From Yuukianura sp. NJ FZ-2021 (Eukaryota), in NCBI GenBank assembly GCA_046563655.1, contig CM102285.1, positions 7,130,001-7,194,000 of the forward strand: 64,000 bases of DNA. Reading direction: 5' to 3'. This document shows positions 1 through 64,000 of the stretch, piece by piece. Made by a program: the position numbers and the translations under genes. The notes under the pieces are model-generated. The model worked only from the letters and a program-made list of their open reading frames with translations, was not told the origin of the DNA and searched no databases. The stretch's first letter is position 1, and each line of letters starts with the position of its first letter.

Positions 1-269
1 CAGGGCTCGAAACTATAAACGGCAACTATGCTGGTTCTGCTGGCAGTTGCTGCTGTGTTTCCTAGGTTTCTACACTAACCCACACTGAAATTGCAAACTG
101 CATTGAGAAAGCAAAACTACAGAAACAGTGAAGTTGGGTCAAAAAAAGTGAAGTTGAACTTCACTTTTTTTTGCCGTCCCAACAAAAACAGCGGAATTTT
201 TTAAGTTTGGCTTGGAAACTGCAAGCAGCAACTGCGAAGTTGCCGTTTGCAGTTGCTGTTTTGAGCCTG
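1..269. mobile_element. MITE-like element with CAGGG terminus (hAT-like), starting at the window edge
   Basis: CAGGGCTCGAAAC (1-13) is imperfectly inverted at GTTTTGAGCCTG (258-269). Internal IR AAACGGCAACT/AGTTGCCGTTT. Left flank/TSD not visible. Confidence 0.45.
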
Positions 270-1268
270 TGTGTCTCTGCCTTAAGATGTGTTATGCTTA
301 AATTCTTTCGTTCTAAAAATTTACAACGAAATACACCTACTATTTATTTTTTTGTACATTCGTATCGAATTAAAAACAGCAATAATATTTACTACACGCT
401 GCAGAAATATATTGACTTAATACTTGGTAACTTGCGTTTTAGTTGCTCAGCGGTTAAATAAGCTTTGTATGTTTGGAATTTAACAAATTGAAAAGTTTTT
501 ATTTTTGAAATTCCAAAGATGAGATGACGTGTTGATATAAAATTTCCCCCAAAAGCTATTCACACCTGGAAACCGCTCTTATTATTTTCAAGTCCAGCAT
601 GTCAAAATGCCTCCGTTGTCCCGGGAGAGTGTTTAGGTCTCATCACACTTTCCGCTCAGCCTTTTCACCAATACCCATTTCTTGTCGCGTCGCTGCTGTC
701 TTAGTGTAACTTCGTCATAAAAACTCCAAAGTCATGAAAAATAAAACGTTGAGTGTCTTCGTAAACCCGCCACCGAAGGTCAAAATTTTTGGGTATTCTA
801 TATCTCCAAATTTCATTTTTCAAGATATCCTTTCCTGTCGTAAACAAACGAAACAGGAATGTCACAATCTAAACTTTTTTTTTACATCTTCCCTTGGGAA
901 AAAGGAGTTTTTGACTTTTATTACTGCTTCCTCGTTTTTGGATTGTTTTCTGTGAAAAGAAAACATCAGCGCACTGCAAAAAAAAAAAGTCTCGAAACCA
1001 AAAAATTTCAATTTTGTTAGACTAGAAAGGAAATACGCCTGATTGTTTCGAAGCCAAAAATTATCATGTAACCAGGAGAAAAAATGGTGCTTAAACAAGT
1101 TTCACACCAAACGCGGATTAAAATAATTTGCGAAAAGTAAATTAATGTAAGATAATAGCAAGGTAGGGAAGGGCGTACTGTGGTACTGTAATACTGTGGT
1201 CCCAGCACACCGTCAGAAATGAGAGTAAACTCCTCTATTTTTCAAACACGTCATTAGTTTTTACTGTA

Positions 1269-1493
1269 CCTAGCGGACCAAGGGTTTTGCGGATGGGGGG
1301 AGGGGTATCTCTCTAATCAGAGGTATGAGCGGGAATAATCTCCCGCGCTCCAACTCAACTACCACACCTTTCTATGGAGTTCATTCAAAACATTTGTCGG
1401 TTGAGTGTGGGCGCGGGAACTTATTCCCGCTCACACGTTTGTGATGAGTGGAGCTTTCTTCCCCCAAATCCGCAAAACCTTTGGTCCGCTAGG
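1269..1493. mobile_element. Hairpin MITE flanked by TACTGTA direct repeats
   Basis: TIR CCTAGCGGACCAAGGGTTTTGCGGAT / ATCCGCAAAACCTTTGGTCCGCTAGG. Internal IR GAGCGGGAATAA...TTATTCCCGCTC. TACTGTA at 1262-1268 and 1494-1500. Confidence 0.75.
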
Positions 1494-1654
1494 TACTGTA
1501 GGATAAGCACAAAAAGTGGACGACGCGAGACTTTCTCTGGCGCCACAACACTTATTTTGAAGTTTGACTTTTTTTAAACTTAAATTACTCAGCTCTTTGA
1601 AAGTACGACATGTACACGTCGGCCCTTGACAAAATGTCACCCCTGGTGACATTA

Positions 1655-2062
1655 ATGTCGCCGCTGCCATCTTGAAAACTATCTTTCATGTTTTCGACGC
1701 ATTTTGTCAAGAATTGCATCCAGTTCCCTTGAATTTGGATGAAAGCCGTAATACGTATGTTTGTTGAACAATTACGACATCCCACGGTCGCCGCCGCCAT
1801 CTTCAAAATTCACCCAGCCATTTTTTCGCCGTTTTCATGGGAATTGTATGTAGTTCCGTATGACTTGCCCAAAAGCTCTAATACATAGGTTTGTTGCTGG
1901 CGACAACTGATGGTCGCCGCCGCCATCTTGAAATTTTGTGGAATCTGATTTCCCACGCTATATTTATAAAAAAATTTTCAAGCAGTTGACCATATGATGG
2001 ATGACATGCCTAAATAGCGACAAATTATTGTCAACCGACGGTCGCCGCCGCCGTATTGGATG
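1655..2062 (+). repeat. Degenerate ~128-bp periodic repeat with GTCGCCGCCGCCATCTT core
   Basis: Core starts at 1657, 1787, 1913 and 2041 (spacing 130, 126, 128). Confidence 0.7.
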
Positions 2063-2355
2063 TCGCCCAGAACGCCATTTTAACAACTCTTCCGAGAGTT
2101 GTTTCAAATACCCTACATAAATGCCTTAAGTATGAGGGTTGAGCAGTGCCTCACTGCACTACTCAAACCCCACAATGAATAAATGAAACAAAACGAGCAA
2201 AAACCGATGATCTCTTGGGCTACGATTTCTTGAATCGTAGCTCTCTCAAAATACTAACCACTAACTAAGCCCTTTGGGCTAAACGGAAGGGCCTAAAGGG
2301 CCATAACTAATCAAACGCCGATCCGGGGGAGGGGAAAAGCCTATCACAGGCTCCC

Positions 2356-2447
2356 GGCCAATCACTGGCCAAACCAAAGCCAATCACTGGCTAAAACAAT
2401 GCCAATCACTGGCAGACCAATCACTGGTCATTGGCCACTCACTGGCC
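2356..2447 (+). repeat. Cluster of five CCAATCACTGG-like motifs
   Basis: CCAATCACTGG four times plus CCACTCACTGG within about 90 bp. Confidence 0.75.
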
Positions 2448-3222
2448 GAACGCTGAACTGACCTGGTTGACCTCTCTGATGGCGATCAGGTAGTTGACAT
2501 TGGCGGAGCTATCTGGAGGAGCTGCCAACGGCATGGCAGTTGGAAAGAGAATCCTCTTCTTCTTTTTCTTGTGTTCTCCTGTCGGCTCTGCCGACACAAA
2601 AGGGAGGAAGACTGGGGACAACCATTTATGGGCATTCGCCCTACTTAATTTAACTTAACTAAATATTTAACTCTCCGATGAGGTCCATGACCTCATATTA
2701 GAAAAACTGGTTGCGAGTGCGACGACAATTTACAAGTTGATGTAGGATTCAAAATGTGGGCGGCGACCGTCGACCTATGTAGGTGTTCGTCGGCAGTCGG
2801 GGAACAATTTATCTTCATTTTCTTGGAGTTTGTGTTTTTTTTTGACACTGCACTTTAAAATCAACTCGTCGGTAAAAGAATTACCGTCTTACAATATTTT
2901 GGTGAGTAAAATCCCTAACTCACGTTCTTACAATGAAGTACTGTAAGAATTTGGTGTGCCACCGTCACAGTCAAGTTTACAGTACGCCCGTCCCTACCTA
3001 TCTAAAGCAATTTATTTGACTGATGTGGGAAAGAAAGTGTTTCCAAAGTTAAATAAAGCTTTCACTTGATTACTTTTCTGTGATAGTAATACAGAATCCG
3101 ATTTCGTCACTTCTCCTAGTCAACTGAAAAATCTCCTAACCAAAATCGTCTTGACAACCCTGCATCACAAATATTTCAATAACATCGAAATATATATGGA
3201 CTTCGAGTGTGTAAGATAAATG

Positions 3223-3905
3223 CAGTGAGGTCCAGCTAAAAGAGTATGTTGGAGGAATTGACAAGGCCAAGCCAATAGCCGCTTGACCTTGGTCAACCCC
3301 TCCACTAATTAAATTAAAATTCTTTCTTTTCTCTGAGTCTTACAGGCTCTAACGCCTGGCTTAGTGTCATGCCTTGTGACATGATCCATGGCACAAGGTG
3401 AGGCATTTTGTGTCCATGGACTGACGAGTGACCAAGGTCACTCAGCAGACCATGTCAAGACTCTCCTGCCCCACCAACCTCAGTCGGCCTGTAGCTCTCC
3501 TCTTCTCAACTTCTCAGTTGTCACAGAGTCCGATTCCCTTAAATTCTAAATCGAAACATTAGGCTCCGTCATTTCTTTCTTTTTTTAATAAAAAGGGTGA
3601 AAGCCCCAAAAAATCCAACGCTCATCTTGTTGTTTTCACCTGGCTTGATTTCAATTTCAAGTGTTTCCTAATTACCAGGAGTTCGCTGAGAACTCCGACA
3701 GAGTACACACGTATTTTGTTTCCATAGAGACTAGTTGAAACTTATGTAAACATAAGGGGAAAGTTAACTCAAGATTTGAAATTTTAGCTAAGCTAATGTA
3801 GTGGAACTTTTGCAAATCGCGTTATTTCACTCGTTTTCCCTTCATAGTTTCGAAATTAAGCAAATTACTGATTTCTGGGTGTACTCTTTTAGCTGGACCT
3901 CACTG
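3223..3905. mobile_element. Tc1/mariner-type non-autonomous element (MITE)
   Basis: 24-bp TIR CAGTGAGGTCCAGCTAAAAGAGTA / TACTCTTTTAGCTGGACCTCACTG. Right flank TA, left flank TG. Internal segment 3403-3445 recurs inverted at about 17321-17363. Confidence 0.75.
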
Positions 3906-4113
3906 TATAATGATAATAGTAATAATAATATAATAACAATAATAATAACACAATAATAGTAATATAATATAATATAATAAAATAAAATATAATAATTACA
4001 ATAATAACAACAATAATAGTAACATAATATAATATAATATAATATAATATAATATAATATAATATAATATAATAAAATATAATAATTACAATAATAACAA
4101 AAATAATAATAAC
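3906..4113. repeat. AT-rich microsatellite, (AAT)n/(AATAT)n
   Basis: Directly visible simple repeat starting at the right-hand TA of the MITE. Confidence 0.9.
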
Positions 4114-5239
4114 AATTCTATCTTGTTCAATTAGAAAAAAGTATGTGGAGGTAAGACGGTGAAATTTTCTTCTCAGTAATGTCTGATTTTTTAATGTGAT
4201 TCAGTTAATTTGTGGGTTTAAGGGGTTTGGAAAAAAAAGTATTTAGACGGTTCATATTTATTTACATTAGTAAAAAGTGTGAAGATGAAACGGCAGTTTG
4301 TTCATTTATGATTCAATGGTTTTCGGCAGCATTTCAAAACGAAAGGTTCAAGTGCCTTGTCTTTACATTGGGGGAGATCGATTTCTGTTGTGTTTGCCTG
4401 GAAAATATAGAGACCAAACAGAATCCAACTGGGAAAATAATAACACTTTCTTACTCCTCCGTCTACTTTATTACCTTCCGTGAAAGAGCTTCTCTGACCA
4501 CGGGTAGCCAAAGTCTTTTCACAATTGGTGCGCTGGTTTAAGTGAAAGTGCGGAAGCGAGATCGTAAATCAAATCATCTCATCAGAGAAACCGTGCCGCC
4601 TCCCGCTTTAGTCCACCACACTTAGGTGAGTCCAGTTTCAAAAGCGTCCTTTTACCAATCCAAATGACTTTTCTTATAGGCTTATACCAACCAGGGGTAG
4701 GCGTAGAGGTTTGGGCACGGTTTGTTATATTAGCTTCGGTATATTAGCTGTATTAAGCAAGTCCTACCTAATTGAGGAAACAATTCCTATGTTCACATTG
4801 CACGAGTAGGAAATGAAAGAGGAAAGTGTTTTACGCATGACTGATGTTTGAAATTACAATTCCACAAATTTGCATTCTTAATTGCGGTGGCTTTTTGAGG
4901 TTGCAACTGTTCGTGTTTTCATGTTTAACAACAACTAAAATCAATAGTCTTGTTTTTTGAATCTTGATCAAGTTTTTACATTAGTCAAATCGCTGAATAA
5001 TTCATAAATCTTGTATGAGGTTTACTTCCCAATAAGCACTAAATGTAAGGGAGAAGACAGGCCCATGCAATTTTTACATGTTTGGCCAACATCTGGGGTT
5101 GGCCGCCCTCTCAAGCATTTCCCATTGATGCGCGCCTTAGCTGGGCCAAGCACTAGTCATCCTTCCCACCATCTCCCTAGCATTGCCGCGTAAGGCCCTT
5201 ACAAGGCCACAGGTTTCCCGCCGGTTAAATGCCACACAT

Positions 5240-5432
5240 GAAACAAATAATTGCCAGTCACTAATTAAAATCTTATTTACTGATTAATTAGTTTAGTTTA
5301 GTTAAGTAGTCTAGTATAATGGAACGTTACATTATGGAATGTTCTGTTCCATTATACTCAACTAAGTAACTAAACTAAGCTAATCAATCAGTTAATAGGA
5401 TCCAAATTAATGACTAGCAATAGAATGTTTCA
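5240..5432. mobile_element. Degenerate foldback/MITE
   Basis: TGAAAC..TTGCCAGTCACTAATT..AGTATAATGGAAC mirrored by GTTCCATTATACT..AATTAATGACTAGCAA..GTTTCA. Confidence 0.5.
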
Positions 5433-7164
5433 CACTATGGCGAGATTACCTTAGCGAGAACAGAATCCACTTCCAATTTCCCTAACTCCGTTTGTTTGAT
5501 GTCTTCATCTACTAGTTTTCATATTTCGGTAACGTAAGTTAATTGAACTTAATAATGACTTTAATCAAAAACAGAAGAGTGAAATGTCGAAGTTAGATGT
5601 TAGATGTGTGAGGATTCTGTTTTTGTTTTTGTCAGGTTAGGCTAACATTCCCCGGACTTGGCCCATCCCAAAACCGCGATAAGCCGCGTTGACAATTCTC
5701 ACATACTTGGCCCTGGGAAGGGCAATGAATATTTCTGTTTTCTTTTTTTTGTCCATGTGCGGGAGTTGTAAGGGAAATAGGTGGCTGGTAGGACATTGTC
5801 CACCCGAGGGTAAAATGTCACCCGCATCCATGGGCCAAAGAGAAAGCCAAACTTTTCCCAGTGGCCTGACATCTCCCACACTCATCGTGTTGGGGACTTC
5901 ACTGGGCCTAACATTTTTGCTTATTGGGTTGTGTTTCTGAATTTTTTTTTAACGTCCGACAAGGAGAAAGCTTAAATCCAAAATTTGTGGAGGGGGGGGG
6001 GGGAGGTCAAAAGTGGGCAATTTTGCTTGCATTGCGAAAGAAAAAAAAATGAGCGGCATATTCGACCTGATTTGCGGTTGTATGACCATATGTTGTGAAT
6101 TATATTTAACTCTCCGCACGGTGTCTGCGGACAAGATTTGAAACATGGCGGCAATGGTAAATGGTACGTCGTGCTGAGGTTAATATTCATGTCGACACGG
6201 TCACCATGATTTATGGCCTCATTTTTCTTCTTTCTTCAAATCTCGGCTTCCCCTTCGGACAAAAGAACATGGACTCAATACTTGGTATATGCCGAGATAT
6301 CCACTTTCTCTGGAGGAAGTGGAAGAAACAGCGGGGCAGTATTTTTTATTCAAAATTTCGATTCAGAATAAAAAATGCTTGGATTTCAAAACGAGGAAGA
6401 AGCCCTCCCTTTCGAGACGGTTCAAGACGCATCGCGGTCTCCTGTCTTCTTCCTGCTATAAATTATACAAAACGGAAATATCTTTCTGTCCAGTTTTTAT
6501 CTCTTCGAAGATAAAGACAATGACAAAAAACAAAACGTAACCAAATTTATTTGTTGTTCATTTCCACAATTGAAAATAAACATTTCCCCCAAAAAGTATT
6601 GAAGTTTAAGCATGTAAAGTACGGCTTAAGGTTTACCTTAAGAGCTAAATAATTTTAATTAGAAATCCATTCGCTGAGTTGTACTCCATCCTATGGATTT
6701 TCGTGCAAAATTTAATTTCGTATCCTATCTCATCTTGGAAAACTTCAGGAGCAAATTTCAAGCAGTAAAATGTAAAATTCATTAAAAGGTTTTAGTGTCT
6801 CGTGAGGAAAGCACGAACCGGGTTCGTTTAGTTTTTCTAAGTAATAGCGCTGCAACAAATAGGATTAGTTATTTCCTTAAATTCCTTTTTTCCCCTTGTT
6901 CTTGCAATTGATAGCGGTTTTTATTTGCACACAGTCAGATAAAAACCCCGATATTTCAAATCGAGGGGTCCATCCAAAAATAGACAAAGTACAGGAAGCT
7001 TAAGGTTGACACGGATTTCAAAAACGTTGTACCTGAAATAAAAGAAAGTCAGCATAAGGAAATATTAAAGCTATATTGTCAGCGTCGAGTGTTTTTCCGT
7101 TGCAATCACCAACGGCCTGAACTATTATAGTGTTTCGATATCCAATTCCAGTCACAGTGTCTCC

Positions 7165-10100
7165 TTAGTTTAGTTTGTGTTTCATGATGACAGATACGGA
7201 GTAAAGTTTCTTCCAGTTTCCCACATAGGCAGAGCAGTTAACCTTGCTGACCCCTTGTCGAAAATGTGCAATCCTCAAGGTCAACCTTAAACCTAGAGTT
7301 GAAGTGTAGAGGTCAATCTGTTGACCATGCTTAACTCTCACCTCGCGTACTGGATCGTAGGCAACCACTTCCTGACCTTCAACCTAAAACAAAATAATGT
7401 TTAGAAAATTCAACTTCAATTTATTTTTTTAATTTACAAAATAAAGTAAAGTAATTCAGTAAAGAAACGGTTTATTTAAAAAAAATAGATTTAATTTAAG
7501 AGCGTGTTAAGGAGATGCACTATGGGAGAATTGCAACCCTTTTGTCTCAACTTTTTTTTTCATGAATTTGTACAAGAAAACAAGTTCGGATTAATTAAAA
7601 ATGCATTAAATATTGAAAAAAAATTATTTTGAGCAAAAAATCCGAACAAACCGAAATTTTTTAAAAATCCGAAATTTGGATATTTCGGTTTTGGAGTAAA
7701 ATTTTGAGAACATGAGCCTGGCTGCTTACTATAAGAGCTATTGTGAAGCAACATTTCAAATTTGAGGAAGTTATACGAAGAAATGGCCGAGTTATAGAGG
7801 AAAATTTGAATTTAGAGGGTCAACTTGGAAAATTCGCCCGCCCTTCCGGTTTGAAGGCTCCACCCAAATAGGGTGGCAAATAAAAGACATTCTCAAGCGC
7901 TACAGCTTACCTATTATGCATTTCGTCGAATTCCGTCTGGCAATTAGTGAAAGGACCCTTCAAAATATTCTAACCAACTTGCACTCTTGATGAGGGGTAA
8001 AATAGTGCCAAACACTGATACTCAAAACGGAATTACAATTCATGATAAGATAAACACTGTGTCACGAAAATCAGTGTTTTAGAATTTTTCAAGACAATAG
8101 TGTAACTTACTACAGTAACAGTGAATTGATTATCTCCGCACGAATTGCGATTTCGTTGTGAGTATTAGTGTTTGGCACTATTTTACCCCTCATTAAGAGT
8201 GCAAGTTGGTTAGAAAACTTTAAAGGGACGTTTCACTAATTTCCAGACGGAATTCGACGAAATGCCTAAAAGATAAGTTGTAGCGCTTGAGATTGTCTTT
8301 CATTTGCCACCTTACTTGGGTGGAGCTGTAAAACCGGAACGACGGGCGAATTTTCATAGTTGACCCTATAAATTCACATTTTCCTCTATAACTCGGCATT
8401 TTCCACTATTTCTTTACATAGCTTCCTCAAATTTGAAACGGAGCTTCACAATAGCTCTGGTAGTAAGAACCCAGGTTCAGGTTCTCGAAATTTTACTCCA
8501 AAACCGAAATATCCGAATTTCGGATTTTTTAAAAAATTTCGGTTTTTTTTGGATTTTTTGCTCAAAATAAATCGTTTTCAATATTTAATGCATTTTTAAT
8601 TAATCCGAACTTGTTTTCTTGTACAAATTCATGAAAAAAAAGTTTAGACAAAAGGGTTGCAATTCTCCCATAGTGAGATGAGTAGAGCACATAATAAATT
8701 ACATAAGCAAGGAAGAAGGTTTTCGAAACATGCCAAGCAGATAGCTAATAATAAGCCATGGGAATGCCAAAATGGGAGACCGAAAAAACTTAAAACAGGG
8801 CTAATATTTGTAAATAGTAACAGCATTTGAATAACTCGGCATAAAGTTGTCTTGACCGGGGAGAAATTTTGAGAGTAACTCTCAAATACTCACAAACAAC
8901 AAGAATTATTCTTATTGGTCCGAAGCTGTGCAATGCTGCTTTTGTATTTCAACGGATACATTTCGTAAAACATCTATTTCCTCTATTCCACATTCCTCTA
9001 TTCCTAATGCACATTATTCCTGTTCCACACAAGGAGAGCAACTTTTAACAGTCATCCCCAACAATTTTGTCTAGAAATTGATTTGTAGTTGTTGACTATT
9101 TGACGGAGAATTCAGTCGAAGCTGTACACTCAAGCTGAGTTACTGACAGTTGAGATTTGTGTTGGTGGCTTGGTGCTGCAAATAAGACACTCTACATTAC
9201 AAACTCCTCCGAACGTAGCAAAGACTGCTGAAATATATGGGTAATTCACCAGGCTAGCACGATATTTACGCCAATTCGTTTTTAGTTCAAATGAAAGCCA
9301 TAATGTATCTAGTAAACGGTATCATTGTTTCTAAAGGTACATTACTTTGATGCTATTTGAGGAACTAATTTGAATAACGCTGTGGATCGGATTCTTAGCA
9401 CTCTCTTTAAAAAAACCATTACACCTGAGTACAGCAGTACTGGCAGGGGATCTCGTCGACAAACCTCAGCTTAAAACTTCGTTTCCCCAAAGGAGTTTTT
9501 TCCCGATGTTAATTACTGAGTCTTGTAGCACAATTTATTTTACTCATTTCTGTAAGTGTCAAATTTGTCACTTTTTTTTTCGTTAACTGCAAATTACTTT
9601 AGTATGTATTCAATTTGTAGATCATCACACCTTCTTTTAACTATTAGTTTCGGTTTTGATTTGAATAAATTTAGCTATTGATACTTCCAAAACATGCTTT
9701 GGTGGGATTAATAAAATATTTTCGACAGGCCAAACAGTTTTAACAAAAGCGGACCACTATACTGCTTTTAAGTAGGGGAAGCATTTAACTCAAGGGTTGG
9801 GAAACTAGAGGGCCAAATTTTGGAAGTCAAAGTTGGGAAAGTGTAGCTAGCCTGTATCACAGAGGAGAAAATTGGGACATGGGCCAAATTATCGTCTAAA
9901 TTGGGGAACGAACTCATCCCAACTCAAATGGCGTCACTTTCCCAGCTCATACAGATATTGCGCCAATTGTTTCCATGTAAGTTGGTGTTATCTCACCAAC
10001 TTACTTGGGAACAATGGGCCTATTTTGTTTCTGTTCCAAAAGGTCCCGTACCTGTTTGTTTACCTGAAGCGGAACTGGAACAGTTAACTTACTAATTTGA

Positions 10101-11597
10101 GTGAGGAAAGTATGGAGGACAAGGTCGAGAACAATTTCTTGCTTCCCTCTATTTACTATTATTCCAGCGCCCACCTCGTTTAGGACGCGTTCCTGTAAAC
10201 ATAAATCAAATGTCCACGAATTAAACACTATTTTCACATATGCACCTAATATCATTTTTTGAAGGAGTTGAGCGGTAATCCAACTGAATTAAGGTATTTA
10301 CATTTACACATAATATATTACTAACATTGTTATATGTGTACAACTATAATTGCAGTAGTTCATAGTTAATTAAATGAGACAAAGTTTGATGATGTTGAAA
10401 AATCAACATCCGGCGAAAGCGTTTCAGCCGTTTTCAGCCTCCCTGTACTAACGTCCGTGGTCTTGGTTACAGGCTATAACTTATATCAAGTTTAAGTTGG
10501 TTAAGAAATAATGGACGTTCCAAGAAAAATGGTAGAACTCAGTTCGGTTTGATGCCAAACATTCTGTTTCGTTTCTGGTCAATTGTTCCAGTTCCACTTG
10601 TATTTCCACGTGGAAAGGGAACGAAACGGAACTTTGCCTAACTAACCTAACTCGACGGATAATCAACCTAATTTTCATGCTTATTTTCATAATAATTCAA
10701 TCCCTACCGTACTGTGCATATGATCAGTTGCAGTTGTTTAAACGTGCTGTTATTGTTTTTCTTGAAACGTTTTAAATACTTCCAAGACATGAGAAAATAA
10801 ACCGCAATAAAATCACGTATTTTTAGCACTTACTTTCTCCAATTCGTATTCGCGTCTTTCCCGAATTTTTTCGCTCTAACTTTCTCCTGCTGGAAAAATA
10901 TCTCAAATAGAAACGGCATCACCTACCTCCTGCTGTTGTGAATTCAATGTCAGTCTCTACAACCTAGCGCTATTGTTGCAGAAACTTCCAATGGTTTGTT
11001 CAAAACAAGATTTAAGACTTGTTTTACCAGACGTTTAAACCGCGTGCTTAAAAAACCGTTTAAAACAAGGATGCTCTGATCTACAGTTTGAATTATTAAG
11101 GTAATAAATGGTTTACGCACGGATATAACGAATTTCTTGAAACCCATGTCGTTTCTTTTACTTCCTTGATGTAAAATCGCATACCAACGATGAGATTTCC
11201 ATTTTTGGACAAGGTGCAATAGGAAGGACGTTCCTCCGAAACTCCGCATTTGTAGTTCCCACTGGACTGGAGCGTCAGATTAGTAAGAGTTAATCTATTC
11301 ATTGTCGCGTTACTCTGGAAGACAAAGAAAACTGAGGTCAAAGCAAGGTCAGGGGCGCATGAACTTGAGAATAGTAAGCCCTACCTGAACAAATAGTCCT
11401 GGGACTTGGAAACGCTGGCTGGCCAGAGCTCTGTTAGGGGAGTAGCTGAAGAGTTCGTAGTCACCTTTATACCATTTGACGGACAGCAGTTGGTCAGCTT
11501 CAATATTAAAGTCACATCGCAGTGTCTCGGACCTCCCCGTATATCCCCGTCAAGGAAGCCACCACTACTTCTAGGCAAAGAGCCTGGACAAACATCT
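7165..11597 (-). pseudogene. Beat-like (beaten path family) Ig-domain gene, probably disrupted
   Basis: Splice-bounded exons on the minus strand. 11597-11385: TLRCDFNIEADQLLSVKWYKGDYELFSY, needs removal of 1 nt in the C-run at 11535-11538. 11314-11185: LTLTNLTLQSSGNYKCGVSEERPSY. 7383-7165: STLGLRLTLRIAHFRQGVSKVNCSAYVG. All align by eye with the gene at 59568-60996. Signal-peptide exon and first half of the second Ig domain not found intact. Confidence 0.65.
7518..8675. mobile_element. Transib-like non-autonomous foldback element
   Basis: Ends CACTATGGGAGAATTGCAACCC / GGGTTGCAATTCTCCCATAGTG. 5-bp TSD AGATG (7513-7517, 8676-8680). Inverted arms about 520 bp each (to ~8041 and from ~8142). CAC(A/T)ATG ends with a 5-bp TSD are Transib hallmarks. 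Confidence 0.8.
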
Positions 11598-14500
11598 CTG
11601 CAATTTACAATTCAAAGTTTTGACAAAAAAATTCCATTCCACACTCGATATATTAAAATTGGAAAATTCAAATTTTCGTCAAGTTGATGCTGAAACTAAC
11701 TTTGAGTTGGAAACCTGGTTTATTTACAAGTTTCAATTTTCCGCGCTGCTTATTTGTATTTTGGAGTGCGTAGCAGTATAGTATAAAAACGAACTCTTCT
11801 TCCGAAAATAAATATGATCTTAAGATACGTGATTCTAAAATAACTTTTCAGAATTCAGTCAATACTGAACAAAAAGAATTAGTTTCTTTAAAAAAAATTG
11901 AACAAATTAAATTAAACAATAAAAATTTCTATATAGCTACCAATCCAATTCACTGAAAATCGATTGCATCCGACTAGGTAGACTAATGGGGTATTGCAGG
12001 CTCAGAGCGTAGTAACCTTCGGCTAAATCCTAACTTCCTTTTCTTAATACGAATGGGACGAAGGGCACTAAATTCCTTTTTGGTTTTATTTCTTTTTGAA
12101 CCTAAACCAACAAAAGCACAAATGCGGGTTCATTCCTCTAAACTAAAAAAAAACACCCATAAGATCTAATCCTTCGAAAAGAAATAAGGAATGGAACGAG
12201 GCACGGAGGAAAGTGAAGCCTGCCCTAACCTTAACCTAACGTTAGGATATCCTAAAGGAAAAAGCCTTTGAGAGAAAGTCCGAAACATCTTTAGAAAAGA
12301 AGAATAAGATTGGCAAAAGGAAAGAAAATTAACCCGACGAAGAATGAGACGTTCAGCGTCAAGTGAAAAAGAAACTCAATTGCCCAAATAATTGGTGTCA
12401 GAGAAAAAACGGCTTTTGCACGCTTCTAATTTAAAATAAAATGAAGTAATAAAAAGTATTTATAATTAACACAAACATGTCTAATATTAAATCAAGCATT
12501 AGAAAGCAAATTACGATTTAAGTTACAGTTATTTAAATTAACGTATAAACATAATAGTTTTGCTGGTTATGCCGTGATATTTATAAACCTTCCTGACATT
12601 ATAAACTTAAGTTTATGAGAAGGTGTGTTATGAGAAAAAAATCAGAACTATAATAAATAATACTAATTAAAATTTAGTAGTGCTTGCTTACGAGCCTTTA
12701 GGGAACACAGCACATATAGTGCGACCCACTGCAAACCAGCACCTTCTACTTCAATTGGATTCTTTTGTCTATCGCCTTCACGGAAGAAAAAATTAACACT
12801 TTCTCTTCAATGTTGCAATTTCTTTTCAATAAGAAAAGTTTCGTCGTTTTTTGCTAAAATAATTCTAGTAGTATTATATCAATGTCGAGTTTGTTCTAAG
12901 GTGAAATTCTTGGCTGCAACACAATAGACAAGGATTAAAATAGTTTTAGGTTACCAATTTCGGTGGAAATCTCTTCTAAATATATTTTATTATTTGGTAA
13001 CGCATACTTAGCAATATATCCATCTTTGACAAATTATTAATAAATATTATTAACCTATTTAAAGAATATGCGCAGCAAAATCTGTGTACTCAGAGCGACC
13101 TGTGGTTTTATTGCGAAAAAGCTCAGCGACACGATGGAAGTGGAGGAAAAATTGTTTGCATATTCGGCAAAAACTTTCACCCAAACTCAACGCCTGCGCG
13201 GCAAGCAATGAAAAATTTTAAAAAAAAGAAAATGAAGTTTCGATGCAAAGGTCATTAAATTATGGCAACGAAACACAACTGAAAACAGTATTTCCCAACC
13301 TGTTGTATTTTTTTTCGACGGAGTTTCGACGGATTTTGTGAAACACCGCTGATTCGAAAGACGACCTTGACCTTCTTGCTCTCATGATTTGGATTGCTGT
13401 AGGTTTAAAAGTAAATTTAAAAGAAAACTGAAGTATTTGTGATGTTTTAATAGAGTAAGCAACTGAATTCGATGATTATTGCGTTTCCTGTCATGGAGGA
13501 CGATAAGTTCTTGTCTAATAAAAAAACATTTCACTTTCCACTTTATTTGCCTTCACTGGCCCCATTTCCACTCAAATCCAGCAAAAAATGCTTTTAAAAA
13601 TCTCCTCCAACAGCCAAAAAGCCATTTAGTGTCATCAAAAACAGAATTTCTTCTTTTCAAAAATTTCCAACCATTCTGCTCTCTTTTGAAAAATCGGGTT
13701 TCGAATTTATTTCCTTTTTCGCCCATATAACCTCCAAAATAACTCGATATTTTTTAACCCCGTTGTTTAATTTTAACAAGGAATCATTTAAACTGAACGT
13801 TGCTCTGTTTATCTCAAATGCAACGTTCAATTAATTTAGACTAAAGAATGCCAAAACTTTTTGTTTTTTTTCTAAAATTTGACCCTTTCAGTACAAATTT
13901 ATCAATTGGCAACGTAACCTAATATTTATCAATTGCTTTCACATAGGATACTGGATGCATTTTTTTCTCATAGTCCTCACTTTCCTAGTGTTCTCGTTTG
14001 TATCTACGTGGTACATTTCAAATGTCGAGCGACACTTTCTTACTTGGGTATTTGAAAACCCTGTTTGGGCTACTAAGTGTATTTAATTTTTTAACACCCT
14101 AACTGATCTGCACAAAATAATATGAAGTATAGAGGGTTGATTAACAATCGAATTCGAATTTCTGCTTTTGATAATAAGTGGTTAAAGTGTAATTATTTCT
14201 TGATAAATTATTAAAATTCACGCCTCCTCAAAACAGCGTTCTGTGCTTCTGTTCTTGTGCTTCAATCTCTGCATGAGATCAACCCGTAATGAAAAATTAA
14301 CAACACGAAGGCTCATTTGGCAGGAGAAGAAATACACCGTCGGAGCGGAACAGGAGTCACGCCTCTGCTCTATAATTTAGCGGTGTGGAACTGTACAAAT
14401 AAAATTAATTTAGGAGCAAAAGTAATTCGTTAACGCGGAGAAAGCATGGGAAATTAAGTGTCCCATGGTGTGGAAATAATTGTTGGCCAAACGTTCTCAT

Positions 14501-17500
14501 TTTTATAGCCTTTTATGCAAAGAAAAATACATAAACTACATCTTTTTATTTTGGAATTTTGAATTTTGTCCCACATATTATTAATACTACCTCTTTATGC
14601 TTTGCAAAAAGTCTAATTAACTGTCAGAGTGATTGATGATTGCGTCTTGGCGTCATCCTCACCTTCAGTTTCTAACCTCTCATTTCCCAAAGTAGTATTT
14701 GCCGAAAGCCACCTTTACCGTTTGCACCATAAAAATCTCCTTACTGGTTCTTTTTACGCCTCACTTGACCATTTGGAAAATAGTTTCTGTTGAAATCAAG
14801 TTCCTTAATAATATATATTTTCTCTTCGTTCTTCCAGTTAAACTTGATTTGATTTTATAGAAAATTTATTTTCATCCTACGTGGAAATTAACGAGCGTAG
14901 CCATGAAACATGATAAATATCGGTGTCACGCATTTGGCAGTGGCGTCTTTGGTGCCACGTTTTAACTCCGAAAAACGCCGCTCAAAAATTTGGAGATAGA
15001 GATAGCAGAAAATTATTAACAGTTTCATCGTTGAAATATACAAAAATTATGAAATCTTTTCAAGTGCCACACTGTACTTTTCCTTTTCAAATTATCAACG
15101 TCCAATAATGAAGTAATTGTTGGAGCATGAAGCAACACTTCATTTTAGTTAAACCAAAACCAACATTTCTTAGATTAAGTTATTCATGTGACTAGAAGAC
15201 GTTAGTTGGTCAACCCAAATGATGCTCTTCTGCGGATCCGCAGCAGCGGACTATGCGTTCAAAGATCTATTTCAATTTTTTTTTGTCATAGTTTTACTTA
15301 AGATTCATTCTTATACTTTACGTTAATGTTCCCTTTTACCTGTCGTTCGGAACAGTCTTTGTTTTCACCAATCTCATTGGTTAGGTTAATTCAGGAAAGA
15401 AAGTCTATTGCTCCAACTTCTACATTCATTCCAGTCGAGGTGAACGGAGGTCAATTGATTAACTGTTAGGTTTGGAGCATCACCTTACTGCTTCACAATC
15501 CAGCTTCAGTCTGCCATCTTTACGCTCTCCCAAATATATGGTGCATCCCTTTCTCACAGTAATAGGCTGTGATGTTTCCCTATTTTTAATTGGAAATGAA
15601 ATTACATATATAGGTCTTTGAAATGAAAAATTTTGGAAAAAATATATCATTATTACGTTTTTCAGTAAAGGCGCATATGTTTTGCGTGTTCTCAAATTTT
15701 TCTTTTTAAAAATTTTCTGAAAATTTTCTACTATCACAAAGTTGTAAGGGAGAAAATATTACACGAGTCCATTAGTGGAATTAAGAAGCGACAGAATAAA
15801 GTTGTTGAAGAGCGCTGCATGTCATCGATGACAGATTGTCAGGCTCTCAACGAAAACTTAAGAGGGATTTAGGCGTGTCAATTTTTCACACGGCTTTTGT
15901 CAGAAAACCATTTCATCTTTTTCAATGACAACGCGAAACCCTTTGCGAAGTGAAAGGTAATCTGGTATACTCCCCATCCAATCCCATACTTTAATTTTAT
16001 CTGTTGTTATTCGTCATTTAGTTATTTATTATCAGTTACATAAGTTAGGAGTCAGGAAAATACGTCTTCTTTCGCACAAAATTTTTGGGAACAAAGTATA
16101 TTTTATTTACTTACATTTTTGAAAGAGAAGGGTTTTTATTCTTGTCTTTTGGCTTTTATTTCTAGATTCTCTGTTTCGTTTCTGTATTTTGAATTTCTTA
16201 GTACTAAATTAAGGTTACAATTCAAAAACGCAAATGAATAAATTTTAACCAAAATCAGGCACTCGTGGGCCAGTGTTTCTTTAAAAATTACCTAATATTT
16301 TAGGCAATGAAATGTGAAATCCTGGCAAAGCATTGAGACTCAGGAAGGGGTTAGCCACAATTTCAAATGTTGTGAGGAACAAGTATTTTTCTTGTTGCAA
16401 TTGCCTCTTTTCTACCTTTCACCAATGCAGTGTCCTTTCTAGTGACCGAAGTTTATCAACGCTTCATTTTCAAATCAACTTTCTTCTTCGGATGCAAAAA
16501 AAACGCCTCAGCTGAAAATTCCCTGGGAAAATTTATGTGCTATAGTCCATTTGGGTAGGGATTTGGAGTGATGATTCATTTGTTGACGTCTTATCCTCCT
16601 ATATGCTTCATGGATAAACCAGAATGGTAAACAATGTAGCAAACCGAAAGCCTCATGTGCTCAACGAGCTTTCATCTTTAGTTTTCACTGTATGGAAAAA
16701 TTTTTTTTTTGTGGAATGCATTTTTTTCTGCTCAAAGCTTTCAAATTTTACTTTTCACTCATCTGACAAATGTGGATTTTGGTGCTGGCCAACAACTGAC
16801 GCGAGTCTAGTTCTGGTTATACGTTTTATTGAGCTATTGATAAAAGATATAAAATGCACCAATTCAGAGCTTGGAAAAATGCCACAGAACCATATTGATC
16901 ATTGTCGGAGTTCTAAGCCAACTCCGTTGGAAGTATGTGCTAATGAAAGCATGCATGGCACAAGCCGACAAGATGAGCTAATCGATTTTTTGGGGGTTGA
17001 TACCGCTTTTATTAAAAAAGAAGAGAAAGAAATTAAATGATTGGGACAATTGGGTGTTTCGATTTTTTGATGGAAAGAATCTTGTTGGGAAGTTGACTGG
17101 ACGGGTCCATGCCATTGTTTGAAATGAATTGCTTCTAACGGAAAAGTTTCTAAGAATTACTTCCAAAAAAACCTACCATTTAACATTATTAGAAACAATT
17201 TACCTCCAATTTGAAACAATTATTTAAAAACATTTTAGTTTTTAAAAGCAATTCCTTTTAAAAACAATTCATTTTAGAACCAATGGCATGCTTCCGACTG
17301 GATAATGGCAAGAAAGTGACTTGAGCGACCATGGTCACTGGTCAGTCCATGGGCACAAAATGCTCCAGGTTTTGACAGGTAATCGTGTCGCTTAGCAACA
17401 ACTCCAGCACTAACAGCTAAAGATGGAGTTATACGGAACGACGGTGACGGTATACAAGGTTATAAGCATTAAAAAAAAGTATTTACTTTGCTAAGTGTGA

Positions 17501-17905
17501 AAAAATTACTAAATTTCCCGAAGAGTAGTTGCCATAATTTTTACATGATGTACTTTTCTGGTATAAACTAACATTCCGTACACGTAGTCTCTGTTGATTT
17601 TGGTACAACAACTGCGTATTAATGTCAAATTTTATTTAATACAGAACTAAATGAATCAATAGAGGCTATACACAATGCACTCACTTTGCTAAACGGAACG
17701 TGCCGACGTCACAACGATGGAGTTCAACGCTTTCCAGATCTGTCCCTATTTTGTAAAGCAGTGCTAATAAATCTGTCCAGAATAAAGATTTTATTTCTAA
17801 TCTGTTAAAATAAGTCAAGAATTTAAGCGTAAAAACGGAGAAGGTGATATTTTCTTGAAATTCCTTGCCAGTTCATCAATTTTCTAAGCCAGCGTCAGCA
17901 AAAGT

Positions 17906-18778
17906 TTACTCATCCAGATTATTTCCACGGAACATGTTGGTGCTTGTTTGCGTGGGTTCACTAAAGTCGTTTTTTCTGGCGGGTTGATCGTTTTCAGTCG
18001 GAACGTCTGTTAGTCCGCTGCCGCGAGACCCCGGCAAACTCTGTGGCCTATTATCATGGAAGATGGTGTCCTGCGAACCTTGAAAGTCCTCGACCGGAGC
18101 AACAGCAAAGTCATCGTTATTTTGTTGCTTATTGCGAATTTCATCATGCGAAACACACGTGCAGACTTTGTTGTCCAGAAATTCCTTCATTGCTCCGCCG
18201 ATCTTTTTTCCGTTTAAGACTCGACTCACTCCGAAAGTCTTCCATACTTCAGTAGTACACCTTCTTCCGTCAGCCTTCACGCGACACATGCTCCCAGCTT
18301 CACAGTTTTCGATTCCGTCGTTGTCATTTGGCAGGCATGCAGTGTTTTTGGGACGCACGCAATGGGATCCGTCACGTTTGTATTGCAACGGTTGACGTAA
18401 TTGCAAGAACTGCATTCCCGGGTCACCACAGACACAGCTTGAACTTGGCCCGCAGATAAGCTGCCTCTTCGCATTACACATCGGATTGTTGTTTGCTGTC
18501 ATTTTGGTTGCAAAAGCTGTTGACTCGTCAAGCAATCTTGTTAGTGAAGTTGTTGGGTAGTCGATAACGACGCGCGTAAAGTTGTCGCGATAGTCCTCAA
18601 CCGATGGGTTACATGAGTCTCCGTATTTGAGTGCCTGCGCCAAAATAGACAATTTGTCCTGGACGATTGATATGCGCGAATTATCGTTTGAAGTAGAGGT
18701 CGAGTATGTCGCCATTGGATTCCCTACTGCCGCAGCAACAGCGAAACCCAAAACCAAAACCGTCGTAAAGGAGTTCAT
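17906..18778 (-). CDS. Intronless secreted cysteine-rich protein (EB/EGF-module-like), 290 aa
   Basis: Uninterrupted ORF from ATG 18778. Signal peptide MNSFTTVLVLGFAVAAAVG. Cys cluster CNAKRQLICGPSSSCVC...HCVRPKNTAC...NCEAGSMC. Upstream TATAAAAA (18921-18914) and downstream AATAAA (17795-17790). Confidence 0.75.
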   Translation of the reverse strand: MNSFTTVLVLGFAVAAAVGNPMATYSTSTSNDNSRISIVQDKLSILAQALKYGDSCNPSVEDYRDNFTRVVIDYPTTSLTRLLDESTAFATKMTANNNPMCNAKRQLICGPSSSCVCGDPGMQFLQLRQPLQYKRDGSHCVRPKNTACLPNDNDGIENCEAGSMCRVKADGRRCTTEVWKTFGVSRVLNGKKIGGAMKEFLDNKVCTCVSHDEIRNKQQNNDDFAVAPVEDFQGSQDTIFHDNRPQSLPGSRGSGLTDVPTENDQPARKNDFSEPTQTSTNMFRGNNLDE

Positions 18779-18913
18779 GCTGTCGGATATCACGTCAGGA
18801 TAACGTTTGAAATGAAAAAGTTCGCCTTTGAGACAATTCTAGAAACTCGATTATTCAGCGATGTGGTTTTTTAAATCAAGGAATCTTTGATGTGTTTGTA
18901 ACAAATGAACCGC

Positions 18914-18921
18914 TTTTTATA
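18914..18921 (-). promoter_or_regulatory. Candidate TATA box of the Cys-rich protein gene
   Basis: TATAAAAA about 135 bp upstream of ATG 18778. Confidence 0.4.
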
Positions 18922-20095
18922 CATTTTTCAATTTTCAAAAGGCTGTGGCTTAAAAGGTAAATTTGAGAAATGACGTCCGCAATATTCTGTTGAACTCTGG
19001 TTTTAGCACCTTCGTGTAATTATGGTCATCCGAATAATTTGGACAAACAAAATATGCTTCTGGAGAAGTCACCACCACGGACTCTATTAATATTAGGCAA
19101 GTACTTTTTTTAAGCAGTTGCAAAAGTTTATGACTTTTTGTGAATTCGCTTTTTTTGTAAGTTAGCTAATATTGATTTTCGTAAAGTTGCAAATTTGAGA
19201 CGAAAATGAAGTCTTTCGGACTTGCAATTTGTTGTTTGACAGTGCAAATTGCACGGGACGGTAGCGTGTCGTCGTGCAATTTCTATGAAGTCCTAGTTGC
19301 TAATATTCTAGAGTATTCTGACTCATCTGTTTTAGCAAAAATTTTTATGTAAACTCAAGAAACAATTTTCATATTTGAAGAGTTCAAAACAAGCATCTCG
19401 GACCATTGAAATTCAACTAAAATAGCCAGGCGTTAATTATTTTCTTTTTTCTATAGATATCTTTACTATTCTCTTTTTCTACCCATGTTTCTAAAATTTA
19501 CCCATGTTCGAACACTGCTTCTACTAGCCTTTTTTTTCAAAAATAAAAAAGAAAGTTGCCACTTGAAATATATTACTCATAATCTCATTTCAATGATGAT
19601 CTAGGCGTGCCACCATTGGCAATAATAATAAATCAATCAAGCAAAATATATTAAAAATAACTTTTAAAATTACCTTCATATATTCATCATGTACAGTAAT
19701 GATATACATATCTGTATAATACGTTTATAACATTTATGGTACAATTCGCAGCTTTCTACTGCGGCTGGTGTAGAGCAATAGAAAGAAGAGTGTAACCAAC
19801 GTGATCCAGAAGACTGTTATTAATAAAGCGTTTTCTGGGAAATGATTCTAAGCCAAATCCAAACAAATTATGTCATCCGACGTTGAATAATTGAAATGCT
19901 AATTTCGATGTATTCTATATGTAGTAATTCTAGCTGTGGCCAAAATTTTAGACAGTGGAGAAAGGAGAAGTTTAGGCATCTTTCACTTGTCTGAAATTCA
20001 CTCAATCTGGCTTTGAGCCATAACCCAAAATATTCCTTTTGTTTCCTCTCCATTTGTTCCCTTTGATGACTCTTGAGCTCAACCTGATTAATGAC

Positions 20096-20292
20096 CAGGG
20101 TTGCAAAAAATATTTACTAAAAACCAGCGAAATATTCAAATAAATGCAATATTTACTGAAAAAGCTGGAAATATTTACTAGCTTAACATTACGGGCATGG
20201 GGAAATAAATAAATATTTCGTAACAAAAATGCTCGAAATATGGATTTTGTTAACATTACAGGCATGGGAAGTAAATATTTTTTGCAACCCTG
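20096..20292. mobile_element. hAT-type MITE (197 bp)
   Basis: Perfect 22-bp TIR CAGGGTTGCAAAAAATATTTAC. 8-bp TSD TTAATGAC (20088-20095, 20293-20300). Confidence 0.9.
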
Positions 20293-20974
20293 TTAATGAC
20301 TGACAAGTGACAACCGTTCACCAAACGGGTTCTATCGAAATAGAAAACGATTTCAAAAATTATTAATGTTAAAGATGCTTAAGTTGCCGTTTCGAACTTT
20401 CTTCTTTTGTTTTTGTATATTTATTCACATATTTATTTTTTCCTTAATTCAGAAACGGGTCTTAATCCGAAACGTTGTAAAGTCTAATTTCTTCATTTCG
20501 TTCAAGAAAACAAATTTCAAATACACTGGAAATGTCAAGCGAGCCATGTTTTGCTCTTTTGACTTTCATTTCACATTTTTTCAATTTCCAGGATTGCCCT
20601 AAAAAGTATTTTCTGGCCTTAACAATTTCCAAGACATGTATATGGTAGTTTTAGGATTATTACTTTTACAACCTAAACTACAAGAAGAAAGTAGGCGTTA
20701 TGCTTAAGAATTCCAAAGGTCGAATGGAGATTGATTGGTTTCTGTTGTTGCCAATTTAGTTTGAAAGGACGCACTCACGTAACAGCCCCTTTTGTCTTCT
20801 CATACAGGCAAAAAAAACTTCGACTTCACATGAGAACGAGAATTGTCCGTTGCTTTCCTTCTACTTTCTTCAAAGTTCAAATTGTTAGTTTAGATGTGCA
20901 TGTTAGCCCAAATAAAGAAAATACTACAGAATTGCCCATCCATTCTATGAAAAAATAAACTTCATGCAAAGACG

Positions 20975-21350
20975 GTGTGAGTAAGTATCGTCAGGTAATT
21001 TATAGAGAATTCCCGTGCGGAATATCGCTGACCTTGACCTCTGATATAGTTAGAGATCACTTGTGGTCAAGCAATAGTCGGAATCCTGTTCCTGGCGTCC
21101 TCAAAGATCCATACCCGCAAACTACTTCCGAAGTACCCTTTCCGAATTGTAAAGAAAACGATGACCTTGACCTTTGGCAATGTTATAGGCCACTTACTGT
21201 GAATCCCAAAACTCATTTTTTTTTGTCACAAATCAGCAGTTACTAATTAACGAAAACAGATTGGAAATGAGTGTAGTGATCATCGAGTTATTATAAGCGT
21301 TACAGACGGACGGACGTACAATACAACCTCTTTAAGTAGCTGACGATACT
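20975..21350 (-). mobile_element. Old interspersed repeat, HINE/Helentron-like family 2 (related copies at ~52990-53550 and ~56070-56620 on +)
   Basis: Shares TGACCTTGACC motifs, a TGACGATAC(T/G)TAC segment and a GACG/CCGT microsatellite (CAGACGGACGGACG at ~21303) with the other copies. Boundaries approximate. Confidence 0.35.
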
Positions 21351-22267
21351 TAAATATGGCAGAAAGGGAACGAGCGCGGGAAGTGAAAGCATTTCTAAAG
21401 CTAAGGAAAGTCTAATGAGTGTTTTCTGTTCCAAAGCTTCTCAATTTACTGTAAATTCTTGACAGGCGGGAATTTTATTTCTTCCTCCTGCTTTCACTGC
21501 CTTCTCCACTGCTTTCACTACTTCCTTCGCTCATTCCAGGAAGAAGACAAATGCTTTCAGCCTCTGACTTATTGGAAGTCTAATCTAAAGGTACACGAAC
21601 ATGTTAAGGATCCAAGGCTTCTTCCGGCACGATCTCCAGATCACTTCCAGTGCACCATTCTTTACCTATTCAAAGGAATGGCAACCTACTTTCTCTTGTT
21701 TTTTAAAATAAAACACGCAACTCTGCTTTCCTTTAGCTTATTTTTTCAACAACAAACAGACTTTATTAGTGAAACAACGTGGAGTTGTGCAATAAGCATA
21801 AGTTGAAGTGGAAGCAACCGGAACGTTGTATGTAGGTAGATAAATTGTGCTTCAGACAAGGAGGAAACGGGAAAAAGTTTAGAAACTTCTGTTTTCGAAA
21901 TTCAATACTTCTTTTACTTTTAAATTTTAAGGAAAGAATTGGAAGAAAAAGAAGTTCAAATCAAATGGAAATCTGGTGGAGTTGTTACCCACAAATCCTA
22001 ACAATTGATTCTTCTCAGCAAATGACAAACAAAAAAAAGTTTCTTTGAGCTATTACTGGTTTCCAATTTCGAAGTTCCAAGATAACGTTTTCAAGCCTTA
22101 ATTGCGCACTTTAACTGTTTCGGCCTCAAAACGCTACCGGCTAACGTAACTCTGACAAATGTGCAACTCCACCAATCTGAGCGCTACAATCAAAACTTCT
22201 AGCCTAATGCACGTCTAAGTTTGTTAAACATGGTCTTAAATTTCTAGTTTTCTAAGCATCTTCAATT

Positions 22268-22644
22268 TGTTGTGAAGTAAACTCACTCTCCGGATTATGT
22301 TAACTATTAGTCTTTTGTTCTCTGCAAATCCTAGTTTTTGCACATGTAATCCAGTTAGAACTAGTTCTCTAAGTTAAAAATAGATTTTTAACCGTTAGTC
22401 TTTTGTTTTGTGCACAATGTAGTTTACATTAGATCTGCATGTAATTAACTCGGCGCGTGTCCGATGCCTATAAAAAGGGCTCGGCCGTGACCTCTCCAAT
22501 TCACTTCTAATCCAAATCTTAAACTTACCAGAACTCTGCCGGTTTGCACACCGACACGAGTTCAACAACCTCAAACTTTCTGAATAAAAGTTAATTCTAC
22601 TCCAGATAGCGAGTCAAACCGAGAATAACGTTTATTCCAGAACA
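22268..22644 (+). repeat. 5' LTR (377 bp)
   Basis: Direct repeat of 28527-28904. TATAAAAA at 22469, AATAAA at 22583. Confidence 0.97.
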
Positions 22645-22645
22645 T

Positions 22646-22657
22646 TGGTGGACGAGC
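22646..22657 (+). promoter_or_regulatory. Primer binding site (tRNA-Ala-like)
   Basis: TGGTGGACGAGC 1 nt after the LTR. Complementary to a tRNA 3' end ...CGUCCA-CCA, with U70 and A73 as in tRNA-Ala (inference). Confidence 0.7.
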
Positions 22658-22688
22658 TAAAACGACGACCTCGACCTCCACTTCCAAT

Positions 22689-23588
22689 ATGAATGATCTA
22701 ACTGAAACAAAACCCACCGGGTCCGCTTCGGCGTCGACCAAGGGTTTTGACCTTAAGGCGGTGGTCCGCTCGATCCCTCCGTTTGACGGAAGGACGAACG
22801 TTGACCTGTTGACCCTGAGGTGTGATGCATTATTGGCATCAGGTGCTGTGGACAGCAATTCGCTGATCCTGCACTTCCATCAATTGATGGAAGGCGAAGC
22901 ACTGGAATGGTGGCGTTGGTCACAGACCAAAATTCTAAGGGGATTGACCCCAAACAATGCAGACACAAAATGGAATGAATTAAAATATGCAATTAGGTCA
23001 TTCTATGACCCAGAAAACGTCAAAAATGACGCGAAAAAGAAACTCAAATCCATTTTGCTGCAAAACTGTGATACACCATCCGAGTACGTTGCAAAACGTT
23101 TAGCTTGCCTCTCGGTCATTGACCCTGACATGTCCGAAGAGAAGCAAGTTGAAAAACTCATCAAAGGCTTACCATATTCCATGAAAAACATGATGATTTT
23201 AGTTGACCCACAAAGTCCAGCTGAGTTTTTGCAAAAACTTCGCAAATGCGAAAAACCAAACTTTGCTGACAAGAGAGGTCAAAATCAAGGTCAAACTCCT
23301 GGTCAAAGTCAAAATGCACAATACAAAAACAAATCACATGCAAATTCTGGACAGCAATTAGACAATGGTAATTCCACAAACACAAAAGATTCCACTGTCA
23401 CAGGAACTTCAGAAACTGAAGTTGACAAACAGTCCAGTTTTCGCAAACGCAAATTTTGCAGTTTTTGCAAACGAAATGGACACACTTATGAAGAATGTTA
23501 TTCTAAGAATAGAGTAAAACCAGGCAGCACTTCATTTACATCTGTTGACACAACAGAACAAACAGAAACTTTAAATACAAAAAACTAA
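22689..23588 (+). CDS. gag: Gag (capsid region plus CCHC zinc knuckle), 299 aa
   Basis: IPPFDG, MEGEALEWW and KLIKGLP motifs. CX2CX4HX4C knuckle CSFCKRNGHTYEEC. Lies directly after the PBS. Confidence 0.93.
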   Translation: MNDLTETKPTGSASASTKGFDLKAVVRSIPPFDGRTNVDLLTLRCDALLASGAVDSNSLILHFHQLMEGEALEWWRWSQTKILRGLTPNNADTKWNELKYAIRSFYDPENVKNDAKKKLKSILLQNCDTPSEYVAKRLACLSVIDPDMSEEKQVEKLIKGLPYSMKNMMILVDPQSPAEFLQKLRKCEKPNFADKRGQNQGQTPGQSQNAQYKNKSHANSGQQLDNGNSTNTKDSTVTGTSETEVDKQSSFRKRKFCSFCKRNGHTYEECYSKNRVKPGSTSFTSVDTTEQTETLNTKN

Positions 23589-23631
23589 AAACACCGGGTG
23601 TATACGCTCACCCTATAGCAAAATCAGCGTA
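23579..23631 (+). promoter_or_regulatory. -1 ribosomal frameshift signal (slippery heptamer plus H-type pseudoknot)
   Basis: A AAA AAC (23579-23585) immediately before the gag TAA. pol is in the -1 frame and open from here. Stem 1 GGGTG (23596-23600)/CACCC (23609-23613). Stem 2 TACGCT (23603-23608)/AGCGTA (23626-23631). Confidence 0.8.
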
Positions 23632-26600
23632 CACATTAACTGCACAGGATGTAAACAAATGCATCCTTGGGCAAAACACCTTAGTATTTGAAAATTCAAA
23701 ATTTTCAAAAATTCAAACAAATCATACTACTAGCGACACCTACGCTAGTAAAGTAAAACAAAATTTAAATAAAAACAATCTTACGGATTCAATTCCGGAA
23801 ACTTCTGTTGAAGGAACAACAGTACCAGTACCTTTCCGAAAATGGAGGTACGGCCCAAAGGTCTTTACCGAACTCACGTTCGGTAACCAAACATACAAAA
23901 TACAAGTCGATGAAGGAGCAAACTTCAGCAGCATCGGCTTGGACTTTTTAAATGAACTCAAAGATTTTGTACATAAGAGGTACCAGATTTGCCCAGTGGT
24001 GGTCAACACAGCCAACAGTGAAACAAAAATTAATGAAATGGTTGAACTAAAGTTCACCTACAACAATGTTCTCACTGTATGGGGCTTTCACCTAATGAAA
24101 GGATTGAAGCCCAAAATGCTGTTAGGGACCGATTGGACAACTAGAAACCTCAATAAAAATGAAATTCCAACAATTAATGAAAATGTACCTCTGAATTTGC
24201 CAAAGGCTGAGGAAAATGCACCTCGGTTGAACAAATTCAAGTTAACAAAAACAATTAGGCTTCAACCAAAAATGAATTCGAGAATTACGGTGGAGTCTGA
24301 TCGAATTATTTCAGGTTCAGTAATACTGAATCCAAACAAGAAACTCAATGAGACACATGCCTTACTCCAACCATATGTGTACTCGACAGTCAGGGACTGC
24401 TGTGCAGATATATGGCTCACAAATCTAAACAATTTTCCTGTGACCTTATCAAAAGGCACAACAATTTGTTACGGTGAAGAATGTCCTCCTAACAAAAACT
24501 TGTATTACCTCACGGAAGATGGCGAGACCGTCGAATCCGAGGAATGCATGATTGGAAATTTTAATCCAAAATTAGGAGATAACCTAACAAATGAGGAAAA
24601 ATCTGAGATTACAAAAATAATTAATCAATATCCAATGCTCTTTGCTGAGGATGAAACGGATTTAGGAAAAACTAGTCTTGTTCGTCACAAAATTGACACT
24701 GGCGACAGTTTACCAATTCGTAGTCATCCGTATCGGGTCTCATACCCTCAAAGAAGCAAAATCAAAGAGAAAATCAACAAATTATTAGAAAGTGACATCA
24801 TTGAGGAGTCAATCTCTCCATGGTCATCACCTGTCATACTAGTACCTAAAAAGGACGGCAGTCACAGACTGGTAATCGACTATAGGAAACTCAATGCTAT
24901 CACTAAGAAAAATTCCTATCCTTTACCAAGAATGGATGACGCTTTGGATAGACTGTCTGGAGCAAAATATTTTACAGTCTTGGACTTACTGTCCGGATTT
25001 TACCAAATCGAGGTAGATCCAAAAGACAAAGAAAAGACTGCTTTTATCACTCCTGACGGTTTATTTCAATTCAAACGTTTACCAATGGGACTATGTAATG
25101 CTCCCTCTAGTTTCCAATATTTAATGGACTTGGTACTGATGAATTTAAAATGGAACATTGTACTTGTGTACTTAGATGATCTTGTTATTTGGGGTAGAAC
25201 CTTTGACGAGCATAAATACAGGCTGGTTACGGTTCTCAACCGACTTAAAGAAGCCGGATTAACCCTGAAAATTAGTAAATGCATCTTTGGGACAAGCAAA
25301 TTAAATTACTTGGGTCATATTATTTCAGAAGAGGGAATTCAGGTTGACCCCAATAAGACAAATGCAATTGAAAACTTCCCAATTCCGAAAAATCAAACGG
25401 ATGTAAAGTCATTTTTAGGAATGTGTGGCTACTACCGAAGATTTATTCAAAATTTCGGAAAAATAGCAATACCATTAAATACACTTCTAAGGAAAAATCA
25501 AACATTCCAATGGGGAGAAAAACAAAATTTGGCATTTCAAACACTGAAAAGTCATTTGATCAATAGTCCAATACTGGCTTACCCTATGGACAATGTACCT
25601 ACAGAAGTACACTGTGATAGTAGTGGGTATGGGGTTGGAGCAACCCTGGTTCAAATCCAAAATGGCAAACCCTGCGTCATTTGCTATGCAAGTCGAACTA
25701 TGAACGACGCAGAACGCAACTACTCGGCTTCCGAACAGGAATGTCTGGCTGTTGTCTATGCAGTTAAGAAATTTAGACCTTACATTTACGGTACTAAATA
25801 CACTGTGTACACAGACCATAGCGCCCTCAGGTGGTTGTTTTCTGTAAAAGATGTAAACAGTCGTTTAGCTCGATGGTCGATAACCTTGCAGAACCAAGAT
25901 ATGACCATCGTCCATAGACCGGGGAGGACTGCCAATGACGTTGACCCATTGTCAAGGTACCCAGTTGACCCACCAGAGAGTATGGACAGTTCGGAAGTCC
26001 TTGTTCTGGATGGAGTACCGGATTTATTTTCCAAAAAGGAATTAAAAGTCAAACAAAGATCTGACAATTTCCTAAGATCAATTATTTTGTACATTGAATC
26101 TGAGGAGAAAGGGGAAAGTAATATCCCAAGACCAAATGTAAAACAATTGGATCAATACAGTCTCCAAGAAGGAATTTTATTATTTCCAAATTTTGCGCCT
26201 TCTGGACACCAATGGAAAATTGTACTTCCAAAATGTTTACGAAAAATCGTATTCGATTCCCTACATGCCGGAGACCTAGCTGGTCACTCGGGCATTACTA
26301 AAACTTGGGATTTACTCAGAAGTCGTTTCTATTGGGTAGGAATGTACAGGGATACGAGAAAATACATTCTCGGTTGCCCCACTTGCCAAAAATTTCGAAA
26401 GCGAGTTGGCCCTGAATATGGTCTAATGCAAAGTTTTGACGATGTCACTCGTCCATTTGAACGCGTGGGAATTGATTTTGTTGGCCCTATAGTGACATCT
26501 AACGCTGGAAACAAGTACGCCATTGTTTTCATAGATCATTTCACTCGATACGTCGAAACACTCGCCATTCCTGCAGCTACGGCAGAGGAAGCAGTCAAGG

Positions 26601-27898
26601 CAATTAAATCCAAAATCATTTTCAAGCATTCCTTGCCGAAAGAATTTGTAACTGACAGAGGACGACAATTCATTTCAAATTTAGTGAAAGCGTCTGCGCA
26701 AGAATTCAGCTTTAAACTGAAATTTACAGCGCCATATCACCCACAAGCAAACGGGATGACAGAACGCTGCAACAAAACAATCAAAAAGTCAATTGCTAAA
26801 ACAGTTGACGAAAATCAGAAAAATTGGGATTTATGTTTGGACCGAGTAACTTTCAGTTACAACATCCAAAAGCATTGTTCTACTGAATTTTCGCCATTTT
26901 ACTTGGTATTTGGCAGAGAAGCTGTTTTACCAATTGATTTAGCACTGCCAAATTTCGATTCGGACCAAGAAATTGACTTGGAGAGATTACATGAAGCTAG
27001 ACATGAATCTCAACTGAATTCAAGGAAAAATCAGGAAAAATCCAAAGCTAGGGTCGATAAAAATCGAATTAAGAAAACTTTTAAGAAGGGCGAATTAGTT
27101 TTAAGATCAAAGCCAATTATCAAGAAAGGGCTTACAAAAGCATTTATTGCTCAAAAAGATGGTCCCTACAAAATTTTAAGACAAACGAGTGATGTTAATT
27201 TCGAAATTCAGAAATTAAATTCTCGTTCTAAAAAGTTAATTGTACATGTCAGAGACATTGAGCATTTTAACTCTGAATTTGTGCCCAGCTCTGATAGTGA
27301 GAGTGAAAGTGAAAGTGAAAGTAGCTTCACTGATCACTCGAAACAGAATCATCCATCAAAAAGCCAAGGACGCTACGTGCGACTCAGAGGGAAAGAAGGA
27401 AACTGCGCGAAATCGGCTAAGTCCGCCGATTCGTCTCACCCCTCAGTGTTTACTGATGTAAACAAACAAAATAGTCAAATTTCCTGCAGAGACACAAACT
27501 CGTCTGTTGGTAGTCAAATTAGGCAATTTAGTGCAAATTCAAACAAGAAAAGTTCAAGTCACGACATTAGTTCCAGTTATCGGTCATTGACTGGACATTC
27601 TGGACATTCAAAGTCACGTAGGAGCACTCCGCGTGCAAAAACACAAAGTGACAGTGACAGTGCCGATGACCCCAAGGCTATAAAAGAGCCTGAGGATGAC
27701 GAAGCAGTTGTCACTCCAGTTTCACCTTCATCATCTGAAGAAGAAGACCCGTCTCTTCTTGCTCCTGCCAAGCCAAAGGTCAACGACACAGCCACTCCAA
27801 GGAGAACTGGACGTACAAGGAAACCACCAGACCGTTATGGAGAGTGGACCTACTACAACGGACGTAGACGCAGAAGATGTTCATCTTCGTCAAATTGA
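23585..27898 (+). CDS. pol: Pol polyprotein (protease, possible degenerate dUTPase-like insert, RT, RNase H, integrase), expressed by frameshift
   Basis: Frame is open upstream of the tracked 23939 start. Protease IQVDEGA...LLGTDW. RT SPWSSPVILVPKKDG, LPMGL, YLDD. RNase H HCDSS, EQECLAV, YTDHSAL. Integrase HHCC, IDFVGP, TDRGRQF, NGMTER, GPY. Ser-rich tail ending RKPPDRYG. Confidence 0.96.
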   Translation, partial: LKTPGVYAHPIAKSAYTLTAQDVNKCILGQNTLVFENSKFSKIQTNHTTSDTYASKVKQNLNKNNLTDSIPETSVEGTTVPVPFRKWRYGPKVFTELTFGNQTYKIQVDEGANFSSIGLDFLNELKDFVHKRYQICPVVVNTANSETKINEMVELKFTYNNVLTVWGFHLMKGLKPKMLLGTDWTTRNLNKNEIPTINENVPLNLPKAEENAPRLNKFKLTKTIRLQPKMNSRITVESDRIISGSVILNPNKKLNETHALLQPYVYSTVRDCCADIWLTNLNNFPVTLSKGTTICYGEECPPNKNLYYLTEDGETVESEECMIGNFNPKLGDNLTNEEKSEITKIINQYPMLFAEDETDLGKTSLVRHKIDTGDSLPIRSHPYRVSYPQRSKIKEKINKLLESDIIEESISPWSSPVILVPKKDGSHRLVIDYRKLNAITKKNSYPLPRMDDALDRLSGAKYFTVLDLLSGFYQIEVDPKDKEKTAFITPDGLFQFKRLPMGLCNAPSSFQYLMDLVLMNLKWNIVLVYLDDLVIWGRTFDEHKYRLVTVLNRLKEAGLTLKISKCIFGTSKLNYLGHIISEEGIQVDPNKTNAIENFPIPKNQTDVKSFLGMCGYYRRFIQNFGKIAIPLNTLLRKNQTFQWGEKQNLAFQTLKSHLINSPILAYPMDNVPTEVHCDSSGYGVGATLVQIQNGKPCVICYASRTMNDAERNYSASEQECLAVVYAVKKFRPYIYGTKYTVYTDHSALRWLFSVKDVNSRLARWSITLQNQDMTIVHRPGRTANDVDPLSRYPVDPPESMDSSEVLVLDGVPDLFSKKELKVKQRSDNFLRSIILYIESEEKGESNIPRPNVKQLDQYSLQEGILLFPNFAPSGHQWKIVLPKCLRKIVFDSLHAGDLAGHSGITKTWDLLRSRFYWVGMYRDTRKYILGCPTCQKFRKRVGPEYGLMQSFDDVTRPFERVGIDFVGPIVTSNAGNKYAIVFIDHFTRYVETLAIPAATAEEAVKAIKSKIIFKHSLPKEFVTDRGRQFISNLVKASAQEFSFKLKFTAPYHPQANGMTERCNKTIKKSIAKTVDENQKNWDLCLDRVTFSYNIQKHCSTEFSPFYLVFGREAVLPIDLALPNFDSDQEIDLERLHEARHESQLNSRKNQEKSKARVDKNRIKKTFKKGELVLRSKPIIKKGLTKAFIAQKDGPYKILRQTSDVNFEIQKLNSRSKKLIVHVRDIEHFNSEFVPSSDSESESESESSFTDHSKQNHPSKSQGRYVRLRGKEGNCAKSAKSADSSHPSVFTDVNKQNSQISCRDTNSSVGSQIRQFSANSNKKSSSHDISSSYRSLTGHSGHSKSRRSTPRAKTQSDSDSADDPKAIKEPEDDEAVVTPVSPSSSEEEDPSLLAPAKPKVNDTATPRRTGRTRKPPDRYGEWTYYNGRRRRRCSSSSN

Positions 27899-28515
27899 CG
27901 AAGAAGTCTCACGTAAGGCGACTTTTGACCTTTACAGGTCATTTAAGTTCACGTCCGCACTCTCCATTCCATTCCCCAATTTCTACTTTTATTGTTCATT
28001 TCATCTCTAATATATTTTTCTTTTATTTTTTAGGTCAGATGAGGGAACTCCAGATGACACAATCTGCCCCGTCTCCAACCATCTCTACATCATCAACTAC
28101 TTCAGGATCCTCCACGGTACCGTTACTACTCAATGTCAACCCACCGGACGGAAGGACCGATTTTTCAAAGTGGAAAATCCCCAAGAAGAAGAAGGCTCCT
28201 ACCAATCCGGCTCCTACTAATCCGGATCCTCGACCAATTACCATCCGCCGACACGATAGACGACAGCACAACTTCCCCAGGATGAGCACTGCACTGCCCC
28301 CTCAAATCACGCAAGGTCAACCGAGGTCATCAGGACGTCCTATCGTCGTCCTCTCCGATCCGCGAGACCTGCGAGCAACTTTGAGGTCAATGGCCCCGGA
28401 ACATCCTCCGCGACATCGCCCAAAACCCTGCTTCATCTGCAGTCAAGTCGGCCACAAACGTAAGAACTGTCCGCTACTTCCAGTTTCTCGAAACTCAGGA
28501 GATTTTCCCAACTAA
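27837..28515 (+). CDS. ORF3: Pro/Arg-rich CCHC zinc-knuckle protein; predicted exons 27837-27912 and 28034-28515 (185 aa), or 158 aa from ATG 28039
   Basis: Donor AC|GTAAGG (27913), branch CTAAT (28007-28011), long T-tract and TAG| (28033). Splicing is in frame: MESGPTTTDVDAEDVHLRQIDEEVSR-QMRELQM. Contains KIPKKKK and CFICSQVGHKRKNC. Stop abuts the PPT. Confidence 0.7.
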
Positions 28516-28526
28516 CGGTAGGGAAA
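28516..28526 (+). promoter_or_regulatory. Short polypurine tract
   Basis: CGGTAGGGAAA immediately before the 3' LTR. Confidence 0.6.
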
Positions 28527-28904
28527 TGTTGTGAAGTAAACTCACTCTCCGGATTATGTTAACTATTAGTCTTTTGTTCTCTGCAAATCCTAGTTTTTGC
28601 ACATGTAATCCAGTTAGAACTAGTTCTCTAAGTTAAAAATAGATTTTTAACCGTTAGTCTTTTGTTTTGTGCACAATGTAGTTTACATTAGATCTGCATG
28701 TAATTAACTCGGCGCGTGTCCGATGCCTATAAAAAGGGCTCGGCCGTGACCCCTCACAATTCACTTCTAATCCAAATCTAAAACTTACCAGAACTCTGCC
28801 GGTTTGCACACCGACACGAGTTCAACAACCTCAAACTTTCTGAATAAAAGTTAATTCTACTCCAGATAGCGAGTCAAACCGAGAATAACGTTTATTCCAG
28901 AACA
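28527..28904 (+). repeat. 3' LTR (378 bp)
   Basis: Identical to the 5' LTR except about 3 differences (2 substitutions, 1 indel). Confidence 0.97.
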
Positions 28905-30588
28905 AATTGTTCACCACCTTGTTAAGTTTATCTAGAGTTTAGGCTAGAATAGGCTGAAATTTAGTACAGGTTATGCTATGAATAAGTTAATGTGCAAAGT
29001 TATTGCCTTGATGAAATATAATGGGGTCCATTGAAATGTTAGAGACGAAATCTCTATTATGCTTGATACTTTCATTGTGCCGAGTTAGGCACTTTTTCTT
29101 TCTTCGTCTCCGTGGGAGGTCAACAAAGTGCTTTTGTGATTTGTGAAACGTGAATGTGAGAGAAATGGGCGAAGGAGACAATGGAAACAGAGAAACAAAG
29201 ACTTTGATTAAGTACCTACGCACAAGGCTACTTTCTCTCCCTCGTGAAACTTTAAACTGACGACTGCATGCAACCCTACAATTGGTCAGGTTGAATAAAA
29301 TTGAAAATTAGCCGAATTTGAGTCTATGGTGGGATTAATTTACACCGGAGAGGGCAATAAACACTTCACTAAATTTAACCCAATAAACCTATACACCTTA
29401 GCGCGGTTAAGTTAGGGAGTTTAAATAACTCGCGCCTTTGCTTCAAGTTGTAAATTACAAAATTAAGTACCAATTCGCCACCTAAGCAATGTGAAATTTC
29501 TAGATTTTTTTGTGAAGACTTGTACACTAATGCATTCGTCTAGCCTAAGTAAGTTGGAATAACAAATTTTAATAGTCGAAGTTTTGGTACACTCATTTCC
29601 TGACTTAAAATTTCATGGCAAAATAAGAGCCAATAAAATTCCGAATGCGCAAAGGCGGATTGGCCTAAATTCGACGGTTCCACGGAATAGTCAATACCAA
29701 AATCCGTTCCAATAAAAATCGAGCTGTAGTGCGGCTTATTCTTTAGAGGATTTCCTCTGTCTCCAAACTGCATAAAAAAGGAACTTAGGAAGATTATCAG
29801 TAGCGAAATGTTGAAAGTGAAAGCTTCCTATCCTGCTCCATCTTTTTCAGATCCCCTTTCCAAAGCTACGCGTGACTCTGGATATGTTGTAAATTAAGAT
29901 CCATGAAGCAGCGAAGGACTTTAGCCAAAAAGGGGGATTTTGTATCTCCGAGCCCATTTTTATATTCAGCAAGATAAGTAAGTCTACATCTAAAAGGAAA
30001 GATGCGTGGGGGTAGTGAAACTCTAAGAATTTGTAACCAACCCCCCATTGAAGACATTTAGCAACACAATTCGTTGTTGTGTGTTTGGGAAACCAAAAGT
30101 CATTAAAGTTGGCTTTGCATCAACAAACCAAACCGAATACCTCCTCGACGGCTATGACGTCACTGCTATCCTACGTTTATATACTGACTTTTGGTTTAGT
30201 TATTGCTGCCAGGCGCCCATGCTTTCTTTACTTCTACCGAGAAAATTGTTGAAGAAAGTAATTCAATGGAATGAGGATGACTCAAAGATGCGTAAGGCTA
30301 TGCGACGAAGGACCCCAACGGAGTTTCCAAGAAGCGAACTGTGCTAGAAATCATCATCCAAGTACTCTGTCTCTCTGCCTAACGACTCGCAGAAATGAGG
30401 AAAGTAAACCAATCCCATAGGAATCAAATTCTGGCTCTCCCGATTCTTTTTGAAAACGAAAAGGTCACTCACCCCTTTACAGTTTAAGACTCACGTCGTA
30501 GACTGAGACAGAGGCAGCGATCAATGTCGTTATTCTTAACCAACTAACACCACCTACAACGCAGTAGTAAACGAAAAAAAGGGTTGAC

Positions 30589-31872
30589 TTATGGAAAGGT
30601 GCAGAGGAGGTCAAAGAGTAAGGAAAGCGTGCTGTCCGCAACAGTAGCGACGATACGTTTCTCGATTTCGTAGAAAGATCCTGCGAAGCACCGAACTTCT
30701 GGCGATGATCGCAAGAACATTCGGAGAGCTTGGCGGTCCTCAGCCGAAACAAGCTGTGATGCTGTGAAGTCCACTAAGGCGCAACGGTACTCTGAACCGA
30801 CAGCGCTCAAGGTACTCATTACTAGAATTAGCACGAGAACTTCATACATGCAGCGTATTGCGCAGACCGGAAACATCACGTTGGATAACGGGTCGTTTGG
30901 CCACCATATTTTGATGAGGCCGTAGATCAGGACCCCGCCAGCAAAGACGTAGATGTTGACCAAGATCGAGAGGTACCAGACAAAAGACCTATTCAACATG
31001 GCTATCATTGCTTGAACGAACCGGAACCGCAGGGCTATTGTGTTGTAGCCGTCATTGAATGACGTTCTATTGACAACATGAAAATACTTTGGATTAGCCG
31101 GATTAGGTTATTTGCGCAGTAGTTTATTTGTAATAACCTTATTAACCTTACTTCATGTCTTCAAGTTCACCAATGAACCAGTTGCAGCCAAGGTAGATGT
31201 TTGAGAAGTTGAACCAAATGCTAGCGCTGACAAGTAGCATTATGTAGTACTCAGGAAGAATGAAGGGCCACACTTCGCCTACTGGTAGGAGCCACAAGTT
31301 GAATCCGTCGCAATCCAAGAAGTAAGACGACAGAAAATGAACAGCGCATGGCGCTTCGTTCACCAACTTTGCATGAAAGGGAGCGTTCAGGATGAACATC
31401 ATTAATACGATCCACATTCTCCCTGTAAGGACGCGAGATTCTTGCCCTAATATTAATTTTGAGTTTAGTTACTAAAGTTATTGCAAGTTTAAAGAACTGT
31501 CGCTGATGCCTTACGTTTCACCACTGCAGATTCCAGGTGCGCCATCAAGATGTTTGTAAATGCCATCATGTCATCTCTTCCACTATGAAACTGGATGTAG
31601 TTAATTGCACAGAAGACATGCATGCCGGCGTACGTGAGAGTAATCATCGTGAGCCCGCCCGGTGGGTTGAGCTTCTCGACTGACCACAGGAGACGGCCAA
31701 ATGTCATGAACGGGATGACCCAGGCGACAGATTTGTGAACATTAAAGGCCCAGTAAGAATTCGGCTTCACGAGTCTGTTTGTCTTTATGTCGTACCGAAA
31801 CGGATAAATTCTTAGAAAACATGGAATGAATAAACTTATACGAAATGCTTCAAGTGTTACTCGATTAAGCAT
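30589..31872 (-). CDS. Gustatory-receptor-like 7TM chemoreceptor, 368 aa; exons 31872-31515, 31422-31152, 31066-30589
   Basis: Three hydrophobic ORFs join in frame across GT-AG introns (phases 1 and 2). N-terminal IYPFRYD. C-terminal CFAGSFYEIEKRIVATVADSTLSLLFDLL resembles the TM7 region of arthropod GR-superfamily proteins. Confidence 0.8.
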
Positions 31873-34734
31873 TTTTGTTGGTCTTGCAATCCTTCTTGAA
31901 CTTAAGCTTTTGGTTTCTCAAATCCTAATGACAACCAAATTTTAAAAACGTTAGAAACTAAAACCGAAACAAGAAGATTATATTAATGATCTCAACTCGT
32001 TCTCGTCTAAGTTTAATTTAAGGCCAAAAAGCAAAAGCACCCACGGATTATTGCTACCAAAAATTCAAATGCTGTTATATAGTATACTCAACCTTGTCTA
32101 AAGACATTAATACATGAAGTATTCCGTCCTAATAGTACCAGCAATTGGCATGGTTGTAAAAAAATCGAACTCACTTTTGATTAAGTCAAAACTTCTAATG
32201 ACGATGGTTACTTACATAGGAATGTATGTTACAATCGGCAGCACACCGTTGATTCAAATAAATTAGTTCAAATAAAATGGGTAAACACTAATTGGTTCAA
32301 TATGCAAATTGCTTCAACGTTAATAGTTCAAAACCAAATAGTTGAATGAAAAAATTGGTTCCAAAGCTACCGTAAATTACTCCAATGCCAGTGCGGTTAG
32401 GGCGGGGTCAAGGTGTGATATAAGCGCGGTAGCCAACTTGACCTTAAAACAGAACTTAGAGATAAATGGTATCACCTCTTTAAATTCTATATTGCTAATT
32501 TGATTCAAATCAAGCTGTAGCACTTAAATCCATGTTTTAAAAAAGGCGAAACCAGAAAGTAGGTTGTAAGTTAAAAGCCGTTCAGTACGCTACTACTAAT
32601 ATCACCGATGGTACCACAGCTCTGTTTGGAAAATTACCGAGTTCGGTTGGCTGAAGGATAAACATAAAATTTGTAAGAATTTATAAACTTAGGATTACCA
32701 CTCGTGAGTTTGCTTTATTTGAGTGGCTACTGCAAAATGAAAAGGTGGAATGATAACAAAAAACCAAAACGGCTTCATGGCACTGAATTTTTGAAGCGCA
32801 ATGTCCTCAGTTGAGAGACGGAAAACTTCATTGGCTCAACACAATCCAAATTCGCTAGTTCGCCTAAAAGTTGTTAAATTTGTTATTTACATTTCCCAGT
32901 TGGAATTTTCGTATTCGCGATTTTGGAAGTTCCAACCTGGCAATTTCTAACAAAATTTCCAAACCATACATTATTGAAAGACTAGAGATAGCCCAGAAGG
33001 CTTTGAATAAAGCAACAGTACCACAAACGACGAAACGAATCAGTATAAATTAAAAGTTAGCGTCAGATTTAAGATAGCACTTTTTAATTATTCCGGTAAT
33101 ACGTAGAACTTTAGTATATGCGCGCGCGTCCGAAAGTTCAAGAATTCTTATACGCGCGCATATAATTAGAGCATATACGGTAATCAAATTCCGAAACACC
33201 GTGGTCTTCAAAAATAACGGACAATAGTATTTTTAGCTTAGGCATCATGGTACATTTGGTTGTATTTTTTGAAACGTCCCAAACTCAACTCTGATACCGT
33301 AGTGATACCGTAGATGAGTTCAGTTGTGAGGTCCAAAAACCGACTCCGAAGGAAATTTTGAAATGTTTGCGTTGCAAATTTTGAAGAATCGAAGTATATC
33401 GTCTATGATGTACGTTAATTGTTTTTAAAAGTAAGATTTTCCCATCAAGAGTATATAAGCAAAAAATAATGAAATGTTAGGTTATCAATCGTAGGATTGG
33501 TTAGATTAAGCAACTAGATTAGGTAGTAGAGGAACACTTTGGCCAGTAGTTTTCTGCTACATCAGTTTTTCCTCTAATGTAAAATGCTATGAGCTTCATT
33601 CTGAAGTAGATTTTTTTTAAAATTGCGCATTGCATTGAATCATTTGGTTTTGAAATAAGGTTAGGTTACCAGATTTGCTTGTTGGGCCAATTCGGTTTCA
33701 ATGTTTTTACCTGAACCAATGGCATTGAACCGTTACGAGGTAGGTTATATTAGCGTTTCGGAAAATGATACAATTAAAGAGGAAAGAAAATACCGGAGGA
33801 TTTATAGGACTTCGCCGCGTGGCGATTCTCGGACTCATATTATTTACCATAGAATTTTGTTTCCAATTCAAAGAAAGTTGAGTTTCCTTACTCAATTTAA
33901 CTAAATCTTTTGTTGGTGTAATTATTTCACAACTTATTGAAGGTTTCACAACTCATCCAAAGGTTTTTGGGAAAAGAATTCGTCTTTTATGGAAAATATG
34001 ATCCGAGATGGCAGGTGATCCTGTAATACTTTCATCCAATTGAAGAATTTAAAAAAGCCGAATATTTAAATTTCATGTCCATCCTACCAATTTCCCCACA
34101 TTCCACCGAATTATATAGTTCGGTCAACCTCATCCACCAATCGGCGGGAACTATCTTCCCGTAAGAACCAATTTCTACTTGGATTCAAATAAAGTCATTG
34201 CGAAAATAAGATTTGTTCTGAATTCTTTCCCCAAAAAGCAAGCAAATGAATTCTAAATTATAAACGATTCAAAAAACATCGATACCTCTTGTAACTACTC
34301 GTTTGTCACATTATGTAAATTTTATGTCAAAAATAAAATATTGTGAAAATTCCACAACTTTAGTGGAATAAAAAGAAGACAGCAAATAAAACACAATTTT
34401 CAAATGGAAAAAAAAACAGGACACACAAACAGGATTTGATTCAATTTTAGTTTTCAGTTGATCAAATTACCTTGTAATCATTCCAAAATATATTTTCAGC
34501 AAAAACACACCACTGCTGCGTGTTTCTTTTTCTTGCAACTTTTGGTGTATTGCTCATTTACTTCATGGGAATGAAAAGATCAGTGGGTTTGAAGAGTTCT
34601 CAGAGTTGTTTGCTTCAACCTTCGTAGAATTTTGAATTATGAAATCAGAACGTGAAAGATGACTTTGACTCGCGCGTGTCTTTAATCTCATAGCCTCCGG
34701 TACACCCTAGCTTCTCCCCGGTGTTTTATTTTAG

Positions 34735-34880
34735 GCCGAATTCATGTCTAGTGAACTCTCTCTCCTCTAACTAGACGTAGCGTGTGTAGATTGGTTCGTG
34801 TCGGTTGACCTGTGCCTAAACATCTGGACAAGATGTGGGTCTCCTACTATTTTTCGAACTCCAGTAGACATGAATTCGGC
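34735..34880. mobile_element. Small MITE (PIF/Harbinger-like, degenerate)
   Basis: 16-bp IR GCCGAATTCATGTCTA / TAGACATGAATTCGGC. Left flank TTAG. TSD not conserved. Confidence 0.5.
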
Positions 34881-35108
34881 ACAGAAAAGAATGCATTCCA
34901 TCCTGTAAACAATTACGTATGTAGAATATGCAATGCATTGTGTCAAGTCCGGTACTCCAAATCTTTAACTTAACTTTAACCCATCATCCGCGTATCATTT
35001 GGAAGGCTTAAAATGTTTTCAACTGTTATACTGGGTATAGGTTCAACAATAAATTTCAAATTTTATTGCAAATTTATTGTTAAACCTATTTGAATTGTTA
35101 ATTTAATT

Positions 35109-35484
35109 CAGGGTTCGCAAAAAAACGTTATTTTCCGAAAATAACGTTAGAAACGTTAGATTTGTTAGAAAAGTTTAGAGACGCGAAAAAGAACTTCACG
35201 CTCAAACTTACTCCACATTGGGTTTTTTGACGAGGTATCGTTGCTTAGTTGACTAAAACAATCAAAATCAACGGAAAATCGAGCGAGAGTAAGCGACTGT
35301 TTGCCGACGTCTTCCGTTGTCATTTGTTTTCACTTAATCAATTTCCGTTTTCACTTTGAAAAATTGTCAAAGTCAATTTTTATATATCAAAATTTGAATA
35401 AAAAAAAACGCGCGTTTTTTCATGGCTGTTTCTAGCAACGTTTCTAACGTTAGAAACGACGTTTCTAACATTTGGCGAACCCTG
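35109..35484. mobile_element. hAT-type MITE (376 bp)
   Basis: TIR CAGGGTTCGC / GCGAACCCTG. 8-bp TSD ATTTAATT (35101-35108, 35485-35492). Subterminal AACGTTAGAA repeats. Confidence 0.88.
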
Positions 35485-37395
35485 ATTTAATTTGAAAAAA
35501 AGAAGATCCATTTCGAAAATTTGGCTGACTTCCCTGCAAATTGACAGGTCACACAAAATAACCTCCAATGAGTTCGGAGCAGAGTGCTGGAAACGGTTAA
35601 GAAGTTCAAAATTTTTAAATACTGTCATACAGTTTTAAATATCCACCTTGGGTGAGTTTTCGGAAAAAGAGCAATGGAATTATAACCGGGGAAATACCTT
35701 ATTCGGTGCAATTTTTTTGACTTTGATGAATTTTTGTCGCGAAGGCCCTACCGAGCTCATAATACCAAAAGAAAACAAACAAAAATCCATTCCCATTTTC
35801 CGCCTAAATTTTGTCAAAAAGATTTCTTTTTATCGTCCGAATATAGTGATTAAAATGAGTTCTACATTAATTTCACTGTACTCAATGCGAATATGAAGAG
35901 ATTTGTCAATTTATGTTTATGTTTGGTTAGGTGGCCAAGTATAGTGAAAAATTATATTCAGATTCTAGTCCAGAAACATAAACATAAACTGATTTTCATC
36001 AAAATCCGTCCAATAACTTTCCTAACAGATCTTTGAGGGAAGAATAATTTTTTTTTTAAAAAAGGCGGATTTTCTTTGACATCAGGGGTCCATAACGATT
36101 TTACAAAAAAAAAAATATCATCAAATTCAAAAACTTCCCACTGAAGTAGTTTTTCCCAGACTTTAACTTAATTACACGAAAAATCACCTAAACGGGACGT
36201 ATAAGTTCAAGTTGAAAAATTACGTCTCAGATTCCATAGAATTTCAAAATTTTGAACTTTTTGACAGTCTTCAGAATTTTGAGCTATTGCATCAAAAGAA
36301 AATGTGAGGGGTAATTTTGAGGTCATTGATTTGCAGCCAAATCTTAAATAACCTATTATGATAAGTTAACCGAATCCATGAATCGCCCATTAATAGTATA
36401 ACAGATTGATCAAATTGAAATGTGGAAATATAAGATTGAAAACTTAAGATTAACGAATGCATGAATTGTGGGTGTAAGTGATGTTAAATAAAAGAAAGTG
36501 AATAACGAATACATGACATAAAGATTAAACAGATTTAAGTAGTAGTTCAACAAAAACTAGGATATGGTAAGGTGGATAGTGGGTGTAACAAAAAATTAGT
36601 GCAGCGATGCTGGACAGTAGATCGAATCCCAGTGAGAAGGTCTTTTTTTTTCTTTTTCTTTTTGGAGTGTCTAAAATACTCGACACAACCATTTCTAAAG
36701 CGACTGTTCTGCATACTGGACCAGACAAACACTCTCAAGTCTTCCTCCTCCGGAAAATTCTCACACTGTCTAGTCCAGTAGACACAAAAAGGGACCAAGT
36801 TTGGGGGTAGAAGATTCAACATACTACTGTACACAGCCTGTACCCAATTTCATTCACCGGGTCTTTAAGCCCTTTCTTCCTGCTGCTGAAAATTAATCCT
36901 AGTGTTTACCCAGCAATTCCTGACTATAATCACTCCTGTCAGTCTCTGTAATGAATGACAAACAATGGAGTTATGAGGCCTGCAGGAACAAGAACAACCC
37001 TTGAACCCTCCAGGAAGTTCCATGATCCACCTTACTCAAATATTGAAAATGAGACATTGTCATGCACAACTTAACGTTAGGAAGAGGAACGTCCTCAAGA
37101 TGAATTTGACAAGATCAGAGGAGACAAGTGTTTGATTAACGCCAGCCTCTTACCATCTCCTGACATATTACTTTCTTCTGTGTAAATACTAATTTCACTT
37201 TTTTCAAATTTTTTTCTCGAAAAACAAGTCTTGAGAATTTTTCAAAAAAGTGAATATGCCATTTCGCTCAGCGATAGATAGATATCGATAGAGAAGTCTC
37301 TGCTTGTCCGCGTTTGCTCCTTTGACGTCAGTTCGGGACCAATTTCTGCTCGGTATGGCGGTTCCTCAAAATCTCGTTGTGAGAAAAGTTTTCTC

Positions 37396-37440
37396 ATTAA
37401 ACATAGGTCGGTTTTCTCAGAAAACCGACCTATGTTTAAT
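37396..37440. repeat. Perfect 45-bp palindrome (22-bp arms, 1-nt loop)
   Basis: ATTAAACATAGGTCGGTTTTCT-C-AGAAAACCGACCTATGTTTAAT. Confidence 0.9.
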
Positions 37441-39573
37441 CTGTTTCCAGAAAACGAAAATGTCCATCTGAAGTCTAAAGAGTGTCTCTGTCTCAAAGGG
37501 AAAAGAATTTGCCGCACTTGAGTTTCTCTTCGCTTCTCTTAGTTTTGGCTATTTGAACCCAAGTTACATTTTCTTTGGCCACCAATCTGTTGCCTGTCTT
37601 CTCCTTTGACAAGAGTTCTTAGATGCTAGACGCTTAGACCCCCTTGTTGCTTTTCTAATTAATTGGTTTCTAGTCCTATGCAGTCGTTGAGGATTAGAGC
37701 TCCAGCGTTTTTCTAAAGGAAAAAATTTGAACTAGGATTTCTAAGATTTCAAATTTCCAAGACATGTATAACAGCATTGAACATAAATTTGTTGAGGGTT
37801 CTTTTTTTGAAGTTTGAAAGGTTCGACGTCTTAAAAGTGTATGGTTTGAGCTCATAACCGCTTATTCCATAATAGACCTTCCAACGGTTGAGTAATCAGT
37901 CAGAATAATACGACTGCCAACAACCCCCCGATGAGCTTAAACAAGCACAGCTTACTATTTTCTTACCACCAGCCAATCATAACCAAAGACAATGAGCTGT
38001 CCTTGTATTGCTCATTTGTAGTACATAACCTAGCCTTAATTCAGTAATGTAACATAATTTTTCAGCAAAATTTGAAGCGACTGCAGCTGATTTTAAGGCT
38101 TTTACTTGGAGTGAATGAAAGCAAGTGGGAATTGATAGTGTGGTTTTATGCTGAAGTAAAACGAAAATACAGCACGATGAAAGAGAAGTGAAAACAAAAA
38201 ATTTCAGGAAGAGGTCATGTCACGCGTCTACGAGTTGTGAAATTTAGGTCACGGTGGTTAACATAGGATAGGGGGTCTACTTCTTGTGGTTAGAAATTGA
38301 GTTATGGATTTCCGTGGAGAAAGTTATTGAGCTAACTTTGAAAGCATAAAAGAAATTGAAACACAGAGAGAGAGAAGTGAAAGTGTGTGACAGAACTACG
38401 TGACTAGGGCAATGCTCAATATTCACTTCTATCCATGGGTAACTTTTCGCTGTGTAGCTTTTTATGATTCACAAAGGAGTAATATATATTGCTGCGTCTG
38501 AACGGTGCATGTTAGTAAATTTGATTTAAATTTGAGACAACGTTTTTTTTATGTGAGTTTTTGAAAGAAATCACTTGCTTATGATTAATTATGAAGTGAT
38601 AAAATATTTTTTTAAATTCCGGGGACGCGGGGATTGTGAACATCCGAAAGAAACGAAATTTTTCTTGTTTGCACCCAGATTTGTTCGGGTTTATCTGTTT
38701 AATTCTATTCACGGGACTGTTTAAGGATCATTATTTAAGTTTCACGGTCCTAGCTAGAAAAATACCCGGGTTATGACCATTTAACCGATTTTTTGGGGTC
38801 AATTTTGAACGCATGCCCAGCGGATTCCACAAGGAAGTTCAAAGTGTGTGATACGGCGTTGAAAAGGTAATGACCTAGGCTACAAAAAATCCCTGAAAGT
38901 TTTTGTCCCAAAGAGTTTTTTGAAATTCCCTGTGGAAATTGAGATTTGGCCGCTGGAATGAACGACCAGTGCAGGGTTGACTTATGGGGGGGGGGGGGGG
39001 ATGGCGCAACATTTTAGGTACATACTTTTCTCATAAATGCCTTTTACATGTACCAAAATCATAATTTCATAGCAATAGTGTGTTTTGTGACAATAGGCAT
39101 AATTAGGACAATTGGAAATAAAGTTTTCAATGAGTTGTATGAACGCTTGAGGTTCTGTTTTTTTTAATGTTATATTGTCACGAACTTTATAAATTGTTAT
39201 AGACTTATTACCATTGTTGAGCGCACTTATGAACTTCCCCCAAGGCCCTGCCAATGCCCAATGTTTGATCCGTAGATCGAAGCTAGGAGTTAGTCCCTCT
39301 TTGCACGCTTTATTTGACCAGGTTGCTTCTGGATTAGCACGCTTTGTATCACCAGGTGGCCTCTGGAACAGCACGTTTTGTTTGACTTTGTAATGTATGC
39401 AACGGGTGTTGTTGTAGAACTGTTTAGTTTAGTTTAGTTTAGTTTAGTTTAGGTAACCTAACCTAACCTAACCGGGCGAGGATTTACTGACGGTGGCGTC
39501 GGAGGCAGCTGGGGTAGCTAGAAGATTTAAAACTTCAGCTGGAATTTGTTGTAGCTTTTTGTCAGCATGAGCT

Positions 39574-40700
39574 AACCTAACAAAGACCAAAGTCGTGGCT
39601 TTCCGACGCTCAGGACGACTCTGAAAAGACGACTTATTTCTTTGAAATGGAACCCCGGTTGAGACCGTTACAGAGTATGAGTACCTTAGGATAATATTCC
39701 AGTCAAATGGCACATTCAAAAAAGCAGCAAGGAACGCTGTAGAGAAGGGCTTATCAGCACAAGGAGCCGCGCTAAGTATACGGCAGAAAACAAAGTACAC
39801 TGACTTATGGAATATAAAAACGCTACTAAGCTCACTAGTAAAATCCACAACACTGTATAACTGCGAAAGCTGGGGACTGACCCATACTGACACCCTAGAA
39901 ACGGTTCAACAAGGCTACTTGAAAAGACTCCTACGCCTACCGTTTACCACTACCAAGTTTGTTAGAGTAGAAACTGAGTCTCCACCACTAGAATTCGAGG
40001 TAGTGAAACGGGCCTGCCACTTCTACTCAAAACTTCACACCAACCGCTGTTCTGACCTCACGAAAAACGCGTACTACCAGCTGCGAAAAGTCACATCATT
40101 ACATGCTGAAGCCAAACACAGTTGGTGCATGCAGCTCAGAGCCGCTCTAGCGTTGATCGGACACGAAGGAGTCTACGACAGAGGAATCGAGACCGAGGCT
40201 AGAGCCGTAACAAATTCCATTGCGAAGAAATTCTAAAAGTCGTTCAGAGAAACAGACATAAAAAAAGCTGCGCTATTCCACTCCATCCCTCACTACATTC
40301 AAATCTGCCAAAAATTCCCGGCAACGGAGTTATTCTCAAAACGCTTTCCTGCCTATCTCACGACTCCCATTTTACAGATTAGACTAAACTCGAACATACT
40401 CTATTTTAATCGTAAATGGCTTGACTTTGGTCAATTCACCGAGAAGAGATGCAGTTACTTCGGAGACCAACTCTCATACTTCCATGCACTCTGGACATGC
40501 CCGCTTACAGAACCCCACAGAATGCAACTGAGACTCCCTCCAAACCAATAATGCCCAATCTTATGTACCAACCAGAACGCCAAGGACGCCACATTCATCA
40601 AAAACCGTCAAAATTTCCACCACAAAGTGGTGTCAATTTTCGAGCCAACGCTGGACAGATGATCACTGGTGACTTGTATTTCCTCAAAATAGATTTTTAA
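39574..40700 (+). pseudogene. 5'-truncated, decayed non-LTR retrotransposon (LINE), RT C-terminal part
   Basis: Translation NLTKTKVVAFRRSGRL*...VETVTEYEYLRIIF...LYNCESWG...LETVQQGYLKRLLRLP with in-frame stops. Downstream degenerate Cys/His motif RCSYFGDQLSYFHALWTCP. Confidence 0.85.
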
Positions 40701-43700
40701 ATTTCCCACGACTACTCCCTCTTAAACTACAATTTCAAATACAATTGACGTTATAAACTTATTTTTCGACCCAATTCTGCTTATGTATTATCTTTTATCC
40801 AATATCATTTTACTTGACTAGGTTACACTGGTTCTTAATTCTTAATAATTTGATCGAGCTGCAGGAGTGTAATTGATAGGGCATTGGCCAAAATCATGGC
40901 CATCCGTAAGATCATGGCGCCTAACTTATATTAGTTAAATATGCATAAATTTGCGCCGTAGAACACTGTGAAAAAATAAATGTTAGTTTTGATTTTAATA
41001 ATAATTTGAACAAAAAAATGGAAATTTTGAGCAATATAACTTACCCGATCAACACACTAACGGCGATGTGAATGAAATCAGTGCACATGTGCCGGGAGTG
41101 TGCAGTAAAACCGGGCATTGATAATTGAATCACGTTAAAGGCGCCGGAAGTGTACACTAGTTTTATTCAGTTAGAGCATGATAACGAAAATGGAGCAAAT
41201 GTGTACGGGAATTTTATTCGCTGGAATTGCTCCAACTCTACCAAACACAAAATGTGCACAAAAAACAGCTTTCATCCCCTACTCATTTTCATGTGCATCG
41301 CCGGTGCGCTATTGGAACAATAGTTTCATTATCTCAATATTGCGTCATTTTGGGCGTGTTAACGGTGCTGACAATAGACGTACACACCGTTCCGTTAACG
41401 TTAGTACCGGCTTGTTAACGAAATCGTTTCGGTTTTCACCTATTGCCTTTTTCGGCACAAAAACATAGTGTCAACCGTTACTCCAGTTTTTCTTTTGTTT
41501 CGGTGTTTTTGACAACATTTTCGTTTTCCATTCAGTGCAGGGAAAACAACGAGTTAAAATGAAAAAGTTCGCATTAGTTTATTTTGCAAAGGAGCAACCG
41601 TGATACCATCAACTTGGTTAGTAGATGGTGGGGGTCCCCACTGGGGGACAGTGTCACTGGCGAGCATTCTCAACATTCATTGTTGAGAATGTAAACTGAT
41701 TTAATCATACGGTAAGCTCTTTTTCATATCTCTGTGGTCACACTGTGCTTGTTCCTAAAGGTGTCTATTGATACAAATCGTTTCTTATCATTTCTAGAAC
41801 ACTACGAAAATGCCTACAATCGATCTGTGGAACTAACATCCAGCAGCACACTCCAACTGGAAAGCAGTGACCAGAACAAGAGCATCGGTCAGCAACATCA
41901 GTCGGAGAGGTAGTGTTATTGACCGTACCAGAATCATTTCCGCCTTTAATTTCAACTGTGTCCCAGAATCCATCAATTAATATGTTCCAATTCATGTGTC
42001 TTTTCCTGTGTACTTAATTAGACAATCTAATTAACTTGAGTATCTTTATGAAATGTTAAGTACATGAACTGTTCTTATTGTCACTATTGTAGTTCCATAA
42101 TATAACTAAACTAAGATCAATTTTGTTGCTGTTATATCTGTTACATTGACCATGTTAATAAAATTATCGTAAAATGTATGTGTATTGTGGTTTTGTTTAT
42201 TGTACATTTTCGGTTGTGGAGTCATACGTAGGGCAGATTGATAGGGAATGCAATTTGTGTACATATATCATAACGGAAAAGTAATTGCTTTTGTGCCTGA
42301 AAAAAGTGCACAGTTTCGACGCCCAAAATAGGCGCATGATTTGTGCACCGTAGAATACAATGGGGCATTTATGAACCACGCCGTGACTACTTTTCAGCTA
42401 CCGTTTCTTCACATTGCCGTTGCGCTCGTGTTTACTGGGTATGGTCTAAATAAGAAATTTTTAGAGACATTGATGACTTCTATATGTCATCTTTGTCAAT
42501 TCTTATTAGAATTGAACAAGATTGAATCTTTAATTTGGGGCAAATCGAGACCCACCGCTACCATGGCTCATGCGTTCTTAAAGCAAATGACAAATGCATG
42601 TTCCAAGTTGTCGCGGTTACGGCGAAATGGTCATGTCCCTGAGAAGTGTCTTTTGAAGTATCGTTACCACTTGCGGTAATCTCACTGAATTAGTTATTAA
42701 CCACTTCCTTTCATCTTCACTTTCAAAGAATTCATGTTTTCAAGTTAACATAAAAGCAAGTCCAAATGATGAAGAATGTTCAAACTGAAGTAATGTGGAA
42801 GGCACGTTACGGAATCATCTTGACTGTGGATAAACAAAACGCTTGTAATTCTAGAAGGATGTGTAGTGAATGCTGTGAATAAAACAGTTCACGCTTTGTA
42901 AGGAGATCCGTATTTCCTACACAAACGCTACTGTCTTAGCAGGAAGGGTTTAGTTGAGATTTTTGCTTCTTTTTCTGAAACATAAATTGTGTTCAAGAGT
43001 TGACAAAAGCGAAAGTTTCGTACCCTTCATTAAATAAGTGGGTCAAAAAGATCAAAACGTCAAAGAGATCACAGATCAAAAAGTTCGCATCATTCGTATG
43101 GAAAATAGACATAACAAATTTTTCACCCTAAAACTTCAAAGTTTTTGTCCTCTTCGAAGCACTAACATTGCGCAAAACTTTTAGGCAGCTTCGTACGGAC
43201 AAGGAACCAAACTATATTCGAAAAATATATAAAGTTCAAAAAATGGAAAATTTTCCATTTTGAAAGGATAGCAAAGTGGTAAAAAACGTATGTGTTTCCC
43301 GTCTATTCGCCCTATGTACAACTCCTAAAAACGACACGAACCCTTAAGTTGGGCACTTTTATAGCCCAAAGTGAAGGGTATCCCTTTTCGTCTTAAGAGC
43401 AGAAAAAGAAGAATGAGATTTCAGAAAAAGATAGACTGAGGAAAGGGAGCCCTTGAAGTGGATTTACTTTCTCAATGGATGGAATTGGATTTGGAATTTG
43501 AGCTTTCCCGGTAAGAAATTTCATAGACGGATATCCTTATCCTGTTTTTCTGGGAGAAGTGAAAGTGAAACTGGTCTTTGAGCCACTTTCGCTTTGTGAA
43601 CGTCCTATCACACTTCCTTTGTCCAGAACTTTCGGAAGTCGCCTCATATGGTTCCATGAACAGGTTCTGGCGACCAAAGTACATATCTCAGTACAGGAGG

Positions 43701-44856
43701 ACAGAGGGACATAAATCTTCTCGTTGAAGGAGAAACCTCTTGATCTGGCAAATACGATCTGGCATCTTCTTTGTCTTTGTCTCTTTTACACCATTTCACT
43801 GAATCGGATTTTTCACAAAAATCCACATGTTACTTGACACAACCAAAGAAGAGGAAGAACAGGCAGAAAGTGGCCGTGCCTGTGGAATAATTTCCTTTCT
43901 CAAAAAAGGAAGAGCACTTTTCTGTTTGAAATCTCCAAGTCCATATAGAGTTAAATGATACCTATATAACGAATGGAATAAAAATTGAAACTTAAAACGT
44001 TAATTAAAAGGATTACGCAGTTATACGTGGAATGTCTAAATGCAGAAAAATGTAAAATTCAGTCCTGCTAAACTGAAACGCGAGTACACAGTGCTGCCGG
44101 GTGAGGGGAATATTTGGAGTCTAGAAAGGAATTGATTTTTACTTTAACGAGAGCTTGTGGAGCAAATTATTTTTAAAAAAGTTGTGGAAGGATTAGGATT
44201 ATGTTAGGTTGCATTCGGTTTAGCGGCTGATGGCTGATTAAAGGTCAGAGGTCAATGGAGCAGAGTCGGGAAATCAGGCAAGCCAGGAGTCGTTAATGTC
44301 TTTTTTTTGTGAAAAATGGGAAAGTGAAATTGAATTTAGAATTCCGCAAGTGGTTCTAATGCTTTCACCTGAGCTTTCTCGCCTCTACATCACCGGGGAC
44401 CTTAGTTCTAGTCGACAGAAGAGAAACGACTCAATTAATACCACGACATGGTACTTGCGAACACACAAATTCCACATTCTCCAAATGTATCTGCAGGTTG
44501 CCTAGATTCAGCTTGGAGTTGCCAAGCGAATGCTGTTCAGGTTCACAGTGAATTGGTATGGAGGGATATTAGTAGCAAAACTAATTAACTTTTCCCCGCC
44601 AATAAACGTTTCCCGAATTAAAAGGTTACCTTTCGCGAATTAGTTTTATTGGCGAAAACTTAATTCGGGAAAGTTTAATTCGGGAAAAGTTAATTCGGGA
44701 AAAGTTAATTTGGGAAAAGTTAATTCGCGAAAAGTTAATTCGAGAAAAGTTAATTCGCGAAAAGTTAATTCGGGAACAGTTAATTCGCGAAGGCTTTGTT
44801 TCCGTAAGCTTTTTTCTCGCGAATAGATTTCACAAAAATACTCAGGGATGATACCG

Positions 44857-45828
44857 GGCACCTGTAATATATGGGCACCCGAATAATGTCATATTTATTT
44901 CTAACGTTATGTGAATTAAATTAAACTAATTTCAAAACTAATTAAAATCTCCAATTATTTTTAATTAATATTTATCACACTTAGTTTATCATTTAATTAA
45001 CTTATAATACATTAGTTTTTGAATTTCATGTTGCCCATGTATGTTGTGGACGTTGTGACATCGTGAATGACTTTTTCATTTACCATTTTGTTTTGAAATC
45101 ATATAAAAACAAGTTCTTAGGTCTCAAACCAATTTAACCAATTTAAATTAAGTTTAAGTTTCTAAGTTGAAGTCAGGTGCCTGGTCTCTAGAATGACATA
45201 TCGATTTTTGTCGTGTTTTTGAGCTTAACCACACACTCAAACATAATGCAGTATATCAATTAACTTTTCAGAGCAGCAAACTTGAATAATTATTTGGACA
45301 ACCGCATTGCGGCTTTACCCGACTGTCCCCGGACTGTTAATGCTGAGGGAAATGAAGTCTACGACATGTAGGAGGATGTGACCGACACTGACTCAGTAAT
45401 TTTCATTGCGAATCCATCATTCAATTAGGGGGCCCTTTTTGCCTTTTTATTAGGGTTGCCTCAAGTACATCAACCAAAAATCAACATGACTTTCTAAAGA
45501 CCAGGCACCTGACTTCAACTTAGAAACTTAAACTTAATTTAAATTGGTTAAATTGGTTTGAGACCAAAGCACTTGTTTTTATATGATTTCAAAACAAAAT
45601 GGTAAATGAAAAAGTCATTCACGATGTCACAACGTCCGCAACATACATGGGCAACATGAAATTCAAAAACTAATGTATTATAAGTTAATTAAATGATAAA
45701 CTAAGTGTGATAAATATTAATTAAAAATAATTGAAGATTTTAATTAGTTTTGAAATTAGTTTAATTTAATTTACATAACGTTAGAAATAAATATGATATA
45801 ATTCGGGTGCCCATATATTACAGGTGCC
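44857..45828. mobile_element. Nested foldback element, family unassigned
   Basis: Ends GGCACCTGTAATATATGGGCACCCGAAT / ATTCGGGTGCCCATATATTACAGGTGCC. About 340-bp near-identical inverted arms. CG on both sides. Confidence 0.85.
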
Positions 45829-45830
45829 CG

Positions 45831-47451
45831 CCCAAGTAGCAAAGTTACTTAGATGCGATTTGGATTCTATATAGTTTCAACTCGTTGTCTACAAAGAATC
45901 TGGGTAGAATTTGTCGGAATCGATTTCGAATCCGTCCTGCTTCTACCCCGTATCTTGCCAGATATGGTCAGGAATTTGATGAGATTTCACTTAGACTGAA
46001 AGTTGGAAATCATTTGGATTTCTCAGAGACGTTCCTGCTCCAATCCGAAATAGTCTATATATAAAATACGGTATTCCTGAATTAAAATTCTAAAAATTGC
46101 AACTTCAGATTAAGACGAACAAGTTAAGTTTATTTTTCGGAACGTAAAAATAAAGTGCTTGAGAATCTAAATGTAAAACTTAAGTATCGTTTTTTACGTG
46201 CTGATATCTTCAGGTAGTGTCTCGGGAGGCGCAGCATTGTCCTTTGCAGTAGTTTCCAACCTGGACAGCACGGATTTAATTAATTACAAATAAAAATTTT
46301 CAAAATTTTTACGTCAGGGAATTATTCTCACCGCTTCAATCGTTTATTTTCTCGGTCTCCTTCTTTTACAAGCCAGCATATTGCCATATCCTCCTTCACG
46401 GTCTGCTTTACCCCACCGCCTACCGCATCTGAAACAAATGTGTGCGTTAAAACTAATACATATCTTGGGTTTAAAGTTGTACATTGAAACTTAAATAACT
46501 TGGGTTTAAAGTTGCACATACCTACCTTTGATATTGATCCAAATATTAACAAGATCCAAAGGAACCTGTACTTCTCACGACGCCCGAGATAGCTGAATCT
46601 GCAACCAAGACTGTCATCAAAAATACGTCGCATAATCCTGTCGAACACTTCCTCGTCATTCTTCCCTCCAAATGACTGCAAGTAGGTTGTCTGAATATCG
46701 ATAAAATTGAAACTTATTAAGTACTGAGTTTAGGCAATGTGATTAAATTATTTTAGAAAAATTATGTAAGATTGCGGTTCTATTTACACTTACAAATTCC
46801 TTTCGAATTTCGTCGTCACCCAATTTCTTCTCTAACTTAAGAAGGATCATGCGCTTCTTATTTGGCGAATTCGGAACCTTATCCAGCACACATCCTAATG
46901 CTTGAGCAGAACTTTGAGGTTGATTAGCCGATGATAAGAAATTTGATGAAACTGAAATTTCAGAATACTGTCGGTCTCCTGTCCATCTTCATCAGTGGAA
47001 GAGTTGAAATAACTACTTTTACTCACGTTTAACAAGCTTACGACCAACGTTTTAAGGGATGCTGTACTGAGAATCAAGTCTAATTACTCAATATTAAACT
47101 AAAGAACTGAATCTTTACTAATCGTTAGCAACTCAGCAACAAACTTAGTGGAGAAGGATTTTGATTTTAAAATGTGTCTTTGAGACAGTGCTGAGAGTGA
47201 CACTGATAACGGTTCTGAGACTTGCCGAAACGATTCGGGATGGATTCTACCAAGCTTCTGAGAAGCTAGAATGTTCCCCTAGTAATCCGGCAAGACTAGT
47301 CTAACCAATATCTGGCAAATCTTGTACAAAGATAAAAACTAAGAAATCAACATAGTTTCTTGCTGGAATCTCTGAAATTTTCCAAATATAGAGTTCATAT
47401 CACCGTTTCCCTTAAAAATCTACAGAGACTCGGGCAACTCTGCTACTTGGG
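45831..47451. mobile_element. Nested CCC-type EnSpm/CMC-like non-autonomous element
   Basis: TIR CCCAAGTAGCA / TGCTACTTGGG. 2-bp CG flanks (45829-45830, 47452-47453). Carries a DUF4806-like gene remnant. Confidence 0.75.
46328..46894 (-). pseudogene. DUF4806-like transposon accessory gene remnant (spliced)
   Basis: EKKLGDDEIRKEF, then a GT..AG intron, then TTYLQSFGGKNDEEVFDRIMRRIFDDSLGCRFSYLGRREKYRF and AICWLVKEGDR. Matches the GG..RIM..F...FS..G...K..F...WL....DR pattern as I recall it. Confidence 0.6.
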
Positions 47452-48534
47452 CGGTATCATCGCTGAGTATTTTTGTGAAATCTATTCGCGAGAAAAAAGC
47501 TTACGGGAAACAAAGCCTTCGCGAATTAACTTTTCCCGAATTAACTTTTCGCGAATTAACTTTTCCCGAATTAACTTTTCGCGAATTAACTTTTCGCGAA
47601 TTAAACTTTCCCGAATAAACTTTTCCCGAATTAAACTTTCCCGAATTAAAATTCTTCCCGAATTAAGTTTTCGCCAATAAAACTAATTCGCGAAAGGTAA
47701 CTTTTTTAATTCGGGAAACGTTTATTGGCGGGGAAAAGTTAAATAGTTTTGCTACTAATATGCCTCCATAAATTGGGACGGTTTTGCTTTCTGGCATATT
47801 GGTCTTTTCATCCAGAACTAACCAAAGACCGCGGAATCGGATCCTCCAGAATCCAAGTAAGCATTTGACAGTAAATGCAATGTTTAAAATTGGAAGAAAT
47901 GATAAAAAAATGCACCATTTGTATCTATCTGAATCAGTAGAAGTGCAGACCAAAACTCAACGCATGGATTCTAAAAAATTACACTAGAACTACTCTAATA
48001 AAGGTGTAGTAAACAAATTCTTCAATATACATACATTTTTCCGATATCCTCATTGGTTACAGCCTAGTGTTGCTGGATATCCAGTTTTCGACTTTTCATC
48101 TATGGCGGGATATCCAATGGACGAAATGGACAAAATCAGTGAATCCAAAGCAGCGAAGCTTTGCCCGCGAGATATGAACAATTTGAAAATAAAGAACGGA
48201 AAGAAATCAAAAACCTACCAAAATATCCGCAAATCGTGCTAAAAAAAAGTTCTAATAACAAAACTAATTAAGCAAGAGTGGTTTAATAATTAAATTATCT
48301 CATAATCCTTAATTTGAATTGCTATGCTACTGATATTCAACTTGCGTGTGAAACGGTTTAGGTTAGGATTTGAGTTGTTGGCTGATTTTCGTAATATTGT
48401 TGAAACATTAAAATGAAGCATAGGTCCAAGGTCCGCTGAAATACTACAGATATCTATACGTTTGAAATTTTGAAATGAATTTTGAAGCTTCTAAATATAG
48501 CTGTAAACGGGTGAGCCAAGAAAAGTCTAAAAAA

Positions 48535-51426
48535 CAAGCATAGGTCTTCTGGAGGGTGTTGACAATTGATACGACTTTTAGATCCGCCGGCCGCAAAACC
48601 GTGTAACAATAAGGTGAGAAACCGTTTTTATGGAATTGATGCTCTAAAAGGTCGTTAAAAATTTTCAGTGCGAATGTGAGATGTTATTTTGTGCATGAAT
48701 TGCACTAAAATTGTCTTGGCAATTTTACAGTTTAATTGCACCAAAGTCATGATTTGGTTTTGAGGCTCACAATACCTCCACTGAATTGATGTTGTTAATT
48801 TCTTGAGCAAAATACACACTGTATTTTCGATTGTTGGCATGGCAATACATTATACATAACAGCGTTAATTTAACTGCATCATAATGTTGTTCAAATTGGG
48901 CTCAGATTTCACTCTGCTCAAAATTATTTTGATGCACAATCGTTCTCAAGCATGCACAAACTTTCAGTTGTGTGCATGCATCACAATTCAACGTTTATGT
49001 ATCCCAGTTGGTCATAACTGTGCAACATGCACAAAAATGAACGCTAGAGTGAGGGGTCGAATATGGCTTGTAAAAATCCAAATTATAAAAATTTCTAGTA
49101 ACTGCAGATTTGCCCCTGTCATGCACTATTCACATATTAAACATTTAAGCCGGATTTTATACCCTCTGATCAGTCTTAATTTAACAACGCAAATAAACAT
49201 ACTATGAGAAAATGACAGAGTCAAAACTTCGTTGTTTAAATATATTTTGAGTGTAATCGAAACCAAAACAGCATTGCGGAGCCACGATACTGCGGGTACG
49301 TAAAGTAGCCGCCCACTTCTACGTTGTTAAGATAACACTTTGAGTGGAATGTAAACATAATGAAAACACTTGAGCGATACAGAACCCCCGGTCAAAAATG
49401 GGGCTAATGTTTCAGTGCAAAAAGTCTTAAAAAGTGTGACGGACGGACGGACAAAGTCGTATCAATAGTCTTCTTCAGCACGTCGTGCGTCTCCAGAAGA
49501 CTAAAACAAGATAGGGCAATGCTCAAGGGTTGAGCATAGGTCTTAGACTTAGACTTTTAGACCAGCTGTCCACAACCCCGTTGAAGAAAAACGTTAAGAG
49601 ACCGTTTTCACGAGATTTATGCAACTAAACGTCGCTCAAAATTTTCAGTGCAGATGTGGGCCGTTTGTGCACAATTGCACCAAAATATGGAAAAACCGTT
49701 TGCATAAGAATGTTGTTCAGCTTTAACCCTGAACAGTTCTCAAAATTATTTTGAACCACAAAATTTTTGCATCAAATTGTTCTCAAGTATGAACAAAATT
49801 AGAATTCCATTAAATCTGTTCATATAAATGCACAATTATTGGAATGTAATCACCGTTATGCACAAACCACAAATGTATGCACAAATGTTGAAATAACAAC
49901 GTTCATTATCCAGCGTCAAAATAACTGCGCAATTTTACATTTGTGCATCTACTTATAACTGTGCACAAAATTAAAAGTTGAGAGGCGGGTGTCAATTATA
50001 GCTTTCTTAACAATCAAAATACATGCACCATGTGTTAAATCATGTTCATAAGTAACAGCGTCATATATCAATTGTTTAAAATCAAAATTTTCTAGTAAAT
50101 GCAACTTTGACCCCTGTTGTGCACCATTCACATATTAAACATTTAAACCGTATTTTCCACCCTCTGATCAGTCTTAACTTAACAACGTAATTAAACATAA
50201 TGCCAGAAAATGACCAGATCAAAAATCCGTTGTTTACAAATATTTTGAGTACAATCGAAACCAAAACAGTTTTGCGGAGCCACGATACTGCGGGTACGTA
50301 AAGTAGCCGCCCACTTCTACGTTGTTAATGTACGAGTTTGAGTGCAACGGAGAGGTACTGAAAAACTTGAGCTATAGATAACCCACCGACTGCGATGGGG
50401 CTTATTTTTCAGTGGAAAGGGTACTAAAAAACGTTACGGACGGACAGACAGACAAACATACAGACAGACAGACAGACAGACAGACAAAGTCGTATCAATA
50501 GTCTTCTTCAGCACGTCGTAGACGTGCGTCTTCAGAAGACTAAAACGAAAAGCAGGTTGTTGTGAATGCGACTCAATTTTCATGAAAATCGGTGGTTTCT
50601 GAAAGAAGTGGCCACCCGTCTAGTGGTGGCTGAAATATTTTAGCCACGCCCAAGATATCGAATGTATTTGGCCTGGAAGTATGTACAAGCAAATGCTGCG
50701 GTTGTTGTGAATGTGAGTCAATTTTTAGGAAAATGAGCAGTTTTTGTCCTGAAAGAAGTGGCCACCCGTCTAGTGGTGGCTGAAATATTTTAGCCACGCC
50801 CAAGATATCGAATGTATTTGGCCTGGACGTATGTACAAGCAAATGCTGCGGTTGTTGTGAATGCGACGCAATTTTCATGAAAATCGGTGGTTTCTGAAAG
50901 AAGTGGCCACCCGTCTAGTGGTGGCTGAAATATTTTAGACACGCCCAAGATATCGAATGTATTTGGCCTGGAAGTATGTACAAGCAAATGCTGCGGTTAT
51001 TGTGAATGTGACTCAATTTTTAGGAAAATGAGCAGTTTTTGTCCTGAAAGAAGTAGCCACCAGTCTAGTGGTGGCTGAAATATTTTAGCCGTCTAACCAG
51101 GCTTAATTTAACAACTAAACTAACTGTCAGAAAATGACCAGATCAAGACTTCGTTGTTAAAAAATATTTTGAGTGTAATGCAGACCTAATACAAGTATCG
51201 AGGACCTAAGAAGCAGCAATGCAGAAGTGACCGGCCATTCACACGTTGTTAATATAACCACTTTGAGTGGAATGTAGACCTACTAAAACTCTTGAGCCAT
51301 ACATAACCCCCCGACTGCGATGGGGCTTATGTTTCAGTGGAAAGGGTCCTAAAAAACGTTACGGACAGACAAAGTCGTATCAATAGTCTTCTTCAACACG
51401 TCGTAGACGTGCGTCTCCAGAAGACT
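48535..51426 (-). mobile_element. Three head-to-tail DINE-1/HINE-type (non-autonomous Helentron) copies: ~48535-49502, 49507-50541, ~50546-51426
   Basis: Each ends in (GGAC/GACA)n-AAAGTCGTATCAATAGTCTTCTTCA..CT(C/T)CAGAAGACT-AAAA. SubTIR GGTCTTCTGGAG at 48543. Stem-loop ATGCTCAA-GGG-TTGAGCAT at 49519-49537. Junctions lie in A/T runs with no TSD. Confidence 0.8.
50555..51090 (+). repeat. Satellite with alternating 145/150-bp units inside HINE copy 3
   Basis: Unit starts GGTT(G/A)TTGTGAATG at 50555, 50700, 50850 and 50995. Variants alternate A/B/A/B. Confidence 0.9.
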
Positions 51427-54400
51427 AAAAAGAAGTACAAACATTTCTGTTTACTATTTTTTTGGTAAGTCCACCTCTTTTTATACAATTGAGTTAGTAG
51501 AATTGCAGTTTTCGTTTTGACCAATAACCATTTCGAACACAGTGTGAAATCTCGTAAAATAGCACAACGCGAACATTCGAACGCAGTGAAAGTGGAGGGT
51601 TTAGTATGCGCCAAATAACATGGTGTTGCATTACAGATAACAGTAATTGTGAAAATAGCATTGTCAACCTCATATAAAAGTAAACTTTTATTATTTCACC
51701 ATCTAAAAGTCTAACTTAATGACCATTTTCAAATCTCATCTTTAGAATTTCAAACCCAAAATTTTTTCAAACCTAACATAGCTAAGCCAATCTCGTTCTG
51801 CCATTGTGTTTGGATCCAAAAGCTGAACTCTTTAGCAGGCAGCAGTAAGAATTTTATGGTCCATTTTTTTTTCTTTGGCTTCAACATTTTATGAGGATTG
51901 TAACGTGGAGAAAAACATTTTTGGTGGAATTGATAACTGAGATTAAATTCACACTTTCCTTTTGGTTGTTACATGTGAAAGTAAAAGTGGAGCTAGATTA
52001 TGACTTATAAATTATTTTCTGAGTCACGGAATTGGGCTCATCTTCTTGGCCAGTCGTGTTTCAGTGCAGTGCGCATTGCGCAGATCAAAAATTTGAATTG
52101 GCGTGACCACCACTCATGCCACGTCACGAAACACTATTAGAAACATTAGAAATTTTACCTTCCGGACTACTACCTTCCCAATCATAGCATCGAAGAATAC
52201 AATTGGTCATCCTAAATGTCAGTGTGATATCAAATATGTATAATTATTTGAGTTTTAGGTTTTAAGTTATTTAAGAATCACATTTCATTTATACTTTTTA
52301 GGATAACGAAATGAAAAGTAGACTTTCCGTGCCCCTGATTTAGTGTTTCATTTTAGTTGATTTTCAATTCTAAAACTTTGCTCTTATCGCTTTCACTTCT
52401 AGCGAGGGAGAAAGTAAACAAGACAACGCAACGCCCTGAATACAAAATTAAATCAAACAGAAGGGAAAATCCGAGAGAACACTTCCTTCATTTTGAAACA
52501 GAATAGTTACTTTTACTTCTGAAGGGACGTGGAAAGTTCTTTTGGATTTGGAATCTCCTGTTAGGAATTTAGCATAAGAAACACGTAGTATCCATTTCCT
52601 TGAAAAAAGTTTTGTAGTAGTAGTAGTCATTTCTCATCCTCTCACCATAAGATTACATAGATCAACCTATGATACTTTGTTGGTTGAAATTTTAAAATCC
52701 CAGGTAAAACTGGAGATTCCTGTTTCTACATTCCTGCAGTTTCCACTTCCTTGGAATTTGACACACACTTTTTAAATTTACAATTCTTCACACGTCTGAA
52801 TTCTTTTCTTCACACGCTTTCCCTTTTTTATAGAAAAGAAAAGACATGCAAAACAATCCAAAAAAAAACATTTCCAAATATTGCTGAAGACAAAAATTAA
52901 AAATATAAAAACCTTAGCATGGCAAAAAGGAAACAGTTAAAATTATTCCTATTAATTCCTGAAATTTGAGAAATAAAATCAGACAACGCTTTGTAAGTGT
53001 CGCCAGACATATGTCAGGCTCAGGATTTTGTCTGTCCGGCCTTTCGCCGTCTGTATATTTTGCTAATTACTCGAGAGTCACTAATTGAACTTCCAACCGG
53101 TTTTCGATAGTGAGTAGCTGCTGACATGATGACAAAGAATTGAATTTTCAATTGATATCAGACTTTTAAGTGTCACAAGCAAAGGTAATCGTTTTGTAAG
53201 CAATTCGGAATTTGATGACGTGGGGACAAAAATAAGTTTCTTTTTTTAAACTTTGACTGACCTTTAACATTGTGAAATGTCAAGGTTATTTTTTACAATC
53301 GAAAACAAATGAACCGATTCGGAATTCCGGGCGTTGGATGGTTGATGATACGGAGGGCTTTACAAACAAGCAACAACCGGGATGGTTCTTGCTTGGTTGT
53401 AAATAACAGGGTCAGAGGTCAATCTCAAATAATATTTTGCACGGGAGTTTTCAAAAGTTGACCTAACGATACCTACTTGCTGTCACTTTAGAAGGATTAT
53501 TCTTATCGAAGGTTAAAATTTTTGAAGAATTGAAAATTCAAGTGCACAAGGATGTAAAGAAACGGTCAAAAGTATTTGAAGCTCTCCAAATCCTGAGAAT
53601 AAAAAACCCGATCTTTCGTTCGTTCCTTGAGAAGCTTTTCTTCCTTTTGGCTTTTACCTGCCTTGCTTCTCATGGTCTAAAACTTTTTAAAATTTGACCT
53701 CCTGAAATAATTAGTTAACGTTTGAATTTGTTCGAAGGGGTAACCCTGCTAATTAGTTTCTTTTCCCTTGCATATAGAGGGTAACGTAGCAATTAAGAAT
53801 CGCAACGGTTCAAGTAACAACTTTGCTGTCAGCTACTTTTGCCTACTACGTAGATCAATCAGATAAAGCAGAATTTCGGATTTTACTTTTGAGAATTGTA
53901 CACAAAAGATTGAAAGGGGAGATGAACGTGAAGAATGAAATAACCTTGACATTCGACCAAATGATTTAATTTGCCATGTTAAACTGGCTCATGCGTGACT
54001 TAGAATCACATGCTAAGAATTTTAAAAGAATGGACTTAACAACAATAATAATTTAATGAAGTGAAAGAATCAATTGAATTTGATTGTACCTATAGTTTAC
54101 AAAGGAAAGTTTAAGGGTGAGTTTTTGTATTTTGAAAGTAAGAAAAGTGTAACGAAGTTTGTAGTAGAAATTGGTTTTGAATTTTTTAAGTTCTTGCCTT
54201 TCTGAAAAGGAAACTCAATTCTTCTTTTCTTTGAGCGTGAAGGAAAAGTTTCAAATGGGAATTTGCATTTGAAGCCTAGAATGAACAGGAAATCCAGACA
54301 ATTGAATCGGACTTGAGCAAGACTCACAGAAACTCAACGGAGGGAGAAGGAAAAAACGGAGAAAGTTTGCCCCAGAAAAAGTTATACCTTCAAAATGCAA

Positions 54401-55214
54401 CATGTGAATACTTTTACGAAATGTCTGCTAAAAAGTACTGAGAAAAGTTTCATTTTTTTGTTCCGCCTCCTTCACACCCGAAAATATTTTCGACGTCGGA
54501 GATTTTCTTAGAAAAACACATCCTTAAAAGTTAGCGTGCCAAGCAATTGAGTTTGCAATTGAAGAAGTAAAAACTGGAGAGATCCTGTTTCTACATTTCT
54601 AACACTTTCCACTATTTTGAACTTTGACACACAAGTCTTAAATTTACAATTCTCTGCACGTCCAAATTCACACGGTTTCCATTTCTTATGAGAAAAAACG
54701 ACAAAGGAAACAATCCCAACGAACAGTATTGTCAATATGGCACATAGATTAAAATCAAAATTATATAAACCTTACCACCGACATAAAAAAAAATAAGGAA
54801 CACTCAATTCCTGAAAGAGAAAGGCACAAAGTTTGCTTGGTGGTATTTGGATGAAATTTTTGCCAGTTGTAAGGGTCTATAATAGCATCATGGCTGCAAA
54901 TTTTCAGTCCCATAGGAACAATGGGTGACGTGCATGCACTAATGGTGACTTTAATTATAAACCACATGTCGCAATCGACCAATTCCGACAGCGGCATGTG
55001 ATACGCAATAACTTTGTTACCTAACGTCGTAGATAGTGACATTATGTACATTTTCTGAATCAGGAGGTCAAGCCCGTTCCAACGATATGCCATTTGCATG
55101 GGTTCATCGTAGGGTCATAATGTGACATTTGACCCCGTCATCAATTTGTGACACCGTCATCCGTGACCCCTTGTTTCTACGGGACTGAAAATTTGCAAAA
55201 ATGATGCTATTATA

Positions 55215-55910
55215 CAGGGTGTACCACCAGAAAGGAAACGCTCGAAAACTAATTTCTTTGTTTATTTGATCGAATATGAGGGGGAAACCGTAGCAAATAT
55301 TAGGAAAAAAACCTAAACATTTTTTACTGTGAACCAGACCGTGCTAAGTCCCTTGAGTAGAAAATTTTTTACTGTGAACCAGACCTTGCTAAGTCCGTTG
55401 AAGAGAAAATTTTTTACTGTGAACCAGACCTTGCTAAGTCCGTTGAAGAGAAAATTTTTTACTGTGAAATACACATTGCTAAGTCCGTTGAGTAGAAAAT
55501 TTTTTACTGTGAACCAGACCTTGCTAAGTCCGTTGAAGAGAAAATTTTTTACTGTGAAATACACATTGCTAAGTCCGTTGAGTAGAAAATTTTTTACTGT
55601 GAACCAGACCTTGCTAAGTCCGTTGAAGAGAAAATTTTTTACTGTGAAATACACATTGCTAAGTCCGTTGAGTAGAAAATTTTTTACTGTGAACCAGACC
55701 TTGCTAAGTCCCTTGAAGAGAAAAATTTTTACTGTGAACCAGACCTTGCTAAGTCCGATCGAACGATCAACGGGTCTTGCAGAAATTAAAAAAAATTTTT
55801 TTTTAATGCTCGTTATTATTGAGTACGTTTTCCCCTCCATGTTTACAAGTTTTTGTTAAGTTGCTCATAGCAACGAATTTTTGGCGTTTCCTTTCTGGTG
55901 GTACACCCTG
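55215..55910. mobile_element. Tc1/mariner-type MITE nested in the Spy-like element
   Basis: TA|CAGGGTGTACCACCAGAAAGGAAACG ... CGTTTCCTTTCTGGTGGTACACCCTG|TA. Removing it restores the right arm of the host element. Confidence 0.9.
55315..55757 (+). repeat. 45-bp minisatellite, about 10 copies, alternating variants
   Basis: Unit AAATTTTTTACTGTGAA(CCAGACC/ATACACA)TTGCTAAGTCCGTTGA(AGAG/GTAG)A. Confidence 0.92.
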
Positions 55911-58900
55911 TAGACGTTAACAACTAGTAAAAATTTCATTTAAATACCACCAAGCAAACTTTCTTATGGGCTTTATATGTGGCTATTCTATGGAGCCTTT
56001 CTCTTTCGAAATAAAATCGAATATAAATCGAAAAATCAAAAAATCAAAAATAAATACGAAAGTACTACTTATAAGCATCGTTCCGTCCGACTGTTCCCCT
56101 ATGTAATGCTTTTAACTGGAGCACCAATATATCGAATTCCAAACGGTTTTCCTTAATTATTAAAAAAAAATGGTATACTAGCTGCTGACGTGAGGACAAA
56201 AACTCCGACTTCCGACTTTTAACTTTCCTAGGTCAAGGTCATTATCGGCAATGCAACTTCGACAAAGGATGGACAGTTTCAAAAGCGGTTTGCTGGGATC
56301 TGAATTTGAGGACGCAGCGACTGAGATTGTGGTTTCTTTTAAAATTGAGTGAACTTTAACAGCGCCAAAGGTCAAAATCGTTTTTGCTATCGGAAGCGAA
56401 TGGAACGATTCGGAAGCAGTTTGAGCGGAGGCATCGTTGATGCTACGGAGGGCTGAGATCCCGATCGCTGTTGCCTCAAACGAGCTATAACAAGATCAGA
56501 GGTCAAGGTTGGCCAAGGTCATCAATATTTCGAACGTGAATTTTCAAAAAATGATCTGACGATACGTACTTATGTCACGGTTTCAAGAAGTTTATTTTTT
56601 AGATTGAAAATTCAACTGCAAGAAAACGCTTAAATTTCTTTTAAGTTTTACAATTGCTTAGAAGCTAAAACCGATAATAGATAACTTCGGTTTTCTGACG
56701 GTGACGGTGTATTTGTGCTTCAAGTTTCAATCCACATCAGACGGTTTTCAGACGGTTCGAAAATATTCTTCACGTAGGAGATTTTGTTTTTAAAAAAACA
56801 AAAGGAAATTTAGTCTCTCAAGCAATTGCGTATTCTTGAAATGAAATGTCGAATTTTAAAAAAATTGACTGTTGGTTCGGTTTTTAATGCATATGCAGTT
56901 TTAAAAAAGAATCAAAATTTGAATTCGCTAGAGAAGTAAGTCAATCCCCAAGAGACGGGCGTTAATAATTCCAATTCGAGAGCAGAAAATTGGATGATAC
57001 TTTCCTTGTGCTGGTTCCTACGCCTATTCCCAAAAAAACGGAGAAAGGGAAAGAGATATGTTAGGCTTATGTTAATAGGATTTCTGGAACCAAAAGAAAT
57101 TGCTTTCAGCCTTCCTCCCAACTTAGCATGTCGCAACAGAGAACGCTAGCATAAGAGACATATTGCTTTCACTTGTTAAACAGAACACCAGCCAAAAATA
57201 CGCAACATTGTCAGAAACTCAACTTCAAAAAAACAGCTCCGTTTTTATTTATTTCTTCCACGCCCGAGCTTACTATAACTCTGCCGAGCTCCAAAAACAT
57301 TCTACGCTAACCAGTCTATTCTGAAGACTGGGCTTGAAGCCGGCTTCGCTGAAGATGGGTCCATTCTAAATGGAATTCGGCTACTGATCTTATGAGGAAC
57401 TCATCGACTTCATAAACTAAATCACCTAACTCAGTCTCACGAACTGAGTAACATAAATCATGAAAGTCTATTTGTCTTGGTTCTGAGGACAGAGGTCCTA
57501 ACATATAATAATAATTTGTGTAATTTTGAATTTCTAAGCTACGATTTCACGAAGTGCGCCTGCGAGTGACTGGCAATATGCCGTCCGTTACGTCATGAAC
57601 ATACTGAAATACTAACTTTCGCCAAACGGCACATTAAGGAAGTTATGTATGATAAGTAACGAAAAGTTAGTTCAAAGTGGTTAGGTTAATGAATGGTTTG
57701 TAAAATCTTAAATTGAAAGTGCAGGCAGCTTAAGGACGAAGACGAGGCAAATTAATGGTGAACGGATACTGGAGCTATTAGCTACTCTAAAAGGTTTCTG
57801 TCGTCGACTAAGCAGCCAAAAGTCATAAAACTCGGAAGAAAGTGGAGAAAGCACCACACGACGCAGAGGAAAACCGTGATCTGCCAGTTTGGGAAATGGA
57901 CTTGAACTCCGTCCATAATCCCTAACGCACGATGTGCATCTTTACTCTCGATTTGACCACAGGCAGAAGCAGTGCGAGGAAACAAAGATTAAGGGCTACC
58001 ATAATATCGAAAACCCACCATTCCACAGAAAGAAAAACACAGGGAATTTCAACAACAGAATCTCCATGCCTCGAGGCATGCTTTTGGATTATTAACAACG
58101 ACTCATCAGAAGAATGCTGTGTCAAATAAAATCATGGATCTTCTGATGTGACAACTGTCGTAGGAGATATTTTGCTAACTCAAGAGTTAGTAGGTATGGT
58201 TATGTGAGGTTTAGCTTCGCGGATTGTGGTGGTTGCCGATCACTACTCCTTGAAGCAGTCCATTAAGCAAAAAATACTCATTCAATCTGATTTGCTTATC
58301 GGAATACGGACGACCTCCGTAAAATGATAGCATTCCGATTACCATAATGTGTACTTGCTCATAAAGGACAAAAAATAACGCTGTTTCTAAAGGGGTATTG
58401 GGTGAAATATTCCATTTAAGTGAATGCTCACCGTGAGTCAGTCACCTAATTATAGGTGACTGCTCCCCCCAATAAACATACAACAACATATGTGAGGTTT
58501 AATTTTTAAATATTTCTAACCTAATTAGGAAATATTTTTCGTTGTATTTGGTAGCGAGGGATAAGTCTTTTTCAACTATCAGGAATGACGAAAGTGTAAC
58601 ATAAGGCACTTAAGGGATTAAATGTCATCTGACTGAGGCATTTCATATTGAACAGTGAGTTTGTCAGGTCACAAGGGGTTTTAGGCTTCGTAAAAAAATC
58701 GGAGGAAGATTTGAATTTGTGGAAAAATGGCAGAATGCCAAGAAAAGAACAAAGACGAATAAGGTACTTCGTGGTCATTCTCATCCATTATTTTACAAAA
58801 AGACTCGTGGCCATTTTGGTACGCAAATTCGTTTTGGTTTCTGAAATCATAAAACCACTTTCAGGAAAAAAGTGGTTGATTTTGGTATTATTATTTTGCG

Positions 58901-59567
58901 TATTGGTACGCAAATTGGCGTTGCAGTTGAATCTAGAACCAGTGCCCACAAAACAAAGGGCACAAAACATTGTCTTTTAACTAAAAAGTTTTTTTTTGAA
59001 AGTTTGAGCAAGAATTCAGAATTTTGATTCGGTAATTCCGCTTTCTTGGAAAAGCAAATGGCTACATGCAAGCTAAAGTAAAAGCTGAGTTTCGTGAAAA
59101 GTGAAAGCTGACTTCCCTTTTCATCGCCCTCACGTCCTCAGCACAGTGAAAGTTACTTTGTAGACTTTGCAGAAAGATCTCATAAGATGTGGAGACGTCC
59201 CAAGTTTGCATGGAACAGAAGAAATGTTGTACCTTGTGCGCCTGCTTCCGCAATGTACACAGTATAGGTCACATCAGACATCCTTCCAGGAAACTTCAGC
59301 TTCCAGTTCACTTCCAACCAGCAGAAAGTACTCTTAACGCCACTTCAGTCATAGTCAAAATCTCCCGCTTTAATTTTTTTTTACAATTTGTAAAAGTTTG
59401 TTAGGATTAAAAAAAACTTATACCCCCTTATATGTACTAATTTGTAGGTTTTATTTAAACTAAAGGGTGAAAGTTTTGAAGTAACTATTTTAAGCTTGCA
59501 GAAGTGCACACTTGTTGACAAAACGGTGCGAAAACAAAGCTCTAATGTGCTGAGCTTTGTTTTCAAA

Positions 59568-60996
59568 ATGAGCAGTAAAATGGGAGTGTTGTTTTCCGGA
59601 ATCGCAATTATCATTGTTCTTCATTTCAGTAAGTTACAAATGAGTAGCCATCATTTCTGGTACGACCTTAACCTAATGTAACCATTTTTGCAGAACCTAA
59701 CGTTGCATCCCCAGCATTTTTCACATCGGATAATGGTTATGGTTTGTAATATTTCATTCACAATCTCCTTTAGACCTCGCAACAGGCATCAGTATGCGGA
59801 ACGTGTCCATTCCGCATTATGCGGTCACTAACGGCACGGTTGAGTTGACCTGTGACTTTGACCTCGAGTCAGACAAACTCCTCAACCTCAAATGGTACAA
59901 GGATGAAGCCGAGTTCTTTAGCTACGCGGGCAACTCCTTCCAACTTTCTCCTGTTGAGGGAATTCATATTGATGTAAAAACTTAAAATGACCAATTTTTC
60001 CCTTTTATAAAAAAAAAAGCTAACAAATCGTTATTTAAATTATTTGTTAGGTACAGCATACTTCCCAGAAACTGGTGACGCTCAAAAACATAAGTCTCAG
60101 TACTAGTGGGCTGTACCGATGCGAAGTGTTAGCAGACAAGACTTTTCAGCGGCTGACCCGCCAAGGTCAAATGATAGTCGTTGCTCCGCCAGTGTCCAAT
60201 CCAGAAATCCAGGTCAAAGGTCACAGTGGAAATTACTCGCGAGTCAGCCTCGGCGACAGAATTATTGGAAACTGTACCTCCAGAAGAAGTAAACCTGCCG
60301 CGTCTCTCATGTTTTACATCAACAGTCAAAAGGTTACCCGCCATGAACACAAGTAGTTACATCCAAACTGAAAACCTTCGAATCTAAAATTTAAAACTTA
60401 AACCTCGACTCCATTTGGTGAATTATGGAAGTTTGAAAGGAGCTCCGAGCACTTTGGAACTCCAAATGGAGTGGGAAATGAGTGAAGTGAAGGCAGCCTG
60501 ATTAAACATTGCATTTCTTTTGTTCTGTATCTTCAGGCGGACTACGCTGACATTACTGAGTACATGCCTGTTAATGAGACAGGCGGGCTCGAGACGTCCA
60601 TACTCGGATTCAATTTTATCGTGGAACCGGGACGCTTTCACAGTACCTATGCAAATCGAATCCAGCTGAAATGTACCGCATCCCTCGGCAACCACTACGG
60701 AATGTCAGTGTTTGAACTACAAGAAAGTCGGATTTTGGCTCAACCTTCATCGGGTAGAGCGCAGTTTCCATCATCTTCAACTATCCAGTCACATCCCATC
60801 CCAGGTGAGAGGTTCTTTGAAATGTTTATAAAACGGAATTCACTGCTTTGAGAACATCTAAATATCTTCAGAAAAAACAGGAATTTCTGGAACTCCTGTG
60901 CTAACAATGTAACTGCAATCACATGGTGTATTTTGTGTTTCAGATTACGCCATATTCGTCTTGACCTTACTATTGTGGAAAATTCTTAAATTCTAA
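59568..60996 (+). CDS. Beat-like two-Ig-domain cell-surface protein; exons 59568-59628, 59774-59973, 60051-60332, 60537-60804, 60944-60996
   Basis: All GT-AG junctions keep frame. Signal peptide MSSKMGVLFSGIAIIIVLH. IgV: VELTCDFDLESDKLLNLKWYK...SGLYRCEV. Second Ig: GNCTSRRSKPAASLMFYIN...SILGFNF...LKCTAS. Hydrophobic tail DYAIFVLTLLLWKILKF (last exon less certain). Confidence 0.85.
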
Positions 60997-61697
60997 CTTC
61001 GAATACAAAACGAAAACAGAAATAGCAGCGTAGATCCTGCAAAATCCGGAACTTTAAACAAATTTAATGCCGCAGGTCAGAGTTGAAGTTCGGAAATTGG
61101 AGCCAATGGAGGGCCCCGAGAATGCGAAGCTTTTGAACAAAAGGAAAACTCGGTTTTCTAAAAGAGAAAGTTCGTTGAGTGAAAGTCAGGCACGGCACGT
61201 TACACTTGAGCCAAGATAATGATAACCTTTGACCTCTACATTTCACATTGCCTAAATCGGCCACTATTTTGATTTAATAAAATGATGACGCAATTTACGA
61301 CGTGAAAGGCTTATTGAAGTGAAATTTTATTTACAAAGTCTCGTTACATGAATAAGTTTTGGAGGAAGACCATTAGAGCGTAATTGAATTACAAGTTGAC
61401 ATTCATTGAGAGTGCTGTGTGCCTCCATTGAGTCCAATTTTGTCTTTCTCAAAAAGGGAAAGCACGCCGCGTTCCTTTTCAGTTTGTGTGAACACAATTG
61501 TGGTAGTAGCAGGAAATTGGTCGAAAAGGTTTGCATAGAAGTTATTTTTAAAAGGGAAAGCAAGTTCCTCGGGTTCTATTCAAATCGTCGCGCCGCACCT
61601 AACTCCCCTCTTTTTGTTACCCGCCATTCAAAAGGGGCTAGTTCCATTCAAATCTAATTGGCATTCATGTCCAGTAAAACCAGCGTCTTTTTACATA

Positions 61698-62408
61698 CTG
61701 TCCCTCAGAAGCTATAAACGACCCTCTGGAAATGAGGAATTATGGCGGCTTGTCAAAAAAATCGGTCCACAAAAATAAAAGTCACCGTTTTTCAGTAAAG
61801 CGGTTTTCCTGCCACAGATTGTTCAAAATTTTTATTCTTTCACAATTTCGACCTTTGTTTCAAAATTTTGAACATATTTTTTCAAAATTTTGAAGTTTTT
61901 TTTCAAAATTTTGAAAAAAGTCCAAAATTTTTGAAAAAAGTTAGTTTTTGAAAAAAAGTTGAAAATTTTGAAAAAAGTTGAAAATTCTGAAAAAAGTTGA
62001 AAATTTTGAAAAAAGTTGAAAATTTTGAAAAAAGTTGAAAATTTTGAAAAAAGTTCAAAATTTTGAAAAAAGTTCAAAATTTTGAAATAACTTCAACATT
62101 TTGACAAAAAATGTTCAAAATTTTGAAAAAAAAGTTCAAAATTTTGAAAAAAGTTACAGTTTTTGGAAAAAGTTCGAAATTTTGGAGAAAGTTCAAAATT
62201 TTGAAAAAAACTTCAAAATTTTGAAAAAATATGTTCAAAATTTTGAAACAAAGGTCGAAATTGTGAAAGAATAAAAATTTTGAACAATCTGTGGCAGGAA
62301 AACCGCTTTACTGAAAAACGGTGACTTTTATTTTTGTGAACCGACTTTTTTGACAAGCCGCCATAATTCCTCATTTCCAGAGGGTCGTTTATAGCTTCTG
62401 AGGGACAG
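61698..62408. mobile_element. TA-flanked foldback MITE with central ~20-bp AAAAAAGTT(C/G)AAAATTTTG array
   Basis: TA|CTGTCCCTCAGAAGCTATAAACGACCC ... GGGTCGTTTATAGCTTCTGAGGGACAG|TA. Near-perfect arms of about 200 bp. Confidence 0.85.
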
Positions 62409-62790
62409 TAAGTAAAGTATAAGTAAAGTATTTTTTATGAAAACTTTACCTCCACCTTGTACATCACTGTACATATTTGAGGAAATGTTTGTAACGTTTC
62501 CTTTACGTTTCCGTTTGCACGATTGCGTGTTTCAGATTCCGTTTTTAGGCTGATTTGCAGTCAAAAATATGTCAAGTGACAAAGACAGTATGTTATGAAA
62601 TTTTGAGTGTCATAAGCAGACCTGTGAGAAGAAAGGGGAATTTTTTTAAGGACTTATTTGTCTTTAATAAGTTTTAAAATCTTTAAAATGTTTTAAAAAC
62701 TTTTTTCGCTCTTTTTTCTTTATCGAAAATCAGGTAAAAACTGGAAATTTGGGTCAACAAATGCAATCTGGTCAGAAATTTCTTCATTTT

Positions 62791-63740
62791 AGTCTTCTGG
62801 AGACGCATGTCTACGACATGCTGAAGAAGACTTGATACGACTTTTCTGTCCGTCTGTCACATTTTTTAGGAAACTTTCCACTTAAACATAAGCCCCAACG
62901 CAGTCGGGGGGTTATGTATGGCTCAAGTGTTTTTGGTAGGTCTGTATTCTACTAAAAATGTTATATTAACAACGTGAAAATTAGCGGCTACTTCCCGTTG
63001 CCGACTCTTCTGACTTAAATTTTTTTGACACCTCTGCATTGCACTCAAAATATTTTTAAACAACGAAGTTTTGATCTGTTCACTTTGTGACAGTATGTTT
63101 ATTTACGTTGTTAATTTGTCTTTTATTAGAGGGTAGAAATTCCAGCTTAAATTCATAATATGTAAACAACGCTTGACAGGGTGTAAATTTGCATTCATAA
63201 GAAATTTTATAATTTTGAATTTAAACAAACGATATTAGAGGCCTAACAATCAACGTTCCATTTTATTTAAACAACGAAGTTTTGACCTTGTTAGTTGCTG
63301 ACAGTATGTTTATTCACGTTGTTAATTTAAGCCTAGTTAGAGGGTAGAAATTCCAGCTTAAATCCGTAGTACGTAAGCAGCAAATGGGAGGGTTCAAATT
63401 TGCATTCATAAGAAATTTTTATGATTTTGATTTTAAAGAAACGATATTTGACCTCTACCCCACAACGTACAGTTTTGTGCATGATGCACACAATTGAAGG
63501 TTTGTGCAGGTTTGAGAACTACCTTGAGCATTGCCATGACAACATCGACAATACATTATGTGCATCTTCCTCAACAAATTAAGAACATCAATCAAGAACG
63601 ATATTCGACCCCTTCTCCTAAACATTCAATTTTGTGCATTTGGTGCACAACAAATTAACAACATCAATTCAGTGCAGATGTTGTCGGCCTCAAAACTTTA
63701 ACAAGATTTTCTTTCAATTTAAGGTGTGCGGACACCCTGG
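62791..63740 (+). mobile_element. Fourth, more diverged copy of the HINE family, opposite orientation
   Basis: TTTT|AGTCTTCTGGAGACGCA..GAAGAAGACTTGATACGACTTT..GTCCGTCTGTC is the reverse complement of the ends at 49502, 50541 and 51426. CCTTGAGCATTGCC at ~63522. Right boundary approximate. Confidence 0.7.
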
Positions 63741-63833
63741 AAACTGGGGGTCAAAATGCCGCTGTAACACATGAAATGAAAAATGATCTGGGACACCGTA
63801 GAAAGGTCATACAATGACCCACAATATATCAAA

Positions 63834-64000
63834 CTTTAGGAAAAGACTTGATCTAGTTTCTCGCTAAAAAAAAATTACAAAGTTTTGGTTCCATCTACGT
63901 AAATATGGAGGTGGAATGTTTGGGTCCATTTTTTTTACAGTTACAACTAAAACTTTGTAATTTTTTTTAGCGAGAAACTAGATCAAGTCTTTTCCTAAAG
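63834..64000. repeat. Inverted repeat running off the window end
   Basis: CTTTAGGAAAAGACTTGATCTAGTTTCTCGCTAAAAA..TTACAAAGTTTT is mirrored at 63949-64000. Confidence 0.8.

Follow-up and report, generated by a model that had tools for sequence, protein, structure and literature searches.

A candidate spliced, non-envelope zinc-knuckle gene flanked by pol and the polypurine tract in a Ty3/gypsy retrotransposon

An intact Ty3/gypsy element in the 64-kb stretch of DNA analyzed here (the window) carries an open frame, ORF3, between pol and the polypurine tract (PPT), which on balance is probably a spliced third gene encoding a basic, disordered nucleic-acid-binding protein with a single zinc knuckle, its message formed by removal of a 121-nt intron. 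The additional genes of LTR retrotransposons are generally taken to be env; ORF3 instead appears to add a second zinc-knuckle protein, encoded separately and lying behind a short intron of its own. A putative GT-AG intron precedes ORF3, and we therefore propose expression from spliced RNA: the intron at 27913 to 28033 would be removed to yield the ORF3 mRNA, and translation would begin either at 28039 or within a short upstream exon, at 27837. The product would be small, strongly basic, and intrinsically disordered, with a nuclear-localization-like Lys run and one C-terminal retroviral-type CCHC knuckle, and it may bind the RNA or cDNA of the element as a chaperone or as a packaging or export helper. 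Such an extra gene is unusual, but not unprecedented, in a gypsy element. The features of the proposed gene are as follows.

27837..27912, + strand: proposed exon 1 of ORF3, from ATG to donor, putatively coding, in the +1 frame relative to pol
27913..28033, + strand: putative GT-AG intron of 121 nt, based on a GTAAGG donor, CTAAT, a T-tract, AG, and DNA contigs
28039..28515, + strand: ORF3 body, from the first internal ATG to TAA, 158 aa, pI 11.5, 52% P/S/T/R/K, predicted disordered
28429..28470, + strand: CCHC zinc knuckle CFICSQVGHKRKNC, followed by Pro, based on PF00098, phmmer, and shuffles

The host element is an intact, complete Ty3/gypsy (Metaviridae) LTR retrotransposon at 22268 to 28904 that looks recently inserted and active. 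It comprises the following parts.

22264..22267 (5′ copy) and 28905..28908 (3′ copy), + strand: target-site duplication AATT, read from the sequence
22268..22644, + strand: 5′ LTR, 377 nt, TG...CA, containing TATAAAA (22469) and AATAAA (near 22584)
22647..22658, + strand: primer-binding-site-like sequence starting TGG, 2 nt past the 5′ LTR
22689..23588, + strand: gag, 299 aa, with a Retrotrans_gag domain and a single CCHC knuckle at 23457 to 23498
23579..23585, + strand: A AAA AAC slippery heptamer, gag frame, immediately 5′ of the gag stop
23549..27898, + strand: pol frame, 1449 codons stop to stop, with reverse transcriptase (RT), RNase H, integrase, a tail rich in Ser, and a C-terminal motif that is conserved
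28517..28526, + strand: PPT GGTAGGGAAA, adjoining the 3′ LTR
28527..28904, + strand: 3′ LTR, 378 nt, from the LTR comparison

The LTRs are direct TG...CA repeats that mismatch at 3 of 378 aligned positions and have AATT on both sides, and the gag capsid and CCHC knuckle, the primer-binding-site-like TGG sequence, and the PPT are those of a Ty3/gypsy element. Gag matches PF03732 (E 2.3e-7, Pfam scan) and has one homologue, at 48% identity. The pol frame is −1 relative to gag, and A AAA AAC is a candidate site for gag-to-pol frameshifting. Integrase lies downstream of RT in pol, which is the Ty3/gypsy domain order (RVT_1, 432-592; RT_RNaseH, 684-782; Integrase_H2C2, 894-951; rve, 967-1065; Integrase_p58_C, 1205-1234); no protease family was detected at E <0.1 in the Pfam scan. 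Its closest relatives, on ENA and JGI contigs, share 57%, 51%, and 50% identity, and the nearest named relatives are arachnid. The pol stop is the TGA at 27896 to 27898. Because the C-terminal motif aligns by BLASTP with the extreme C-termini of related pol proteins (e.g., P0048, P0034, P0041, P0114, and P0015), pol truly ends 5′ of the splice donor. The sole internal TATAAAA of the element is at 27679. No further copies were found inside the window, the 114 ORFs of ≥75 aa outside the element yielded no convincing Pfam family, and Rfam and tRNA scans of the window were empty.

We compared copies of the element using contigs from the sequencing runs X1 to X4, the last from a related organism (organism B). 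The differences and joints considered below are the best supported, and a further 1709 differences and 18 joints lie beyond them. The insertion is polymorphic, since contigs in X1, X3, and X4 represent the empty site, with 22263 joined to 28905 and four letters shared. Among metagenome contigs there was one related locus, at 36% identity, on a contig that stops 250 nt past pol; no related loci were found among viral contigs (0 of 5) or among genome contigs with a pol query (0 of 39).

The ORF3 frame is open stop to stop from 27868 to 28515 and ends at 28513 to 28515, directly before the purine tract and 11 nt 5′ of the 3′ LTR (28527). Every feature described in an earlier reading of the sequence alone (here, the sequence-only reading) was found where that reading placed it, and the ORF3 frame contains KIPKKKK, a Pro/Arg-rich low-complexity stretch, and the zinc knuckle. 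The knuckle has the exact CX2CX4HX4C spacing, a motif that shuffling the nucleotides of the region produced once in 20000 trials, and it matches zf-CCHC (PF00098) with an E value of 8.2e-4 and 19.8 bits, short of the gathering cutoff of 20.8 bits. By phmmer it aligns with knuckles of multi-knuckle proteins, and it also aligns with those of TUT7, ZCCHC4, and HIV-1 NC. The proposal that this third gene is not env also held: ORF3 has no transmembrane-like or other hydrophobic segment of the kind found in errantivirus env (maximum 19-residue hydropathy, 0.59), and its Pfam matches are zinc knuckles only. The product would thus be a nucleocapsid-like nucleic-acid-binding protein rather than an envelope.

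Could ORF3 instead be a nonfunctional relic in the 3′ untranslated region, either a decayed gag or nucleocapsid fragment or a knuckle sequence taken from the host, whose frame is still open solely owing to the youth of this copy and the C-richness of the stretch, with splice signals that are fortuitous or serve another purpose? The region is C-rich, so the open frame is only modestly unusual: 159 open codons in 28034 to 28526 were reached by 76 of 2000 dinucleotide shuffles and 204 open codons in 27899 to 28526 by 12 of 2000, and the other two + frames over ORF3 hold just three to four stops per 160 codons. The product is predicted to be disordered, as that of a relic might be, and its AlphaFold2 single-sequence model (pLDDT, 56.8; pTM, 0.17) has one helix, at 108 to 118. 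In some copies, a joint from 28361 to 28467 (105 nt; X1 and X3) would take out part of the knuckle.

The absence of homologues beyond the knuckle also suits a relic. Among 1.84 billion protein representatives, phmmer returned nine ORF3 matches, all confined to the knuckle region (116 to 154). A word-index search scored none of its 83 candidates, a back-translated scan of genome contigs gave 0 of 213 stretches, and BLASTP against the 120 listed pol relatives found gag-knuckle matches only. Atlas look-alikes of ORF3 are gag/CCHC clusters with scores of 0.76 to 0.79, which serve as leads only. With no ORF3 homologue in related elements or elsewhere in these searches, conservation beyond this element family is unsupported. 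ORF3 does show weak collinear similarity to the gag of its own element (BLASTP E 0.011; observed scores reached by 0 of 500 and 1 of 500 shuffles), with which it has an 11-mer in common, but this relationship failed profile tests. Against a gag-family HMM, ORF3 scored −3.1, a value equaled or exceeded by 728 of 1000 shuffles, and hhalign assigned a probability of 0.76% (E 0.074); we rejected a gag-derived paralogue as unsupported.

Several observations speak against decay. The knuckle is canonical and undamaged, the frame stops immediately 5′ of the PPT, the intron ends are kept among copies, and one copy precisely lacks the intron. Furthermore, all three listed differences among copies within ORF3 (28179, 28294, and 28470) are synonymous in its frame, compared with one of three and none of three in the other two + frames; the chance of three of three is ∼0.04, in what is a small, selected sample because only the best-supported differences were listed. 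We consider a relic unlikely.

Evidence for the intron comes from its signals and from DNA copies. The splice signals predicted by the sequence-only reading are present: a CAC|GTAAGG donor whose G is 27913, a branch-like CTAAT at 28006 to 28010, and a T-tract followed by the AG at 28032 to 28033, the 20 nt ahead of this AG including 17 pyrimidines. The polypyrimidine tract of this acceptor ranks first among 353 AG sites of the element, and only 14 of 3549 AG sites on the + strand of the window are as good; the donor ranks third of 256 GT sites with a rough donor matrix. These signals alone are only suggestive, since similar pairs are fairly common in the window, where the + strand has 19 listed pairs of GTAAG and a strong acceptor within 40 to 300 nt, several with a shared donor or acceptor.

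The DNA copies provide the additional backing. On one X4 contig, a diverged exon-1 end is joined directly to 28034. Between 27877 and 28034 it has 27 letters, of which the final 9 equal the final 9 exon-1 letters of the window, and we therefore place the junction at 27912|28034. The contig has a depth of 6.8, near the 7.4 of the empty-site contig; it is the one contig representing an intron-less copy, is of low depth, and comes from another organism, in a run guessed to be DNA. In contigs of X1, X2, and X4, the alignment runs to 27917 and picks up again at 27998 or 28010, with the ends conserved and an interior that fails to align. In addition, a 1-nt C insertion behind 28031, giving TTTTTTCAG, is present in two contigs of X1, two of X2, and one of X3. 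Copies without the intron or with a varying interior thus support the 121-nt intron at 27913 to 28033, as read from DNA. The intron-less copy suggests that spliced RNA is at least occasionally reverse transcribed, which runs counter to the earlier idea that exclusive packaging of unspliced RNA keeps the intron in place; it may be a natural DNA record of splicing, left by reverse-transcribed spliced genomic RNA.

The same copies bear on whether splicing is needed at all. ORF3 lies in the −1 frame of pol, the same shift as from gag to pol, and its frame is open across the entire proposed intron, so the continuous frame from 27868 to 28515 could conceivably be translated from unspliced RNA, either as a pol-ORF3 fusion through another −1 frameshift within the 31 nt that the two frames share or from an ATG at 27877 with an N-terminal hydrophobic, membrane-anchor-like segment, ISTFIVHFISNIFFFYFLG, whose 19-mer encoded by the T-tract has a hydropathy of 1.69. 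We rejected both routes: 27868 to 27898 contains no X XXY YYZ heptamer, unlike the A AAA AAC at the gag/pol boundary; the conserved C-terminal motif is the very end of pol in relatives; the insertion behind 28031, found in a large share of copies, would disrupt a continuous reading frame; the interior from 27917 to 28010 does not align; and any T-tract translates as Phe, Leu, or Ile. Translation without splicing is accordingly very improbable.

Less certain is where translation of a spliced ORF3 would begin. The ATG at 27837 to 27839 lies in a frame that is open from 27684 to 28010, +1 relative to pol, and removal of the intron fuses this frame with that of ORF3 through a codon formed by 27912 and 28034-28035. 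The sequence-only reading was therefore right that an upstream ATG joins ORF3 in frame, but its use is doubtful. This ATG (cgt-tAT-Gga) is embedded in the conserved ...RYGEW motif of pol and so is explained by the conserved pol codons for RYG; the intron-less copy has a different peptide 5′ of the junction, in a frame that is not the exon-1 frame of the window; and the sole listed variant in exon 1, at 27859, is synonymous in pol and Thr>Met in the exon-1 frame. Overall, the interpretation given in the sequence-only reading is partly borne out. The alternative ATG at 28039 is only 6 nt past the acceptor and has a poor context (C at −3), compared with G at −3 and G at +4 for the ATG at 27837. 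Taken together, a start at 27837 is unproven and somewhat doubtful, and we lean slightly toward 28039.

A real ORF3 with a noncoding upstream exon fits these points, and we regard it as possible, if not the expected outcome. Here, the acceptor at 28033 would take a donor in the leader or early gag, in the style of errantivirus env, or an internal promoter would be used; translation would start at 28039, and the donor at 27913 would be occasional or cryptic. Early gag contains CAG|GTGCTG at 22843, a donor-like sequence in the phase that this acceptor requires, and according to PMC5408684, spliced messages are the typical source of ORF3 expression in LTR retrotransposons. However, the leader upstream of the gag ATG offers no good donor (its best site scores −0.78 with the rough matrix), the context of the 28039 ATG is poor, and the intron-less contig shows the 27913 donor joined to 28034.

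A more elaborate, retrovirus-like "complex" program is somewhat unlikely. It would involve a dedicated mRNA with an exon from 27773 or 27837 to 27912 and the 121-nt intron, produced either from a start at the internal TATAAAA or by double splicing via a strong acceptor at 27772, and encoding a free-standing, nucleocapsid-like trans regulator. Such a regulator might export or package unspliced RNA or might limit transposition dosage in the manner of a truncated-Gag inhibitor, and, if real, it would represent an accessory-gene class not described for Metaviridae.

The favored reading, a spliced third gene with the short intron, has parallels in several systems and matches none of them. In errantiviruses (insect gypsy, ZAM, and Idefix), env is the third ORF and is expressed from a spliced subgenomic mRNA. 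ORF3 likewise sits between pol and the 3′ LTR with a strong 3′ splice site just upstream, and expression from spliced RNA is expected for that reason. Unlike errantivirus env, its product is a 158-aa basic, disordered knuckle protein that lacks a signal peptide, transmembrane anchor, and fusion features, and in place of a leader-to-env splice there is a short 121-nt intron whose donor lies past the pol stop.

Diverse, family-specific nonenvelope third genes have also been gained by gypsy-like elements in bdelloid rotifers, where PMC5408684 describes GDSL esterase, DEDDy exonuclease, coiled-coil, and transmembrane types; ORF3, in contrast, has no enzymatic domain by Pfam. The terms CCHC, zinc knuckle, and intron are absent from the text of that paper, and we found no description of a gypsy ORF3 with a CCHC knuckle in the main texts of the open-access literature searched.

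Introns or splicing within LTR retrotransposons are reported for Ogre (between ORFs), CRR, BARE1 (a 104-nt intron), and copia in PMC3735527, which cites Steinbauerova 2008. As in those elements, which lose it from a share of their transcripts, a short canonical intron is kept in the genomic copy. Their splicing regulates gag and pol expression, whereas the intron here follows pol and precedes an accessory ORF, and Ogre, CRR, and BARE1 are from plants and copia is from Drosophila, whereas the nearest named pol relatives of this element are arachnid.

If expressed, ORF3 would give an invertebrate gypsy element a retrovirus-style spliced accessory RNA-binding gene, with a bearing on the balance of spliced and unspliced RNA in retroelements and on the origin of accessory genes ahead of, or alongside, the capture of env. 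In its CX2CX4HX4C motif, the aromatic residue after the first Cys, the Gly-His pair, and the basic flanks within a disordered basic protein, the product resembles retroviral and retrotransposon nucleocapsids. Nucleocapsid, however, is Gag's C-terminal portion, whereas ORF3 is a separate frame downstream of pol in an element whose gag already has its own knuckle.

The studied locus is the 3′ part of a complete Ty3/gypsy LTR retrotransposon (22268-28904), and we lean slightly toward the explanation that it carries a spliced, nucleocapsid-like third gene behind a real 121-nt intron. The features on which the argument draws are listed below in window coordinates.

22268-22644 and 28527-28904: LTRs, direct repeats that start with TG and end with CA
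Either side of the element: target duplication, AATT
2 nt past the 5′ LTR: primer-binding-like site, beginning TGG
22689-23588: gag, with a Retrotrans_gag domain (E 2.3e-7) and a CCHC knuckle
23579-23585: classical -1 slippery heptamer, A AAA AAC, in the gag frame and directly before the gag stop
23549-27898: pol frame, with RT, RNase H, and integrase zinc-binding, core, and C-terminal domains
27837-27912: proposed exon 1
27913-28033: proposed intron
28039-28515: ORF3, the third frame between pol and the 3′ LTR
Adjoining the 3′ LTR: purine tract GGTAGGGAAA

The pol domains follow the gypsy order, and the pol frame, open from 23549, is -1 relative to gag. Among the matches listed, the nearest pol relatives (57%, 51%, and 50% identity) derive from metagenome assemblies, and the named relatives are arachnid sequences. 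DNA contigs show the element family to be multicopy in two related organisms, A (sequencing runs X1 and X3) and B (run X4). Contigs from X1, X3, and X4 join 22263 to 28905 with the 4-bp AATT in common; the presence of these empty target sites in both organisms indicates that the insertion is recent and polymorphic, or very recent, in agreement with an LTR pair that differs at only 3 of 378 aligned positions.

The sequence-only reading had described the third gene as non-env, with a KIPKKKK run, Pro/Arg-rich low complexity, and a zinc knuckle. All of these are present (the knuckle, CFICSQVGHKRKNC, at 28429-28470), and the stop codon at 28513-28515 lies immediately 5′ of the polypurine tract. 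The 158-amino-acid protein predicted from the ATG at 28039 has a pI of 11.5, is 52% Pro/Ser/Thr/Arg/Lys, contains no hydrophobic segment, and is modeled as disordered except for one short helix (pLDDT 56.8). Judged from its sequence and this model, the product is not an envelope protein.

Taken alone, the open frame is weak evidence for a gene. The stretch is 34% C, the remaining two plus-strand frames over ORF3 contain only three and four stops, and dinucleotide shuffles yielded at least 159 open codons in 76 of 2,000 cases over 28034-28526 and at least 204 in 12 of 2,000 over 27899-28526. The knuckle appears to be strong evidence: shuffling reproduced its exact CX2CX4HX4C spacing once in 20,000 trials, and it aligns with the knuckles of TUT7, ZCCHC4, and HIV-1 nucleocapsid. 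It matches PF00098 with an E value of 8.2e-4 and a score of 19.8 bits, below the cutoff of 20.8 bits. The best-supported differences among copies, a selection beside which the element has 1,709 more, include three in ORF3 (28179, 28294, and 28470). Each of the three is synonymous when read as ORF3 (chance probability, ∼0.04), compared with one of three and none of three in the other two plus-strand frames. We consider it reasonably probable that ORF3 is a functional gene. In one X1 contig and one X3 contig, 105 nt (35 codons) between 28361 and 28467 are skipped, which would take away the start of the knuckle.

The splice signals are where they had been reported: a GTAAGG donor at 27913 and, ending the 121-nt interval, a CTAAT (28006-28010), a T-tract, and an AG at 28033. 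Removal of 27913-28033 joins an upstream frame, which begins with an ATG at 27837 in frame +1 to pol, in frame with ORF3. Among the 353 AG sites in the element, the acceptor ranks first for its polypyrimidine tract, and only 14 of 3,549 AG sites on the plus strand of the window equal it; GTAAG occurs just twice in the element, where a rough matrix places the donor third among 256 GT sites. These signals are good, but comparable donor/acceptor pairs are not rare within the window, and the weight therefore rests on the DNA copies. In one X4 contig from organism B (depth, 6.8, versus 7.4 for the empty-site contig), 27 letters lie between 27877 and 28034. They are a diverged form of 27878-27912, and because the final nine are identical to the end of exon 1, this copy is without exactly 27913-28033. 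Contigs from X1, X2, and X4 align as far as 27917 and pick up again at 27998 or 28010, keeping the donor and the branch/T-tract/acceptor despite an interior without alignment. Furthermore, a C insertion behind 28031, which yields TTTTTTCAG, accounts for a large share of depth in X1, X2, and X3, and this 1-nt indel is incompatible with continuous coding across it.

ORF3 lies -1 to pol and stays open across the intron, which would suit a second -1 frameshift, out of pol and into ORF3; yet no slippery heptamer is present, and the indels among copies argue against this route, which we rejected. As the simplest reading of the copies, the interval would be an intron that is sometimes spliced from RNA that is afterwards reverse-transcribed, and we think it likely that the intron is real. 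A 121-nt insertion could be proposed instead, but it would need to have GTAAGG at one end and a T-tract plus AG at the other by coincidence, and it is much less likely.

The non-env knuckle frame of the sequence-only reading stands and its intron gains support from the DNA copies; for its upstream start, the evidence points both ways. The ATG at 27837 is in a favorable context (G at -3 and at +4), 25 open codons lead from it to the donor, and the junction is in phase. Against its use, it is formed by the Tyr-Gly codons of a conserved C-terminal pol motif, R.RKPP.RYGEW (27810-27860; pol residues about 1420 to 1437), which aligns with the extreme C terminus of several related pol proteins (best, P0048; E 6.7e-6). 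The only listed exon-1 variant (27859) is synonymous in pol but replaces Thr with Met when read as exon 1. Ahead of the junction, the intron-less contig has 8 nt fewer than the window, so that another upstream frame meets ORF3 and agreement is limited to the last residues. Use of this ATG as the start seems somewhat doubtful. If the pol frame is followed in this X4 contig from 27877, it passes the junction and ends in a TGA overlapping the ATG at 28039 (ATGA); this overlap, which depends on 27 letters and an assumed frame, could enable coupled translation.

Both ATGs are unreachable by scanning on full-length RNA, and a subgenomic RNA would thus be needed. A search of the leader with a rough matrix found no good donor. 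Possible routes to an ORF3 mRNA include a donor-like site at 22843 in gag, in phase with the acceptor, and a strong acceptor at 27772, 65 nt before the ATG at 27837. With 17 of 20 pyrimidines, this acceptor ranks second in the element by its polypyrimidine tract, and together with the 27913 donor it would bound a 140-nt internal exon. A further possible route is TATAAAA at 27679-27685, the sole plus-strand copy between the LTRs, 158 nt 5′ of the ATG at 27837. Its surroundings resemble the LTR TATA box, no ATG occurs between about 27710 and 27837, and it could be an internal promoter, but TATAAAA is no commoner in the window than chance predicts (27 matches versus 27.6 expected).

Derivation of ORF3 from gag is suggested by pairwise similarity to the element's own gag (BLASTP E 0.011), with the observed score reached by 0 of 500 shuffles in local and 1 of 500 in global alignment. 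The N termini (28039-28165 and 22689-22800) share a short collinear PP.DGRT similarity and an identical 11-nt word. Despite this similarity, profile tests failed, leaving a gag origin unsupported: a 21-sequence gag-family HMM scored -3.1 on ORF3, with 728 of 1,000 shuffles as high or higher, and hhalign gave a probability of 0.76%. No homologues beyond the knuckle were found in any protein or contig search or among related pol proteins.

Bdelloid rotifer elements carry varied non-env third ORFs of GDSL, DEDDy, coiled-coil, and TM types (PMC5408684); the terms CCHC, zinc knuckle, and intron are absent from the text of that paper. In Ogre, CRR, BARE1, and copia, introns are retained and splicing regulates gag and pol (PMC3735527). 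The open-access literature searched yielded no gypsy ORF3 described as carrying a CCHC knuckle; what would be new, therefore, is an accessory, nucleocapsid-like third gene behind a short intron of its own. From its knuckle, charge, and predicted disorder, we infer that the protein may act as an RNA/cDNA-binding chaperone or as a packaging, export, or dosage helper.

Outside the element, at 31846-31887 on the plus strand, a third CX2CX4HX4C motif, CFKCYSIKHFCWSC, has no Pfam support nearby and may be a gag relic of another retroelement or a chance occurrence. The remainder of the window contains no recognizable host gene and is repeat rich, with large inverted repeats (356-nt arms at 44855-45830; further arms at 44.6 kb and 47.6 kb, within 44590-47736), a 45-nt tandem array at 55226-55847, and a 19-nt array at 61895-62265 (within 61690-62416). 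A pentapeptide-repeat Pfam match at 47336-47677 is probably an artifact of these repeats.
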